From: Magallana gigas
Taxonomy: Eukaryota
Assembly (NCBI RefSeq): GCF_963853765.1
Contig: NC_088862.1
Coordinates: forward strand, 1,488,001 to 1,552,000
Direction of reading: 5' to 3'
DNA length: 64,000 nucleotides
Within the stretch, counting starts at the first letter, position 1, and every line of letters starts with the position of its first letter. A program made the position numbers and the translations under genes. Under the pieces are notes generated by a model. That model ran no database searches. It saw nothing but the letters and a program-made list of their open reading frames with translations, and was not told the origin of the DNA. Shown in pieces: positions 1 through 64,000 of this stretch.

Positions 1-552
1 GAAATGTCAAGCATAAGTGAAATGTTATATATACCCCTGTAAAATGATGTTCGACTTTTAAGAATTTTTAGATTTTGAGAATTTGAGAAATTGAGATTTT
101 TAGAGTAATTGTATACAGGGTTTCCGCTTATAAGATTCTTTGATTTGGGCTGCTTTTAATTGTTGTAACTTTGACTATACGATCACGCTTCAATGAAACT
201 GCTTCTGAAAGAACTACTGGACTTGGTGATTAATATGTTTGAGCCAACCCTCAGGTGGATCCTTTAGACGGAAAGGTTACATATATAATATTTCACGTAA
301 AGCTATATTTCAATTTTAGAGCATGAATCACCATCTGTTGTCTCGTTAATATCTCTTTCCGTCTGTCTTTGTCATTTTATGTAATTCCCTCTGTCATAAA
401 AGCCTTTTAACGAACACCCCCAGTTTTTCTTTTCTATCAGAACATTAATCAGCATCTGTTGTCTCGTTAATATCTCTTTCTGGGTTGAAAATAAATAGTT
501 CAAAAAAAAAATCATATTGACCGGCTTTAAAAAAATTCTCAAATCAGGTTCT

Positions 553-2930
553 TCACCACACGAGATGGAAACTAGATTGGGACTCAACAACTTTTAGCTT
601 ACTTGGTAATAACTTTTCTGTCAATTTTGATAAGTACTCGCGTAATATAAGGAATTTACAGTACTTCTTTGACTCAAAGTCGAATAAGTCACACCCCACT
701 ACAGCATACGGTAGGTCTGGAACTGGTGTTGGTTTTAAGGATTCCGGTGGTTGCGAGTTCTGGAACGTTGCACACTTCTCACAGTCTTTAACAAGCTGCT
801 CGATCTGGGAGTTCATTCCCGGCCAGTACATCACTTCGCAGGCACGCTGTTTACATTTCACAATTCCGAGGTGAGACTTGTGTATTAGACTGAGCATATG
901 TGATCGAAGAGTAGGTGGAATCACTATGCGCATGCCTTTAAATATTACCCCATCCATTACAGAGAGTTCACTGCGAGATGTCCAGTAGTCCCGCACACTG
1001 ACTTGAGTTTCATTCTTTGTGTCAGGCCAACCATTTATGATAACAGTGTATAAACCGTGTAGCTCATTAAGGGTGCGCTCTCTGATATATTCTTGTCTTT
1101 CCCTGCTGACGAATAATAAGTCGAAAGCGTACATCAGCTATTTCAAGGTCTGGTTCATTGTTTGATAAGAAATGGTTTGTGGTCTTTGTAGACAGTGACT
1201 GGCTTGCCAACTATGTAGCAATGAAACATGGATGCTCCATGTACAACTGAGAGCATTTTCTTTTCAATTTGAGCGTATCGCAATGACACGGCCTTCCTGA
1301 ATGAGGATTGCCCCTAGTCCATCTTTAGAAGCATTACATTGTATTTCTATTGATTTGCTTACATTAAAGAGCGGTCGTACAAGAGGTTTTGAGTCGGTCA
1401 AAAATCTCTTGGTGTGTTTTATCCCATTGGAATGAAATGTCAGCTTTGAGAAGTTGTCTAAGAGGCGCGTCTATTTCACTCATATTTGGAATAAATTTGC
1501 AAAAGTATTGCACCAGTCCCAGGAATCTCCGCACAGCATCCTTGTTTGTGGGTGCTGGCATATTGCACACTGCTTTAATTTTCTCAGGATCTGGACTAAT
1601 GCCTTTGGAACTGATGATATGTCCTATGTAAGGTACTGATGTCTTGCGAACTCTGCATTTATTAAAGTTGAGGCGCAGATTGAATTCCGTCGCTCTCTTG
1701 ATTACTGCTTCAAGGATGTGATCATGGTGTTCCCGATCCCGGCCTGCAATTTAAATATCATCCATGATTGCGAATGCTCCTTCAATTCCTTCTAGCATTT
1801 GATCCATATTGCGTTGGTAAATTTCTGGGGCTGACTTTATGCCAAATGGGAGTCTCAGCAACGGAAACGACCAATTGGGGTATTGGAAGTCGTAAGGTAT
1901 GAAGATTTATTGTCAAGTTTAATTTGCATATAACCAGATTTGGCGTCAAGAACTCAAAATACTTTTGCACCAGGAATAGAACATGACACTTCCTCTACTG
2001 TATTCATGGGGTGGTGTTCTCTCTTAATGACCTCGTTAAGATCTTTAGGGTCAATACAAATTCTCACTTTGTTGTTCCTAAGGCTCACAACCACCGAACT
2101 TACCCATTTGGTAGGTTCTTCAACGGGTACAATGTATCCATCTGATTCCATTTTTCTCAGCCTTTCGATGATTCTTGGCTTTAACGATGCGGGCTGACGG
2201 CGCACTGGGTAAATCACACCTTTTGCATGTTCATCAATTTTGATGCTGTGTTCTCCTGGAAGAGTGGTACGGATTAGATCTTGGAAATCACTAAACTGTC
2301 CTAGCTGCACCGAATCACATTCAACAGTGTCCACATGCATAATGAGGTTAAGCTTTTCGGCTGTAGAACCAGCTATGATGTTTTCCTGCGAAACGTTTAC
2401 TACCTCAAACTTAGTTGTAATAGGTGTATCACCAATATGACTAGTGAGTGGTAAGTCAACGCAGAATTCAGGACAGGTTTTGTGGTTTGTGAATGAGCGC
2501 AGTATTTTATGTGACTTCTGCTCATTGCCGTGTAAGTCTGCTCTTATGTACTGTGACATGATGATAACGTTACATTTAGCTCCTGTGTCTATGCGGAATT
2601 CTAGAGGTCTGTCATGAACATACAGTGTAACGAGCCATTTATCTAACTTACGAGTGTCTGATCTGTCATCACTGGTAGAAAGAATATCTATCATGGCATC
2701 TTCATCACAGTCATCAGAATTGGATAAGTCTTCTGGTTCCAATGAGTACATCTTAGCCCGATTACGCTTCATACAGACTGATCTCCAATGGTCTGGTTTC
2801 TTACAGTAGTTACAAGTGGTACCGACTGCTGGATATTTGCTGTGGTTAGTATCAAATCCACAACGTGTGCAAGTATTTCTTATTTGTTTCAGACTTCTTC
2901 TGTTTTGCTCCAAGATCCTTGGATTAGTTC
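553..2930 (-). pseudogene. Decayed Ty3/Gypsy gag-pol fragment (double CCHC knuckle, protease, RT, RNase H, integrase N-terminus), broken by stops and frameshifts and truncated in the integrase core
   Basis: ORF 1954-2913 has CTRCG..H..(C)PAVGTTCNYCKKPDHWRSVC and the protease motif FRIDTGAKCNV, then RT start (PTKWVSSVVV..VRICIDPKDLN). An RT IMDDI motif lies near 1760, RNase H-region sequence at 1134-1570, and integrase HHCC (HKSHLGIVKCKQRAC..YWPGM..DCEKC) in ORF 553-1134. No LTRs found. Confidence 0.85.
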
Positions 2931-3329
2931 TAGTTGTGATTGGGACATTTCATACTGGCGCCCTATATATAGAGATTTGGCAAGATTTAAGCCCTGTCCT
3001 TGATCAAGCGAAGCGGTATATAAAAAAGCGTAAACTGTCCCAAGTTATGTAATCTCGTATACCATACGTCAAAATTAATTTCATTCCTTATCATTTAACA
3101 CATAAAACAAAACTAACTATTCGTACCATTTGCATGCTTTTGTTTTAACCGTAAATGACATTTTTAATTACTCCTTCATTAGTACAACATCCTTAGTAAC
3201 AGGTGACCCAGATTAGAACGAAGCGAGAAGTGGCCATGGAGGCCATATTTGAATTTGGTGTATGGACGCTGGTTTGCGACTTCACAGTTTGCTTCTCAAA
3301 TTTAAAGGTACAGTTGTTAAAAGCTGAAT

Positions 3330-3572
3330 TAGACATAAACCCAGAATAAAGGAAATTTGAAGATTGCAGGGACATTCCTCTCGGGGCCGTGGATGCAGTA
3401 TAAGAGGAAAGTTCGTGTTTGAAGATCGACTCAGGATTGGGAACGGTGTCTGAAATGACCGAGCATGCTGAAAAGGCTTATTTGTTTCCTCTGAGCCGTC
3501 GAGCAATCCCGGTTATAACCGCTAACAGAGGATTCATATTAACTGTTTTTTAATGTCCCGACATCAGTCTAG
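3330..3572 (-). pseudogene. Relic C-terminus of a Crypton/DUF3504-like tyrosine recombinase
   Basis: The minus strand reads LMSGH, then a short disruption, then ESSVSGYNRDCSTAQRKQIS, followed by a Ser/Asn-rich tail with FNNCTFKF. This resembles the GH(K/R)xExSxxxY catalytic His/Tyr box of Crypton-type recombinases. The frame is broken. Confidence 0.5.
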
Positions 3573-3712
3573 TAATGGGGGGGGGGGGCTTGCTCAATCA
3601 GATGCTGGCCAAATGTTTTACGACAAGATACATCCGCAATATTAAAACCACACCAAAATACCATCATAAACCTAGTTAGCTAAAAAAGTTAAGCGCTCTG
3701 AAAAGAGAAAGA

Positions 3713-4284
3713 ACTATATATGATAAGAGTTAAATTTTGCCCCCATAATTCGCCATTTTTTAAGTGTTTCGGGTACAATAAAATGTTAACTAATTTTTTA
3801 GAAGAGTTGATATAAAATATATTTTTCATCTATTTATTTGATTTATTTGCACTCACTGGCAGTATATGACGTCAGAAGTGACGCCATTTCGCTAATTCAA
3901 TCAAACTCAGCCAAAAATTGACATTTTTCTTATCTATTTACGAATCGGAAATATAGAGCGCATGCTTGAACAAGGACAATTTTTTTGTCACTTATTAGTC
4001 TTGGCTAGATACATCTCTGATTAAAATATTTTATTTGTTCAAGAATGCACTCTATGTTTTCGGAAGGAAAAACTGCTTGAAAACAAGCTGTTTTACGCTA
4101 AAAATGCAAAAATGGCGGGAAAAGGTTGTCTTTACAATGTTATATTTCTAAATTGTGGGCACTTGAACCGAAATGAATATTATGTAAACACATCACATAC
4201 ATATCTGTACTAAGAAAACAAAGAATGATAGTAAATTGATGATGTTCATTTTAGGGGGCCATTTTAGGCCCTTATCATATATAG
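3713..4284. mobile_element. Non-autonomous TIR element (MITE), about 570 bp
   Basis: Imperfect inverted ends: actatatatgataagagttaaattttgcccc (3713) versus ggggccattttaggcccttatcatatatagt (ending 4284). Confidence 0.6.
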
Positions 4285-4989
4285 TCCAAATTTTGGTGCA
4301 GTTCCAATCCTGGGTTAAGATTTGATGTTTTAGTAAATTAAGCATTTTTCCATGGTATTTTTATATCATTTATATTAATAAATACATGTGCATTTATCTG
4401 TCTTTTACATGCCCTGTTTAAAAAGCTTCAAACCCCCTTCTCAATTTGTGCTTCTTTTCGCAGAATTTCAATTTTTTTGTGTCTTGGAAGTTGTTTCAGT
4501 TCCATTTTTGCATTTATCAAAAAACTATTTACAGTCCTTTTAAAATTTAGATTATGCAAATGAAAAGATATAAAATTAATCATACTCTGTTCCCTTTGGT
4601 ATACAGATGCATTCAAAGTGTACATGTACAGTAAGGCTTACCTGTAAAAAAAAAAATAGTTCCGGATAAATGTTGTCGAGGGGGTGTGTCCCCATACCAA
4701 GGTATGTTATACAATATAATAAATATTATCCTCTTATATCATTATGTTATATACAATAATTGCCTTTCTATGGGCTATTGTGCATCAGATTGACTTTGTT
4801 AAGAGGGCCGTGTTACCGAATAGATTTATCTCATTTGCTATAAAAAGATTTTCTTTCCATTTTGTGCTTTAATGAGCTTACGAGTTTTATTTACGTTTTT
4901 TGTTGATGATGATGTAGGTGCGTGTTAAACGTTACATTTAACGAGAAAGATCATCGGAAAGCGGTCACCGGTGTATTCTGAACAGTCTA

Positions 4990-5250
4990 AGAAAGAATTT
5001 AACAAACCAAAATACAAGACACTTATGATAAAAGTTTATAACATTATCTTCTTATATATGTGATAACACAAAATAGTTGGTAAATGTGAAAACATCCCAA
5101 CAATACAATAGTCTGCGCAAAAAGTGATGAAAAAAGAATTTAAAAAACCAAAATACAAGACACTTATGATAGAAGTTATAAAATTATCTTCTTGGATATT
5201 TATTAACACAAATAGTTGGTAAATGTACAAACATCCTTAAAATACAATAC
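4990..5250. repeat. Diverged tandem duplication, unit about 140 bp
   Basis: aagaattta..aaaccaaaatacaagacacttatgata..aaatagttggtaaatgt occurs twice, at about 4992 and about 5134. Confidence 0.75.
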
Positions 5251-5564
5251 TTTGCCAAAAAGTGACCTAATTTTGGCATCAATATAATTAGATACGAAAC
5301 AAACAATTATATCTGTTTTATTATGTGATTTTGCGGCACACTGGCGCATCTCAAAAAGGTTGCGTTCTAAAACGTGAATGGTACATGTATTATTGGTTAC
5401 AAATTTGTTGAGTTGTCAGCTTTATACCATGCAAGAATATTAAAAAAAACTAATATATTGATATGGACTGTTTTGCCTTAAATTACGTAATAATCTCTAA
5501 TGTAATATATCTCTTAATTGGATAATGACATTATATTTACAGATAATGAAAGCTTTCATATATA

Positions 5565-5822
5565 TGTTGTGTAGCCGAGAAACTACAAAACATATAGTTC
5601 AAATATCTGGTGTCTTACCTGACAATATGCGGCAGACAACAGACAATGGTAAAAATATATAAGGAAAAACAGGGTAACAGGTGTGGTGCGGTATACGGCA
5701 GGATCAGAACTGGAGCTCCAGTAGATTGGGGTGGACCATGTGACATCAGGGTAGACCAGGGTTAGAGGTCATACATAAAAATTAGCATACGTTGGGAGAA
5801 TACAGTACGTGTTTACACTACA
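5565..5822 (-). repeat. 3' LTR (258 bp)
   Basis: Matches 16260-16517 at 257 of 258 positions by eye (taaaaattag versus taaacattag). TG...CA termini. Confidence 0.97.
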
Positions 5823-5833
5823 CTCCTCCCCAT
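5823..5833 (-). other. Polypurine tract (PPT)
   Basis: Minus strand ATGGGGAGGAG directly precedes the TG of the 3' LTR. Confidence 0.9.
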
Positions 5834-6210
5834 TTTATAATGAAAAGACCAACGTATACTCTATCATACAATTATGGGAAAAAAGACCAATTTAAAGACC
5901 AACTTTATAGAAATATAATACCAACATATCCCTATCTTTTTAGCTCATATATAATGTATATATATATATATATATACACAGGTTTCCTCGCATAAATCTG
6001 GGCTGAAATTATCGGACCCTTAATGAAGCAGAGGAACACTTATAAAAACAGAGTAAACAATTATTATGTAGTGATAAATTCCACTCAAATTTGGACCGAA
6101 AAATATCCAGTCCTGGATCCAGCAGAAAAATACAAAATACATAACTATAGTGCATAGAGCTTACGACAGTTCTTCACAGTTTCATTGAGCAGATACCGCA
6201 CAGATATCTG

Positions 6211-8262
6211 TTACTTGGATGCAACTACGGTGGCCACGTCACCAATGAACGCCGGGGTATTTATGTATCCACCACCTGGCTTCATGTAGGGGGAATCTGT
6301 TTCCAGCAACATACGATTCATTGGGACTGCACGAAGTCCATCAATCTGGTCCGTACTGAAAGTCTCCACGGCACCTGTGAATCCAAAGTAAACATGTGAA
6401 AAACTGTTCATCCACTCCTTCACCAGCCTCGCATCGCCAGTAAAGCAATGAAGATGTATTGGTTGGTCAGGATCACAAGACGTATGCAATATCTGCATAC
6501 ACCGTGCATGCACATCCATCCCAATCCTGTCAGCGGGAGTTCCACGCAAGTGCAGAACGAGAACTTTGTCCTTTCGGCTAAGAGTTAACACTTGACATAG
6601 AACATCTTCCTGTCGCCTCCATAACTTTACTGGCACAGTTCGGTCCAACCCAACCTCTCCCAGAGCCACTACATGAGGACGGTTTAGTAGTTCTTTCATA
6701 TGGAGAAATCTGTCTCTGGAGAATTCCTCTATGTGCTTGGGGTGCACTCCCACAGCCACTCCCCAAGGTCGCTCAACAGACACTATCTCTGGATGGGTGG
6801 AGGGTTCACTATAAACGATCACTCCACCTGCGACAGATACGTCAAGTTGAGGATGTTGATTTCCAGATAAACTATAGGAAATGAGGTCATCTACAGATTT
6901 TCCTGATGATTTCTTCCAAATACGGAAACTAGTCCGATCCAAGTGGAAATGACTATCGAAGGCTTCATTCACTGTGATGATTTTTTCGTTGCAAACTTCT
7001 ACGTCTGAACCATAGCTAACATCAATCACGGTGAATTCGTCCTCAGTTGAAGAGTCTACCACTGGAACTTGACTGTCCTCTGTGTTAGTAGGATGTTTGA
7101 TATCACTTCTAACGCGCCCGTCTACACGAAATTCTTCGCGTTGAATAGGTGGTAACAGTGACAACAACACTACCAGGCATCTCCAATGGAAAAGTGCTGC
7201 GGGGGAATTAACAGGTGACACAGTAAATCCCTCTGGTGGTTCTGCCCATCCTTGAGGTACACTAAATTTCCTCATACAGGCGATGGTGTCCGGATGTACA
7301 CTAGTGTTCTTTGGAATCCCACCAGACTGATTCACATAATTAACAGCGCTATACACATCAGCATTTTGTCCCAAGGCACTTATCACCAAGGATATCAACG
7401 ATGAGTACTGGAGCTGGCATAACACAGACTCATCAATAGAACGAATAGGCTTAATGTCACTGAAAATTCTAGGAAGATGCTGGCGCTGGACATGACGCTT
7501 GATCTTTTTCTCCCTCTTAACACAATTTGGGAATGGACACAGCTGAGCAAGATGAGACGACGGTTTAGTTAGAACTGTTATGGATAAATTATGATCCATT
7601 CGAGCGCGCTTCGATCCGACATCCTGGGTACTTTGCTTTGCCTCCACATGACGTGCTGGGTGCATACGTTTACCAGGGTTGTGGATAACTGGTATGGGCT
7701 CAGGGAAAGTAGGTTCAGGTTCCCGTACATTCACCATCAATCCAGTTGGGGCTGAGATACCACATTCTTGATCCGCCGTGTCATGATCCGCAGAGGAATC
7801 TGCTTCACCATGCACTTCGGAAGAGTCCGAGATCTCCATTGAGCGGGCGTTTGAATCTGCTGCATTGGTACGCACTACTTCCAGATTTGGGTTCGTCTTA
7901 AGACGGATATCCACACACATTGAGGAAGTAGCTTCAGCAGTATGCGACGTTTTGGTTCTTCTGCTTCTGTGGTTACCTAGCAGGGAAGGAAGGTTATCGT
8001 CCACCCAACGGTCTGAACACAAAATGGTGGCAGTCTCCCGTCTGGTCGTCTCAATCCATCTACTATCTCCCAGGTCTTTGGCGAGTCTATACTGTCCTTT
8101 GAGTACCTCGCAAATAGTGGTATGTGATGTTCCATCACTGATGAGTCCAAGGTCATACACAAATGTTCTTGGATCAACAAGACTCCTCAAGGATGTTTTC
8201 CTCCTGACAAAGTCCAAGTAATGTTCACCTCTTTCCTGACGAATAGTAGATCTCCTGTACAT
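6211..8262 (-). CDS. tatD: Retrotransposon ORF3, 683 aa: unknown N-terminal domain, atypical C2H2-like finger and C-terminal TatD-family metallo-nuclease
   Basis: TatD motifs occur in the correct order: FDSHFHLD, GVHPKH, ALGEVGLD, VLHLR, LHCFTG, YFGFTG, LLETDSPY. The reading frame continues past the TAA for 22 TatD-like residues to a TAG at 6145. Confidence 0.9.
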   Translation of the reverse strand: MYRRSTIRQERGEHYLDFVRRKTSLRSLVDPRTFVYDLGLISDGTSHTTICEVLKGQYRLAKDLGDSRWIETTRRETATILCSDRWVDDNLPSLLGNHRSRRTKTSHTAEATSSMCVDIRLKTNPNLEVVRTNAADSNARSMEISDSSEVHGEADSSADHDTADQECGISAPTGLMVNVREPEPTFPEPIPVIHNPGKRMHPARHVEAKQSTQDVGSKRARMDHNLSITVLTKPSSHLAQLCPFPNCVKREKKIKRHVQRQHLPRIFSDIKPIRSIDESVLCQLQYSSLISLVISALGQNADVYSAVNYVNQSGGIPKNTSVHPDTIACMRKFSVPQGWAEPPEGFTVSPVNSPAALFHWRCLVVLLSLLPPIQREEFRVDGRVRSDIKHPTNTEDSQVPVVDSSTEDEFTVIDVSYGSDVEVCNEKIITVNEAFDSHFHLDRTSFRIWKKSSGKSVDDLISYSLSGNQHPQLDVSVAGGVIVYSEPSTHPEIVSVERPWGVAVGVHPKHIEEFSRDRFLHMKELLNRPHVVALGEVGLDRTVPVKLWRRQEDVLCQVLTLSRKDKVLVLHLRGTPADRIGMDVHARCMQILHTSCDPDQPIHLHCFTGDARLVKEWMNSFSHVYFGFTGAVETFSTDQIDGLRAVPMNRMLLETDSPYMKPGGGYINTPAFIGDVATVVASK

Positions 8263-8653
8263 TATGCACTATTTAAAGTTTACACAATCAAAATACTAAG
8301 AAAGTAATGAAATAATTCTAACTACCACACTATATTACCGAGTATGATAAAAGGTAGTTAAGTTATATTATGAAAAATGACCTAAATGATAATCTATAAA
8401 TGTGACATAACCCTGGTCTATAATATACTTTGGGTACAGTATACTTTCTCCTCCACTGAAATAAAAGATAAGGCATATTAAGCACTCCAAACTTTCAGTT
8501 TGCAAATGACTAAGCATATAACTTAAACTGAAGATCGGAACCAAAGATTATGATTAAAAACATACCAAAGTAATTTAACACAAAAATATATTAAAAGATT
8601 AAGTCATATATTTACAGATTTTACCACACGAATACCTCAGATATCACTGGCAC

Positions 8654-11600
8654 TTAATGCTCGCACTTTGGACACAAATAAAATGCTAACTGCTCTGCGA
8701 ATTCTTTACTTACTTTGACGCAGGAACCATGAAACCAATCGCGACATTCATCACATTGAATCATGAATGAACCCGTGTCTGGCCCGCGACAGATACAAAA
8801 CTGAGCGTTGTTAGTATCCACCGGAACTTTATTGACATGTTTTTGGATCCATTCCGGAAGGTGACGGTCTCTGCAGATCTTCATACGATCATGATTCATG
8901 GTTATAATTTTTCCGCGCAGTTTGACCTTGTATAAATACGCAGATAATTTCTCCACAACCACTCCAGGCCCTTTCCAAGATGGACTGAGTTTTCTGCACT
9001 TACCTTTAACTGTCGCAGTATCAAGTACGTAAACAGCATCTCCGACTTTATAAGGATGTTCCAAAGTCCGGAGATCATAGTCACGTTTCATGATGTTCTG
9101 CGTAGTTTTAAGGACATCTCTGGCGGTCTCATGTGCTGTGGTAATGGAGTTGGTCAAGTTAGCAAGATATTCATCCTGAGGTTGCTCTTCCCTCTGCCCT
9201 GGAAACACCAAATCTACTGGTTGAGTTGTTTCTCGACCGAGCATCAACATATTAGGGGTATAGCCCGTGCTCCGATTTACAGAAGACCGAAGGGCTGCTG
9301 CTATTTGTGGAATATACTCATCCCACTCTCTTGGTGTTTTGGAGACATAACATCTAACAGCATCCATCAGAGTTCTGTTAAACCTTTCGACTTGCCCATT
9401 TGCTGATGCTCTGAAAGGAGTCGTTCTGGTTTTATGGATTTCGAGCATCTTACACATTTTAGTGAAGAGTTCACTAGTGAAGTTGGTTCCCTGGTCTGTA
9501 AAAATCTGGAGAGGATAACCAAAGCGTGTAAAAAACTCATTAATGGCCGCACGAGCTGTTACTTCTGCCGTTTGCGCTGGTAATGGTATACACTCTACCC
9601 ATTTGGTAAACTGGTCAACCATCATCAGAATGTAACCATTGTGGTTTTTTGTAACAGGTAGAGGGCCCAAGAAATCCAAATGTACTCTTTCCATTGGCAC
9701 TCCTGCATGGAACTGGGTCATGTTACATCGAGCATGTCTTGTAGGTTTTTTATTCCTATTACATACTGCACAGGAGGTAACATAATTTTGAATATCCAAC
9801 GTCATAGAGTACCAATAGAACCGCTCCTTAATTCGACTCAAAGTCCTTACCACTCCCTGGTGACCCGCAGCGGGAATATCATGACACAGAGCCATGGCTT
9901 CTACTTGCATGGTTCCTGGGAGTACGAGGACTTTACCAGTATCTTCAGTTTTCCACAGCATGCCTTGTTCATCCAGTGTGAATAATTCTTTGTTAATCCA
10001 CAATGCTTTAGCTGCCTTAGACATAAGAAAAAGCTCATTATCAGGTTTAACTCCCGAGTCTAACCAATCTATCAAAATTTTTAGGTTAGTATCTTTATGC
10101 TGAGCCTCTTTAATGTCATTTGTGGAGTAATTCTGCAGCCACAAGTCATGGTTAACAAGCCTTACTTTGATTTTGCTTTCACACTGGGAGTCTTTATTCT
10201 CGGATGATTTAAGAACAGAAGCAAGAGGAATAACATCATCTACATCATTCAGGAACTCCCCCCAATTTCGGTGGGCACGTTGACAATAGTGACATCCCCC
10301 ACACGCCAGATCTTGCAGTTTAAAATCTGCTCGGTAGAAGGGACACTCATTGTCATATTTTATCCTGGATAATGCGTCAGCATTCAAATGTTTCTTGCCT
10401 TCCCTATGCTGAATCTTCATGTTGTATTGACTCAATTCTTCCATCCATCTAGCAAGTTGACCTTCTGGGTAACGGAAGTTGAGTAGCCATTGTAGACTAC
10501 TGTGATCCGTACGAATTGTAAACGGTCTTCCAAGCAGATAATAACGATAATACCTGGTAAAAGTCACTACTGCTAGCAACTCTTTGCGGGTTGTGCAATA
10601 TCGTTTTTGTTCAGGAAGAAGGCCAATACTAGCATAGGAAATTGTTCTTTCTTGACCATCTTGAATTTGCAGTAATTCTGCTCCCAGGGCATATTCAGAG
10701 GCATCTGTGTCAAGGATGAAGTGACCTTCTTTAGTGGGCAATGTAAGAACAGGAGCACTTGTGAGAGCCAGTTTTACTTTATCAAAAGCCGACTGTTGCT
10801 CATCACCCCAGTTAAACCTATTCTTACCTGTAACTGCGTACAAAGGTGCGATCATCTCAGCAAAGTCCTTAATAAAGTTCCTATGGTAGTTGGCAAACCC
10901 ACAGAAGCGTTCTACATCTTTGGTACAAAGGGGTATAGGCCAATTGTTCATTGTGTCTATATAACTTTGTCCAATACCCAACCCACTTCTGTTTACTGTG
11001 CGTCCTAGGAACTCTACTTCTTGTTTGAACAAAACACACTTCTTTGGTTTTAACTTTAGTCCAAATGACCTAAATCTTTTAAACACATCTGTAATGTTGT
11101 TGAGGTGTTCCTTAAAATCTTTGCCCAAAACAAGAATATCATCAAGGAATGCTAAGACGGTCTTCCAATGTAATCCCCGCAATACCAGATTCATTACTCT
11201 CGAGTATGTGCTTGGTGCATTACATAAACCAAACCCCATTCGGTTAAACTGGAACGTCCCATACTTGGTTATAAACGCAGTTTTTTCCTTATCCGAATTC
11301 TTGACTTTAATCTGTAAATAGGCCCAGTTTGCATCTAGTTTAGAAAACCAAAGATTCCCCGTCAGTGTATCTAGGCATTCGTCTACCAAAGGTAGAGGAA
11401 ATACATCTTTCTTGGTCACAGCATTTAATGCCCTGTAGTCTATACACCAACGTAGGGTTCCATCTTTTTTTCTAACTAGTACTGGCGCTGAAGCCCATTC
11501 AGAGGTTGAAGGTTCGATTACTCCTGCACCTAGCAATTTGTTGAGGTGTTTTTCTTCTTCATCCACATAGCAAACTGGTGTTCTTCGCAACCGTTGTTTA

Positions 11601-12595
11601 ATTGGCCTGGAATCTCCCGTATCTATGCTATGTTCTATTGTGGTGAAATTTCCTAGGTCAAATTCATTTGTTGCGAATACATCAGAGTATGAATGAAGAA
11701 CTGCTTGAAGTAGGTCCCTCTCTTCTGAGGAAAGGTGTTCTGAAGACCTAGCCAAAAGATCTTTCAAATGATCTGGTATCTCAACATCTGAGGAATCTGT
11801 GGTGGATTCTACTTTCTGGATTTTCACTGTCTCTGGATCACTGTCTGGCAAGACTTCATGTATAGAGTGAGCAAATCCCACTACTTGACCCTGCTTTAAC
11901 TTAACTTGTTTATTGGTCAAGTTAATCAGACAGAGAACAGGCGTTGATCCTCCTGTATGTAATGATCGTGGAGATAAGATAGAATTAAACTCTATTGGTT
12001 CAATAACGTAATCGCATGACATGACTGCACTACAAGGCAACCTCAGCACAGAACAAGGTGGCACTATTGCATTATTTGAAACTTTAACTTCTGCCACTTG
12101 TAAATTGCTGCAGCTGTCTATAGAACAACTCATGCGAAAACGCCCATGACCAATCTCGAGTTTACCATTACTCATATTGATGATTGCTCCATGCTGATAA
12201 AGAAAATCCAGTCCCAGTAACATATCATCTTCCACTGGTGCTACGTATACTTCATTTCCTGGAAATGTTTGCGACCCGATAACTATACTTACCGGCCCAA
12301 CCTTGTAACCAGACATCTTAAGATCCCGTCCTGCTGTATGTAAGATTACTTTACTCAAGGTAGGTGGTTTTACCTTGAGAGATTTATAGAGCCCGTCTGA
12401 GATTATGGTCACTTGAGCTGCGGTATCAATAATCGCTGCCACAGGTACCCCATTAATACTCAGATTAACTTTGATATTTGACGAGGACCTCATTCGTCTG
12501 ATAAATATCTCATTGGCCGGTCTTGTAACGTCTGCTAGGCCGCTGATATCAGGGATCGAAGAATGGCCTAATGCCCCGACCCCTTGTCGTTTCCC
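8654..12595 (-). CDS. pol: Pol polyprotein (aspartic protease, RT, RNase H, integrase, C-terminal PHD finger), probably made as Gag-Pol by -1 frameshift
   Basis: Protease [18 protein letters not shown], RNase H ILDTDAS and TDHSSL, integrase H-H-C-C plus [22 protein letters not shown], a WKGP motif, and the C4HC3 PHD [33 protein letters not shown]. The frame is open from the slippery site at 12595 (first Met at 12493). Confidence 0.96.
   Translation of the reverse strand, partial: [1313 protein letters not shown]
12535..12595 (-). promoter_or_regulatory. -1 programmed ribosomal frameshift signal: G GGA AAC heptamer plus H-type pseudoknot
   Basis: The heptamer (12589-12595) is in the gag frame, and a -1 slip enters the open pol frame. 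Stem 1 is AGGGGUCGGGG/CUUCGAUCCCU. Loop UAGGCC pairs with downstream GGCCUA. Confidence 0.85.
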
Positions 12596-15498
12596 TCTGG
12601 CTTAGCACCGTCTTCGAAGGACACTGATTTTGAAGGTTTATTCAATGCCTTAAGACTTGGACAAGCATTTCGGAAATGTCCAGTCCCTCCACAATGAAAA
12701 CATCTCAGATCTGGAGAGGGAGAGCGTGATGGAGACCTTGTCCGCTCAAAATTCCTCTGAGGACTCCGATTAAATCTGAATCTTTGTGGGCTTGCAGGCC
12801 TCTCTCTCACCAAAGCCTCCATCTTTTTCATAACGGCTTCAATACTACTGGCCAAAGATCCCATTTGATCCTCTAATTTGGTCATCCTTTGAGTAACTCC
12901 TTCTCCTTGAGATCTAGGAGGTCTTACTTGAGCGACGGTAGCGTGAGAACATGCAGATAATTCTGCATCTTCACCACAAACCGTAACTTCTCTTATATCC
13001 CTCCTTCCCTTTCCATAGATGGCATAATGATTATATTGGAAACTCTTGAGATTGTCAATAGTTTCCTCTATAGTCAACGGATGGAGATTAATGGCGTATT
13101 GCCCAGCCTCTTTGTCTGTGCATCCATGACATATACGCTTAATCGCTTGTTTAAGCATATAGTCCTCAGGTAGACCTTCATAAGCTCGAAGAGCCAGCTG
13201 AAAAACACGATCAGCCCACTCTTCCAGTCTTTCTCCAGACTCCTGAGACAAAGAATTGATTTTAAGCTGTGCAGTCTCAGGGATTTCTTTATAGCCAAAC
13301 CTTTTCTCCATTTTTTGCATAAGGTGACCAAACCCAATGTCTCCGTCCTGTGAGATGATAGTGGCGTAATATTCACTTGCCCTACCCTCCAAACACCATC
13401 CCAAGTAATCTCGTGATTCTTGGGGCCTCCAATTTCTGATCTCAGAAAACCGAGTAAACTTTTGTTGGAAAGCCTTCCAAGAATCTAAACCATCAAATTT
13501 CAATGTTTTTGGTAATGTATCTATGCGGTCAGCTCTTCTGGGTTGCTGGTTTATGTTTGCCTCAACTGGCTGTTGTGGTTGTGGTGGTTGTTGTATGTTT
13601 TGTTCTTGTTGTTGTGCATGTGGAATTGGTGGTTGTACAATATTTTGCACATGCATGTTTGCTGGTCTCTGAGGTTGCTGCTGTTGATGATGCAAGATGT
13701 GAGGTGGGAATGGCGTATGTGGTGCGGGTGTTTGTGGCTGAGGCTGAGCTGCATATGCTTGTGGTACATGTATTTGTTGTTGCTGTGCATGTAACTGCGG
13801 CATAGTTTGTACATTAAGTGGTATGTGTTGTGGCATTTGAATCATGTTTGTTGCCTGTTGTTGCAGTTGCTGCTGAGCAGGCACTGCCAGTTGGTGCACC
13901 TGATTTTGAGTTGGCTGATGTTGTACTGTAAATTGTGGTACATGATTTTGTGCCAATTGTTGTTGAAATGCATTTTGAGGTTGCTGAAATGCATGTTGTG
14001 GTTGCTGAAACGCATGTGGTGGTTGCTGAAATGCATGTTGTGGTTGCTGAAATGCATGTTGTGGTTGCTGAAATGCATGTTGTGGTTGCGGAAATGCATG
14101 TTGTGGTTGCGGAAATGCAGTGTTTGTGTGCCATTGTGTTGGTTGATGATATTGAATGGCATTGCTCAGAGCTTGATTTTGTGAATGTGCCACATTGTAT
14201 GTGTTCTGATGAATGTCATGTTGCTGTGGCAGTAAAAACTGGTTTGGATTGAACTGAACTTGCGGATATGATGGTTGCATAACATTGAGGTTAACACCCT
14301 GACCGCTAAACGGTAGATAACCGCTTTGGGGTAAAGGTGTACCTACAGTAGATGGTAACATGCTAGGAATTGCACCCATGCCATTAACTGGTAAATAACC
14401 GCTTTGTGGCATAGTTGCAGCCGTGGCATATGATACCATATTGGGATTTACAAACTGAGCATTTGGTACAGATGTACTGTTGTTTGGTTGCACATTATTA
14501 ATCATACCCTGAGATGCGGGTATGCCAGTGTAAGATGGTACCGACCCCTGGACACCAACCAGTAGGGGATTGCCAGATGTCTGTGACGGTAACCCACTAA
14601 CACTTGCATAACTTGATGTGACTTGATTTGGTAAGATTAAACCATGAGTACTTGACGGCATGTTTCCGACCTGTGTCTGGGAGTACGTACCCATAGCCAT
14701 AGACGCAACTTGTTCAGTTGGCATCAAACCATGTGCACCCGCCGGTAATATATAACCGCCCTGTGCCGCGGAATGAACACCAACTGATACATTTGTGTCA
14801 AATATTTCAGATTTGACAGGGACACCTGGTGTAGTACATACCCCAGATGACTCTGACCCAGTGATCTGAGAATGTTGAGTTGACATTTTGGGGAAAGGTG
14901 CACTTGGAATGCTACCATATGTAAATATGCCTGTAGTAGGTTGCATAGTCGACCCTTGAGGCACACCGGTATAGAGTGTACAAGGAACATTATTTAACAT
15001 AGTGTTTTCTGGTTCACTCTTAAACCCTGTACTCGTCGACACAGCAGGCCAGTTAAGTGATAATGTTTTTGGCCTAACATCCTTTGCCCCACTTTTCTCC
15101 CTGTTCTTGGTATCTATCATCTCTACCACCTGTGAACTGAGTGCACTAGGAGTAGTAGGAACAATTATTTCCTTTGATACATGCACCCCATTCACAGGCT
15201 CAAGAGATGTTAGAACTTCACTTTCTGGGAAAGATGGTGATAACTGCAAGTTATCCATCTGATTTTGAAGGGAAAAATTCAAATCTGGGTTTTCTTCATA
15301 GTTTATTACACCTGCATCTTCATCTGCAATCTTCGCGTGTTTAACTTGTTGTAATTCCTGGAGATTACGGATGTTTCCGGACGTTTCACGAAAAGCCACG
15401 ATGTTTTTGGCTACTGCAGGGCCCACTCCTCTGATCGTTTGGAGTGTATCGACATCAGCAAAATTAATACGAACGGCGTTTTCGCCACCTTGTGCCAT
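12568..15498 (-). CDS. gag: Gag, 976 aa: N-terminal ComEA-like helix-hairpin-helix, long Gln/Pro-rich region, capsid-like domain, CCHC knuckle
   Basis: N-terminus VRINFADVDTLQTIRGVGPAVAKNIVAFRETSGNIRNLQELQQVK, capsid-like KFDGLDSWKAFQQKF..LEGRASEYY, and zinc knuckle CFHCGGTGHFRNAC. Confidence 0.93.
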   Translation of the reverse strand: MAQGGENAVRINFADVDTLQTIRGVGPAVAKNIVAFRETSGNIRNLQELQQVKHAKIADEDAGVINYEENPDLNFSLQNQMDNLQLSPSFPESEVLTSLEPVNGVHVSKEIIVPTTPSALSSQVVEMIDTKNREKSGAKDVRPKTLSLNWPAVSTSTGFKSEPENTMLNNVPCTLYTGVPQGSTMQPTTGIFTYGSIPSAPFPKMSTQHSQITGSESSGVCTTPGVPVKSEIFDTNVSVGVHSAAQGGYILPAGAHGLMPTEQVASMAMGTYSQTQVGNMPSSTHGLILPNQVTSSYASVSGLPSQTSGNPLLVGVQGSVPSYTGIPASQGMINNVQPNNSTSVPNAQFVNPNMVSYATAATMPQSGYLPVNGMGAIPSMLPSTVGTPLPQSGYLPFSGQGVNLNVMQPSYPQVQFNPNQFLLPQQHDIHQNTYNVAHSQNQALSNAIQYHQPTQWHTNTAFPQPQHAFPQPQHAFQQPQHAFQQPQHAFQQPPHAFQQPQHAFQQPQNAFQQQLAQNHVPQFTVQHQPTQNQVHQLAVPAQQQLQQQATNMIQMPQHIPLNVQTMPQLHAQQQQIHVPQAYAAQPQPQTPAPHTPFPPHILHHQQQQPQRPANMHVQNIVQPPIPHAQQQEQNIQQPPQPQQPVEANINQQPRRADRIDTLPKTLKFDGLDSWKAFQQKFTRFSEIRNWRPQESRDYLGWCLEGRASEYYATIISQDGDIGFGHLMQKMEKRFGYKEIPETAQLKINSLSQESGERLEEWADRVFQLALRAYEGLPEDYMLKQAIKRICHGCTDKEAGQYAINLHPLTIEETIDNLKSFQYNHYAIYGKGRRDIREVTVCGEDAELSACSHATVAQVRPPRSQGEGVTQRMTKLEDQMGSLASSIEAVMKKMEALVRERPASPQRFRFNRSPQRNFERTRSPSRSPSPDLRCFHCGGTGHFRNACPSLKALNKPSKSVSFEDGAKPEGNDKGSGH
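13960..14120 (-). repeat. 21-bp coding tandem repeat in gag (PQHAFQQ x about 7-8)
   Basis: gttgctgaaatgcatgttgtg units on the plus strand translate as PQHAF(P/Q)Q. Confidence 0.9.
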
Positions 15499-16246
15499 TT
15501 TGTGATATCTGATGGTTTACAATGTTTTATAATAGATAGCAATAGCTAATAACAAATGAAAACGATTTGAGTAATCTTTGGAATAAATTTTTGAAAAATT
15601 TTTAAGTCAAAAAAGTCGAAAATAAAATTGCCAAAAAATTAGAGAATTATAAAACGTATTGACGTACAATAATGCACTTCAAATAATTGAAAATGTATAA
15701 TCTATTCGCAAAAACTTAGAATCTAAATGAAAAACAAGTACTAATAAATGAAAACCTCGAAAAAATTCAAAACCGGAAGTTATAAACAGTTGTTTACATT
15801 TAACCGGAAAGGTATTCCCCCGATACGTCACAAAATGGCGCCAAATATTTATAAAACAAAATGGCGTCCGTCAAAATGACATGAGGTTTGACAATAATAC
15901 GAATTTTGCGAAATTACTTAAGGAATAGAATATTTACTAAATTTTCGTCGATAGTACGTTTAACAACGCAAGAAACCGACAAATTACAAATGAAATTATA
16001 AGTGAGTTCTGTACACCACGTTATGTATATCACCACGTGCTATAACTGTCAGCACGTCGTGACAAAAATAGAAATACACTAATAATATGAACACAGTCAA
16101 ATTGTAGGAATAACGCACCTGACGCTTATAATAAACGTCCAATGCAAACAAATATTCCTAAGACGACAATGTGATACAAAAAATCCAACCGGCAATATGT
16201 TATCACCGTGTGGTCAAAAATATACAAAGATAAACAAAAATGTTTA

Positions 16247-16258
16247 CCGGCGACGCCA
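16247..16258 (-). other. Primer-binding site
   Basis: Minus strand TGGCGTCGCCGG begins 1 nt after the CA of the 5' LTR. TGG is complementary to the tRNA CCA end. The primer tRNA is not identified (a G discriminator would fit Ser). Confidence 0.8.
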
Positions 16259-16259
16259 A

Positions 16260-16517
16260 TGTTGTGTAGCCGAGAAACTACAAAACATATAGTTCAAATA
16301 TCTGGTGTCTTACCTGACAATATGCGGCAGACAACAGACAATGGTAAAAATATATAAGGAAAAACAGGGTAACAGGTGTGGTGCGGTATACGGCAGGATC
16401 AGAACTGGAGCTCCAGTAGATTGGGGTGGACCATGTGACATCAGGGTAGACCAGGGTTAGAGGTCATACATAAACATTAGCATACGTTGGGAGAATACAG
16501 TACGTGTTTACACTACA
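16260..16517 (-). repeat. 5' LTR (258 bp)
   Basis: Direct repeat of 5565-5822. Confidence 0.97.
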
Positions 16518-17258
16518 TATCTAATTTTAAAAATATTCGAAGCATAATATCAAATTAATTTCTTGTATATTTGAAGTAACAACTGTGTGAACTGCTATGA
16601 GTGATATGACACGATTAGGATTTTTCGTTTAATAATAGCGAGCGCAGCTCGCCGGCGCGAGCGAAGCGGGCTCTAAGAACCAGTGTGCGCGGGAAAAAGA
16701 ACGAGCTAAACCTACAGTTCATCAAACAATTTTTTTTGTCTCCGTCCCATAATGCTCTCTAATGTTTACAGTGACTTAAAGTTTGAAGACACGTTTTGGC
16801 GAGACTCAAAAGATTTGTTACATGCTTCCATACCTCCGTAATGAGTCGAGAAACGTAAACAAAGACGAACAAAGTCATGGATGACGTCACAGTGCACTCG
16901 CGCTATATTTCCCGCGATAAATTTAGAGGTGGATCAAACATTTGTAATGCGTGTACTAGCTATTTCAGTACAGACTGCGATACCCGCCTCATTGACGTAT
17001 GATTTGTTTTTAATTTTTTTTAATATAGAGATTTTATGTATATATATTAGCAAGAGCCATACTTTACTGTCATATCGATCCATTTTTAAGCTAATTGTGC
17101 ATGAATTAGTAAGGAGGAAATAAACAATAGGACATTTTGAAATAAATCAAAAAGGAATAAAATAAAAAAATAAACAGTTAAAAAAATTATGTAGATATGG
17201 GATATACTCAGACCATTAAATTTAAAAGTGGGAAATTACACACCTACAAACAGGTACC

Positions 17259-17261
<3 letters not shown>

Positions 17262-17337
<76 letters not shown>
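17262..17337. repeat. (CT)n microsatellite
   Basis: About 38 perfect CT units. Shorter (CT)n tracts occur at about 20576-20610 and about 52853-52899. Confidence 0.95.
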
Positions 17338-17339
<2 letters not shown>

Positions 17340-18960
17340 GAAGTGGGTTGCGCTGTATGTATCATAACCATTAAAATTAGTACCTTTGGCATACTTATTG
17401 TAGAGCAATATACTCTCTCAAAAATTCTTTGACGTTCGTTGATACCTAAATAAAATTATAAGTTGACAATGATGCAAGGTATGTGTATAATTCTTGCTGC
17501 GCTCGCCAGAACGGTAGCACCGTAAAACATATTATACATTTGTATTTTTTTCTTTCCAGTTTTTTTCCAGGAAGCTAAGTAAAAAATAAAAAAAAATAAG
17601 GCTTTAACAATTTTGACCATGATTAACTGGAAAGAATTGACGCTTTGATATACGAGGAGCTTCATAAAATTGAGTCCATACTTCAACGGGTACGTCGAAC
17701 AAACACACAGTGTCTTACAGAATACCCAACAGTTCCTCCACTGAAAATCACAAACGTACAAAATTATAATGTATAACATTTAAATTGTTAACAAGATTAG
17801 CATGCTGAATCAAAATATGTCAGCTTGGTAACAAGAGAAATCTGCATGATTATAAAAAAAAGTTTTGGCACAATTTTCACCCAAGCGTAAGTTTTTGGTT
17901 CCTTATTTTTATTCTGAATCATTATTTTTTTTTTTTTTTTTTTTGGGGGGGGGGGGGGTTTGGGATAGATTTTATTGTGCTAGCTTAATTTACCAATACA
18001 TTTAAAGCTTTATCATATAAATGTCGTTATAAGATGGAACCCCATTACCCAAATATATATTTCTACAAAAATTTTCCATGAAAAGCTATCTCGTAGCCAT
18101 TTACACTTATGATTTAAAAGGTCACATGAGCACCTTCGAGTCGGATGCTTACGACCATAATCTTCACGTGAATTCTGTATTCACTTAGAAATCAGCGCTG
18201 GCAGTAAGTCATTTGTCAACAAATGAACTTATACAATGCAGTTGAAGAAATAGAATTTGTATCATATTAAAATGAGTGTTTGTAAATGTGAGCATGGGAT
18301 TAGTAGATAATGATTTAAATATTTTTGTGTGTACAAAAAGCTTGAAAAAAAAAATCATTATACCCCTCCTGACGCAATTTGAAAAACTAGCATTTTCTAA
18401 ACGTACTAGTATTTTTTGTAGTAACCCATGATGCATTTCAACTCATTCAAATGTCATTCAGCTGATTGGTCAGTTTGTAGATTACGTTGGTGCCTCATTT
18501 AGTACGTAAATTTATTCCGATGTCACATAACATAGTTTCCTCGACCTCTTAATGTCATCCGTGCCGAAGTATCAAATATCATAAACTCGCTATGCTTGTT
18601 TTGATCATGTGACAGACTATTTTTCCCGCGTTGACAGAGGTGTAAGCAAAGCTTGTGTAGCACGACCTCTGGCGGAAGAATAACATCAGGGATGTTTCAT
18701 TTTTATGAATAGTTTTTACAACTTAAATTATAAAACTTTCAAAAAATCAATTCCCAAAATGAACTTCCATACACAATTAAAACCCATGTTCTACAGAAAT
18801 GCTAATTTAGTCTGCTTCTTTTTAAAATTACCAAAAACACATATCAGTTGCAATGTTAAGAAACATTTTGTTGTTGTTGAATAAATAATGCATTACTGGC
18901 CACTTAATGTAATTGGTTCAAAGCAAACTAGCATTTTAACTACTTGTGATGCTTACATAC

Positions 18961-19925
18961 CTCAGTGGTATACCCCCTACGGGGAAGTACCATGAAGGAA
19001 GGCCAGATTCTAGTTGTTCAGGAGTTCTAATGCGAGTCACACAGCTTTTGTCTGAATAAGTGTACTCCATTGCTTAAATGTGAATCAAAGACATAAACAT
19101 AGTTAAAAGGGGGTCAAAATGGCGTTTAAAACATTGTTAGATAACAATGCCTCTGTGATTTTAATCAAAATATTATAATTGCAATATATTGCAACTGTCT
19201 TAGAGCAGTTTTCATTCTAAACAGTGATATTATAATTGAATATTAACCAGAGGTATCGGCAATGAAAAGTTATACGAGCACAGAAAAGTGGAATAAAGGA
19301 ATTCAATTCATATTCAACCGCAATAATCATTAAGAATGTGTACGTTTTGTTTATGTAATGATTTGTGCATACAATAATACTGAGATAAAATCAAACTAAA
19401 CTCACAAGAGCAGCATTTAATGTAGAAAGGTCCTTCTTGGGGAATTCTTGTCCATCCACTGACATAGCCCTTGTTTTTACAGATAGTTCCCCGAGGTCTT
19501 CTTGCCGATATAAATACACCTGTTGATAGAGGAACTCGATTACCGGCTTGCTATTTCAGGTGAATAATTTCATATTCAGAACTTTGGATTTTGTACAAAA
19601 ATGAAAAAAGAAACGAAAAGACGATCGAAGCTGATTGAAACAAACAAGAGGAGATTTCGAAGCTTTAAATGACTGTCTGTACGAATTATCTGCAAAAGGA
19701 GCAAATGAATTAACTAATTAATTCATGCTAGCGCTTCCAGAACTTCATATAGAGAACTGTAGACGAACCCTGTAGCGAGCAATGGACAGGCCCGGGGGCG
19801 GGGACACAGCTCGGAGTCCCGAACGGAGGACCGTCAACAAACGTGACCATTCCATTCTCCGGACAGAACTTGGCTTCCGGTTCGAAGAGTTCCGGTTCGG
19901 CGTCTGCAAAAAGGTCCCCATCTTT
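18961..19925 (-). CDS. Three internal exons of an unidentified Cys-containing protein (partial gene)
   Basis: Exons 19769-19925, 19406-19519 and 18961-19051 have AG/GT ends and compatible phases. They give KDGDLFADAEPELFEPEAKFCPENGMVTFVDG..SCVP..HCSLQGVFISARRPRGTICKNKGYVSGW..IKCCSYKSCVTRIRTPEQLESGLPSWYFPVGG. Start and stop exons were not established. Confidence 0.5.
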
Positions 19926-20573
19926 CTGTGTAACAATTGATTTCACACGGATAATAAAGTACTAAATGGAAGGTCAAGGAGAAATATCACATTTATGTGT
20001 TTATTTAAACAATAAAATGCTTGTTTTGATGATTCATGAAGGTAACGGCATTTCAGAAAAGAAAATTACATAACCCGCTAGGTTTAACGCGGGTTATGTA
20101 TTTTTTTTCAGCAATGATCGCTAACTTCATAACCAGCATGAATCGTTTAAAAAGCAGTTTATTTTTCATATAAAATATTACATCTTCCATTTCACAAGTT
20201 CAAAAAAATGTCGAAATATTAAGTAAGGGTAACTAAATTATTGTGAATATGCATCAGAATGTTAGATTTAAAAAAAAAACCCAAATCGTCTTATATGGGA
20301 ATACGACTCTGATATCTCCATGATTTTTGTGCAGTCCGTGACAAATATAACCAATGAAACATAAAGATATAAAATATTGCTGTTAAGTATACTACGCCCA
20401 ATTTCTGAACGCACTCGTCAATAAAGATATCTTTAAAACTTCAATTAATCTGGTATAACTACATTTATATACCCATCTGCAGTGTATACTGGCATACAAA
20501 AATCAGAGTACTGAAGTACTGAAAGCTGTGCTCTTTTGGTGTGTCTTTATGCATATTGTGTAGTAAAGACTGA

Positions 20574-20612
<39 letters not shown>

Positions 20613-34109: not shown

Positions 34110-34449
34110 TTAAGGGTTTAATTGCTGGTGACCTCTGATGATGATATCTTAGTTTTTACTGGTCCTAACTTCACCAAATTTGCATGAATGATGCGTCTTA
34201 TGATACTGATGTACCTGACAGGCTTGAATGCTGAATCTAAGCCTATGAATCTTGATGAGGTTTAGGTTTTTGGAACAGGTCGCATGTTTTATAGATGATA
34301 GCTTGCATAGTTGATTTAACTATGTTATAAATGAAACGCAGAGGTTAGGTTGCTTCAGATACAGAGCCTGATTTCCATAATCAAGGATGCAATGAAATCT
34401 CCTACCTCACCAAACCTGCTTGATAGATAGATGTGGTTGTTGGTAAATG

Positions 34450-35470
34450 ATATAACATGATTCCTATAATATAGAATTGTATGATATGAGACACTATTGT
34501 TTAATATGATACCATATAATACATATGTAATATTGTAAAACGTTATATGATACAATATGATATTGTATCTTTTTTTTGATATTTTATGATATGATATTGT
34601 ATCCTGATATGGTTATGTATAGTATTGTATATTATGATACAATATTGTATAATATCATATTGCATTATTAATTTATTTTTTAATCACATGATTCTTTAGC
34701 ATATGATACTGCAATATATAATTTTGTATCCTATGATGTAATATTATATATTCTATGATATTGTATCATACAGAATTGTATAATATGATATTGGTTTCTG
34801 TAATATAGAATTATATCACATGAAATTGTATATATGATATTGTAATATTATAAAATATCGTATCATACGATTTTGTATAATATGATATTGGTTTATGTGA
34901 TATGTTATCATATGACATGAAATTGTATTTTATGATGTTGTTATATATATATAATTGTATCATATGATACAATATGTATAACACTTATTTTACTTTATCC
35001 CATGATATTGTATCATTTGATATGATACGATATTGTATCAAATATTATTGTATCATATGATACAATATCATATTATGTATCAAATATGATACAGTATCAT
35101 ACAATACAATATCAGACTATATTATAGAATAAAATATTATATGTTTCAATGTATGATTTATTATTGCAATATGATATTGTTTCATACTATATTGTATTAT
35201 GTTTTATGATATTGTATTATTTGATCAAATACAATAATGTATAACACAATACAATGTCAGAACATACGTTACAATATCATATCTCACATTTTTCACAGTA
35301 TTTTATGGTATTATATGATATATAGTGTTATCATGATAGGATGCAATTTTAATTTTATTTTTTTGTATTGATAAACATATGAACATATGATTATAATACA
35401 TTTTTTTTAACAGATGATATACGATATTATGTCAAAACAGAATCCATGAATATCCAAGATCATAAAGGAT
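34450..35470. repeat. Degenerate AT-rich short-unit satellite (tatgatattgtat-like)
   Basis: About 1 kb of imperfect 5-13 nt repeats. Confidence 0.8.
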
Positions 35471-36318
35471 GATTTTATATAATATGATAAAGGTGGTCTC
35501 ATTAAGGTGATGCCTCATAAAGGTGATGCCTCGTTTCGGTGAGCTTTGTAATCTGTGATTATCTATGTTTTATAAGTGCGGAGCTCTCTATCGTTTAAAG
35601 GGTTCTGAGGCATATTTTGGAAATTTCATTTTTTTAAAATTAATAAAATTAAACTATCCAGGGGGATAGGGTCCGGACCTCCTCTCCCCTTTTACTGCGT
35701 GAAATTATTCATAGTGAATTTTCCGGGGGGACGGACTCCCTCTCCCCCTCTAGATCCATGCATGAGCAAGGAGTGTCGCATAATGAAATTAGAATGTTAC
35801 TGTTTTTGGTCTACGGTAAACAGACGGCTGGTAAGTGACAGGAGTCTAGAAGTGTATATGTACACATTATGGCGGACATTACATTTTATGTGGAGGATAT
35901 GATTAGGCATGGCCAGCACTAGTAAACATATATGTCACATGTACACATTAAAATATAAACAAACATTCATAGTTAGCCCGATGGCCTAGCGCATGCGCAC
36001 CAATAATACATGTAGCATTGATTAATCGGAAAACTGTGGCAAGTACGGTGCCTGCATTAAATTCTATGTAATCGACCGAGTCTTGCTGAATGCAGTCAAA
36101 AAAGGCGAAGGTGAAAGTGCGAAGATGCAAAGGCCAAAGTGCGAAGTTGGGAAGGAGCGCTCCTTCGCCTTCGCACATTTGCACCTTAGGCATCACATCT
36201 TCGCGCTTCGTCGTCGCATCTTTTGCTCCATCGCCTTTGAAACTTCGCATATATCTTCGTCCTAAGGTCGAAGTGGCCCTATCGGAACACCATAGATATA
36301 TTTAAATGTAATTGTTAA

Positions 36319-36790
36319 AGGGGAATGGTGACGATTTTGGTCAAATTCTATTTTCCTGTTGTCATTATTTACAATGCTTTAGGAAAGCATTTCTATTGAT
36401 CAAATGAAATTTGAAGGTCAGTTGTAATGTTATAAGCAAGATACAGGGCTTGCAATTCTTTGTCATGTAAACAAGGCCCGCGCCCTGTTGTTGTTTACAT
36501 AGGTTCAATATACCAATAAAAATCTTTTTCAAGTTGATTTGTCGATATTCTTATTCATTTTAAGCATAAATAAACAGTTTCTTACGTCTAACACATTCAT
36601 TAGGTCTAAAATTGGAATTTTTACTTCAACATTCAATGTAAACAAAAGCTTTGTTTACATAGCAAAGAATTGCAAGCTCTGTAACTTGCTTATAACTCAA
36701 TGAATGACACTCAAATTTTGGTTGCCTTACTGAAGCATTGTGAACATTAAAATCGGAAAAATAATTTTTGACTAATGTGACCATGCCTTT
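36319..36790. mobile_element. TTAA-flanked non-autonomous DNA element (Kolobok-like)
   Basis: ttaa|aggggaatggtgacg ... gtgaccatgcctt|ttaa, with imperfect inverted ends. Confidence 0.55.
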
Positions 36791-38252
36791 TTAAGATGAC
36801 AACCATACCCCGATGCAATACGTCAATATCTTGTTATAACGGAAGGATTTTTATTTTCTAAGATATTACCCTTTGAACTTGAATATGAATCATAATTTCT
36901 GTTACTTTTTGTAAACTGCAGCAGTAAAAATTACAATAGTGTAAAGACTATTTCACAAATAATAAAAAAATATATACTGAAAAACTTTATAATCTACAAG
37001 GGGGTCATTATTCTACAGGGGTCACTTTTCTTCATGTGGAGTGTGCTCATTTTTATGAAAATGACACTTATTCTTCAGGCAAAGGGGTCATTGGGGGTCA
37101 TTTTTCTTCATTACACCGGCAGTCCGGTGACTTACCGACTGAGTAGTACAAAGTAATACCAAAATAAAGTGATCAATATATTTAGATATGATATTACAAT
37201 GATTTCACCAGGATGTGACGTACTACCGAAAAAGGTACAGGCCATGGGGCGTCGAGGATCCTTTAAAAGAAATACTGTGCATAGAAATGTTTGCGTGCGT
37301 TTAATATTCGCTCCTTTTAACAATCTATCTAAACATCACCACTTTAACGAGCTCAAAGAGGGGCGAAACAAAAGCAGAACAGCGAAGAATACATGTTCTA
37401 AAAAATATCCTTTTCTGAGGAAGCTACACATTGTACTTTAAATATGACAAAAATAATTTTTAGAATACGTCTGGGTTTTTTCTAAATCCCGAAATCCACA
37501 AGCATGTATTTTGGTGCATTGCATGGCCTTATTTGCATACTGGTTTTTACATGTAGCATGGACATATTCGTTGCTTTATTTTATGGATTTTACATAAAAG
37601 AAGTCTTTCGAACTAAAGAACATATGACTTACATGAGAACCAAGTTTTTAAATGCTGATATGATGGTATACACAGTGAAAAATTACATTTATTTCCATCA
37701 AAACTCTCTGGGTATATTGTTTACGTTATTTTTTTCTGTACTTAATGCATAATAAATGTTAGTAATTTTAGTCGTCAGTCATAAATTCCTTTGTGAATCG
37801 CAGTCTACGATGCCCTTGTCTTTTGCGCTCTCTTTACGTGGGAATATCCTTCTGAGTGGACGGAGACTATTGTGAGCATTTAGTATAACTATATAGAGTA
37901 AGCCTAGGGTGAACCTTCCGAGAGGGCGGAGTTTAAAGAAGCATAACTATAAATTGTGGGTGAGCCTTCCAAGAGGGCGGAGTCTCCTATAAGCCTTTGG
38001 TATAAATATATAGTGTAAGCCTTTCTGAGTAGGTGGGACTATTGTAAGCCTTTATAAATGGTATAAATATATAGAGAAAACCTTTCATCTTATTAGCATA
38101 ATTGGTAAGAATATATAGTAAATTGGGCGGGTCTTACTATATAACTATAAAGTGTGTTGTAGAGCACCATATATACCACTACTACAATGTAATTATGTTA
38201 TTAAACAAAACTGATTTCCAATATCTATAGATTATAATTGCTGCATTGTTGT

Positions 38253-38358
38253 CACAGGCACTTGTTTCTGAGAAAAAAATTTACCCTACAGTATAATAAA
38301 AACACATGTTATTATTATACTATAGGGTAAATTTTTTTCTCAGAAACAAGTGCTTGTG
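38253..38358. repeat. 106-bp near-perfect hairpin (about 47-bp arms)
   Basis: cacaggcacttgtttctgagaaaaaaatttaccctacagtataataa ... ttattatactatagggtaaatttttttctcagaaacaagtgcttgtg. Confidence 0.85.
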
Positions 38359-38402
38359 ATTGTTGTAAAAGAATTCTCTTCATCATGAATGTACAATCAT
38401 GT

Positions 38403-38567
38403 CAGGACGTAGCATCGGGGGGGGGGGGGGGGGGGGGGGCTGCCCCCCCCCCCCCCACCTTCCACTTTTCTCGCAGCAACTATTTTTTTTTTGCTTGTCA
38501 ACATCTTTTGGATGAGTCTGCCCCCCCCCCCCCCCCGCCCCCTTTCAAAAATGATGCTACGTGCCTG
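38403..38567. mobile_element. G/C-tract MITE
   Basis: Inverted ends caggacgtagcatc / gatgctacgtgcctg. A related end is near 47553. Confidence 0.7.
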
Positions 38568-39734
38568 CATGTACATGTACATATGTTTTTTTCTCCTTCT
38601 TTTTCAGATTTACCCATTTCATTGTGCATGTAATTGTAAATAAAATCACACACTCAATAAGTTTTTAGAAAGTAAACTATCATAACATGATAAATCGTTT
38701 CAATGTAACAGTCTGTCTTAGTGTCATTTGTGGAAAAAAAACGCCCGGAAATGTATATGTTTTGGACACGTTTGTTTCCGGGAGGTGAAAATACAGCACA
38801 TTTTGGACTTCATACGTACAAGGTATGTATTTTAAAATTCGTTTGATCATTACGTATAATTAAATCATATTGATAGCATCTGTATATATTGTTTGGTAAT
38901 AAACAGTTGGTAATTATAAAGATTATCTTAATCTTAATCCAAACTAATAATTCATTGATGTTAAGCTGGTAGTGAGTTACATGTACTCACAGAGCACAAT
39001 TCGTTGTTTTTGTATTGAATTTTGTTTTCCTATCAAACTCGTATATTTATTTTGGAAATACTACTATATGTTAATGATAAAACCTTTTTTTTTACACATG
39101 TACATGTATTTCGACCCAAATCTGTCACTGAAGGGTTTTGACTAAAACTTGCATTGCCTGTTAACTTTGATCTTTTATAGAATATATGGGAAATGGTTTT
39201 TCCAGGCTAGCACTAAGAATGTCTGTCTATCTGACCATCTGTCTGTCTGTCTGTTTGACTACATGTACATGTACGGGGTCATTAAATGACCAGGAACACG
39301 GTTAACAAGCATGTAGTTGCGTGCAGAACATGTAATGATTTTTGATCTGCCGATTGTGTTTCATTAGATTATGCTATTTGTTCGTGTTTATGATACAAAA
39401 AACACAAATTTTTTTAAAGATAAAAAGAGATACATAAAGACCCAAAAAAAATTTCAACTGTATAAGCTCTCGTAAATTGTTCACAACCACTCAAGATATT
39501 GTCAAAACCTTTTTTAGATTTCCTCTGACGTAAATGATTTGGGACCGACACTCCTTTTCGTCTTCCTTATGCTTTTTAATTATATAAAATATTGTAAAAG
39601 TTGCAATATTTTGGCCGACACTTGGGAAAAGATTCTCTGATATATCAAAAACAAGACTTAAAAAGAAAGACATCATTCAAATGTTGTTTACTATTTTTTT
39701 TTCTCTCCAGGGCATATTTATTTAATTACAAACA

Positions 39735-41375
39735 TTGGCCAATTCGAATTCCATGGCCATGGAGATGATGGACGCGGTATCTGCCCGTTTCTTCCTGTTT
39801 CGGAGTGTAGTGGGGTTCATGCTTTCACAGATCGGAGTCTTCCTTCTGATTCCGTCTCTGATAGCATTTTCCACAAAGTTTCCAAAAGTTTTCGACAACC
39901 AAGAAACAGGTACAAATGTATGAGGAAATTATCTTTTCATTATTTTTTAATAAAATTGCATTCCTTGTTGCAGTGTACCTATAGCGGTATGTATTATTTA
40001 AAACGCTGGCTTTTTACAGTTAGTTCAATTTGTTTTTTGTGTTATGATCTTTTTGAAAAACAAATACATGTATGATAGATAGTACAAGTTTTATTTCCCT
40101 TTAATCAGATTGCTCAATAAAGGTCGCCTTTACCTGTATTCTGATATCCACCAGCGTTGAGACGTTGCTATGGTGTTGGACTCTGTTAGTTATTTTCGTT
40201 GCCGTGGAGTCGGACGGCTTCTGTAATCTGAAATGTTACCACATCGAGGTGCTACTGCATTTTCTGGCGGGTAAGTTCATTCATGATTTGATTGTTTATG
40301 ATTACTAGAACAGTTTTTTTTAATAATAAAACAGTACACATGTAACTCGATTCAATTAAGTTTATTTATGTTTTTTTAAGTATCCCAAGTATACATGTAC
40401 AGTGCTGAATTTTAGCTGCATCTTTATGTATGTTTTCCACAATCGCAACAAAGAAGCGGTAAACAACTTCGATTATTATACTTTCATGTTAAATACTGAA
40501 GTCTGATTGGTTTAGACGCAGATGGTAATCCGTTATATTACCCTCAGCGTTAGCAACACACTTGGCAACGGGTAACACAACAAATTGCTACATGCGCGTA
40601 AATTATGCACGTACGGTTCGCCGTAGAATTCACTTTATTTTTGTATAAAAGCAATAAATTTTTCTTTAGAATTAAGACATTCAGTATAATAAAATAAATA
40701 GTGCCTGTTTGGGAGGGTAAGTGTTGAAACTGACACCCCTCGAAAACCGTTGACTTGTCAACCTCCGCTTCGGGTCGGTTGACAATGGTTTTCTCGGGGT
40801 GTCAATATCAACAGTAACCCTCCCAAACAGTCATTATTTATATAATGTATAACGTAGGCGTTCATGATTACCACCACCCCCCCCCCCCTTTTATTGTTTT
40901 TTTAAAATACAGAACTTGATAAGCTACATGTATAGGACGGTACACAATCTGTTGAGATTTGAGCTTAATATCTTTTAATAATCTACTTTAAAAAAGAAAG
41001 AAATAAAAACCCACAACAGATTATTGTTTTGAGGTTGTCTAGACAATACTTTATATGTAAAATTGATAAGAATCGATTCCATTTCTGTCCGGAACGGGTC
41101 GAAGAATTTCGAAGTTGCCATGCATTAATCTATTTATTTTTTTTTATTGTCTAGCCGGCTGTTCCGGTGTTGGGGTTTCGGTCTTTGCCTATAAGTATGA
41201 CAGATTCGTCTGGTACTGGATTTTTGCGGTGGCAGGCGGTGCATGCGCAGGAGCAAACTCATTCATTGGCTGCTGTTGTCAAAACATAAAACGGAGAGTT
41301 AAGAATCGTTTTGGAGATTTAGAAATCGGCGAAGAATTGGCCTTACCGATGAAGACAAAACCTCACAAACGTTAA
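39735..41375 (+). CDS. Putative small multi-pass membrane protein (partial, exon joins uncertain)
   Basis: Hydrophobic segments at about 39735-39909 and about 40156-40250 (VETLLWCWTLLVIFVAV..LLHFLA|gtaag), plus a last exon 41151-41375 (AGCSGVGVSVFAY..WYWIFAVAGGACAGANSFIGCCCQ..KR*). The exon 1-2 phase is not resolved. Confidence 0.45.
40473..40846 (+). mobile_element. Non-autonomous repeat with internal palindrome; copies at 46059-46340 (+) and 58573-58863 (-)
   Basis: Copies share ctttcatgttaaatactgaa.tctgattggtt..gacgca, ttaccctcagcgttagcaac and the inverted pair gtgcctgtttgggagggtaa / ttaccctcccaaacaggcac. Confidence 0.8.
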
Positions 41376-41689
41376 CGATGTTAACTATCAAACAACTGAT
41401 CGTCGTGTACTATCCCTTTGTTAGAGGATTTCTATATATAGACGTTGACATGTATCTTACATAATATATGATGATGATATCATTGTTTGATTGTTGGATT
41501 AATTTATATCTGATTCATTAGTTTATTATGAGATATACTTTATGTGTAACAGTTGGCATAAATACTAAATATTCATTAAATAAAATTTTCTTGGAATAAC
41601 CGAAATTTTCTAAGTCATAACTGCAGTATTCTTGCCACAAAGTGTTCCTCAGTATTCAATCATGTCAGAATTTGAATAATGTTTTATGA

Positions 41690-41840
41690 TTTACATTGTA
41701 TTATATTGGTATGTTACATAATTACAATATCTATGATTTATTATATTGGTATGTTACATACTTACAAATATCTATGATTTATTATATTGGTATGTTACAT
41801 AATTACAATATCTATGATTTATTATATTATTACAATATCT
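41690..41840. repeat. About 40-bp minisatellite x3-4
   Basis: tctatgatttattatattggtatgttacata(a/c)ttacaata units. Confidence 0.8.
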
Positions 41841-42686
41841 AGCTTAACAAATATGATTCTGTGCATGTAATTGAAAAATTAAGATTTAGAGAATAAATTA
41901 GAGGCGGAAATTTTGCCTTTCGCATGCGTTTTGAGTCACCATAAATATCATGTATGGTAACTGGCTCTCGTTTTCATTAACAATCCATTTCCATTTACTA
42001 AAGGCTCCTCTTGAATTTCGTAAAGGAAAACCTATAAGGATCGTGAGTTACCATTGCGGTAATAGTTTTTAGAATCTATTAATATGGTTTAAAAAGTGCC
42101 TGTCTTTGTAAAATAATCTAGATTTTATATTATGAACAACTAGAGTTTTGTTTTTTCATCTGAAAATTAGAAATGATAAAATATTAATATTCATCTAGCT
42201 ATAGATAATAATACAAGCTGGCATACGGTTCGAAAGCGAGAGTCAGATTGGCCTATTCATCTTCGAACCATTATAATGATAGAATAATGACCTTATTTGT
42301 TATTGCAAACTGCATCATTTTTAACATTTTGGTACTATCAACATTCAACCTAATAACTCAATAAACATGAAAATAGGAAATGAGTTATTAATAACAGATG
42401 AGTTATATTGATTTTTATACATAATTACTTGTTTTACATGCAGAAAGAAAGAAAGTTTACATTTACATATACATTGGTATATACAAGTTAGTTGTCCGAT
42501 TACATATCATCATAATGCATGGTTCCTCTAGTATTCTCTGGTTACCTATACTACAGCGGGATGATTTCAGATGATTGAATGTGTGGATTTCACAAATTTT
42601 ACAATAAATTGTTACATACAGTTTTTGCTCAGACCTTTGTAAAACAAGTACAGATCAATCGAAATTCCACATGGATCATTCCTTTT

Positions 42687-45600
42687 TTACCTCTTCACAT
42701 TTTCAGCCTTACAGAACCTGGTTTTGATTCCCTCGGGGTTCAGGCAGCGGTAGGACTGTGGTCCTGTGATCTCATAGTCAAACGTGTTACAGTTCGGGAG
42801 GTTCATGTACCGCTCATCCATGACGTCATCCCACATCATCTCCAGGACAGGCGGAAGTGGGTCAAACCCGCCCATCTTTGCCAGGTCCTCGTTATACCGG
42901 AACTGACGGTCGATGTCCCCCATGTAATGGGCAAACGAAGGCGGCTTTCCTTCTTTCAAACGCGACTGGAAATCGGCCTCGCTGTCCGCCAGCATGTTCT
43001 CTTTGGACGGCAGTTTGACTTCTCCCGCCAAAATTAACGCGGCAAGTTTTGCCATTTCGTGATAGTGGGGAAAGTACGACCATTGTCGGGGAATTCCCAC
43101 AAATACCAGGTTGTTGTACTCAATGTGCACCATGTGTTTGTAGATGGGCTCTATCCTCTCATCCTTGATTGTGATGACGTCATCCTTTAAAAATGGATAA
43201 GAGAAGCGATATCCGGTGCAGAATATAACGGCGTCCACCTTCTCGGAACTTCCGTCAGGGAACACCACTGAATATCTGGTCATACGGACGAACGGTGGTC
43301 GTTGTTCGATATCCTTCGGGAAAGACGGTGGAAATTCCTTTGGATTTCTTCGATGACAGGCGTATACCTTTATATAGAAAACGCTGTATATTATTAATAT
43401 ATGTATCACTTGATATTGGGAAACATAAATCAATTAGTCAACAAGTGCTCATGAGATGATAATCTTAATAATTTCTTTACATCTATACAAAGTTCTGTCC
43501 AACTGTAAATTAAACTCAATGCTCTCGCACATATATTTAGTTAACAGTATTCTCATTTTGAATAAGGTTGGTTTACTATTTTGCAAAGCTAGGGTTAAAC
43601 GTACTTGAGAAGCGTGTCCTTAAATGATTATACTTATTGATTTCATCTCATAGTTAGCATTAGTTCTTTAGAAAAAAATGTCCTAACACAATAAAATAGG
43701 TACTTGTATAGGGTTCGTATTACCTTCTTAGCAAACTTAGCGACATGCATAGAGATGTCTTCTCCGGAATAGTGGCAGCCCAGGATCGCCACACGAAGTC
43801 CGTCAAAGTGTTCCTCGTACCGGAACTCCTTGCTATGGATAGCTCGTCCCTCAAACAGCTCCAGGCCGGGAATGTTGGGCGTGTAGTCATTGAAGTCGTG
43901 GCTGTAATGTGTCAATTCATAGTGCATTATCATTCAGAATCGCTATATTGGTAATGTACGTACATGTACACATGAAGCCGCGTACAGTGTATCTATATTT
44001 ATTCATACATCATACTAGTCTAATTTTTCAAACATGCGAAATGCCAGAGGAAACAAAATTTTATAAAAGTAAACTTTTCCAGATAAATGTGATTGTTAAT
44101 AGATACTCAAAAGGCTAAGGAACCTTTACCCGTTGCACACAAGTACGGCGTCGAACACTTCTGTGTTGACCTCTGACATTCGGGTCACGGGTGAGAAGGT
44201 CACCAACCATTTTGGTTTGCCGTTCTCGTTTATCTCCTTCAATGGCTTCACGTTTCGAACAAATGAATGGAACTGTCGTAAAATAAACAACTGTTATTGT
44301 ATTTTTAAAATGACATAATTTGAATTTTATGACATCGAAACGATTCCTCTCTAGTTAATTTGATATAGTTACATGTAATTATATATGATTCGTGATAGAC
44401 CTGTACATGTACATATACAGTGAATTGATTTTAAAATCCCACTTTGGGACCTTTTTTGATTCAGTATCAATATGAACTGCAAATACAGCAAATAAATGAT
44501 TATACAGATCTCAGACAACGCATGGACGGACTAATCACCCGGATGTACTTCCTGATGTCGAAATGGTCTGTGAACATGTTGAGGTATTCCCAGCAATGCT
44601 GCCGCGTGATGTAGGATGTCTTCCATTCCTTTGGGTAGGGGAAACTTGGAAATTCCTGTAGTTCTTTTGGAACATTTATCCTGCGAAAAATAAAAACTTT
44701 CATTAGATGTGTGCTAATGAACCGAATTTGAGTCTGACATCATCATAACTACTTCATGTAGTGATTAATTTTGCTTAGGTTGTTGAAGCATTTGGCAATC
44801 AATTTTCGTAAGAAATATAGGGAATCATACTTGGTGAATGTATAAAATAATGAAACATAAAAGTATTTTCAATTAGTGGCGCCATAGCTTACTTCAGCTT
44901 ATTATACAGTGCAGAGTGTACCGGAAGTCCGAATGCGTCTTTTCGGGTCTGGTCAGTGTAGTTCCAAATCCCGCCCGGCCAAAAGTTACGCTCAAAGGCA
45001 ACAGGTTCAAAGAGCTCGGGTTTCGCAGCCAAATGCTACAATGGGGAACAGATGTGTCACTACACACACTCTAACCAAAAGCTCTGTGTGAAGTATGAGC
45101 TATGTGAACCGTATAGTAGTATATGCTCTTAAAAATGATTTTTGTGTAGTCAGATATAACCTTAACTTTAAAGTAAACCTAGAAACATGGTTCAAAATCA
45201 GTGCCCAACCTTTACCTCGTCTTCGCTAGCCAAGGGTGGCGATCCACGGTGTTTCTCTATTACATTTCAGTCGGAGCCGGGTTTCGCTTCAACAGAATGT
45301 TCATTTAAATTATCACGGACGTTTCGACGCGTACACCCGCAATCAGCAATGGATTGTGTTCCGAGTACCGGGTGTCACCGTCAATTTGAAATAAAATTAA
45401 ACCTTAAGGCTAATATGTATTTTGATGCATGTTTATTGATATAGAGAAAACTATGGACAATGCAAAATCTAGAGTTAAGTGGCGTCCTATTTGTGACTTT
45501 TCGAGCATAGATTTTTCATGAATAAATCAAACAAATCTTTCCTTCAAGGCTACCATATTGTCGGGTCATAAGTTTAGACTTTAAGCATGTCATTTATTTT

Positions 45601-48449
45601 AACATGAGTGACTTTTATAGGTTCCCCTCTATCTGATGTTGATTGTTAGGTTATTATTTCACCAGCGACACAACTGTCTCGTCTAGTTTGGTGGAGGGAG
45701 AAATTTGCAGACAACAACACAAAATTACAACAAAACAGACCTGTAACAGTTTACCCTTATGGTATATCTTATGAAATTAGAAACCCTTAAATATTGTGTG
45801 TCTGGTGGTTAAGGGGGATCCATGGCCGTGACCATATTTAGACTATATTAATCTCCTTTAGAAGAAGAGCTCTATATAAAAGTATCGGAACACACCCAAA
45901 AATGTAAAATATATGGATTTTTTCTTCACTACCTAATAGTTTATAACTGTGAACAAATCATATCTTAAAGTATAAACAGTTTAATTAATTAACCTCTTTA
46001 CTTCTGATAAAATACTGAGATCTAGAGCTGAGACACGCTCGTATGTACCATAGATCTTATTGTTATACTTTCATGTTAAATACTGAAATCTGATTGGTTA
46101 AGACGCAATTCATAACCCGTTCTATTACCCTCAGCGTTAGCAACGCACTTAGCAACGGGTAACATTACAAATTGTTACATGCGCGAAAATTATGCGCGTA
46201 CCGTTCGCTGTAGAATTCACGTTATTCCTATATAAAAGCAGTAAAATTTTCTTAAAAATTAAGACATTCAGTATAACAATGGTTTTCTCGGGGTGTCAAT
46301 TTAAACTGTTACCCTCCCAAACAGGCACTATTTATATAATGTGGCTGTGGTGAAGACATTACCTGTACAAATATACGGGGGTTGATCCAAAAGTAATGTC
46401 ACAGATGCGATAAAATCGTGAAAAATCCGGGTAAAGTGACAAAAATTCGTGCTTGAAGATATCTACCTAATTCAATTCAGACCTGAAAATTTTAATGCAT
46501 TGTGATAATTATTTCTGAAGATAATATATTTTGTAGAGCATGAGGTAACGATAGTCGCCGCACGCTAACTACGTCATTTCTAGATCTTTGGCGTTCTGGT
46601 AGAATTTAGTAATTTAATACTCTATTTAAATTCGCCACGATTCTCTATTTTACATTTTTTTTTATCAAATTTTTACATAAAGTAACTAATTAATCTTTTT
46701 GTAATCGATGAAGAAGGATATTGCCAATGGATTATTTAATGTGCGATCACGTTGTCAAAGTCTCTTCAAGAAGTCATGAACGTAGCTTTATGATATAGAC
46801 ATTGACGTAAGAACCCAGCTTTAATTTTTCTTCAGAGCGTATGTCTTCTATCTATCTCATTTATTTATTAACATGACATATGCTTTTATTAGGTTTTGGA
46901 ACCACGTGTAAGGTACCTTTTTTACTCCCTCTCAGTTTTAGGTTGATATATCAATTCCAGTACATTTTCTAGTGATTTCTATCCGTCGAAGCAAAAAATG
47001 CATCGTATCACTATTCGCATGTCCAGCCTTTTTATTCCTTGATCTAGAGACAAAAGGCATTGGGTAGATATCCAAAATGGACAGTAACGGTTCCTAATTT
47101 TTCAAAACAGTTAGAAAAAGTTAATAATATATCTGTTTTAAAATATTTTGTTGTTTGAGGCATTTTCAAAATTTGAGGGATGTAATTTATTCATATATAC
47201 AAACCTTAAAAAAGAGGTAAATTCATGACGCGGCGATGTCACGTATATATCATGCTATAAACATCAATATCTTCTTAAGTGTTCAGCGAAATTTAATAAA
47301 AATTTTGATTCGAATTTAAATTTTCATAAGGAAAATTTTGATGTATCATTTTATACAATAGCCCGTCATTGAGAAGCGCGGTGCATAATGTGACATTACT
47401 TTTTGATCAACCCTTGTACATGTAAAGTCGCTTTACTTGAAGAGTTCACAATTAGACACTATACTTGGAAGGCTTAATGCATTGAATTGACACCATGTGA
47501 AAATGCTCCCTATCAAACCGCGTAACTAATTACATACATACTGTAGCATAATCCAGGCACGAAGCATCATTTTTGAATCTAAGGGGGCGGGAAGGGGGGG
47601 GGGGAGCAGGCGTAGTACATCTCTAACTTCAATTTTCCTGTTCATTTTCTTAATTTTACTTCATGCCATTTTTCACTTAGTCTAAAAAATGAGGGGGGGG
47701 GGGGGACGCAACAATTTCACTTTTTTAAATGTAAATTTCAGAAAAATCTTTGCTGCGACAATATAAGTGCCTGTATTCTTACAAGGTAGTCCCAATCCAT
47801 TCAAGAACTGTAGATTGGCAAAAAATCATGATGGTTTTAATTTCACTATGTTCGCGATTTATCGTTTTTCTGCTAAAATAAACCCATCGTAAATATTTAC
47901 TTAGGTTTTTTAAAACGTTTTATTGCTTGTACTCTGATCAACTGGTTTTCTTGGAGCGTGAAATTTAAACCATCGCGATTGGTACTTTTGGAGAATTCGT
48001 GAAATTTTAACACCGTGAAATTAAAAACGACTTACAATAATTAATTTATATTCTAAAATTTGCAATAGTGCAACAGTGTTTACATCCACATCTCTTTACA
48101 GCATAAATCTGTTGATTTTAATATAAATAACTAAATATGAATTTTTCAAATATATACATTTCATAGGAGTAGGAACTTTTTACCCATTAATTCTATAATC
48201 TTAAACAAAAATATGTGTAACTTCATCTTTCACAAAAAACCTGACATATGTGTCCAAGTGACAGGGCGATCCACGAGAAGTGCCCACTCCCCCTCCCCCC
48301 CCCCCCCCCCCCCCCGATTCAAATGATTTGACCGTATTCTACTATAAGAAATAAAACACAGATATAAAACGGCGAACCTTGAGACAGCACAGCCCCGCCG
48401 GTCCGGCCCCGATAACCGCTACCCTCTGTCTACGAGTTGTCCCCGACAT
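42687..48449 (-). CDS. FMO: Flavin-containing monooxygenase (class B), 6 coding exons, about 452 aa
   Basis: Exons 48378-48449, 44893-45035, 44539-44680, 44130-44272, 43724-43901 and 42687-43367 are phase-consistent. Motifs are the FAD site VIGAGPAG, GGIWNY, INVPKE, VCNGH, the FMO signature FEGRAIHSKEFR, and FCTGY. Confidence 0.93.
46377..47416. mobile_element. Tc1/mariner-like non-autonomous element in FMO intron 1
   Basis: TA-flanked 27-bp TIRs: cggggttgatccaaaagtaatgtcaca / tgtgacattactttttgatcaacccttg. Another right end is at about 50515-50555. Confidence 0.75.
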
Positions 48450-51400
48450 CTCTGCTGCTCACTGTACGTGTATTAGGGAGAGCGGACTACTGTTAAATGA
48501 CAGGAGTATGTAGGCTCATGTTGTCTTATATGGAAAAGGCATCGCAGCGTATCTGTAACCCCCTCTTGTGAATTACTCTAATACTGTTGTTGATATGTAG
48601 TATAATGTATCTTTAATATGTTAACATGCAACAGGAGTATGGTGCAAATTGTAGCATACTCCAGTACATGTAGTATATCATATGCAATGGCATGCATATG
48701 CACTTAATTATAATACCCATAAGTCATTAAATTGATTGGACGGTCTTTTCAAAAACATATTTGTTTGGTTTCAAAACGGCACAGTTAGTGTAAACTCTGC
48801 ATTTAAATCTATGTATGCTATCCAAACCAGTTCAAGCGAGCATCCCACTTTCAGCAAAAAGGTTATGAGAAGAAAAGGCAGTTGGAAAATAATTCCCATT
48901 TCAAAGCCTGTGTTAAAAATTAAAAATAAGGTCAGGGTAAAAATGTTCTGGAAGTGTTCTGGGGCTCGTTTGAGAGAGAGGTCTAATTTAGACTATAGCT
49001 TTAGCATAAGTCCTTGACAAACGCAGCAGTGCACATGCGTAAAATTGTTTCTATTACTCTCTTATGTACAGGTGTATGTAGCATGTGAAAATATGATCAA
49101 TTTTAGAGGAACTAGCAATTGTTGTAATTTTTACTTCAAAATATTTAAGATTTGATAAATTCTTGTTTCAGTTCGTACAAATGTAAAATTTTCAAATTCC
49201 TTTTCCTTCCACAATTTACCGAACGAAAAGTTTTGGTAGATTTCACTATTCTTTATACCATGTTTAAATTTTGAAATATTTCAGGCATTGGGTTATGAAG
49301 TTATGGTCAAGACAAAATTTATTTTATTAATTTGACCTTGGAAAGAAGTCAAGGTCAAAAGTTTAAAAACAGTATCACAATGTTATCTTTATTGTTCGTT
49401 GGTTAAAGTTTGAAGTCCTTCTGTTAAAGCATGATAAAAAATGAAAGGTATTTTTTTTTCTAAGTTGAAATTGAAGTAAAATAACTAGGGCATTTGTATA
49501 TCTACATGTAGCGTTACTCTAGCTACAGGGGCAAAAAATTGTAAACTTCTATAGTGAAAAGAGACCTGCATGCCTTAACTGGATAATCTTTTATAATATT
49601 TATTTTTATTTATAATGCACACAACACTAGTACTAGTATGCAGTTTATTTCTACAAACAAACAGTGGACAAGAAATTTAACTAGATTTCCTTATAAAAAA
49701 AACAAAGTAAAGTTACTCAAATTACCGCGCTTTTCCTTGGCGCTATATTATAGAATCTATGTACCATTTTAACAATAGCTTGGACTTTTGGTAGTTGTGC
49801 CAAACAGCAATGTGTCTATCTCATTGTTGGCCACACATAAATAAATAAAGAATTTATGGTTTCATTGAAATAAATGTTAAAACGGGCTTAGCCCCTGTAG
49901 TTGGCCATTCAGCCATGGCTCTTTGAAATCCACAAGACTTGTCTGGCTTTAAAAATTCCTGGAATAACAAAACCTAATTGAGTGTTTAAAACATGCATAT
50001 ATGTGACATCACCGCACCATTCATTAAAGTCTTTTTTAACGTTTCCAGTTTAGAAGAAAAGACGTGCGTTAAATTTGAAAACGCCCCAAACAACACAATA
50101 TTTTAAACAGATATAGCATAGACTGTTTCTAACTGTTCACGAAATATAAGGAAACGTCACCGTCCGTTTTGGTTAACTACGCGGCGCACTTTTATCTCTA
50201 GATATAGAGAGACCAGATATGTAAAAAGTGATACATTTTTTGTGCTTCGATAGATAAAAATAAGGAGAAAACATATTGATCAAACTGATCGTAAATTAAA
50301 AAAGACTAAAACAAAAAGTTAAAAAAAACGCCGAGAATCCAAATTGACGTCGCCAGCGTCCGGCGATAATCCGTGCCCCACTCTTTATAATACAGGGTAT
50401 ATTTTCCTAAAAATAACTATAATTATTTTAATAATGCATTGAAATTTTCAGATCTGAATTGGTATAAGTAGATAAAGTACGAATTTTTGTCCCTCTAAGC
50501 ACAGTTTTCACGATCATATCGCATCTGTGACATTACTTCTGGATCAACCCTCGTGGAACACACATAAATATGGCCAAGTGACAATATACCTAGGCATGTG
50601 GTTTTCAAGGTTAACTTAAAAAAGGGTAAACTCGTTAATGGACGATAAACGATAATATGTTACCCGAGTGACTCAAGTGGTTTAAAAATATATGTTCACC
50701 ATACGACTTTATTTGTCACCCCCTCATATAAAAAGCCTCATCCCCTGACATGGGCAGTAAATTTCCCAATTTAAGAACAAGAGAATATGTATTATATAAA
50801 TAAAAATGCATTTAGTTTATTTCCAATGGCTGTGAAAGAACAGAAAATATCATATAAGTGAATAATTTTCACTATGTGGCCAAATTAGCCCTTGAACCAA
50901 TGATCCAGAATTCATGAATTTTGTAAAGTACGTTTTACTAATAAGTGCTTCTTGGATATCATAACCATGCGTTCAGTTTCACCATCCAACCCCCCTGCCG
51001 TGGAGGAAGAGAAGATGATTTTTTAAAGATTAAATACATTTTTATGACCATATTGGCCTGCTCAAGGGCCTGAACCCCTAACCCATGTATTTTACAATTT
51101 TGACGATATTAGGCTTTGTAAACATCAGAATTATGCAGTCAGTTTATTCCCCACTACTGTGTAAGTAGGGGAGATAATTTTTTACAATTCATCCGGCTAT
51201 ATTGGCCCCGCCATAGGACCAGAACTCTTGACACAGCGACCATGAATTTCATAATTTAGGTAAAGGACAGCAAATATGGACATCAAAACCAGGCCACAAC
51301 CCCTGAGCCAGGGACCAAGAACTTCCCAATATAAGTGACATCCTAACCATGCATTGCGGTTTTTTAATCATCAAAGTTAGGCTTGTTCCTGTTTTGCACG

Positions 51401-52056
51401 TATTTGCAAATCTAGAATAAAAAATATGTGCAAATCGTAAATTTGTCCAGGTAAGATAATTGAATCGCTAATGCCTGTATCAAAAGGTACCCAAAGCTAC
51501 ACAAACCAAGGGAAATTTGATATGTCCATATTTACGAATAATAAAGAAAAATTTTGTCCTAAGTAAATTTGATGTGACACGAATTTTAGCTGATTTTTGT
51601 TTTATATTTTGGACACTTTTCAAACCTTTGCCATTTTTCTGTACAATGATTTATTGTATACGCCCCGGGAATCCTTTGGTCTAAAAATATGTGGAGGGGG
51701 TGGGTGAATTCACTCATATAAACAAGAAGTATATGTCAACCAATAATAATGATCAAGAAAAAACGTAACTATTGTATGCTATTGGTAAATATATTTGATG
51801 TACAATTTCGAAGAACAAATAAACATTGCATGCATTAGAATTTGCCCAGGGAGAACGATGTCTTCGTTAAGAAATGCATCCCAGATTTCATTTAACCAGC
51901 ATATTAAACAGCTCATCAAATCAAGTTTAAAATTGTATCAAGCATTAAGGTGTGCAGCCATCTTATATATTTGGTGATAAAAATGTAAATATTTCTTGAA
52001 TGGGATTATTAAAGTTGTTTCTGCCCAACCTGGTTTCAAAAGATAAAAAACATTAA

Positions 52057-52571
52057 AGGGACTTGGACACGATTTGAGATCATAAATTTTATTTTTATTT
52101 TTTTATGTATAAAATGGTTTACTGGTGTATTTTAAATTGATTGACCAAAATATTGAATGTTAAAGTCAAATTACAAGGAGATACAGAGGTAAGAACTGGT
52201 TGTTATATAAAACAAAACTCGAGTCTTATAGTTGTTTATAAAAAATGTAATGTAGAGAATTACCATTTCTTAGACAAAATGACTTGTAAAAACAATTTAA
52301 ACTAATTTAGTATCTTCATAAATACTATTTTCTACAAAAGAAATATTCATTTGATTGAAACTTGAACCAATACAACACATATGTAAAAAATGACAATATT
52401 CGAGCTTTGTTTACAAAACAAAGAATTATGAACTCTGTATCTTGCTTATAACTTGATATCTAACTTTCAAATTTTGACGTAGCATTATAAACTTCTATGT
52501 TTATCAGTTTAAACATCGAAAATGGAAAAATAAAATTTGAAAATTTTAAGTCAAATCGTGTCCAAGGCCCT
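52057..52571. mobile_element. Second copy of the TTAA-flanked MITE at 33597-34109
   Basis: ttaa|agggacttggacacgatttgag ... caaatcgtgtccaaggccct, with a collinear interior. Confidence 0.85.
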
Positions 52572-52851
52572 CACGTAGCCTCAAGTGGCTCACGTGTTTG
52601 CTTGCAGTACTAAAACATTCTTAAAAAATAGAATAATAATAACAAACTCAATTTTTCCTCATACAAAACAACAAAACAGTTGTTCTGTTACCATGGTTAT
52701 AATAATATACACCATTCTGAGATTCCATGTACATCATGTACAGCATAAACAACCTTGAAAAAACCTCACACATACATGTAGTGTCTCCACTTGTACAAGC
52801 ACTGTTTAACATAAAATCATAAAACCTTGCACACCTTTAAAACTTGACTGT

Positions 52852-52895
<44 letters not shown>

Positions 52896-52961
52896 TCTCT
52901 TGTTTGGCATGAACTATTCACCAGGTAATAAGATGTTTTCTTCACAATAGCCTGTTATATT

Positions 52962-55900
52962 TCATTGGAATGCTTTCCTGTCCAGACCCAGAAACTCGCA
53001 TGCATTGTTAACCAGCAACTTTTCCTGTCAATACAAAGAACATCTATATTTAATTTTCCTAAAATGTAACAGGTGAACTACATGGTAAGGTATTGCTTAT
53101 GACTGCTTAAATGTTAGCAATGTTAACCAACATTAAAGTAAGAAGTAGCATCTGATAACAAAATGTTAACTCTTTACGAACAAGAATAGAATTCCTGGGT
53201 CCCCCGCCGGTCAAGCAGTATACTAGTATCGAGTCCATCAACCAATGCTGATTTTCGAACTTGACCAAAGTATTAGTGGTATAAACATTTGGTATAAATT
53301 TAATGAAAATCTGTCAAAATTTGTAGGCATGAGAGCGCTTACAAGGTCAATTTTTGGATAAAACGGAGTCATTATTGCGGTCAAAGTACCATAACTCCAA
53401 CAAAAAGTATCGACCAATGCTGGTTTTCGAACTTGACCAAGGTAATAGTGGTATAAACATTTGGTATAAATTTAGTGAAAATCCGTCAAAATTTGTAGGC
53501 ATGAGAGCGCTTACAAAAAAGTGTGACGGACGGACACACGGACGGACGCCCGGCATTTCTATGTCCCCGCACCTCGTTGCGGCGGGGGACAAAAAAACCC
53601 AGGGATGATGACCATCCTACATAGTGTAGATACTGCTCTAGAGATATTTATAATGACTCTGTACCTTCAGTGGCTGCTGGAAGTCCATGGATTCTATCAG
53701 CTTTCCTGGATGATGCTCACCCAGAGGGAAAGGATAGTCCGACCCCATTATGACCCGGTCCTAGATAAAAGAGAGAGATCAGACAAAATCAAAGTACTGA
53801 TAGCTCTGAAAGGAATTGACTTCAGCAACTTTAACAAAGTCAGAGTTCAGAGTTGCCTATTGACTTTCATATAAAAAATGTTAAGTTGCTTTTTATGATA
53901 AAAATTTTCTTTTTAATTTGCCAACACAAAATTGTGTAGATGCTTTTAACTAAAATTATCTGCAATATATCTGTATCGAGGTATGAACTAAAAAAAAAAT
54001 GAATAAAATTTTACAATAATTTTTAAATTACACATTTATTTTCACTCTTTTTTAAAGATGATTGCTTATTGAAGAGGTTTCTCAGAAACTAAAACATCAA
54101 ATTAATTGACAATAAAAAATCATGAGAGAAATTTTTATGTGGAAACATATGACTTGTACTATCTTTTTATTATAAATGGAAAGAAGATAAACCTTAAATC
54201 GACCCAGAGTGGACACAGAGAATAAACCCTGATCAGAAGTATAAACTTGAAAGCAGATGCTACATGTCGTGCATTTAGAATATACAAGGGGCAGAATTAC
54301 AGGCAACAAGATGGTAAGATAAAAGATGGGTCTGTTTCAAACTTCATTGTGTACAGTGGACCCCAAAAGCAAACCCCAAGTATACCCAGAGTATACCTAA
54401 AGCAAACCCCGAGTATACCTAAAGTAAACCACGAGTATACCTAACGTACACCCCAAGTGGACCCAAAATAAACCCAGAGTGGATCCAATTTTCAAAAGCG
54501 GACCCAGAGAAAACCCCAAATAAACCCCCAAAGTAAACCTGGGGTTTAGTTGGGATGTGCTCTGGTGTTAGGTTGGGTCTGATCGTACTGTAGATGCATA
54601 CATTTAGGAAAATTATGATGACCAAACAAAACAGGGACCGAGTTGTTTGAACACAAGTAGTCGGCAAGATCTACAACCATATTGACTTACCTCCCCTATA
54701 ACGTCCACTAGAAGTTTGAGGGCCACTGGATCATGCACTAGGGTGTCCGTATAAAACTTGCCCAGGAATTGTCGGGGACCAGTTTTGCAGTCGGTAGCAC
54801 ACAGATCTGGACGGACATTATAACCATGCTCAATACGACCCACAGTGAAGGGAAAGGCTCCCCCTGAAATATCAAAGTCATGTCAAAATGTCTGCTACTT
54901 CTTTCCTCCTGCATGTACATAGTATTACACGTACTATGTGTATGGTGTATGTTTAAGATTCATAACCTTTGACCCGCTTTCTATATGTAAATAATGAAAT
55001 TTAAACATTGGAATCTGCTTAAAGTTTTGAAATCTTTTAACTGTTTTACATTTTAAAAGAAGAAACCCCATCTTATTCAACTAAGCAATCTATTGCTTTG
55101 TTCTATAATAGATAAAACAGATCAAATCCTACATCTTTGTTCAAGCCATAGAGATTGTATAATATGGGGTGTCCATAACTACCGGTAGGCTCTTACCCAA
55201 AGCTTTTGATTATAAACCAACACCCTCCCCACTAAGCTAAATGGTAAACCCGCTAGGAGCTATATATAGATACACTATTACAATAGTACAGAACGTACCT
55301 CCGTGTGCGAAGCAGACTTTGAGTTTGGGGAATTCTTCTAGGACTCCCCCCATGACCATACAGCAGATTGCCGTGGCTGTCTCTGACGGCATTCCTGGAA
55401 AACAATAAACATGATGAATTAAGCTTACTCCTTAAAACAAATGAAATAAATCAACTTAAAAAAAATGAACCAAAAAGGCAGGGATATTCATTGGAGACAA
55501 AATTATATATATTTTTGTGACAACATTTAATATTAAGATTATTCAAGCGATCCACTCTGTGTGATAGGCCTCAGTACTAAATCACCCCACATTGACCAAC
55601 AATACCATAAACTAGTTCACTGACCTACCAGCCAGGGTAACCAGTACTTCTTCATCCGACCGCTCAAGTCCATGTCCCAGGGGTGAACAAAGATGGACAT
55701 CTCGTGTTTCTCAGCGGCCTGCAATTAAATTGTTACTGTAAATTCCTTATTTTACACCAGTATGAATTCCACAAGTCTGCTGTTTGGCATCAAACCGCGA
55801 AAATATAAAATCGAGAGCAACAACTATTTATCATAATTTAAGAGTTCTAAACTGTCTAAAAAATAAAAGCAAAATTAAAGTTTGAGAGTTGATTCTCGCA

Positions 55901-58900
55901 ACTTTATGCGGATATTAATTCCTCACATTTAATAAGGAATCTACAATACTCTAATAAGAAAAATCTGATACAACATTTAAGAGGGAAATCTTAAAAGGAA
56001 ATGTAACCATCTCCTCATCTTCAAAAAGATGTTCATTAAAAGAATTTACAAAATGAAATAAATTACTTAAACCAGTAACTAAAATTTTAAATTTTAGAAA
56101 AATACCATCTCTAAAATACATTTCTCTTTTGAGGACAACACCAGACTCTCATTATTTTGTTTTTATCTGATTTATGATTATCCATCTTCTGCACATATAG
56201 TAGTTCTTCATAGAATAACATGAAAAGTGGTCAGTTATCAAGGGACCACTGGTTTGGGTAGCCCTACCACAAACTTTCAAAGACAATTGCCATTACATTG
56301 TAGTACATGTACATACCGCAAATATTGGTCGGAGTTCCTGGGCGTCCAAGTTCCAGTCGTTAACATGAGAGCCGATCTGTACGCCATGAAATCCTGAAGG
56401 AGAAACAAAAGCATGTCAAAATAAATCAACATTTAAAAAAGGTAACTCTGGTTGTAAATGGAGTATTTAAGGCAAATATTAATATTAAAGTCTGAACATT
56501 TCAAGACTGTTAGTAAGGCTGACATATGAAAGGTCTCAAGAGGAAGACAGTGTTTATTACTTGTAAAGCCAAATATTAAATATTTGTTACTTTTCTCAGG
56601 CCTAACATTTTAAATACAATGCAACAAGCAGACATTCTATTTTCATTACAATATTTGAAAAGAGGAAGAACTCAAAGTTGCCTTTTTTTTTCTTAGGTAA
56701 AATACATTATTCTTAAAGAAAAAAAATTGAGGTTAATTGTTTAATCAAATGCAAAAAATTAATTTAGAGGTTGACGAATACAGACCGCCCGACTAAACTG
56801 CTTTGTAAACTTTAAAATAATTGCATATGCATTGACTGCAACAAAACATTCAGATAATGACCACGAACTAAATGAGGTTACTGACCTAGTTCCTGTTTAC
56901 AGCGGACTAGTTCTTGGACAGCCAGTTCTGGGGCCTGCATGGGGAGCGTTCCCAGCCCCACAAACCTCTGGGGGTACTTCTTGACCGTCTCAGCTATGTC
57001 ATTGTTCAGAATCTGACTCAGGTCTAAGGTGTCCGCTGGTTTGGCCTACAAAAGTTCAAGGAGAGAAAAGTTGTGTCTTCATTTCTAAATCATTGGTGAT
57101 GATAGGGAATATTTAATCCTTTAATCAAAGGCTGTTATGTTTTTGTTACTTACATTATCATCTTGAAAATTCATCATTTCAGATATGAGGAGGAGGGAAA
57201 TATTCATAATAGTTTAATCTACTGTAGATTCCTAATTAAACGCGAGGAATTAATTTATATAAAACAGCAGGATCGTCAAATTAATTACTCGCGTAATATA
57301 AGGAATTTACAGTATATATTATACAAAAGTACTTTAACAGCAGAATGATGTTTAATAATGGTACATGTAGCATCCCTTAATGTACTGTAAACATATTTTA
57401 TTTAGCGTGTACAATGTTTGGCGGAAAATGATTTTTCAACAAGTTATGGTGGAATTGATTAGGCATTTTGTGAATGTGCTCATTCTAATACACATATGAA
57501 AGGCATCTAGCGATGTAATTGAATTAGCGGGAGCCGCTTTCCGCCAAAAACGCTAAAAAGTATACACAGCCAAATGTTATATGTTTACAGTGCCTTATAA
57601 TAAGCTACCATTCCAGTGGCACAAATAATACTTAGTGCTTTTGCCTGAAGTTTGGTTGACAATAATTGAATAAGCTCCCACCAACATTTTGTACACACGT
57701 ACCCAGTAACTGAACATCACAGGGACTGTGGACAGGGCCTGTACTGTCACCCCTAAAAAAAAATGAAAATAGAAAATCCAATCAGGTTAAAACCAGATCC
57801 TTTGATCTGCTGCACAAGATTGGATCTGCAGCAAATAGATTAGGTAATTCCATTTATATTAGGCATACATTGGGGAAGTTCATAACTGTAGTGGCATGGA
57901 TAGGGGAAAATATTGACAATCGACAAGACTGGGATTCCAGCCCGGCCCCGTAATCTCTCACCAAGTACTCTATCCACTGAGTGACATCTAAATGTAGCCC
58001 AGGAATTCAAACCGATCTTACCATCACATTCCTTCCCCTTACATGATCTTCATCCTCGAAGATCACCCAAGGCTCAGTCCTCATTACCAGCATTATAATA
58101 TAACTGGATTATTGTCTACCAACTTTTCCAGGTTTTTTTCCCCGATTACGACAAAGAGAACCAGCGGGTGTGTCCGGTCAGCAGAGGATGCTTACTCCTC
58201 CTAGGCACCTGATCCTACCTCTATCTATTTTGAGGTCAGTGTTGCTCTGCTTTGAACTTGTATTTCATTTTATGGATTTTTGAGATGGTTGATGGTTTGT
58301 TATTGAAATGTCATTTTTTCATTGATTTACCTGGACTCACCTGTGTATTACAATTAGATAAGTTGTTTAGTTCTCTCACCTGTTTCATCCATGTCCTTGA
58401 TCCTTGCCTCTGGGGACCAGCAGTTTTCATCTATGGTCCTGAAAAAGTTTCCATCCTTCATCATGTCTGCCTTCCCAGCACACTTGTGATGAAGTTGCAC
58501 CCATCCCCCATATCCATAGCGCTGAAATCAAAACCATTTCCTCATAAAATTTAATAAAAATCTTCAATGCACTATTATATAAATAGTACCTGTTTGGGAG
58601 GGTAACTGTTGAAATTGACACCCCAAGACAACCACTGTCAACCGATGTGAAGTGGAGGTTGACAATGGTTGTCTCGGGGTGTCAATTTCAACAGTTGCCC
58701 TCCCAAACAGGCACTATTTATTTTATTATACTGAATGTCTTTATTTTAACGAAAATTTTACTTCTTTTTTACGGTTGCTAACGCTGAGGGTAATAGAACG
58801 GATTACCAACTGCGTCTAAACCAATCAGATTTTTTAACATGTATTTAACATGAAATATAATAATATTTAAATGTTTAAAAAAAAAAACGGTCCACTGACA

Positions 58901-60294
58901 CCAAGTACATTGAATAATACATAGGATTAAGATTTTGGGGGAAAAATCACAAACAACAAATTCAGCATAAATGCAACATACATGTATTTTAAGTAGTAAC
59001 TCTAAAGGACTTTATGAATTTATATTTAAACTTAACTCAGAATTCTTAACAAGAATTTGGTGAATTATGTACAATTTTATTCTTAAAAGGGGCAAAATGC
59101 TATTTTTAGTAACAGAGCTGCAGAACCTAGTTTAGACTGACCACATAAAAAAAAATTTTGTGGCAAAATATTGAAATTAATTCTTATAGATGCACATAAA
59201 ATATGAAGTTGATCAGAGAACCTTCCTCCAACCAACTTTTGCATGGTTTTCTCGTAGACATGCTCTTAATATTTTCCAATGTACTTGATTTTAATGGACC
59301 GTTATTGTGATCGGCTTCGGCCGATCACTATTGTGTCCATATGAGGCATCTGTCAAATGCTTCCACGTGCGCACACATTCCGCTTGCATAAGAAGTTCTT
59401 ATAAAAACTTGAAGTTTGGTTTAGTATTTATATAACATTTTACTCACTTTTATTTCAATTCCTTTACCTTAAGAGATGCAAACATACATAAAATACAGTT
59501 CGACCTGTTAATTCAAGAATGCACATTTTGTCTCACACGTAGGAATTTCGATCGAAAGGTTCATTCAGTAATGCAGTTGACCTCGATGAACTGACCTCAA
59601 TCATAAGAAGATGCTCCATGAACTGACCTCGATCTATTGATGTTGCATAATAGTAGCTAGGAAGACAGCTTGATTTATAAACAAGGTTACGTTATAATGC
59701 GACCTCAATAGCAAGTTATGATGGCATTCAATGTTATTCAGTCGCATTAAATTATTTTAATACAACTCTTTCTTTGTATACGTGTTAATGCTCTTTTAGA
59801 GCCCTACTCAGTATTCTGAAGAAGAAGATACGTTAAGATTTAATAATTACATTAAAAATATTAAACTAGACAAGGCGTTTATGAACGGCTTTCCCCAAAT
59901 TTATTTCAAAATTAAATTTGTTGACGGTTTATAATGATGACATTATGGTGTACAGATTTAAAATATTCTACATTTTTTAAAAATACAATACTTTTTAAAT
60001 TATTTTACATCAAACTGATCATGTTAATTGCTTCTTGCTATCAATATATCATTATCGCCGATCATTCCTTTAAAAGGAATACTTGTTTTTCATACAGGAT
60101 TAGCTCAAACTGTCAAAGGGTCCCGATCGAAGTCATGTGCGAAACGCTTTTTGTGTGTGAGCCGTTAGCAGTTGAAATGCTGACAGCTTGTAATGCCATG
60201 TGAATTCTGTTATTGGGAGACAAATCTCCATGAATACCTGTTTTAGATCCGGCCAGTTCTCTGGTAAAATGTGGTTATGAATGTCGATCTTCAT
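52962..60294 (-). CDS. ACMSD: 2-amino-3-carboxymuconate-6-semialdehyde decarboxylase, 10 coding exons, 335 aa
   Basis: Exons 60238-60294, 58380-58521, 57703-57752, 56886-57045, 56317-56393, 55625-55718, 55299-55394, 54691-54863, 53665-53760 and 52962-53024 total 1008 nt and are phase-consistent. Motifs are MKIDIHNHILP, FVHPWDM, CFAHGGGAFPF and GSDYPFPLGE. Confidence 0.96.
53179..53597 (-). mobile_element. Non-autonomous Helentron (HINE-type) in the last ACMSD intron
   Basis: Minus strand starts ttttt gtcccccgccgcaacgaggtgcggggac (hairpin) followed by a (cgtc)n microsatellite. It has two internal repeats about 172 bp apart and ends cggcgggggaccc..ttcttgtt. Confidence 0.8.
55734..55948. mobile_element. 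MITE, tactgtaaattcc...ggaatctacaata
   Basis: Inverted ends of the same family as 57220-57314 and the end at 635-663. Confidence 0.7.
57220..57314. mobile_element. 95-bp minimal MITE (almost pure TIR)
   Basis: tactgtagattcctaattaaacgcgaggaattaatt ... aattaattactcgcgtaatataaggaatttacagta. Confidence 0.75.
57887..58077 (-). mobile_element. Diverged partial copy of the tRNA-LTR TRIM family (3' LTR, PPT, part of the interior)
   Basis: acattccttcccctta.atgatcttc..aagatcaccc.aggctc matches 30606-30655. The adjacent 57887-58028 has TG...CA ends and decayed A/B boxes. Confidence 0.7.
58130..58315 (+). mobile_element. 3' fragment of a common retroposon-type repeat
   Basis: gggtgtgtccggtcagcagaggatgcttactcctcctaggcacctgatcc resembles a repeat I recall from bivalve genomes. 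Family not assigned. Confidence 0.45.
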
Positions 60295-61657
60295 GACTTC
60301 AATGTGCAGGTTTGTTTTTCGGTGAAGGTCACTTTCATTTCGATTGACCAATCAAATTGTCAAATTCAGTAGGCGCGCCTTCTTAAAACGGTAGGACTAA
60401 TTACACCAAAAAAGGATAATAATTTTAAACATTTTATTGAAATGGAAATCATTAAAAAGAGCGCCAACGAAAGTTAACATGAAACGATTTGTTGCATGTG
60501 CAAATGTGTTGTTTTGCATCAGAATGTCGCAATTGAATAACAGTCCCAATGTAATCCACATAGACGATTTTATTGCCCAAAGCGGGGAAAAAAAACCAGG
60601 GATTCCAAGGTGTGTTTGATATTGAAATGCGATTTGAATTTAAATGTACATGTATCTATAGTTGTAGCAAGAATTTTTTAGAAATATATATTTGTGAACT
60701 CTGTAGATAATACATAATTTAGAATTACATAGAAAGGGGGGGGGGGTTGGGCAGTGTTTAATTTTCCTTTTTTCCACCTAAAATGCAATGTTTGCCCATT
60801 TGACTTTTGCGCCAAGATTTTTACTAAGCGGATAATAATGTTGGGGACATTCATTATGGAACCTTATTTTCCTTTATTCCATTTCGACTCTTCATAATGA
60901 ATAATAATGGGACCGGTACGTACATTGTTGGTTTGAGTTTCAATATCAAATGTTACATTTTGTTGATAATATAATCTTCTATACATGTTAACAAATCAAA
61001 TCAATTTTTCAATATCTTTGGCACGGGCCACTTTGTCAAAAATGATGATTTCTGTACGCTGCATATATTTGTAAACAAAGAAACTTTTGTATCGTGATTG
61101 TAACTTGAATTCTGACAAGTTTTTGTCAATCAACATATAATATGAAATGCATAAGTAAACCATTTTATACATATTTTTTAAAAAATCTCAAATCGTGTTG
61201 AGGTTCCTTTCATCTAACAATGCACATGTAAATCATTACATTCAACCCCCCCCCCCCCCCAAAAAAAAAAACCCCACAAAAAACCCCCAACAAATAAATA
61301 GAAAACCATGCAAAGATTATCATGAGGATTTTGATTGATTTCTAATACTATAGTAATATGTGCATGACAGTATTTGTATGCGTATTTGATTCATCACTAT
61401 TATAAGGGCATTTCAAAGTTTTAAGGCTCATCGTCGTATACATGTATGCTCGACCCTCTACATACATGCAGTTATCTCAGTTATCATGTGACACTGCCAC
61501 CCCCTTCCCCAACCACACACACATGAAGTTACAAAACATTAACGAATGCTGAATTTTTTTTACAGTTCACTATAAATACGGTATATTCACGCAAATTCGC
61601 TTTTTTTGCCGAATACTTTTTTGTTTACATTATTTGATTTTGCTTTTTTAAGCTTAC

Positions 61658-61686
61658 ACTAGACTTTGACCCGTGCGTGCACGGGT
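61658..61686 (-). mobile_element. Canonical Helitron 3' terminus
   Basis: Minus strand acccgtgc-ac-gcacgggt hairpin, then caaagt CTAG|T. The 5' TC end was not located. Confidence 0.75.
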
Positions 61687-63125
61687 TGACATTGCATATC
61701 GGACATTTACGAAATAGGTACATCGACACACCTTATTATTGACATTTACATAACAAAGCTATAGGCCTACAATAATGCTATTAGTTTCACTACACTTTCC
61801 TTAATTTGAATAATCTAACTGTGTCTCGGGAAAGGCCATCACCACAGCTAGTTAGAATGCATCCCTTATACCCGTAATGTAGCAGAAAATTGCAGAATCG
61901 CTCCGGAACGATTTTGGAGAAAATTAATGAAGTTGCCTTGAAAATGATAGTCAAATTCATCACAACAAACCTTTTTAAGACTGCAAATACCTTTCAACTA
62001 AAAATTTTAATCCAGAGAATGGAAGAATTCAACACCTTTTCACCAACGTGCACGCATTTTCTTTGTAAAACTGGGTCCGTAGGACATTATTGATTTTTAC
62101 GATAAAACATATTCTATCTTCACTCTCCTAACAAATATAATGTTACTTTTTTGCATGTAATCAGCTATTTTTGTCATCACGAAGACAAAAGTATAAGAAC
62201 TTAGTTGAAATGTATATTTGTTATTTTATACTTTCTCTCTTAAGAAATCATTAAAATAAATATATATGAACAGAATATATAGCAAAAGTCCAATGAAAAT
62301 TTACCCGTATCTGTATATTATCATTTCTGAGTTTATTCATGCAGATGTGATATTATGGAAACAAACTAAAGATCCCGTTAGCGTGAATGTATTGCGCAAG
62401 CGCAAGATTGTAAAATCCAAACAATTCATGCAGGTGATTTCCGGGATGTTTTGAGGAATTTTCGCTGATTATTAATAAGCGAAGCTTAACTGAGAAAAAA
62501 TCAAAACAAATTGGTAAACTTCAAGTACCAATGATGTTTAAAATATATAAAACAGTATTCTTCCGATTTCTCGGTATTAAAGACTAAAAATTCGAGTCTA
62601 TTATTTTAATATAGTAGTATAGATATGTACACGTATTTATTAATCAGTTTTCCATATACACATATTTCTCGGTGTATATTTTCGTTCCTTGCAAATGCTT
62701 AAAAAAGTGGATGCAATTGTATTAATACTGATATTATAACAGACTCCAAATAAGGAGCAGGGCCAATAATGTAAGAGAGGTGCATTGTGCTACAAATAAG
62801 TATGCAATATTTAGACATTGGATCAGTTGAACCAACAACGCTGTGGTTTTTCTTCATTTCGCACTCGTGACATAATCTCGGACCACTGCCGAGACTTGCT
62901 TATTTGACCTTTGGAAATTGCCATGTACGATATGTAATTAAAGAAAACGAAACATATATATATTTTTTTGATATTTAGAAATTGCACTTTTCACATAAGA
63001 AAGAAATGACAAAAAATCGTACATCTGAATGCTTCATATAGAGAACTCAAAGACATTTCATAAAAAAGAAAAAGAAAACTGACAAACAAGCAAAAAACCG
63101 AATGAAAATGAAAACAAAAACCAGA

Positions 63126-64000
63126 CAAAACTAGAGGTACTGTGAGCAAGCTCACAATTGATACCCCCCGCTAAGATGAAAATCATAATGCGAGTATTTT
63201 TCCAATTATAAAAAATATTGGATGAATCGATTTCACCGTCCATTATCTATAAATAACAACTGCTCTATTTTTTTAAAACTGCTGGTCATAAGCAATATTT
63301 GTGTGAAGTAAGAACATTCAATGCTTCTCCATAAGAAAGATAATGACCGGACACGAATTTTGCACTTTTTCTGCCAGTGACCTTGACCTTGCCAAAATGA
63401 CTTTGGGTCAAAGTCATGACACACCCTTTGGTCCTAAGCAATATTTGTGTGAAGGTAGAACATTCAATGCTTCTCCAAAAGAAAGATAATGACCGGACAC
63501 TAATTTTGCACTATTTTTCCCAACGACCTTGACCTTGCCCAAATGACCTTGGATCAAAGTCATGACACACCCTTAGGTCATAAGCAATCTTTGTGTGAAT
63601 TAACAACTTCCAATAATTCTCCATAAGAAAGATATGGACCGGACACAAATTTTGCACTTTTTCTGCCAGTGACCTTGACCTTGCCAAAATGACCTTGGGT
63701 CAAGGTCATGACACACCCTTAGGTCATAGGCAATCTTTGTGTGAAGTAAGAACTTCCAATAATTCTCCATAAGAAAGATATGGATCGGACACTAATTTTG
63801 TATTTTTCCTGCCAGTGACCTTGACCTTGCCCAAATGACCTTGGGTCAAGTGCATGACACACCTTTAGGTCATAGGCAGTCTTTGTGTGAAGTAAGAACT
63901 TCCAATAATTCTCCATAAGTAAGATATGGACCGGACACGAATTTTGTATTTTTTCTGCCAGTGACCTTGACCTTGCCCAAATGACCTTGGGCCAAGATCA
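63126..64000. repeat. Helentron-associated satellite array, 146-bp unit, at least 5 copies, running off the window
   Basis: The gtgaccttgaccttgcc motif recurs at 63377, about 63523, 63669, 63815 and 63961. Confidence 0.9.

What the first reader, a model, noticed from the sequence alone, without database searches (positions are those of the whole stretch)
5565..16517. Young Gypsy LTR retrotransposon carrying three DNA/chromatin modules: HhH-Gag, PHD-integrase and a TatD nuclease ORF
Seen: all three modules lie between two near-identical LTRs, so they travel with the element. Known: standard Gypsy elements have gag-pol, sometimes with env or a chromodomain. I do not recall a described lineage combining ComEA-type HhH, a PHD reader and a TatD nuclease. 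Inference: this could be a coordinated kit for cDNA binding, targeting of active chromatin, and nucleolytic processing or immune evasion. This is the best candidate for an undescribed system in the window.
Basis: partly seen in the sequence, partly recalled or inferred. Interest (0 to 1): 0.92.

Follow-up and report, generated by a model that had tools for sequence, protein, structure and literature searches.

The report
Oyster Gypsy retrotransposon carrying TatD nuclease
A recently inserted oyster Gypsy-type retrotransposon really does carry a DNA-binding HhH domain on Gag, a histone-reader PHD finger on its integrase and a third gene ending in a TatD nuclease, and it belongs to an old, apparently undescribed lineage of marine-invertebrate elements in which the nuclease gene is the constant feature.

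Summary
Window 5565-16517 (minus strand) is a 10,953-bp Ty3/Gypsy element with 258/259-nt LTRs differing at one base, plus PBS and PPT. Its three genes are HhH-Gag, PR-RT-RNH-IN-PHD Pol, and an ORF3 ending in a TatD domain with all metal-binding motifs.

It is not a one-off capture. The same layout occurs in Saccostrea, Pinctada, Argopecten, Mytilus, Mercenaria, Haliotis, the hemichordate Ptychodera and many metagenome contigs. In loci found through the integrase alone, 17 of 21 PHD-bearing elements with enough downstream sequence have the TatD ORF3.

RT and TatD distances co-vary (Mantel r=0.81), which argues for one ancestral acquisition. All three modules show fewer non-synonymous than synonymous differences.

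The "coordinated kit" reading is only partly supported. A sister group has TatD ORF3 but no PHD, and HhH is patchy.

The PHD is closest to the PHF2/PHF8/BPTF/TAF3 type. ORF3 also has two confidently modelled modules with no PDB match.

I infer promoter-chromatin targeting by the integrase and 3'-end nucleic-acid processing by ORF3.

No paper in the searchable library describes this; Repbase and Dfam could not be checked. I rate it a new variant of a known kind.

The parts
16260..16517 (-). 5' LTR (TG...CA, 258 nt)
   Evidence: Direct repeat pair. 1 mismatch in 259. Ends read.
16247..16258 (-). Primer-binding-site-like sequence TGGCGTCGCCGG, one base after the 5' LTR
   Evidence: Read. TTGGCG(T/C)(C/T)G is conserved at the same place in Pinctada, Argopecten, Mercenaria and Haliotis relatives. 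The matching tRNA was not identified.
12568..15498 (-). ORF1, Gag (976 aa), intact
   Evidence: ORF list and Pfam.
15337..15480 (-). Gag N-terminal HhH_3 (ComEA/EEPD1-type) module, aa 7-54
   Evidence: Pfam HHH_3 E 5.6e-12. PDB ComEA 8dfk E 2.9e-6 and human EEPD1 9yi2 E 3.8e-6. Hairpin Gly and hydrophobic positions are invariant in 6 relatives.
13519..15318 (-). Gag Q/P-rich low-complexity linker (aa ~61-660). It includes a 21-nt x 7.9 tandem array at 13959-14124 that encodes heptad-like Q/P/H/A/F repeats.
   Evidence: Translation. TRF. Composition is Q 16% and P 12% overall, and Q 30% in aa 431-660. pN/pS 0.66, the least constrained part.
13186..13440 (-). Gag capsid-like region (PNMA / Retrotrans_gag-like), aa 687-771
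   Evidence: Pfam PNMA E 2.6e-4 in the window copy. Retrotrans_gag is at or above threshold in relatives.
12655..12705 (-). Gag CCHC zinc knuckle, aa 932-948
   Evidence: Pfam zf-CCHC.
12589..12595 (-). G GGA AAC heptamer in the gag frame, inside the 34-nt gag/pol overlap. Pol is in the -1 frame, so this is a candidate programmed -1 frameshift site.
   Evidence: Frames and heptamer. The downstream hairpin is not better than shuffles (z -1.5).
8654..12493 (-). ORF2, Pol (1279 aa from the first ATG; the open frame begins at 12601), intact. Domains: PR 12200-12469, RT 10997-11476, RNase H 10424-10810, IN Zn 9746-9919, IN core 9410-9697.
   Evidence: ORF list, Pfam, open frame.
8663..8797 (-). PHD finger at the integrase C-terminus, aa 1233-1277
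   Evidence: Pfam PHD E 5.7e-10. The closest solved structures are PHF2, PHF8, KDM7, DIDO1, BPTF, Spp1/CFP1 and TAF3 (E 3e-15 to 3e-9). C4HC3 ligands plus Met, Trp and Tyr positions are invariant across the family.
6145..8262 (-). ORF3 gene, first base to the family's stop. One premature in-frame stop in this copy. The product has three folded modules joined by disordered linkers.
   Evidence: ORF list, family alignment, AlphaFold models.
7978..8241 (-). ORF3 N-terminal helical module, aa 8-95, fold unassigned
   Evidence: pLDDT 82-95. No PDB match. It also occurs alone, sometimes repeated, in long proteins with no Pfam domain.
7105..7551 (-). ORF3 zinc-finger plus helical module, aa 238-386. 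It has C-x4-C-x9-H-x4-H and invariant NSP..L..WR positions. Fold unassigned.
   Evidence: Invariant C242, C247, H257, H262, N352, S353, P354, L357, W360 and R361. pLDDT 81-96. No PDB match. Nearly always found with a C-terminal TatD.
6148..6969 (-). ORF3 TatD nuclease domain (from aa 432)
   Evidence: Pfam TatD_DNase E 9.5e-35. E. coli YcfH 1yix E 2.5e-14, with HxH, GE.GLD, H.R, LHCFT and ETDSPY motifs aligned. Foldseek TM 0.74 to 1yix. Ligand columns are invariant or nearly so.
5823..5836 (-). Polypurine tract AAAATGGGGAGGAG, abutting the 3' LTR
   Evidence: Read. AAAA(C/T)GGGGAGGA(G/A) is conserved in Saccostrea, Pinctada, Argopecten and Mercenaria relatives.
5565..5822 (-). 3' LTR

Best explanation
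This is a recently inserted member of an old lineage of Ty3/Gypsy LTR retrotransposons of marine invertebrates (molluscs, at least one hemichordate, and unidentified organisms in marine metagenomes).

Shown:
- It has the canonical layout LTR-PBS-gag-(-1 frame)-pol-ORF3-PPT-LTR.
- The lineage's constant extra feature is a non-envelope ORF3. It joins a conserved CCHH zinc-finger/helical module to a TatD-family metal-dependent nuclease with a complete active-site motif set.
- A large sub-group, including this copy, also ends its integrase in a PHD finger of the PHF2/PHF8/BPTF/TAF3 type.
- Part of that sub-group starts Gag with a ComEA/EEPD1-type HhH domain followed by a long Q/P-rich disordered linker.

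Inferred mechanism:
- Gag and Gag-Pol are made by -1 frameshifting at G GGA AAC.
- The PHD finger tethers the integrase to H3K4-methylated promoter-proximal nucleosomes. This would play the role that chromodomains play for chromoviruses, but pointed at active rather than silent chromatin.
- The HhH module gives Gag sequence-independent double-stranded-DNA or chromatin contact.
- ORF3 is brought to nucleic acid by its zinc-finger module and uses TatD chemistry (3'-5' exonuclease on single-stranded DNA or RNA ends in characterised TatD enzymes). It would trim reverse-transcription or integration intermediates, or remove surplus cDNA or RNA:DNA hybrid by-products.

The modules are separately gained or lost add-ons, not an indivisible kit.
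For: Anatomy.

Lineage: complete or decayed elements with the same order of parts occur in these sources.
- Saccostrea (L001) and Pinctada (L002), both with identical LTRs and three open ORFs.
- Argopecten (L003), Mytilus (L004), Mercenaria (L005), Haliotis (L006) and Ptychodera (L008).
- A JGI metagenome contig with the full triad (L009).
-.

Unbiased co-occurrence:
- Of integrase-ascertained loci with PHD and at least 1.5 kb downstream, 17 of 21 have the ORF3 match.
- Of those with no detectable PHD, 8 of 11 have it.
- Pfam confirms TatD and the absence of PHD in open pols of L038 and L042.
- PHD-less elements cluster together on an RT-RNH neighbour-joining tree.

Single acquisition: RT and TatD distances correlate, Mantel r 0.81, with 0 of 2000 permutations as high.

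Constraint (window versus Saccostrea, pN/pS): RT 0.08, IN 0.12, PHD 0.17, ORF3 N-module 0.23, TatD 0.24, ZnF module 0.29, HhH 0.44, against 0.66-0.67 in disordered linkers.

TatD competence: motifs align to YcfH, ligand columns are invariant, and the fold matches at TM 0.74.

PHD type: the nearest solved fingers are PHF2, PHF8, KDM7, DIDO1, BPTF, Spp1/CFP1 and TAF3. By my recollection these are H3K4me3 readers. C4HC3, Met, Trp and an aromatic residue before the first Cys are conserved.

Not an envelope gene: no signal peptide, no Pfam envelope hit, and the one marginally hydrophobic stretch lies inside a confidently modelled helical bundle.

Precedent: bdelloid rotifer LTR elements carry non-envelope enzymatic ORF3s, including a DEDDy 3'-5' exonuclease (PMC5408684).
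Against: - No functional data exist. Nuclease activity, substrate, histone-mark specificity and DNA binding are all inferred from family resemblance.
- In the alignment to PHF2/PHF8 one of the positions that I recall as lining the methyl-lysine cage falls in a gap. H3K4me3 reading is therefore likely but not assured.
- This copy's ORF3 carries one premature stop, so this particular insertion may make a slightly shortened TatD domain.
- How ORF3 is expressed (subgenomic or spliced RNA, or reinitiation) is unknown.
- Synonymous sites are saturated between species, so true dN/dS could not be estimated for most modules.
- The tree is unrooted neighbour-joining without support values, so gain versus loss of PHD is open.
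- 4 of 21 PHD-bearing loci with room downstream showed no ORF3 match. These may be decay, divergence or real loss.
- Repbase, Dfam and GyDB could not be consulted, so a catalogued family name may exist.
Confidence: 0.6

Rival explanations
1. ORF3's nuclease acts mainly against the host's nucleic-acid sensing rather than in replication. It would degrade surplus cytosolic cDNA or RNA:DNA hybrids so that they do not trigger innate immunity, as the host exonuclease TREX1 does for HIV-1 DNA (my recollection of the literature).
For: Characterised TatD enzymes are 3'-5' exonucleases on single-stranded DNA or RNA (established knowledge). A second, unrelated 3'-5' exonuclease fold (DEDDy) was independently taken up as ORF3 by rotifer LTR elements (PMC5408684), which suggests a general benefit of such an activity. 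ORF3 is a separate protein rather than part of Pol. It carries its own putative nucleic-acid-binding module.
Against: Nothing in the sequence separates this from a role in processing replication or integration intermediates. Conserved basic patches in the linker and zinc-finger region would suit a nuclear protein as well. There are no expression or localisation data.
Confidence: 0.25
2. The PHD finger does not steer integration. It serves another purpose, such as recruiting transcription machinery to the provirus or binding unmodified H3 or a non-histone partner.
For: One cage position is not matched in the alignment to PHF2/PHF8. A sister group lacks PHD altogether yet persists, so PHD is dispensable for the lineage.
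Against: Its position at the very C-terminus of the integrase, after the SH3-like/GPY-F-like region, is where chromoviruses carry their targeting chromodomain. Its conservation (pN/pS 0.17; invariant Met, Trp and Tyr) matches a reader pocket.
Confidence: 0.15
3. ORF3 is a one-off capture of a host gene, a nested unrelated element or an assembly chimera in this copy.
For: None found.
Against: The same ORF3 sits in the same place, between pol and the PPT/3' LTR, in at least eight taxa and dozens of metagenome contigs. Independent short-read assemblies carry ORF2 and ORF3 together. RT and TatD co-diverge.
Confidence: 0.02
4. ORF3 is an envelope-like gene that allows cell-to-cell or host-to-host transfer, as in errantiviruses.
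For: It occupies the position of env, downstream of pol. One 19-residue window reaches Kyte-Doolittle 1.68.
Against: There is no signal peptide (the first 30 residues have mean hydropathy -1.13) and no envelope or fusion-protein family hit. The hydrophobic stretch lies within a high-confidence helical bundle. The C-terminal half is a cytosolic or nuclear-type TIM-barrel nuclease.
Confidence: 0.02

Closest known systems
Chromoviruses (Ty3/Gypsy elements with a chromodomain at the integrase C-terminus)
   Same: Both are Ty3/Gypsy elements with the same pol order. Both have a small histone-mark reader fused to the extreme C-terminus of the integrase, after the SH3-like region. The presumed logic is the same, tethering of integration to a chromatin state (described in PMC6673714).
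   Different: This predicts active-promoter rather than heterochromatin targeting. Chromoviruses have no TatD ORF3 or HhH-Gag.
Bdelloid rotifer Juno/Vesta LTR retrotransposons with enzymatic ORF3 (DEDDy exonuclease, GDSL esterase); PMC5408684
   Same: Both are LTR retrotransposons whose third ORF is not an envelope gene. It is an enzyme with intact catalytic residues, in one case a 3'-5' exonuclease acting on RNA or single-stranded DNA ends. The function in the element's cycle is unknown.
   Different: The nuclease fold is unrelated (DnaQ-like DEDDy versus TatD TIM barrel). The host phylum differs. There is no PHD or HhH. The rotifer ORF3s are shared with Penelope-like elements, whereas here ORF3 co-diverges with RT.
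PHD fingers in other retrotransposons (CR1-like LINEs, Kapitonov & Jurka 2003; Perez-Alegre et al. 2005), as cited in PMC6673714
   Same: A PHD finger encoded by a retroelement, thought to read histone tails.
   Different: These belong to different element classes or kingdoms, as I recall. I found no description of a PHD-ending integrase in metazoan Gypsy elements in the searchable library.
Bacterial TatD-family nucleases YcfH/TatD/YjjV and eukaryotic TATDN1-3
   Same: Same Pfam family, TIM-barrel fold and metal-ligand motifs. E. coli YcfH is the nearest solved structure.
   Different: Here the domain is the C-terminal third of a larger retroelement protein with two extra modules. It is only 20-28% identical to solved TatDs. 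Its nearest sequence relatives are all other invertebrate copies, element-borne where I could check. The origin (host TATDN-like gene or bacterial) is unresolved.
Host-domain captures by retrotransposons: CopiaMBD in arthropods (PMC6673714), m6A demethylase in orchid Ty3/Gypsy (PMC9289625)
   Same: A cellular chromatin or nucleic-acid domain fixed in a retrotransposon lineage and conserved.
   Different: The domains differ. Here up to three separate additions occur in one element, with nested distributions.
Errantiviruses and other env-bearing Gypsy elements
   Same: Three-ORF layout with the third ORF after pol.
   Different: ORF3 has no envelope features.

Membership tests
Ty3/Gypsy (Metaviridae) LTR retrotransposon | Two LTRs in direct orientation with TG...CA ends | tested here: met
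   (258 nt, 1 mismatch in the 259-nt repeat).
Ty3/Gypsy (Metaviridae) LTR retrotransposon | PBS next to the 5' LTR and polypurine tract next to the 3' LTR | tested here: met
   Both are conserved across relatives.
Ty3/Gypsy (Metaviridae) LTR retrotransposon | Pol domain order PR-RT-RNase H-IN (integrase last) | tested here: met
   Pfam positions. Same order in relatives.
Ty3/Gypsy (Metaviridae) LTR retrotransposon | Gag with capsid-like domain and CCHC knuckle | tested here: met
   Ty3_capsid and Retrotrans_gag hits in relatives.
Ty3/Gypsy (Metaviridae) LTR retrotransposon | Short target-site duplication | tested here: inconclusive
   The window flanks are GATA and TATA (3 of 4). Clean 4-bp duplications occur in Pinctada (TTAG) and Mercenaria (GTAT) relatives.
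Ty3/Gypsy (Metaviridae) LTR retrotransposon | Placement of RT within a named Gypsy clade (Mag, CsRn1, Gmr1 and others) | not testable with these tools
   No GyDB or Repbase reference sequences were available. The mollusc survey PMC6238403 classifies by RT/RNase H only and mentions no ORF3 or PHD.
Chromovirus | Chromodomain at the integrase C-terminus | tested here: not met
   No chromodomain hit. A PHD finger occupies that position.
Errantivirus-like (env-bearing) Gypsy | ORF3 encodes a membrane glycoprotein (signal peptide, transmembrane anchor, fusion machinery) | tested here: not met
TatD nuclease family (PF01026) | Profile match above the curated threshold | tested here: met
   120.6 bits against a cut-off of 27.
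TatD nuclease family (PF01026) | TIM-barrel fold | tested here: met
   Foldseek matches to 17 TatD-family chains at E 8e-11 to 5e-7. TM 0.74 to 1yix.
TatD nuclease family (PF01026) | Metal-binding His/Glu/Asp motif set | tested here: met
   HxH, GE.GLD, H.R, LHCFT and ETDSPY align to YcfH. H438, H440, E536, H571 and E654 are invariant, and H603, H605 and D656 are at least 90% conserved in 15 relatives.
TatD nuclease family (PF01026) | Nuclease activity | not testable with these tools
   Sequence and model only.
PHD finger, H3K4me3-reader type | C4HC3 zinc-ligand pattern | tested here: met
   All eight ligands are present in the window copy and in six of seven aligned relatives. One ligand is lost in the degraded Ptychodera copy.
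PHD finger, H3K4me3-reader type | Nearest characterised relatives are methyl-lysine readers | tested here: met
   PHF2, PHF8, KDM7, DIDO1, BPTF, Spp1/CFP1 and TAF3 lead the list. Their specificity is from my knowledge of the literature.
PHD finger, H3K4me3-reader type | Complete methyl-lysine cage | tested here: inconclusive
   The Trp, the Met and the aromatic residue before the first Cys are kept. One Tyr position of PHF2/PHF8 falls in a gap. Cage assignment is from memory of the published structures.
HhH_3 / ComEA-type helix-hairpin-helix | Profile match above threshold and conserved hairpin glycine | tested here: met
   46 bits against a cut-off of 27. ComEA and EEPD1 matches. G26 is invariant.
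HhH_3 / ComEA-type helix-hairpin-helix | Double-stranded DNA binding | not testable with these tools
   Inference from the family.
Rotifer-type LTR elements with enzymatic ORF3 (Juno/Vesta) | ORF3 is a DEDDy exonuclease or GDSL esterase | tested here: not met
   ORF3 is TatD. This is an analogy of design only.

The most novel reading that the evidence does not exclude
A phylum-spanning clade of Gypsy retrotransposons has carried its own TatD 3'-5' exonuclease for a very long time, attached to a previously unseen zinc-finger/helical nucleic-acid-recognition module. It would manage its reverse-transcription products, whether by trimming ends or by destroying immunostimulatory cDNA or hybrids. 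This would be convergent with the DEDDy exonuclease ORF3 of rotifer elements. A sub-clade then added an H3K4me3-reading PHD finger to its integrase, giving a natural paired comparison of chromatin-guided against unguided integration within one lineage.
Probability: 0.3. Interest if true: 0.8.

Novelty: new variant of a known kind. Interest (0 to 1): 0.62.

Why it matters
Retrotransposons rarely fix extra protein domains. Each well-documented case (chromodomains, MBD, methyltransferases, demethylases) has shown how mobile elements read or manipulate host chromatin and defences.

Here one lineage offers three such additions with nested distributions:
- A self-encoded TatD nuclease gene conserved across molluscs and a hemichordate.
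- A PHD reader on the integrase that predicts integration into active-promoter chromatin. That is the opposite preference to chromoviruses.
- A DNA-binding HhH on Gag.

Because sister elements with and without PHD both exist, insertion-site preference can be compared descriptively in existing genomes.

A second, unrelated exonuclease fold used as ORF3 by LTR elements suggests that 3'-end nucleic-acid processing is a recurrent need of these elements. That bears on how retroelements avoid nucleic-acid sensing.

The two ORF3 modules with confident models but no PDB match are candidates for new nucleic-acid- or protein-binding folds.

There is also a practical point for annotation. Proteins of this family are currently labelled 'TATDN2', 'YcfH-like', 'BPTF' or bacterial 'TatD family hydrolase' in invertebrate genomes and symbiont MAGs.

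Tried and rejected
- **dN/dS:** Formal estimates between species were not possible. Synonymous sites were saturated (pS 0.62-0.91, mostly beyond the Jukes-Cantor limit), so I report pN/pS instead.
- **Fold of the ORF3 N-terminal modules:** A separate model of aa 1-400 was confident but gave no PDB match (best E 5.2). The BFVD viral library returned only a giant-virus TatD-like protein. Long disordered linkers in the model may have lowered sensitivity.
- **Rooting the RT tree:** I tried the unrelated Gypsy fragment elsewhere in the window as outgroup. No stop-free match of sufficient length was obtained, so the tree is unrooted.
- **Context look-ups:** P0012, P0233 and P0208 found no record. 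The N-helical-only proteins and the Nucella pol remain without context.
- **Frameshift stimulator:** A hairpin begins a few bases after the heptamer, but its energy is not distinguishable from shuffles (z -1.5).
- **Primer tRNA:** The only tRNA gene in the window is tRNA-Ser(AGA). I did not match it to the PBS.
- **Origin of the TatD domain:** Bacterial YcfH is the closest solved structure and TATDN1 is much weaker. No TATDN2 structure appeared among the PDB matches, and all close sequence relatives are invertebrate copies. I leave this open.
- **Sea urchin locus L007:** It shows a TatD match without any pol nearby. It may be a host gene or a remnant and was not resolved.
- **Literature:** Seven full-text searches found no description of TatD in an LTR element, HhH-Gag or a PHD-integrase in a metazoan Gypsy element.

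- In my private reasoning I began to recall a short motif of a human PHD-finger protein from memory.
- Entry 2 also gives a wrong gene end (6142; the correct last base is 6145).
- In my reasoning I also read the frame beyond that stop.

Full report
**1. What is in the window**

Two direct repeats of 259 nt lie at 5564-5822 and 16259-16517. A direct count gives one mismatch. With TG...CA ends they bound a 10,953-bp element at 5565-16517, which reads on the minus strand.

A PBS-like TGGCGTCGCCGG lies one base after the 5' LTR, and a purine tract AAAATGGGGAGGAG abuts the 3' LTR.

Three long ORFs fill the interior: gag 12568-15498, pol 8654-12493, and ORF3 from 8262 downward. Gag and pol overlap by 34 nt with pol in the -1 frame. 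The overlap contains the heptamer G GGA AAC in the gag frame. A hairpin follows it but is not better than shuffled controls.

The 4-bp flanks, GATA and TATA, match at 3 of 4 positions.

Break count for this copy: gag 0, pol 0, ORF3 one premature in-frame stop relative to most members of its 90% cluster.

**2. The three modules are real**

Pfam results:
- Gag: HHH_3 at aa 7-54 (E 5.6e-12), a PNMA/retrotransposon-gag-like capsid region and a CCHC knuckle.
- Pol: PR, RT, RNase H, integrase Zn and core domains, and PHD at aa 1233-1277 (E 5.7e-10).
- ORF3: TatD_DNase (E 9.5e-35).

Between the HhH and the capsid region Gag has about 600 residues of Q/P-rich low-complexity sequence. This includes a 21-nt x 7.9 tandem array.

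TatD domain:
- It aligns to E. coli YcfH (1yix, E 2.5e-14) with the HxH, GE.GLD, H.R, LHCFT and ETDSPY motifs in register.
- Those columns are invariant or nearly so in 15 relatives.
- The AlphaFold model superposes on TatD-family structures, with TM 0.74 to 1yix.

PHD finger:
- It is closest to the fingers of PHF2, PHF8, KDM7, DIDO1, BPTF, Spp1/CFP1 and TAF3 (E 3e-15 to 3e-9). From my knowledge of the literature these are H3K4me3 readers.
- C4HC3, a Met, a Trp and an aromatic residue before the first Cys are conserved across the family.
- One Tyr position of PHF2/PHF8 falls in a gap.

HhH module: it matches ComEA (8dfk, E 2.9e-6) and, equally well, the HhH repeats of human EEPD1 (9yi2, E 3.8e-6).

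**3. ORF3 is more than TatD**

The family alignment and two AlphaFold models show three folded modules joined by disordered linkers:
- A helical module at aa 8-95.
- A module at aa 238-386 with an invariant C-x4-C-x9-H-x4-H motif and invariant NSP..L..WR positions.
- The TatD barrel.

The first two modules are confidently modelled (block pLDDT 81-96) but have no significant match in the PDB (best E 5.2) or in BFVD.

An exhaustive search with aa 1-400 found 211 representative clusters. The zinc-finger/helical module nearly always comes with a C-terminal TatD: 7 of the 8 long proteins tested that carry it. The N-helical module also occurs alone, sometimes repeated, in long proteins without Pfam domains.

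ORF3 has no signal peptide and no convincing membrane segment. It is not an envelope gene.

**4. Host and relatives**

The exact ORF3 protein is in an NCBI genome on a 37-Mb contig. Its 90% cluster holds Crassostrea/Magallana gigas and angulata proteins and many read-assembly contigs. The host is therefore an oyster.

Full-length ORF3 relatives occur in Saccostrea, Pinctada and Argopecten. Their contexts are as follows.

| Locus | Organism | LTRs | State |
|---|---|---|---|
| L001 | Saccostrea cucullata | identical | three open ORFs; HhH and PHD present |
| L002 | Pinctada imbricata | identical | three open ORFs; HhH and PHD present |
| L003 | Argopecten irradians | 98% | gag in 3 frame pieces, pol in 4, ORF3 open; HhH and PHD present |

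TatD-domain hits led to further decayed copies with pol, including the PHD region, followed by ORF3:
- Mytilus coruscus (L004): many breaks and no LTR pair found.
- Mercenaria mercenaria (L005): identical LTRs, an internal rearrangement, PHD present, weak HhH.
- Haliotis rubra (L006).
- The hemichordate Ptychodera flava (L008): 96% LTRs, and all ORF3 modules and PHD recognisable.

A JGI metagenome contig (L009) has the full triad in open frames, with ORF3 only 29% identical.

The sea-urchin locus L007 has a TatD match with no pol nearby.

LTR starts, the PPT and the PBS are conserved across the family. Two relatives show clean 4-bp duplications.

**5. An unbiased co-occurrence test**

The loci above were found through ORF3, so I also fetched 72 metagenome loci using only an integrase-PHD alignment.

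- Among those with a detectable PHD and at least 1.5 kb downstream, 17 of 21 have an ORF3 match on the same strand.
- Among more divergent loci with no detectable PHD, 8 of 11 have one.
- Pfam confirms open PR-RT-RNH-IN pols without PHD, followed by TatD ORFs, in L038 and L042, and a TatD ORF in L044.
- On an unrooted neighbour-joining tree of RT-RNase H, the PHD-less elements form one group apart from the PHD-bearing ones. Most apparent absences of ORF3 on that tree are contigs that end too early.
- RT and TatD distances are strongly correlated (Mantel r 0.81; 0 of 2000 permutations as high; 13 elements). This points to one ancestral acquisition followed by co-inheritance.
- HhH is patchier. 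It is present in oysters, Pinctada, Argopecten, L009, L014 and L071, and weak in Mercenaria. It is absent from an open 656-aa Gag in L015 and from Haliotis.

**6. Constraint**

Between the window and the Saccostrea element, synonymous sites are saturated. Non-synonymous differences are much rarer than synonymous ones in every folded module.

| Module | pN/pS (window vs Saccostrea) |
|---|---|
| RT | 0.08 |
| IN | 0.12 |
| PHD | 0.17 |
| Capsid-NC | 0.22 |
| ORF3 N-helical module | 0.23 |
| TatD | 0.24 (dN/dS 0.10 where computable) |
| ZnF/helical module | 0.29 |
| HhH | 0.44 |
| Disordered linkers | 0.66-0.67 |

**7. Interpretation**

Shown: this is a recently inserted Ty3/Gypsy element of a lineage whose constant extra is a ZnF-TatD ORF3. 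PHD-integrase and HhH-Gag are nested additions.

Inferred:
- Gag-Pol is made by -1 frameshifting.
- The PHD tethers the integrase to H3K4-methylated promoter chromatin. The chromodomain of chromoviruses is the model, with the opposite chromatin preference.
- HhH gives Gag sequence-independent DNA or chromatin contact.
- ORF3 trims 3' ends of reverse-transcription or integration intermediates, or removes surplus cDNA or hybrids.

The closest published analogue is the non-envelope enzymatic ORF3 of bdelloid LTR elements, including a DEDDy 3'-5' exonuclease (PMC5408684). PHD fingers in retrotransposons in general are known (PMC6673714).

I found no paper describing TatD in an LTR element, HhH-Gag or a PHD-ending integrase in a metazoan Gypsy element. 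The mollusc LTR survey classified elements by RT/RNase H alone. Repbase, Dfam and GyDB could not be consulted.

**8. Verdict**

It is a conserved lineage and not a one-off, but the modules are not an obligatory three-part kit, and their functions remain inference.
- I rate it a new variant of a known kind, with interest 0.62.

Noticed in passing
window 1370-2352 (-), with ORFs 553-1134 (-) and 1954-2913 (-): A fragment of a second, unrelated Gypsy-type pol (28-31% identical to this element's RT region, in two frame pieces) lies upstream of the element.
   Followed up: partly
window 4989-5261: Two copies of a roughly 140-nt tandem unit (83-94% identical) sit just outside the 3' LTR. The element is inserted in AT-rich, repeat-rich sequence (GC 31% in 4001-6000).
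   Followed up: no
window 30507-30580 (-): A tRNA-Ser(AGA) gene, the only tRNA in the window. It was not compared with the element's PBS.
   Followed up: no
window 24499-25323 (+) and 42687-43433 (-): Two further ORFs of 274 and 248 aa were not examined.
   Followed up: no
proteins P0073, P0074, P0089, P0114, P0119, P0121, P0129, P0206: TatD and PHD-integrase proteins of this retroelement family are deposited as bacterial 'TatD family hydrolase' or 'DDE-type integrase' in MAGs of Candidatus Thiodiazotropha and Sedimenticola. The contigs are short (1.7-4 kb). These are most likely host-clam DNA binned into symbiont genomes.
   Followed up: no
proteins P0203, P0070, P0098, P0134, P0146 and others: Genome annotations name members of this family 'BPTF' (a Mytilus pol fragment with the PHD finger), 'TATDN2', 'TATDN3', 'YcfH-like' or 'HI_0454-like'. 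These are probably transposon genes mistaken for host genes.
   Followed up: partly
proteins P0233, P0277, P0297, P0324, P0326: The ORF3 N-terminal helical module occurs, sometimes 4-5 times in tandem, in proteins of 700-1900 aa. The four scanned with Pfam (P0233, P0297, P0324, P0326) have no Pfam domain and no TatD. Their nature and hosts are unknown.
   Followed up: partly
L005 5354-6378 (-): The Mercenaria element has identical LTRs, but an inverted fragment of ORF3 lies where PR-RT-RNase H should be. This is an internal rearrangement.
   Followed up: no
L009 6996-7499; L003 4551-5102: Relatives carry their own in-frame tandem arrays (84-nt units in ORF3 of L009; 12/24-nt units in gag of L003). 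Repeat expansion in the disordered linkers is a family habit.
   Followed up: no
L007 10940-11578: The Strongylocentrotus purpuratus locus has a TatD domain of this subtype (36% identity) with no pol or gag within 10 kb, next to an MBOAT gene. It may be a domesticated or orphaned copy.
   Followed up: partly
window 5960-5990 (-), between ORF3 and the PPT: A (TA)n microsatellite lies in the element's 3' untranslated region.
   Followed up: no

Follow-up and report, generated by a model that had tools for sequence, protein, structure and literature searches.

Why would an LTR retrotransposon carry a TatD-type metallo-nuclease, and what could such an enzyme do for the element? The question is raised by a locus in the window (the whole 64,000-nt stretch of Magallana gigas contig NC_088862.1 analysed here), for which the original prediction placed a TatD metallo-nuclease at positions 6145 to 6966, in the env position of a retroelement.

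Results

A TatD domain within ORF3 of a Ty3/gypsy element

The minus strand of the window holds a Ty3/gypsy element of 10,953 nt (Table 1). TG...CA LTRs, a tRNA primer-binding site, a polypurine tract (PPT), a gag frame with a knuckle and the pol order protease, reverse transcriptase (RT), RNase H and integrase are all present. Its two LTRs differ by one base, which indicates a very recent insertion. The flanking bases (GATA and TATA) match at three of four positions, and relatives of the element show 4-bp target duplications.

Table 1. Features of the element and of its third open reading frame (ORF3), in window positions.
Feature	Position	Strand	Remarks
5' LTR	16260..16517	-	TG...CA, 258 nt; single mismatch to the 3' LTR
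Primer-binding site	16245..16258	-	complementary to the 3' end of tRNA-Ser(AGA)
gag	12568..15498	-	open frame; N-terminal helix-hairpin-helix (HhH), Q/P-rich region, PNMA-like capsid, CCHC knuckle
pol frame	8654..12601	-	open, 1315 codons stop to stop; protease, RT, RNase H, integrase, C-terminal PHD finger
Two candidate splice acceptors (predicted)	8269..8297	-	6 and 33 nt upstream of the ORF3 ATG
ORF3	6211..8262	-	683 codons, ATG at 8262 to premature stop; natural family length 705 aa
ORF3 N-terminal five-helix domain, residues 11-95	7978..8232	-	pLDDT >90; no Pfam family, no clear fold match
ORF3 core, residues 238-391	7090..7551	-	C2H2-type zinc finger and helical domain, P-x-x-L-x-x-W motif; common to TatD-less sister families
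TatD domain, class II (HxH)	6214..6966	-	all seven active-site residues present
Premature stop codon of the window copy	6211..6213	-	in frame, 22 codons before the natural end
In-frame rest of the family C-terminus, lost from the window copy	6145..6210	-	natural end of the family at 6145
PPT	5823..5836	-	precedes the 3' LTR
3' LTR	5565..5822	-	TG...CA; pairs with the 5' LTR

The TatD motifs HxH, E, H, H and D were confirmed in TatD order, intron-free, in a minus-strand frame on the strand of pol. The domain is real and lies in the env position as predicted; however, it is not a free-standing gene but the C-terminal third of a larger ORF3 that begins at the ATG at 8262, and the frame of this copy already ends at 6211. 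The reading frame also does not reach the PPT as closely as had been assumed, since about 308 untranslated nt separate it from the natural end of ORF3.

For ORF3, AlphaFold predicts three confident domains (residues 11-95, 240-381 and 433-705) with disordered linkers between them. Foldseek searches against PDB and BFVD detected no match at E <=0.001 for the non-TatD domains, the core having been modelled within ORF3 only. The best VIA-align hits of the non-TatD part were unrelated helical bundles (Z 7.1, rmsd 3.3, 92 aligned residues) that covered only the N-terminal domain, and ESM Atlas similarity of the core did not exceed 0.84. The linker before the TatD domain contains an acidic hydrophobic motif, which we take to resemble SUMO- or ATG8-binding motifs. 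It is enriched (17 of 50 versus 1.0 expected; LIR-like matches 10 versus 3.1 expected) but nearly confined to the subclade of the window element, and was therefore discounted as evidence.

The early stop sets the window copy apart from the copies compared

Among the 15 cluster members listed, the stop at 6211-6213 is confined to the window's own record. Nine of these proteins have 705 aa, and a 701-aa member and two 504-aa members likewise reach the natural end; near-identical proteins are labelled M. gigas and M. angulata. All three sequencing runs covering the site carry a letter other than that of the window, and the site is a sense codon in four of the five other genomic copies checked, with a different stop in the fifth. 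All metal ligands precede the early stop. With the tail go the last predicted helix (688-703), complete in the natural 705-aa relatives, and N698, a position conserved at 90% or more. The product of the window copy is probably a weakened, truncated protein.

Catalytic residues and selection

In 705-aa numbering, the ligands are H438/H440 (DSHFH), E536 (GEVGLD), H571 (LHLR), H605 (LHCF) and E654/D656 (ETDSP). This corresponds to the complete class II TatD set of HxH, bridging Glu, two His and Asp, as defined in the available part of PMC10085689. The checks that the original prediction had proposed agreed with this assignment: the domain matched Pfam TatD_DNase (PF01026) with E 9.5e-35 and 120.6 bits against a cut-off of 27, and its predicted TIM-barrel fold matched TatD crystal structures (Foldseek E 3e-15). 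The best PDB match by sequence was E. coli YcfH (E 3.5e-15).

The active site is intact, with all seven residues, in 115 of 132 full TatD domains (drawn from 190 proteins) and in 14 of the 18 that lie next to pol; several of the exceptions fall in one long, enzyme-dead group. Eleven pairs of copies with dS between 0.1 and 0.5, which are not independent of each other, showed dN/dS of 0.11-0.49 with a median of 0.22. Very recent pairs with few changes gave 0.21-0.46, and distant pairs had saturated dS with dN of 0.16-0.43; dN/dS was below 1 in every measurable pair. What is by sequence a TatD metallo-nuclease in the env position is thus kept under purifying selection.

The element TatD probably derives from TATDN2

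The more careful of two TatD trees comprised 56 rows, after omission of 30 of 86 as redundant or long, and included no full animal TATDN1. Element TatDs formed one clade (support 99/92) as sister to animal TATDN2 (98/87), itself supported with 100/99; a quick tree of all 86 rows likewise placed them beside and not within TATDN2. An AU test rejected an origin from YcfH (p 0.008); placements with host TATDN3 (p 0.22) and with bivalve TATDN2 (p 0.11) were not rejected. TATDN2 was the nearest relative of 38 of the 40 element domains, with which it has the IHxHCF and W...F signatures in common. Average identity of the element domains to TATDN3, YcfH and YjjV was 21-26%.

The TatD domain of the window element is 32% identical to oyster TATDN2, and nothing outside the domain matches; the core profile found nothing in the host TATDN2 proteins searched. 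ORF3 is intronless and mobile, whereas the TATDN2-like genes of the host have several exons. A link to TATDN2 is the best-supported origin on these sequence comparisons, and the tree, identities and AU results together suggest an old capture, probably from TATDN2. With all element TatDs in a single clade and 32% identity to the host gene, ORF3 is no recent retrocopy; together with the dN/dS values, this speaks against neutral evolution and against a recent processed copy of a host gene, both of which the original prediction had named among its grounds for refutation.

A conserved core with an exchangeable enzyme

The core precedes TatD in 96 of the 97 homologs with more than 200 residues before this domain, and 73 of 80 homologs match a C2H2-[LVIFM]P pattern. 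A profile of the core detected 142 matches in the sequences searched and none in reversed controls. A set of 40 RT relatives was collected, and an RT tree with an arbitrary root was built from 56 rows, after five that were short or missing had been left out. Every carrier of the core or of TatD fell into a single clade of 38 rows (SH-aLRT 98), which, with labels assigned by our own reading, consists of 21 rows from TatD families, 11 with the core only, three with core and SGNH-like domain, one with core and metallo-beta-lactamase (MBL) domain and two with neither.

The two subclades of this clade mirror the two subclades of the TatD tree, and integrase and TatD distances are correlated (Mantel r 0.66, p 0.0004, 18 elements). 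TatD has been inherited together with pol; from these two results, the clade probably had TatD from its origin and repeatedly lost or replaced it. The MBL domain fused to the core, present at four loci, has human MBLAC1 as best PDB match (4v0h, E 6.6e-10); the SGNH-like call, with E 6e-4, lies below the cut-off. In ten of 13 core-only and SGNH copies examined the LTRs are 97-100% identical, and no pair was found for the other three. TatD is therefore not needed for recent mobility, help in trans aside, and as sister families drop it or swap in an MBLAC1-like or SGNH domain, it is an optional accessory enzyme. The zinc-finger/helical core is an undescribed conserved domain and probably the real adaptor of ORF3.

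The reading frame of the core differs among core-only copies. It is in frame with integrase and PHD finger in one of them (L072), and with integrase pieces at the loci L071 and L081; in other core-only copies it is out of that frame or follows a stop.

Distribution in the oyster genome and beyond

In the oyster genome, the TatD domain has matches at 45 sites. Pieces of pol or the PHD finger lie within 1.5 kb at 14 of the 30 loci examined, and at five more when wider flanks were searched. At least six gypsy families of the genome have TatD after pol, with 23-32% identity to the ORF3 of the window; in one of these, three copies have open gag, pol and ORF3 and LTRs that are 100% identical. The autonomous element is far outnumbered by a non-autonomous family whose LTRs are similar. 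One intact ORF3 without pol lies between degenerate LTR remnants and belongs to a cluster of 133 members.

Outside this genome, 234 representatives (50% clustering) were found at E <=1e-30. Named homologs come from oysters, pearl oyster, scallop, Mya, Haliotis, Lytechinus and Ptychodera; these are homologous proteins, adjacency to pol having been checked at other loci. The core is present in 42 of 110 environmental loci, and each of the 14 loci with core and more than 2.2 kb of upstream DNA has pol upstream on the same strand. A bacterial origin was considered for 17 matches in metagenome-assembled genomes (MAGs) titled Sedimenticola or Ca. Thiodiazotropha and rejected: seven of them have pol pieces upstream, so that they are probably animal DNA in the bins. 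Matches in viral contigs, plasmids and phages are ordinary TatD-like genes (24-31% identity), and the 13 viral-contig loci contain neither core nor pol.

Signals for expression and localization

A canonical splice-donor-like sequence (CAG/GTAAGA) occurs at LTR position 205 (window 16313), and several other families have similar LTR donors. A YAG within 15 nt of the first ATG was found in 18 of 23 ORF3s, compared with 41% of all ATGs (p 3e-4). Four shallow RNA runs revealed no splice joint of an ORF3 message. Two runs gave 106 and 185 raw reads on the stretch (about 12.9 million records each, about 1% of the runs), which lie in both directions and do not confirm such a message. RNA-labelled contigs cover the stretch at a depth of 21-67, a value that has no silent control for comparison. 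A 603-nt skip in run X4 was considered as an intron and is read as a deletion, because it shows no GT-AG on the sense strand; a loose read end near the donor had no match among the loci compared.

An NLS-like motif precedes the zinc finger in 35 of 68 proteins versus 14.8 expected, by a loose pattern. ORF3 has no signal peptide and no clear membrane segment; its N-terminus is hydrophilic, and the highest KD19 hydropathy (1.68) lies inside the folded core.

Discussion

A nuclear accessory RNase as the favoured reading

We favour the view that one gypsy lineage has long maintained ORF3 under selection as an accessory gene, which likely encodes a nuclear, retargeted 3'-5' RNase that aids the element outside reverse transcription; we give this reading a probability of roughly 40%. 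It is preferred because TATDN2 is an R-loop RNase, one of the replacement enzymes is RNase-like, and ORF3 carries NLS-like motifs but no secretion signal. According to the available part of PMC10711561, human TATDN2 degrades R-loop RNA with little DNase activity, hardly acts on plain RNA:DNA duplexes and, once its N-terminus is removed, no longer binds R-loops detectably; MBLAC1 is described as an endoribonuclease (PMC6303110, in part). ORF3 would be translated from an env-type spliced message in which the LTR donor is joined to an acceptor immediately upstream of the ATG, and its protein would reach the nucleus via the basic NLS-like motif. There, the core may substitute for the substrate-binding N-terminus of TATDN2 and dock on the element's chromatin, RNA or silencing complex, and the TatD domain may trim RNA at the docked site, clearing R-loops or nascent-RNA scaffolds that would otherwise stall or silence the element.

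Several points weigh against this proposal. Metal ligands alone cannot reveal which substrate is chosen: TATDN3 and the bacterial class II paralogs act on DNA, as exonucleases or AP endonucleases (PMC10085689, in part). The other swapped domain is SGNH-like, that is, not a nuclease. The spliced message is faced with few RNA reads, in both directions and without a joint, and the frame shared by core, integrase and PHD finger in L072 favours a role linked to integration.

A bolder version of the nuclear RNase reading seems rather unlikely to us. It holds that a marine gypsy lineage of molluscs, echinoderms and hemichordates evolved a programmable effector from a targeting core and a plug-in enzyme slot. 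The slot would first have held an R-loop RNase of TATDN2 origin, whose place an RNase of the MBLAC1 type or an SGNH hydrolase took later. This effector would strip silencing RNA scaffolds from the element's own loci and would have been domesticated at least twice in oysters.

Alternative roles

The strongest alternative, which we regard as unlikely though still deserving attention, is that ORF3 accompanies the integration complex and that TatD acts on DNA: it would trim the 3' ends of cDNA, open sites that are abasic or derived from uracil, or help to repair the integration gap. TATDN1, TATDN3 and E. coli TatD proteins indeed combine 3'-5' exonuclease with AP endonuclease activity (PMC10085689, in part), and the HhH domain in gag, the PHD finger in pol and the frame of the core in L072, L071 and L081 fit such a role, although the core is out of frame or behind a stop in other core-only copies. 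The N-terminal domain has a weak gag-like neighbour in the ESM Atlas (0.90, with Retrotrans_gag on 12% of members); a capsid-like nature was nevertheless rejected, as the profile comparison with capsid was not significant (hhalign probability 1.3%, E 0.04). Further counterarguments are the little DNase activity of TATDN2, the nearest relative, and the recent mobility of TatD-less sister families. The latter (LTRs 97-100% identical), the element's own RNase H and the minimal activity of TATDN2 on RNA:DNA duplexes also leave the reverse-transcription roles of the original prediction less supported.

Host TREX1 hides retroviral DNA, and by analogy ORF3 could be a counter-defence enzyme that destroys surplus element cDNA, RNA or small RNAs and so evades innate sensing or the amplification of small RNAs. 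Cargo in host conflicts typically has an enzyme slot that is optional and can be swapped, bdelloid elements independently captured 3'-5' exonucleases (PMC5408684, in part), and bacterial TatD was co-opted for conflict as QatD (PMC13434339, in part). However, selection on the domain is purifying with no sign of rapid change, and the NLS-like motifs suggest a nuclear protein, with which the proposed destruction of cytosolic cDNA fits poorly. We consider this explanation quite unlikely.

It is improbable that ORF3 degrades the RNA or cDNA of retroelements and so curbs competing or parasitic elements or the copy number of its own element, with some copies domesticated by the host as restriction factors. 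The abundance of the non-autonomous family and the intact pol-less ORF3 with its cluster of 133 could be read in this sense, but that family thrives alongside the element, and self-limiting elements are expected to lose out (PMC5408684, in part). An origin of TatD as a recent processed TATDN copy, or its carriage as a neutral passenger, as the premature stop in the window and the many decayed genomic copies might suggest, is very improbable given the 32% identity to a multi-exon host gene over the domain only, the clade-wide retention of active-site residues, dN/dS below 1 in every measurable pair and the co-inheritance with pol.

Relation to known systems

The closest known case is that of the DEDDy and GDSL ORF3s of the bdelloid elements Juno and Vesta. 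According to the accessible text of PMC5408684, these also have an enzymatic ORF3 (3'-5' exonuclease and SGNH types) in the env position with intact catalytic residues. Their nuclease, however, is of the DEDDy type, a fold unrelated to the TIM-barrel TatD of the oyster element, and the oyster lineage differs in being marine and in having a constant zinc-finger/helical core that carries the swapped enzyme. Purifying selection is clear in the oyster lineage, whereas the bdelloid study reports no significant departure from neutrality within the genome in the same text.

Human TATDN2 resembles ORF3 in its class II HxH motif, its long N-terminal extension and residues E593/E705/D707, which correspond to E536/E654/D656 (PMC10711561, in part); in ORF3 this N-terminus is replaced by element-specific folded domains. 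TATDN3, YcfH and YjjV share HxH, two-metal ligands and TIM-barrel (PMC10085689, in part) at lower identity. QatD of the anti-phage system QatABCD is likewise a type II TatD in genetic conflict (PMC13434339, in part), but belongs to a bacterial defence operon, and its model NCBIfam NF041926 scores ORF3 at 48 bits against a cut-off of 230. Like env of errantiviruses and retroviruses, ORF3 lies between pol and 3' LTR and may be expressed from a spliced subgenomic message; unlike env, it is an enzyme, matches no fusion protein and lacks a signal peptide and any clear membrane segment.

In the largely open-access papers searched, we found no report of a TatD in a retrotransposon, and an ORF of this kind is not mentioned in the available parts of a mollusc LTR survey (PMC6238403), an errantivirus study (PMC13524379) or the Troyka paper (PMC12440569). 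The TatD ORF3 is real and conserved, apparently undescribed, and joins the known enzymatic ORF3s with a new adaptor domain.

Many gene models annotated as 'TatD' or 'TATDN-like' in bivalves, sea urchins and symbiont MAGs are probably retrotransposon cargo. With its known catalytic residues, the TatD lineage makes the role of non-env ORF3 genes in LTR retrotransposons testable, and one genome offers natural controls with core only, core and MBLAC1-like domain, core and SGNH domain or a dead enzyme. Should ORF3 prove to clear R-loops or silencing RNA, an animal retrotransposon would carry an anti-silencing enzyme of its own.

Variants of ORF3 and related elements

The ORF3 family of the window's element includes a natural in-frame deletion variant, in which the N-domain is gone and the core and the TatD domain are retained. 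It occurs on 32 and on 7 contigs, and also in sequencing run X4. A decayed copy (L013, G000 C4:0.08M) carries a stop at the same codon as the premature stop at 6211-6213 of the window; because the stop triplets differ, the two stops arose independently.

Searches beyond this family revealed gypsy relatives with other enzymatic domains or zinc fingers downstream of pol (see table). For the family with the MBLAC1-like fold, a locus with split matches at G000 C8:13.98M is probably a host gene. The family carrying the SGNH/GDSL-like domain is recent, with 98-100% LTR identity; its core homology is weak (E 0.007) and the additional domain recalls the ORF3s of bdelloid elements.

The LTRs of a non-autonomous family are 86-88% alike to those of the window's element and share the same primer-binding site, polypurine tract and splice-donor-like motif, with 99-100% identity within LTR pairs. 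All nine short copies examined are about 6 kb in size and lack pol and TatD. Their sole coding content is one long ORF, rich in Q and P, that shows a relationship to the N-terminal half of gag; 8 of the 9 copies also keep a scrap of the core.

Features identified in the window and in the oyster genome (G000 C, genome position; L, fetched locus)
Feature	Location	Strand	Description
ORF3 deletion variant	window 7610-8212		natural, in-frame, 603 nt; product 504 aa
Second gypsy-type element	window 553-2949	minus	broken; retains the end of gag and parts of protease, RT and integrase
Inverted repeats	window 30482-30796		flank tRNA-Ser-like sequence (30507-30580)
Decayed gypsy family	L079, G000 C2:27.95M, C6:43.94M, C5:54.96M, C5:54.91M		core fused to MBLAC1-like metallo-beta-lactamase fold
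Recent gypsy family	L087-L089		divergent core and SGNH/GDSL-like domain
More distant gypsy relatives	L091, L095, L097-L100, L104, L105, L109		small C2H2 zinc-finger ORF3s
Non-autonomous LTR family	L262-L270 (G000 C9:8.03M, C7:52.36M, C5:1.40M, C1:4.34M and others)
Pol-less ORF3	L002:145-2325 (G000 C8:16.27M)		intact, 727 codons; all ligands present
Second pol-less ORF3	L008 (G000 C5:57.04M)		intact, 732 codons
Long ORF	L035 (G000 C9:29.74M)		1177 codons; two core domains and TatD
Tandem TATDN3-like host genes	L051 (G000 C2:45.156M)		pair, intronless; label from motifs

The inverted repeats in the window are probably a small repeat element.

ORF3 and TatD sequences outside the element

The two TATDN3-like genes are 71% identical to each other. 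Decayed TatD fragments also lie in a tandem array at L057-L058 (G000 C5:4.50M).

No LTR was found at the L008 locus. For the ORF3 at L002, which belongs to a cluster of 133 members, no pol was found within 9 kb upstream, and the LTR-like remnants on both sides show a mutual likeness of only 65-79%. Under a neutral null, 0 of 1000 frames were still open at 10% divergence. This ORF3 is a candidate domesticated gene. The long ORF at L035 is a candidate domesticated pseudo-enzyme: its TatD domain has lost its ligands and shares 77% identity with the Ostrea edulis counterpart. A 548-codon ORF whose start is B-box-like overlaps it on the opposite strand.
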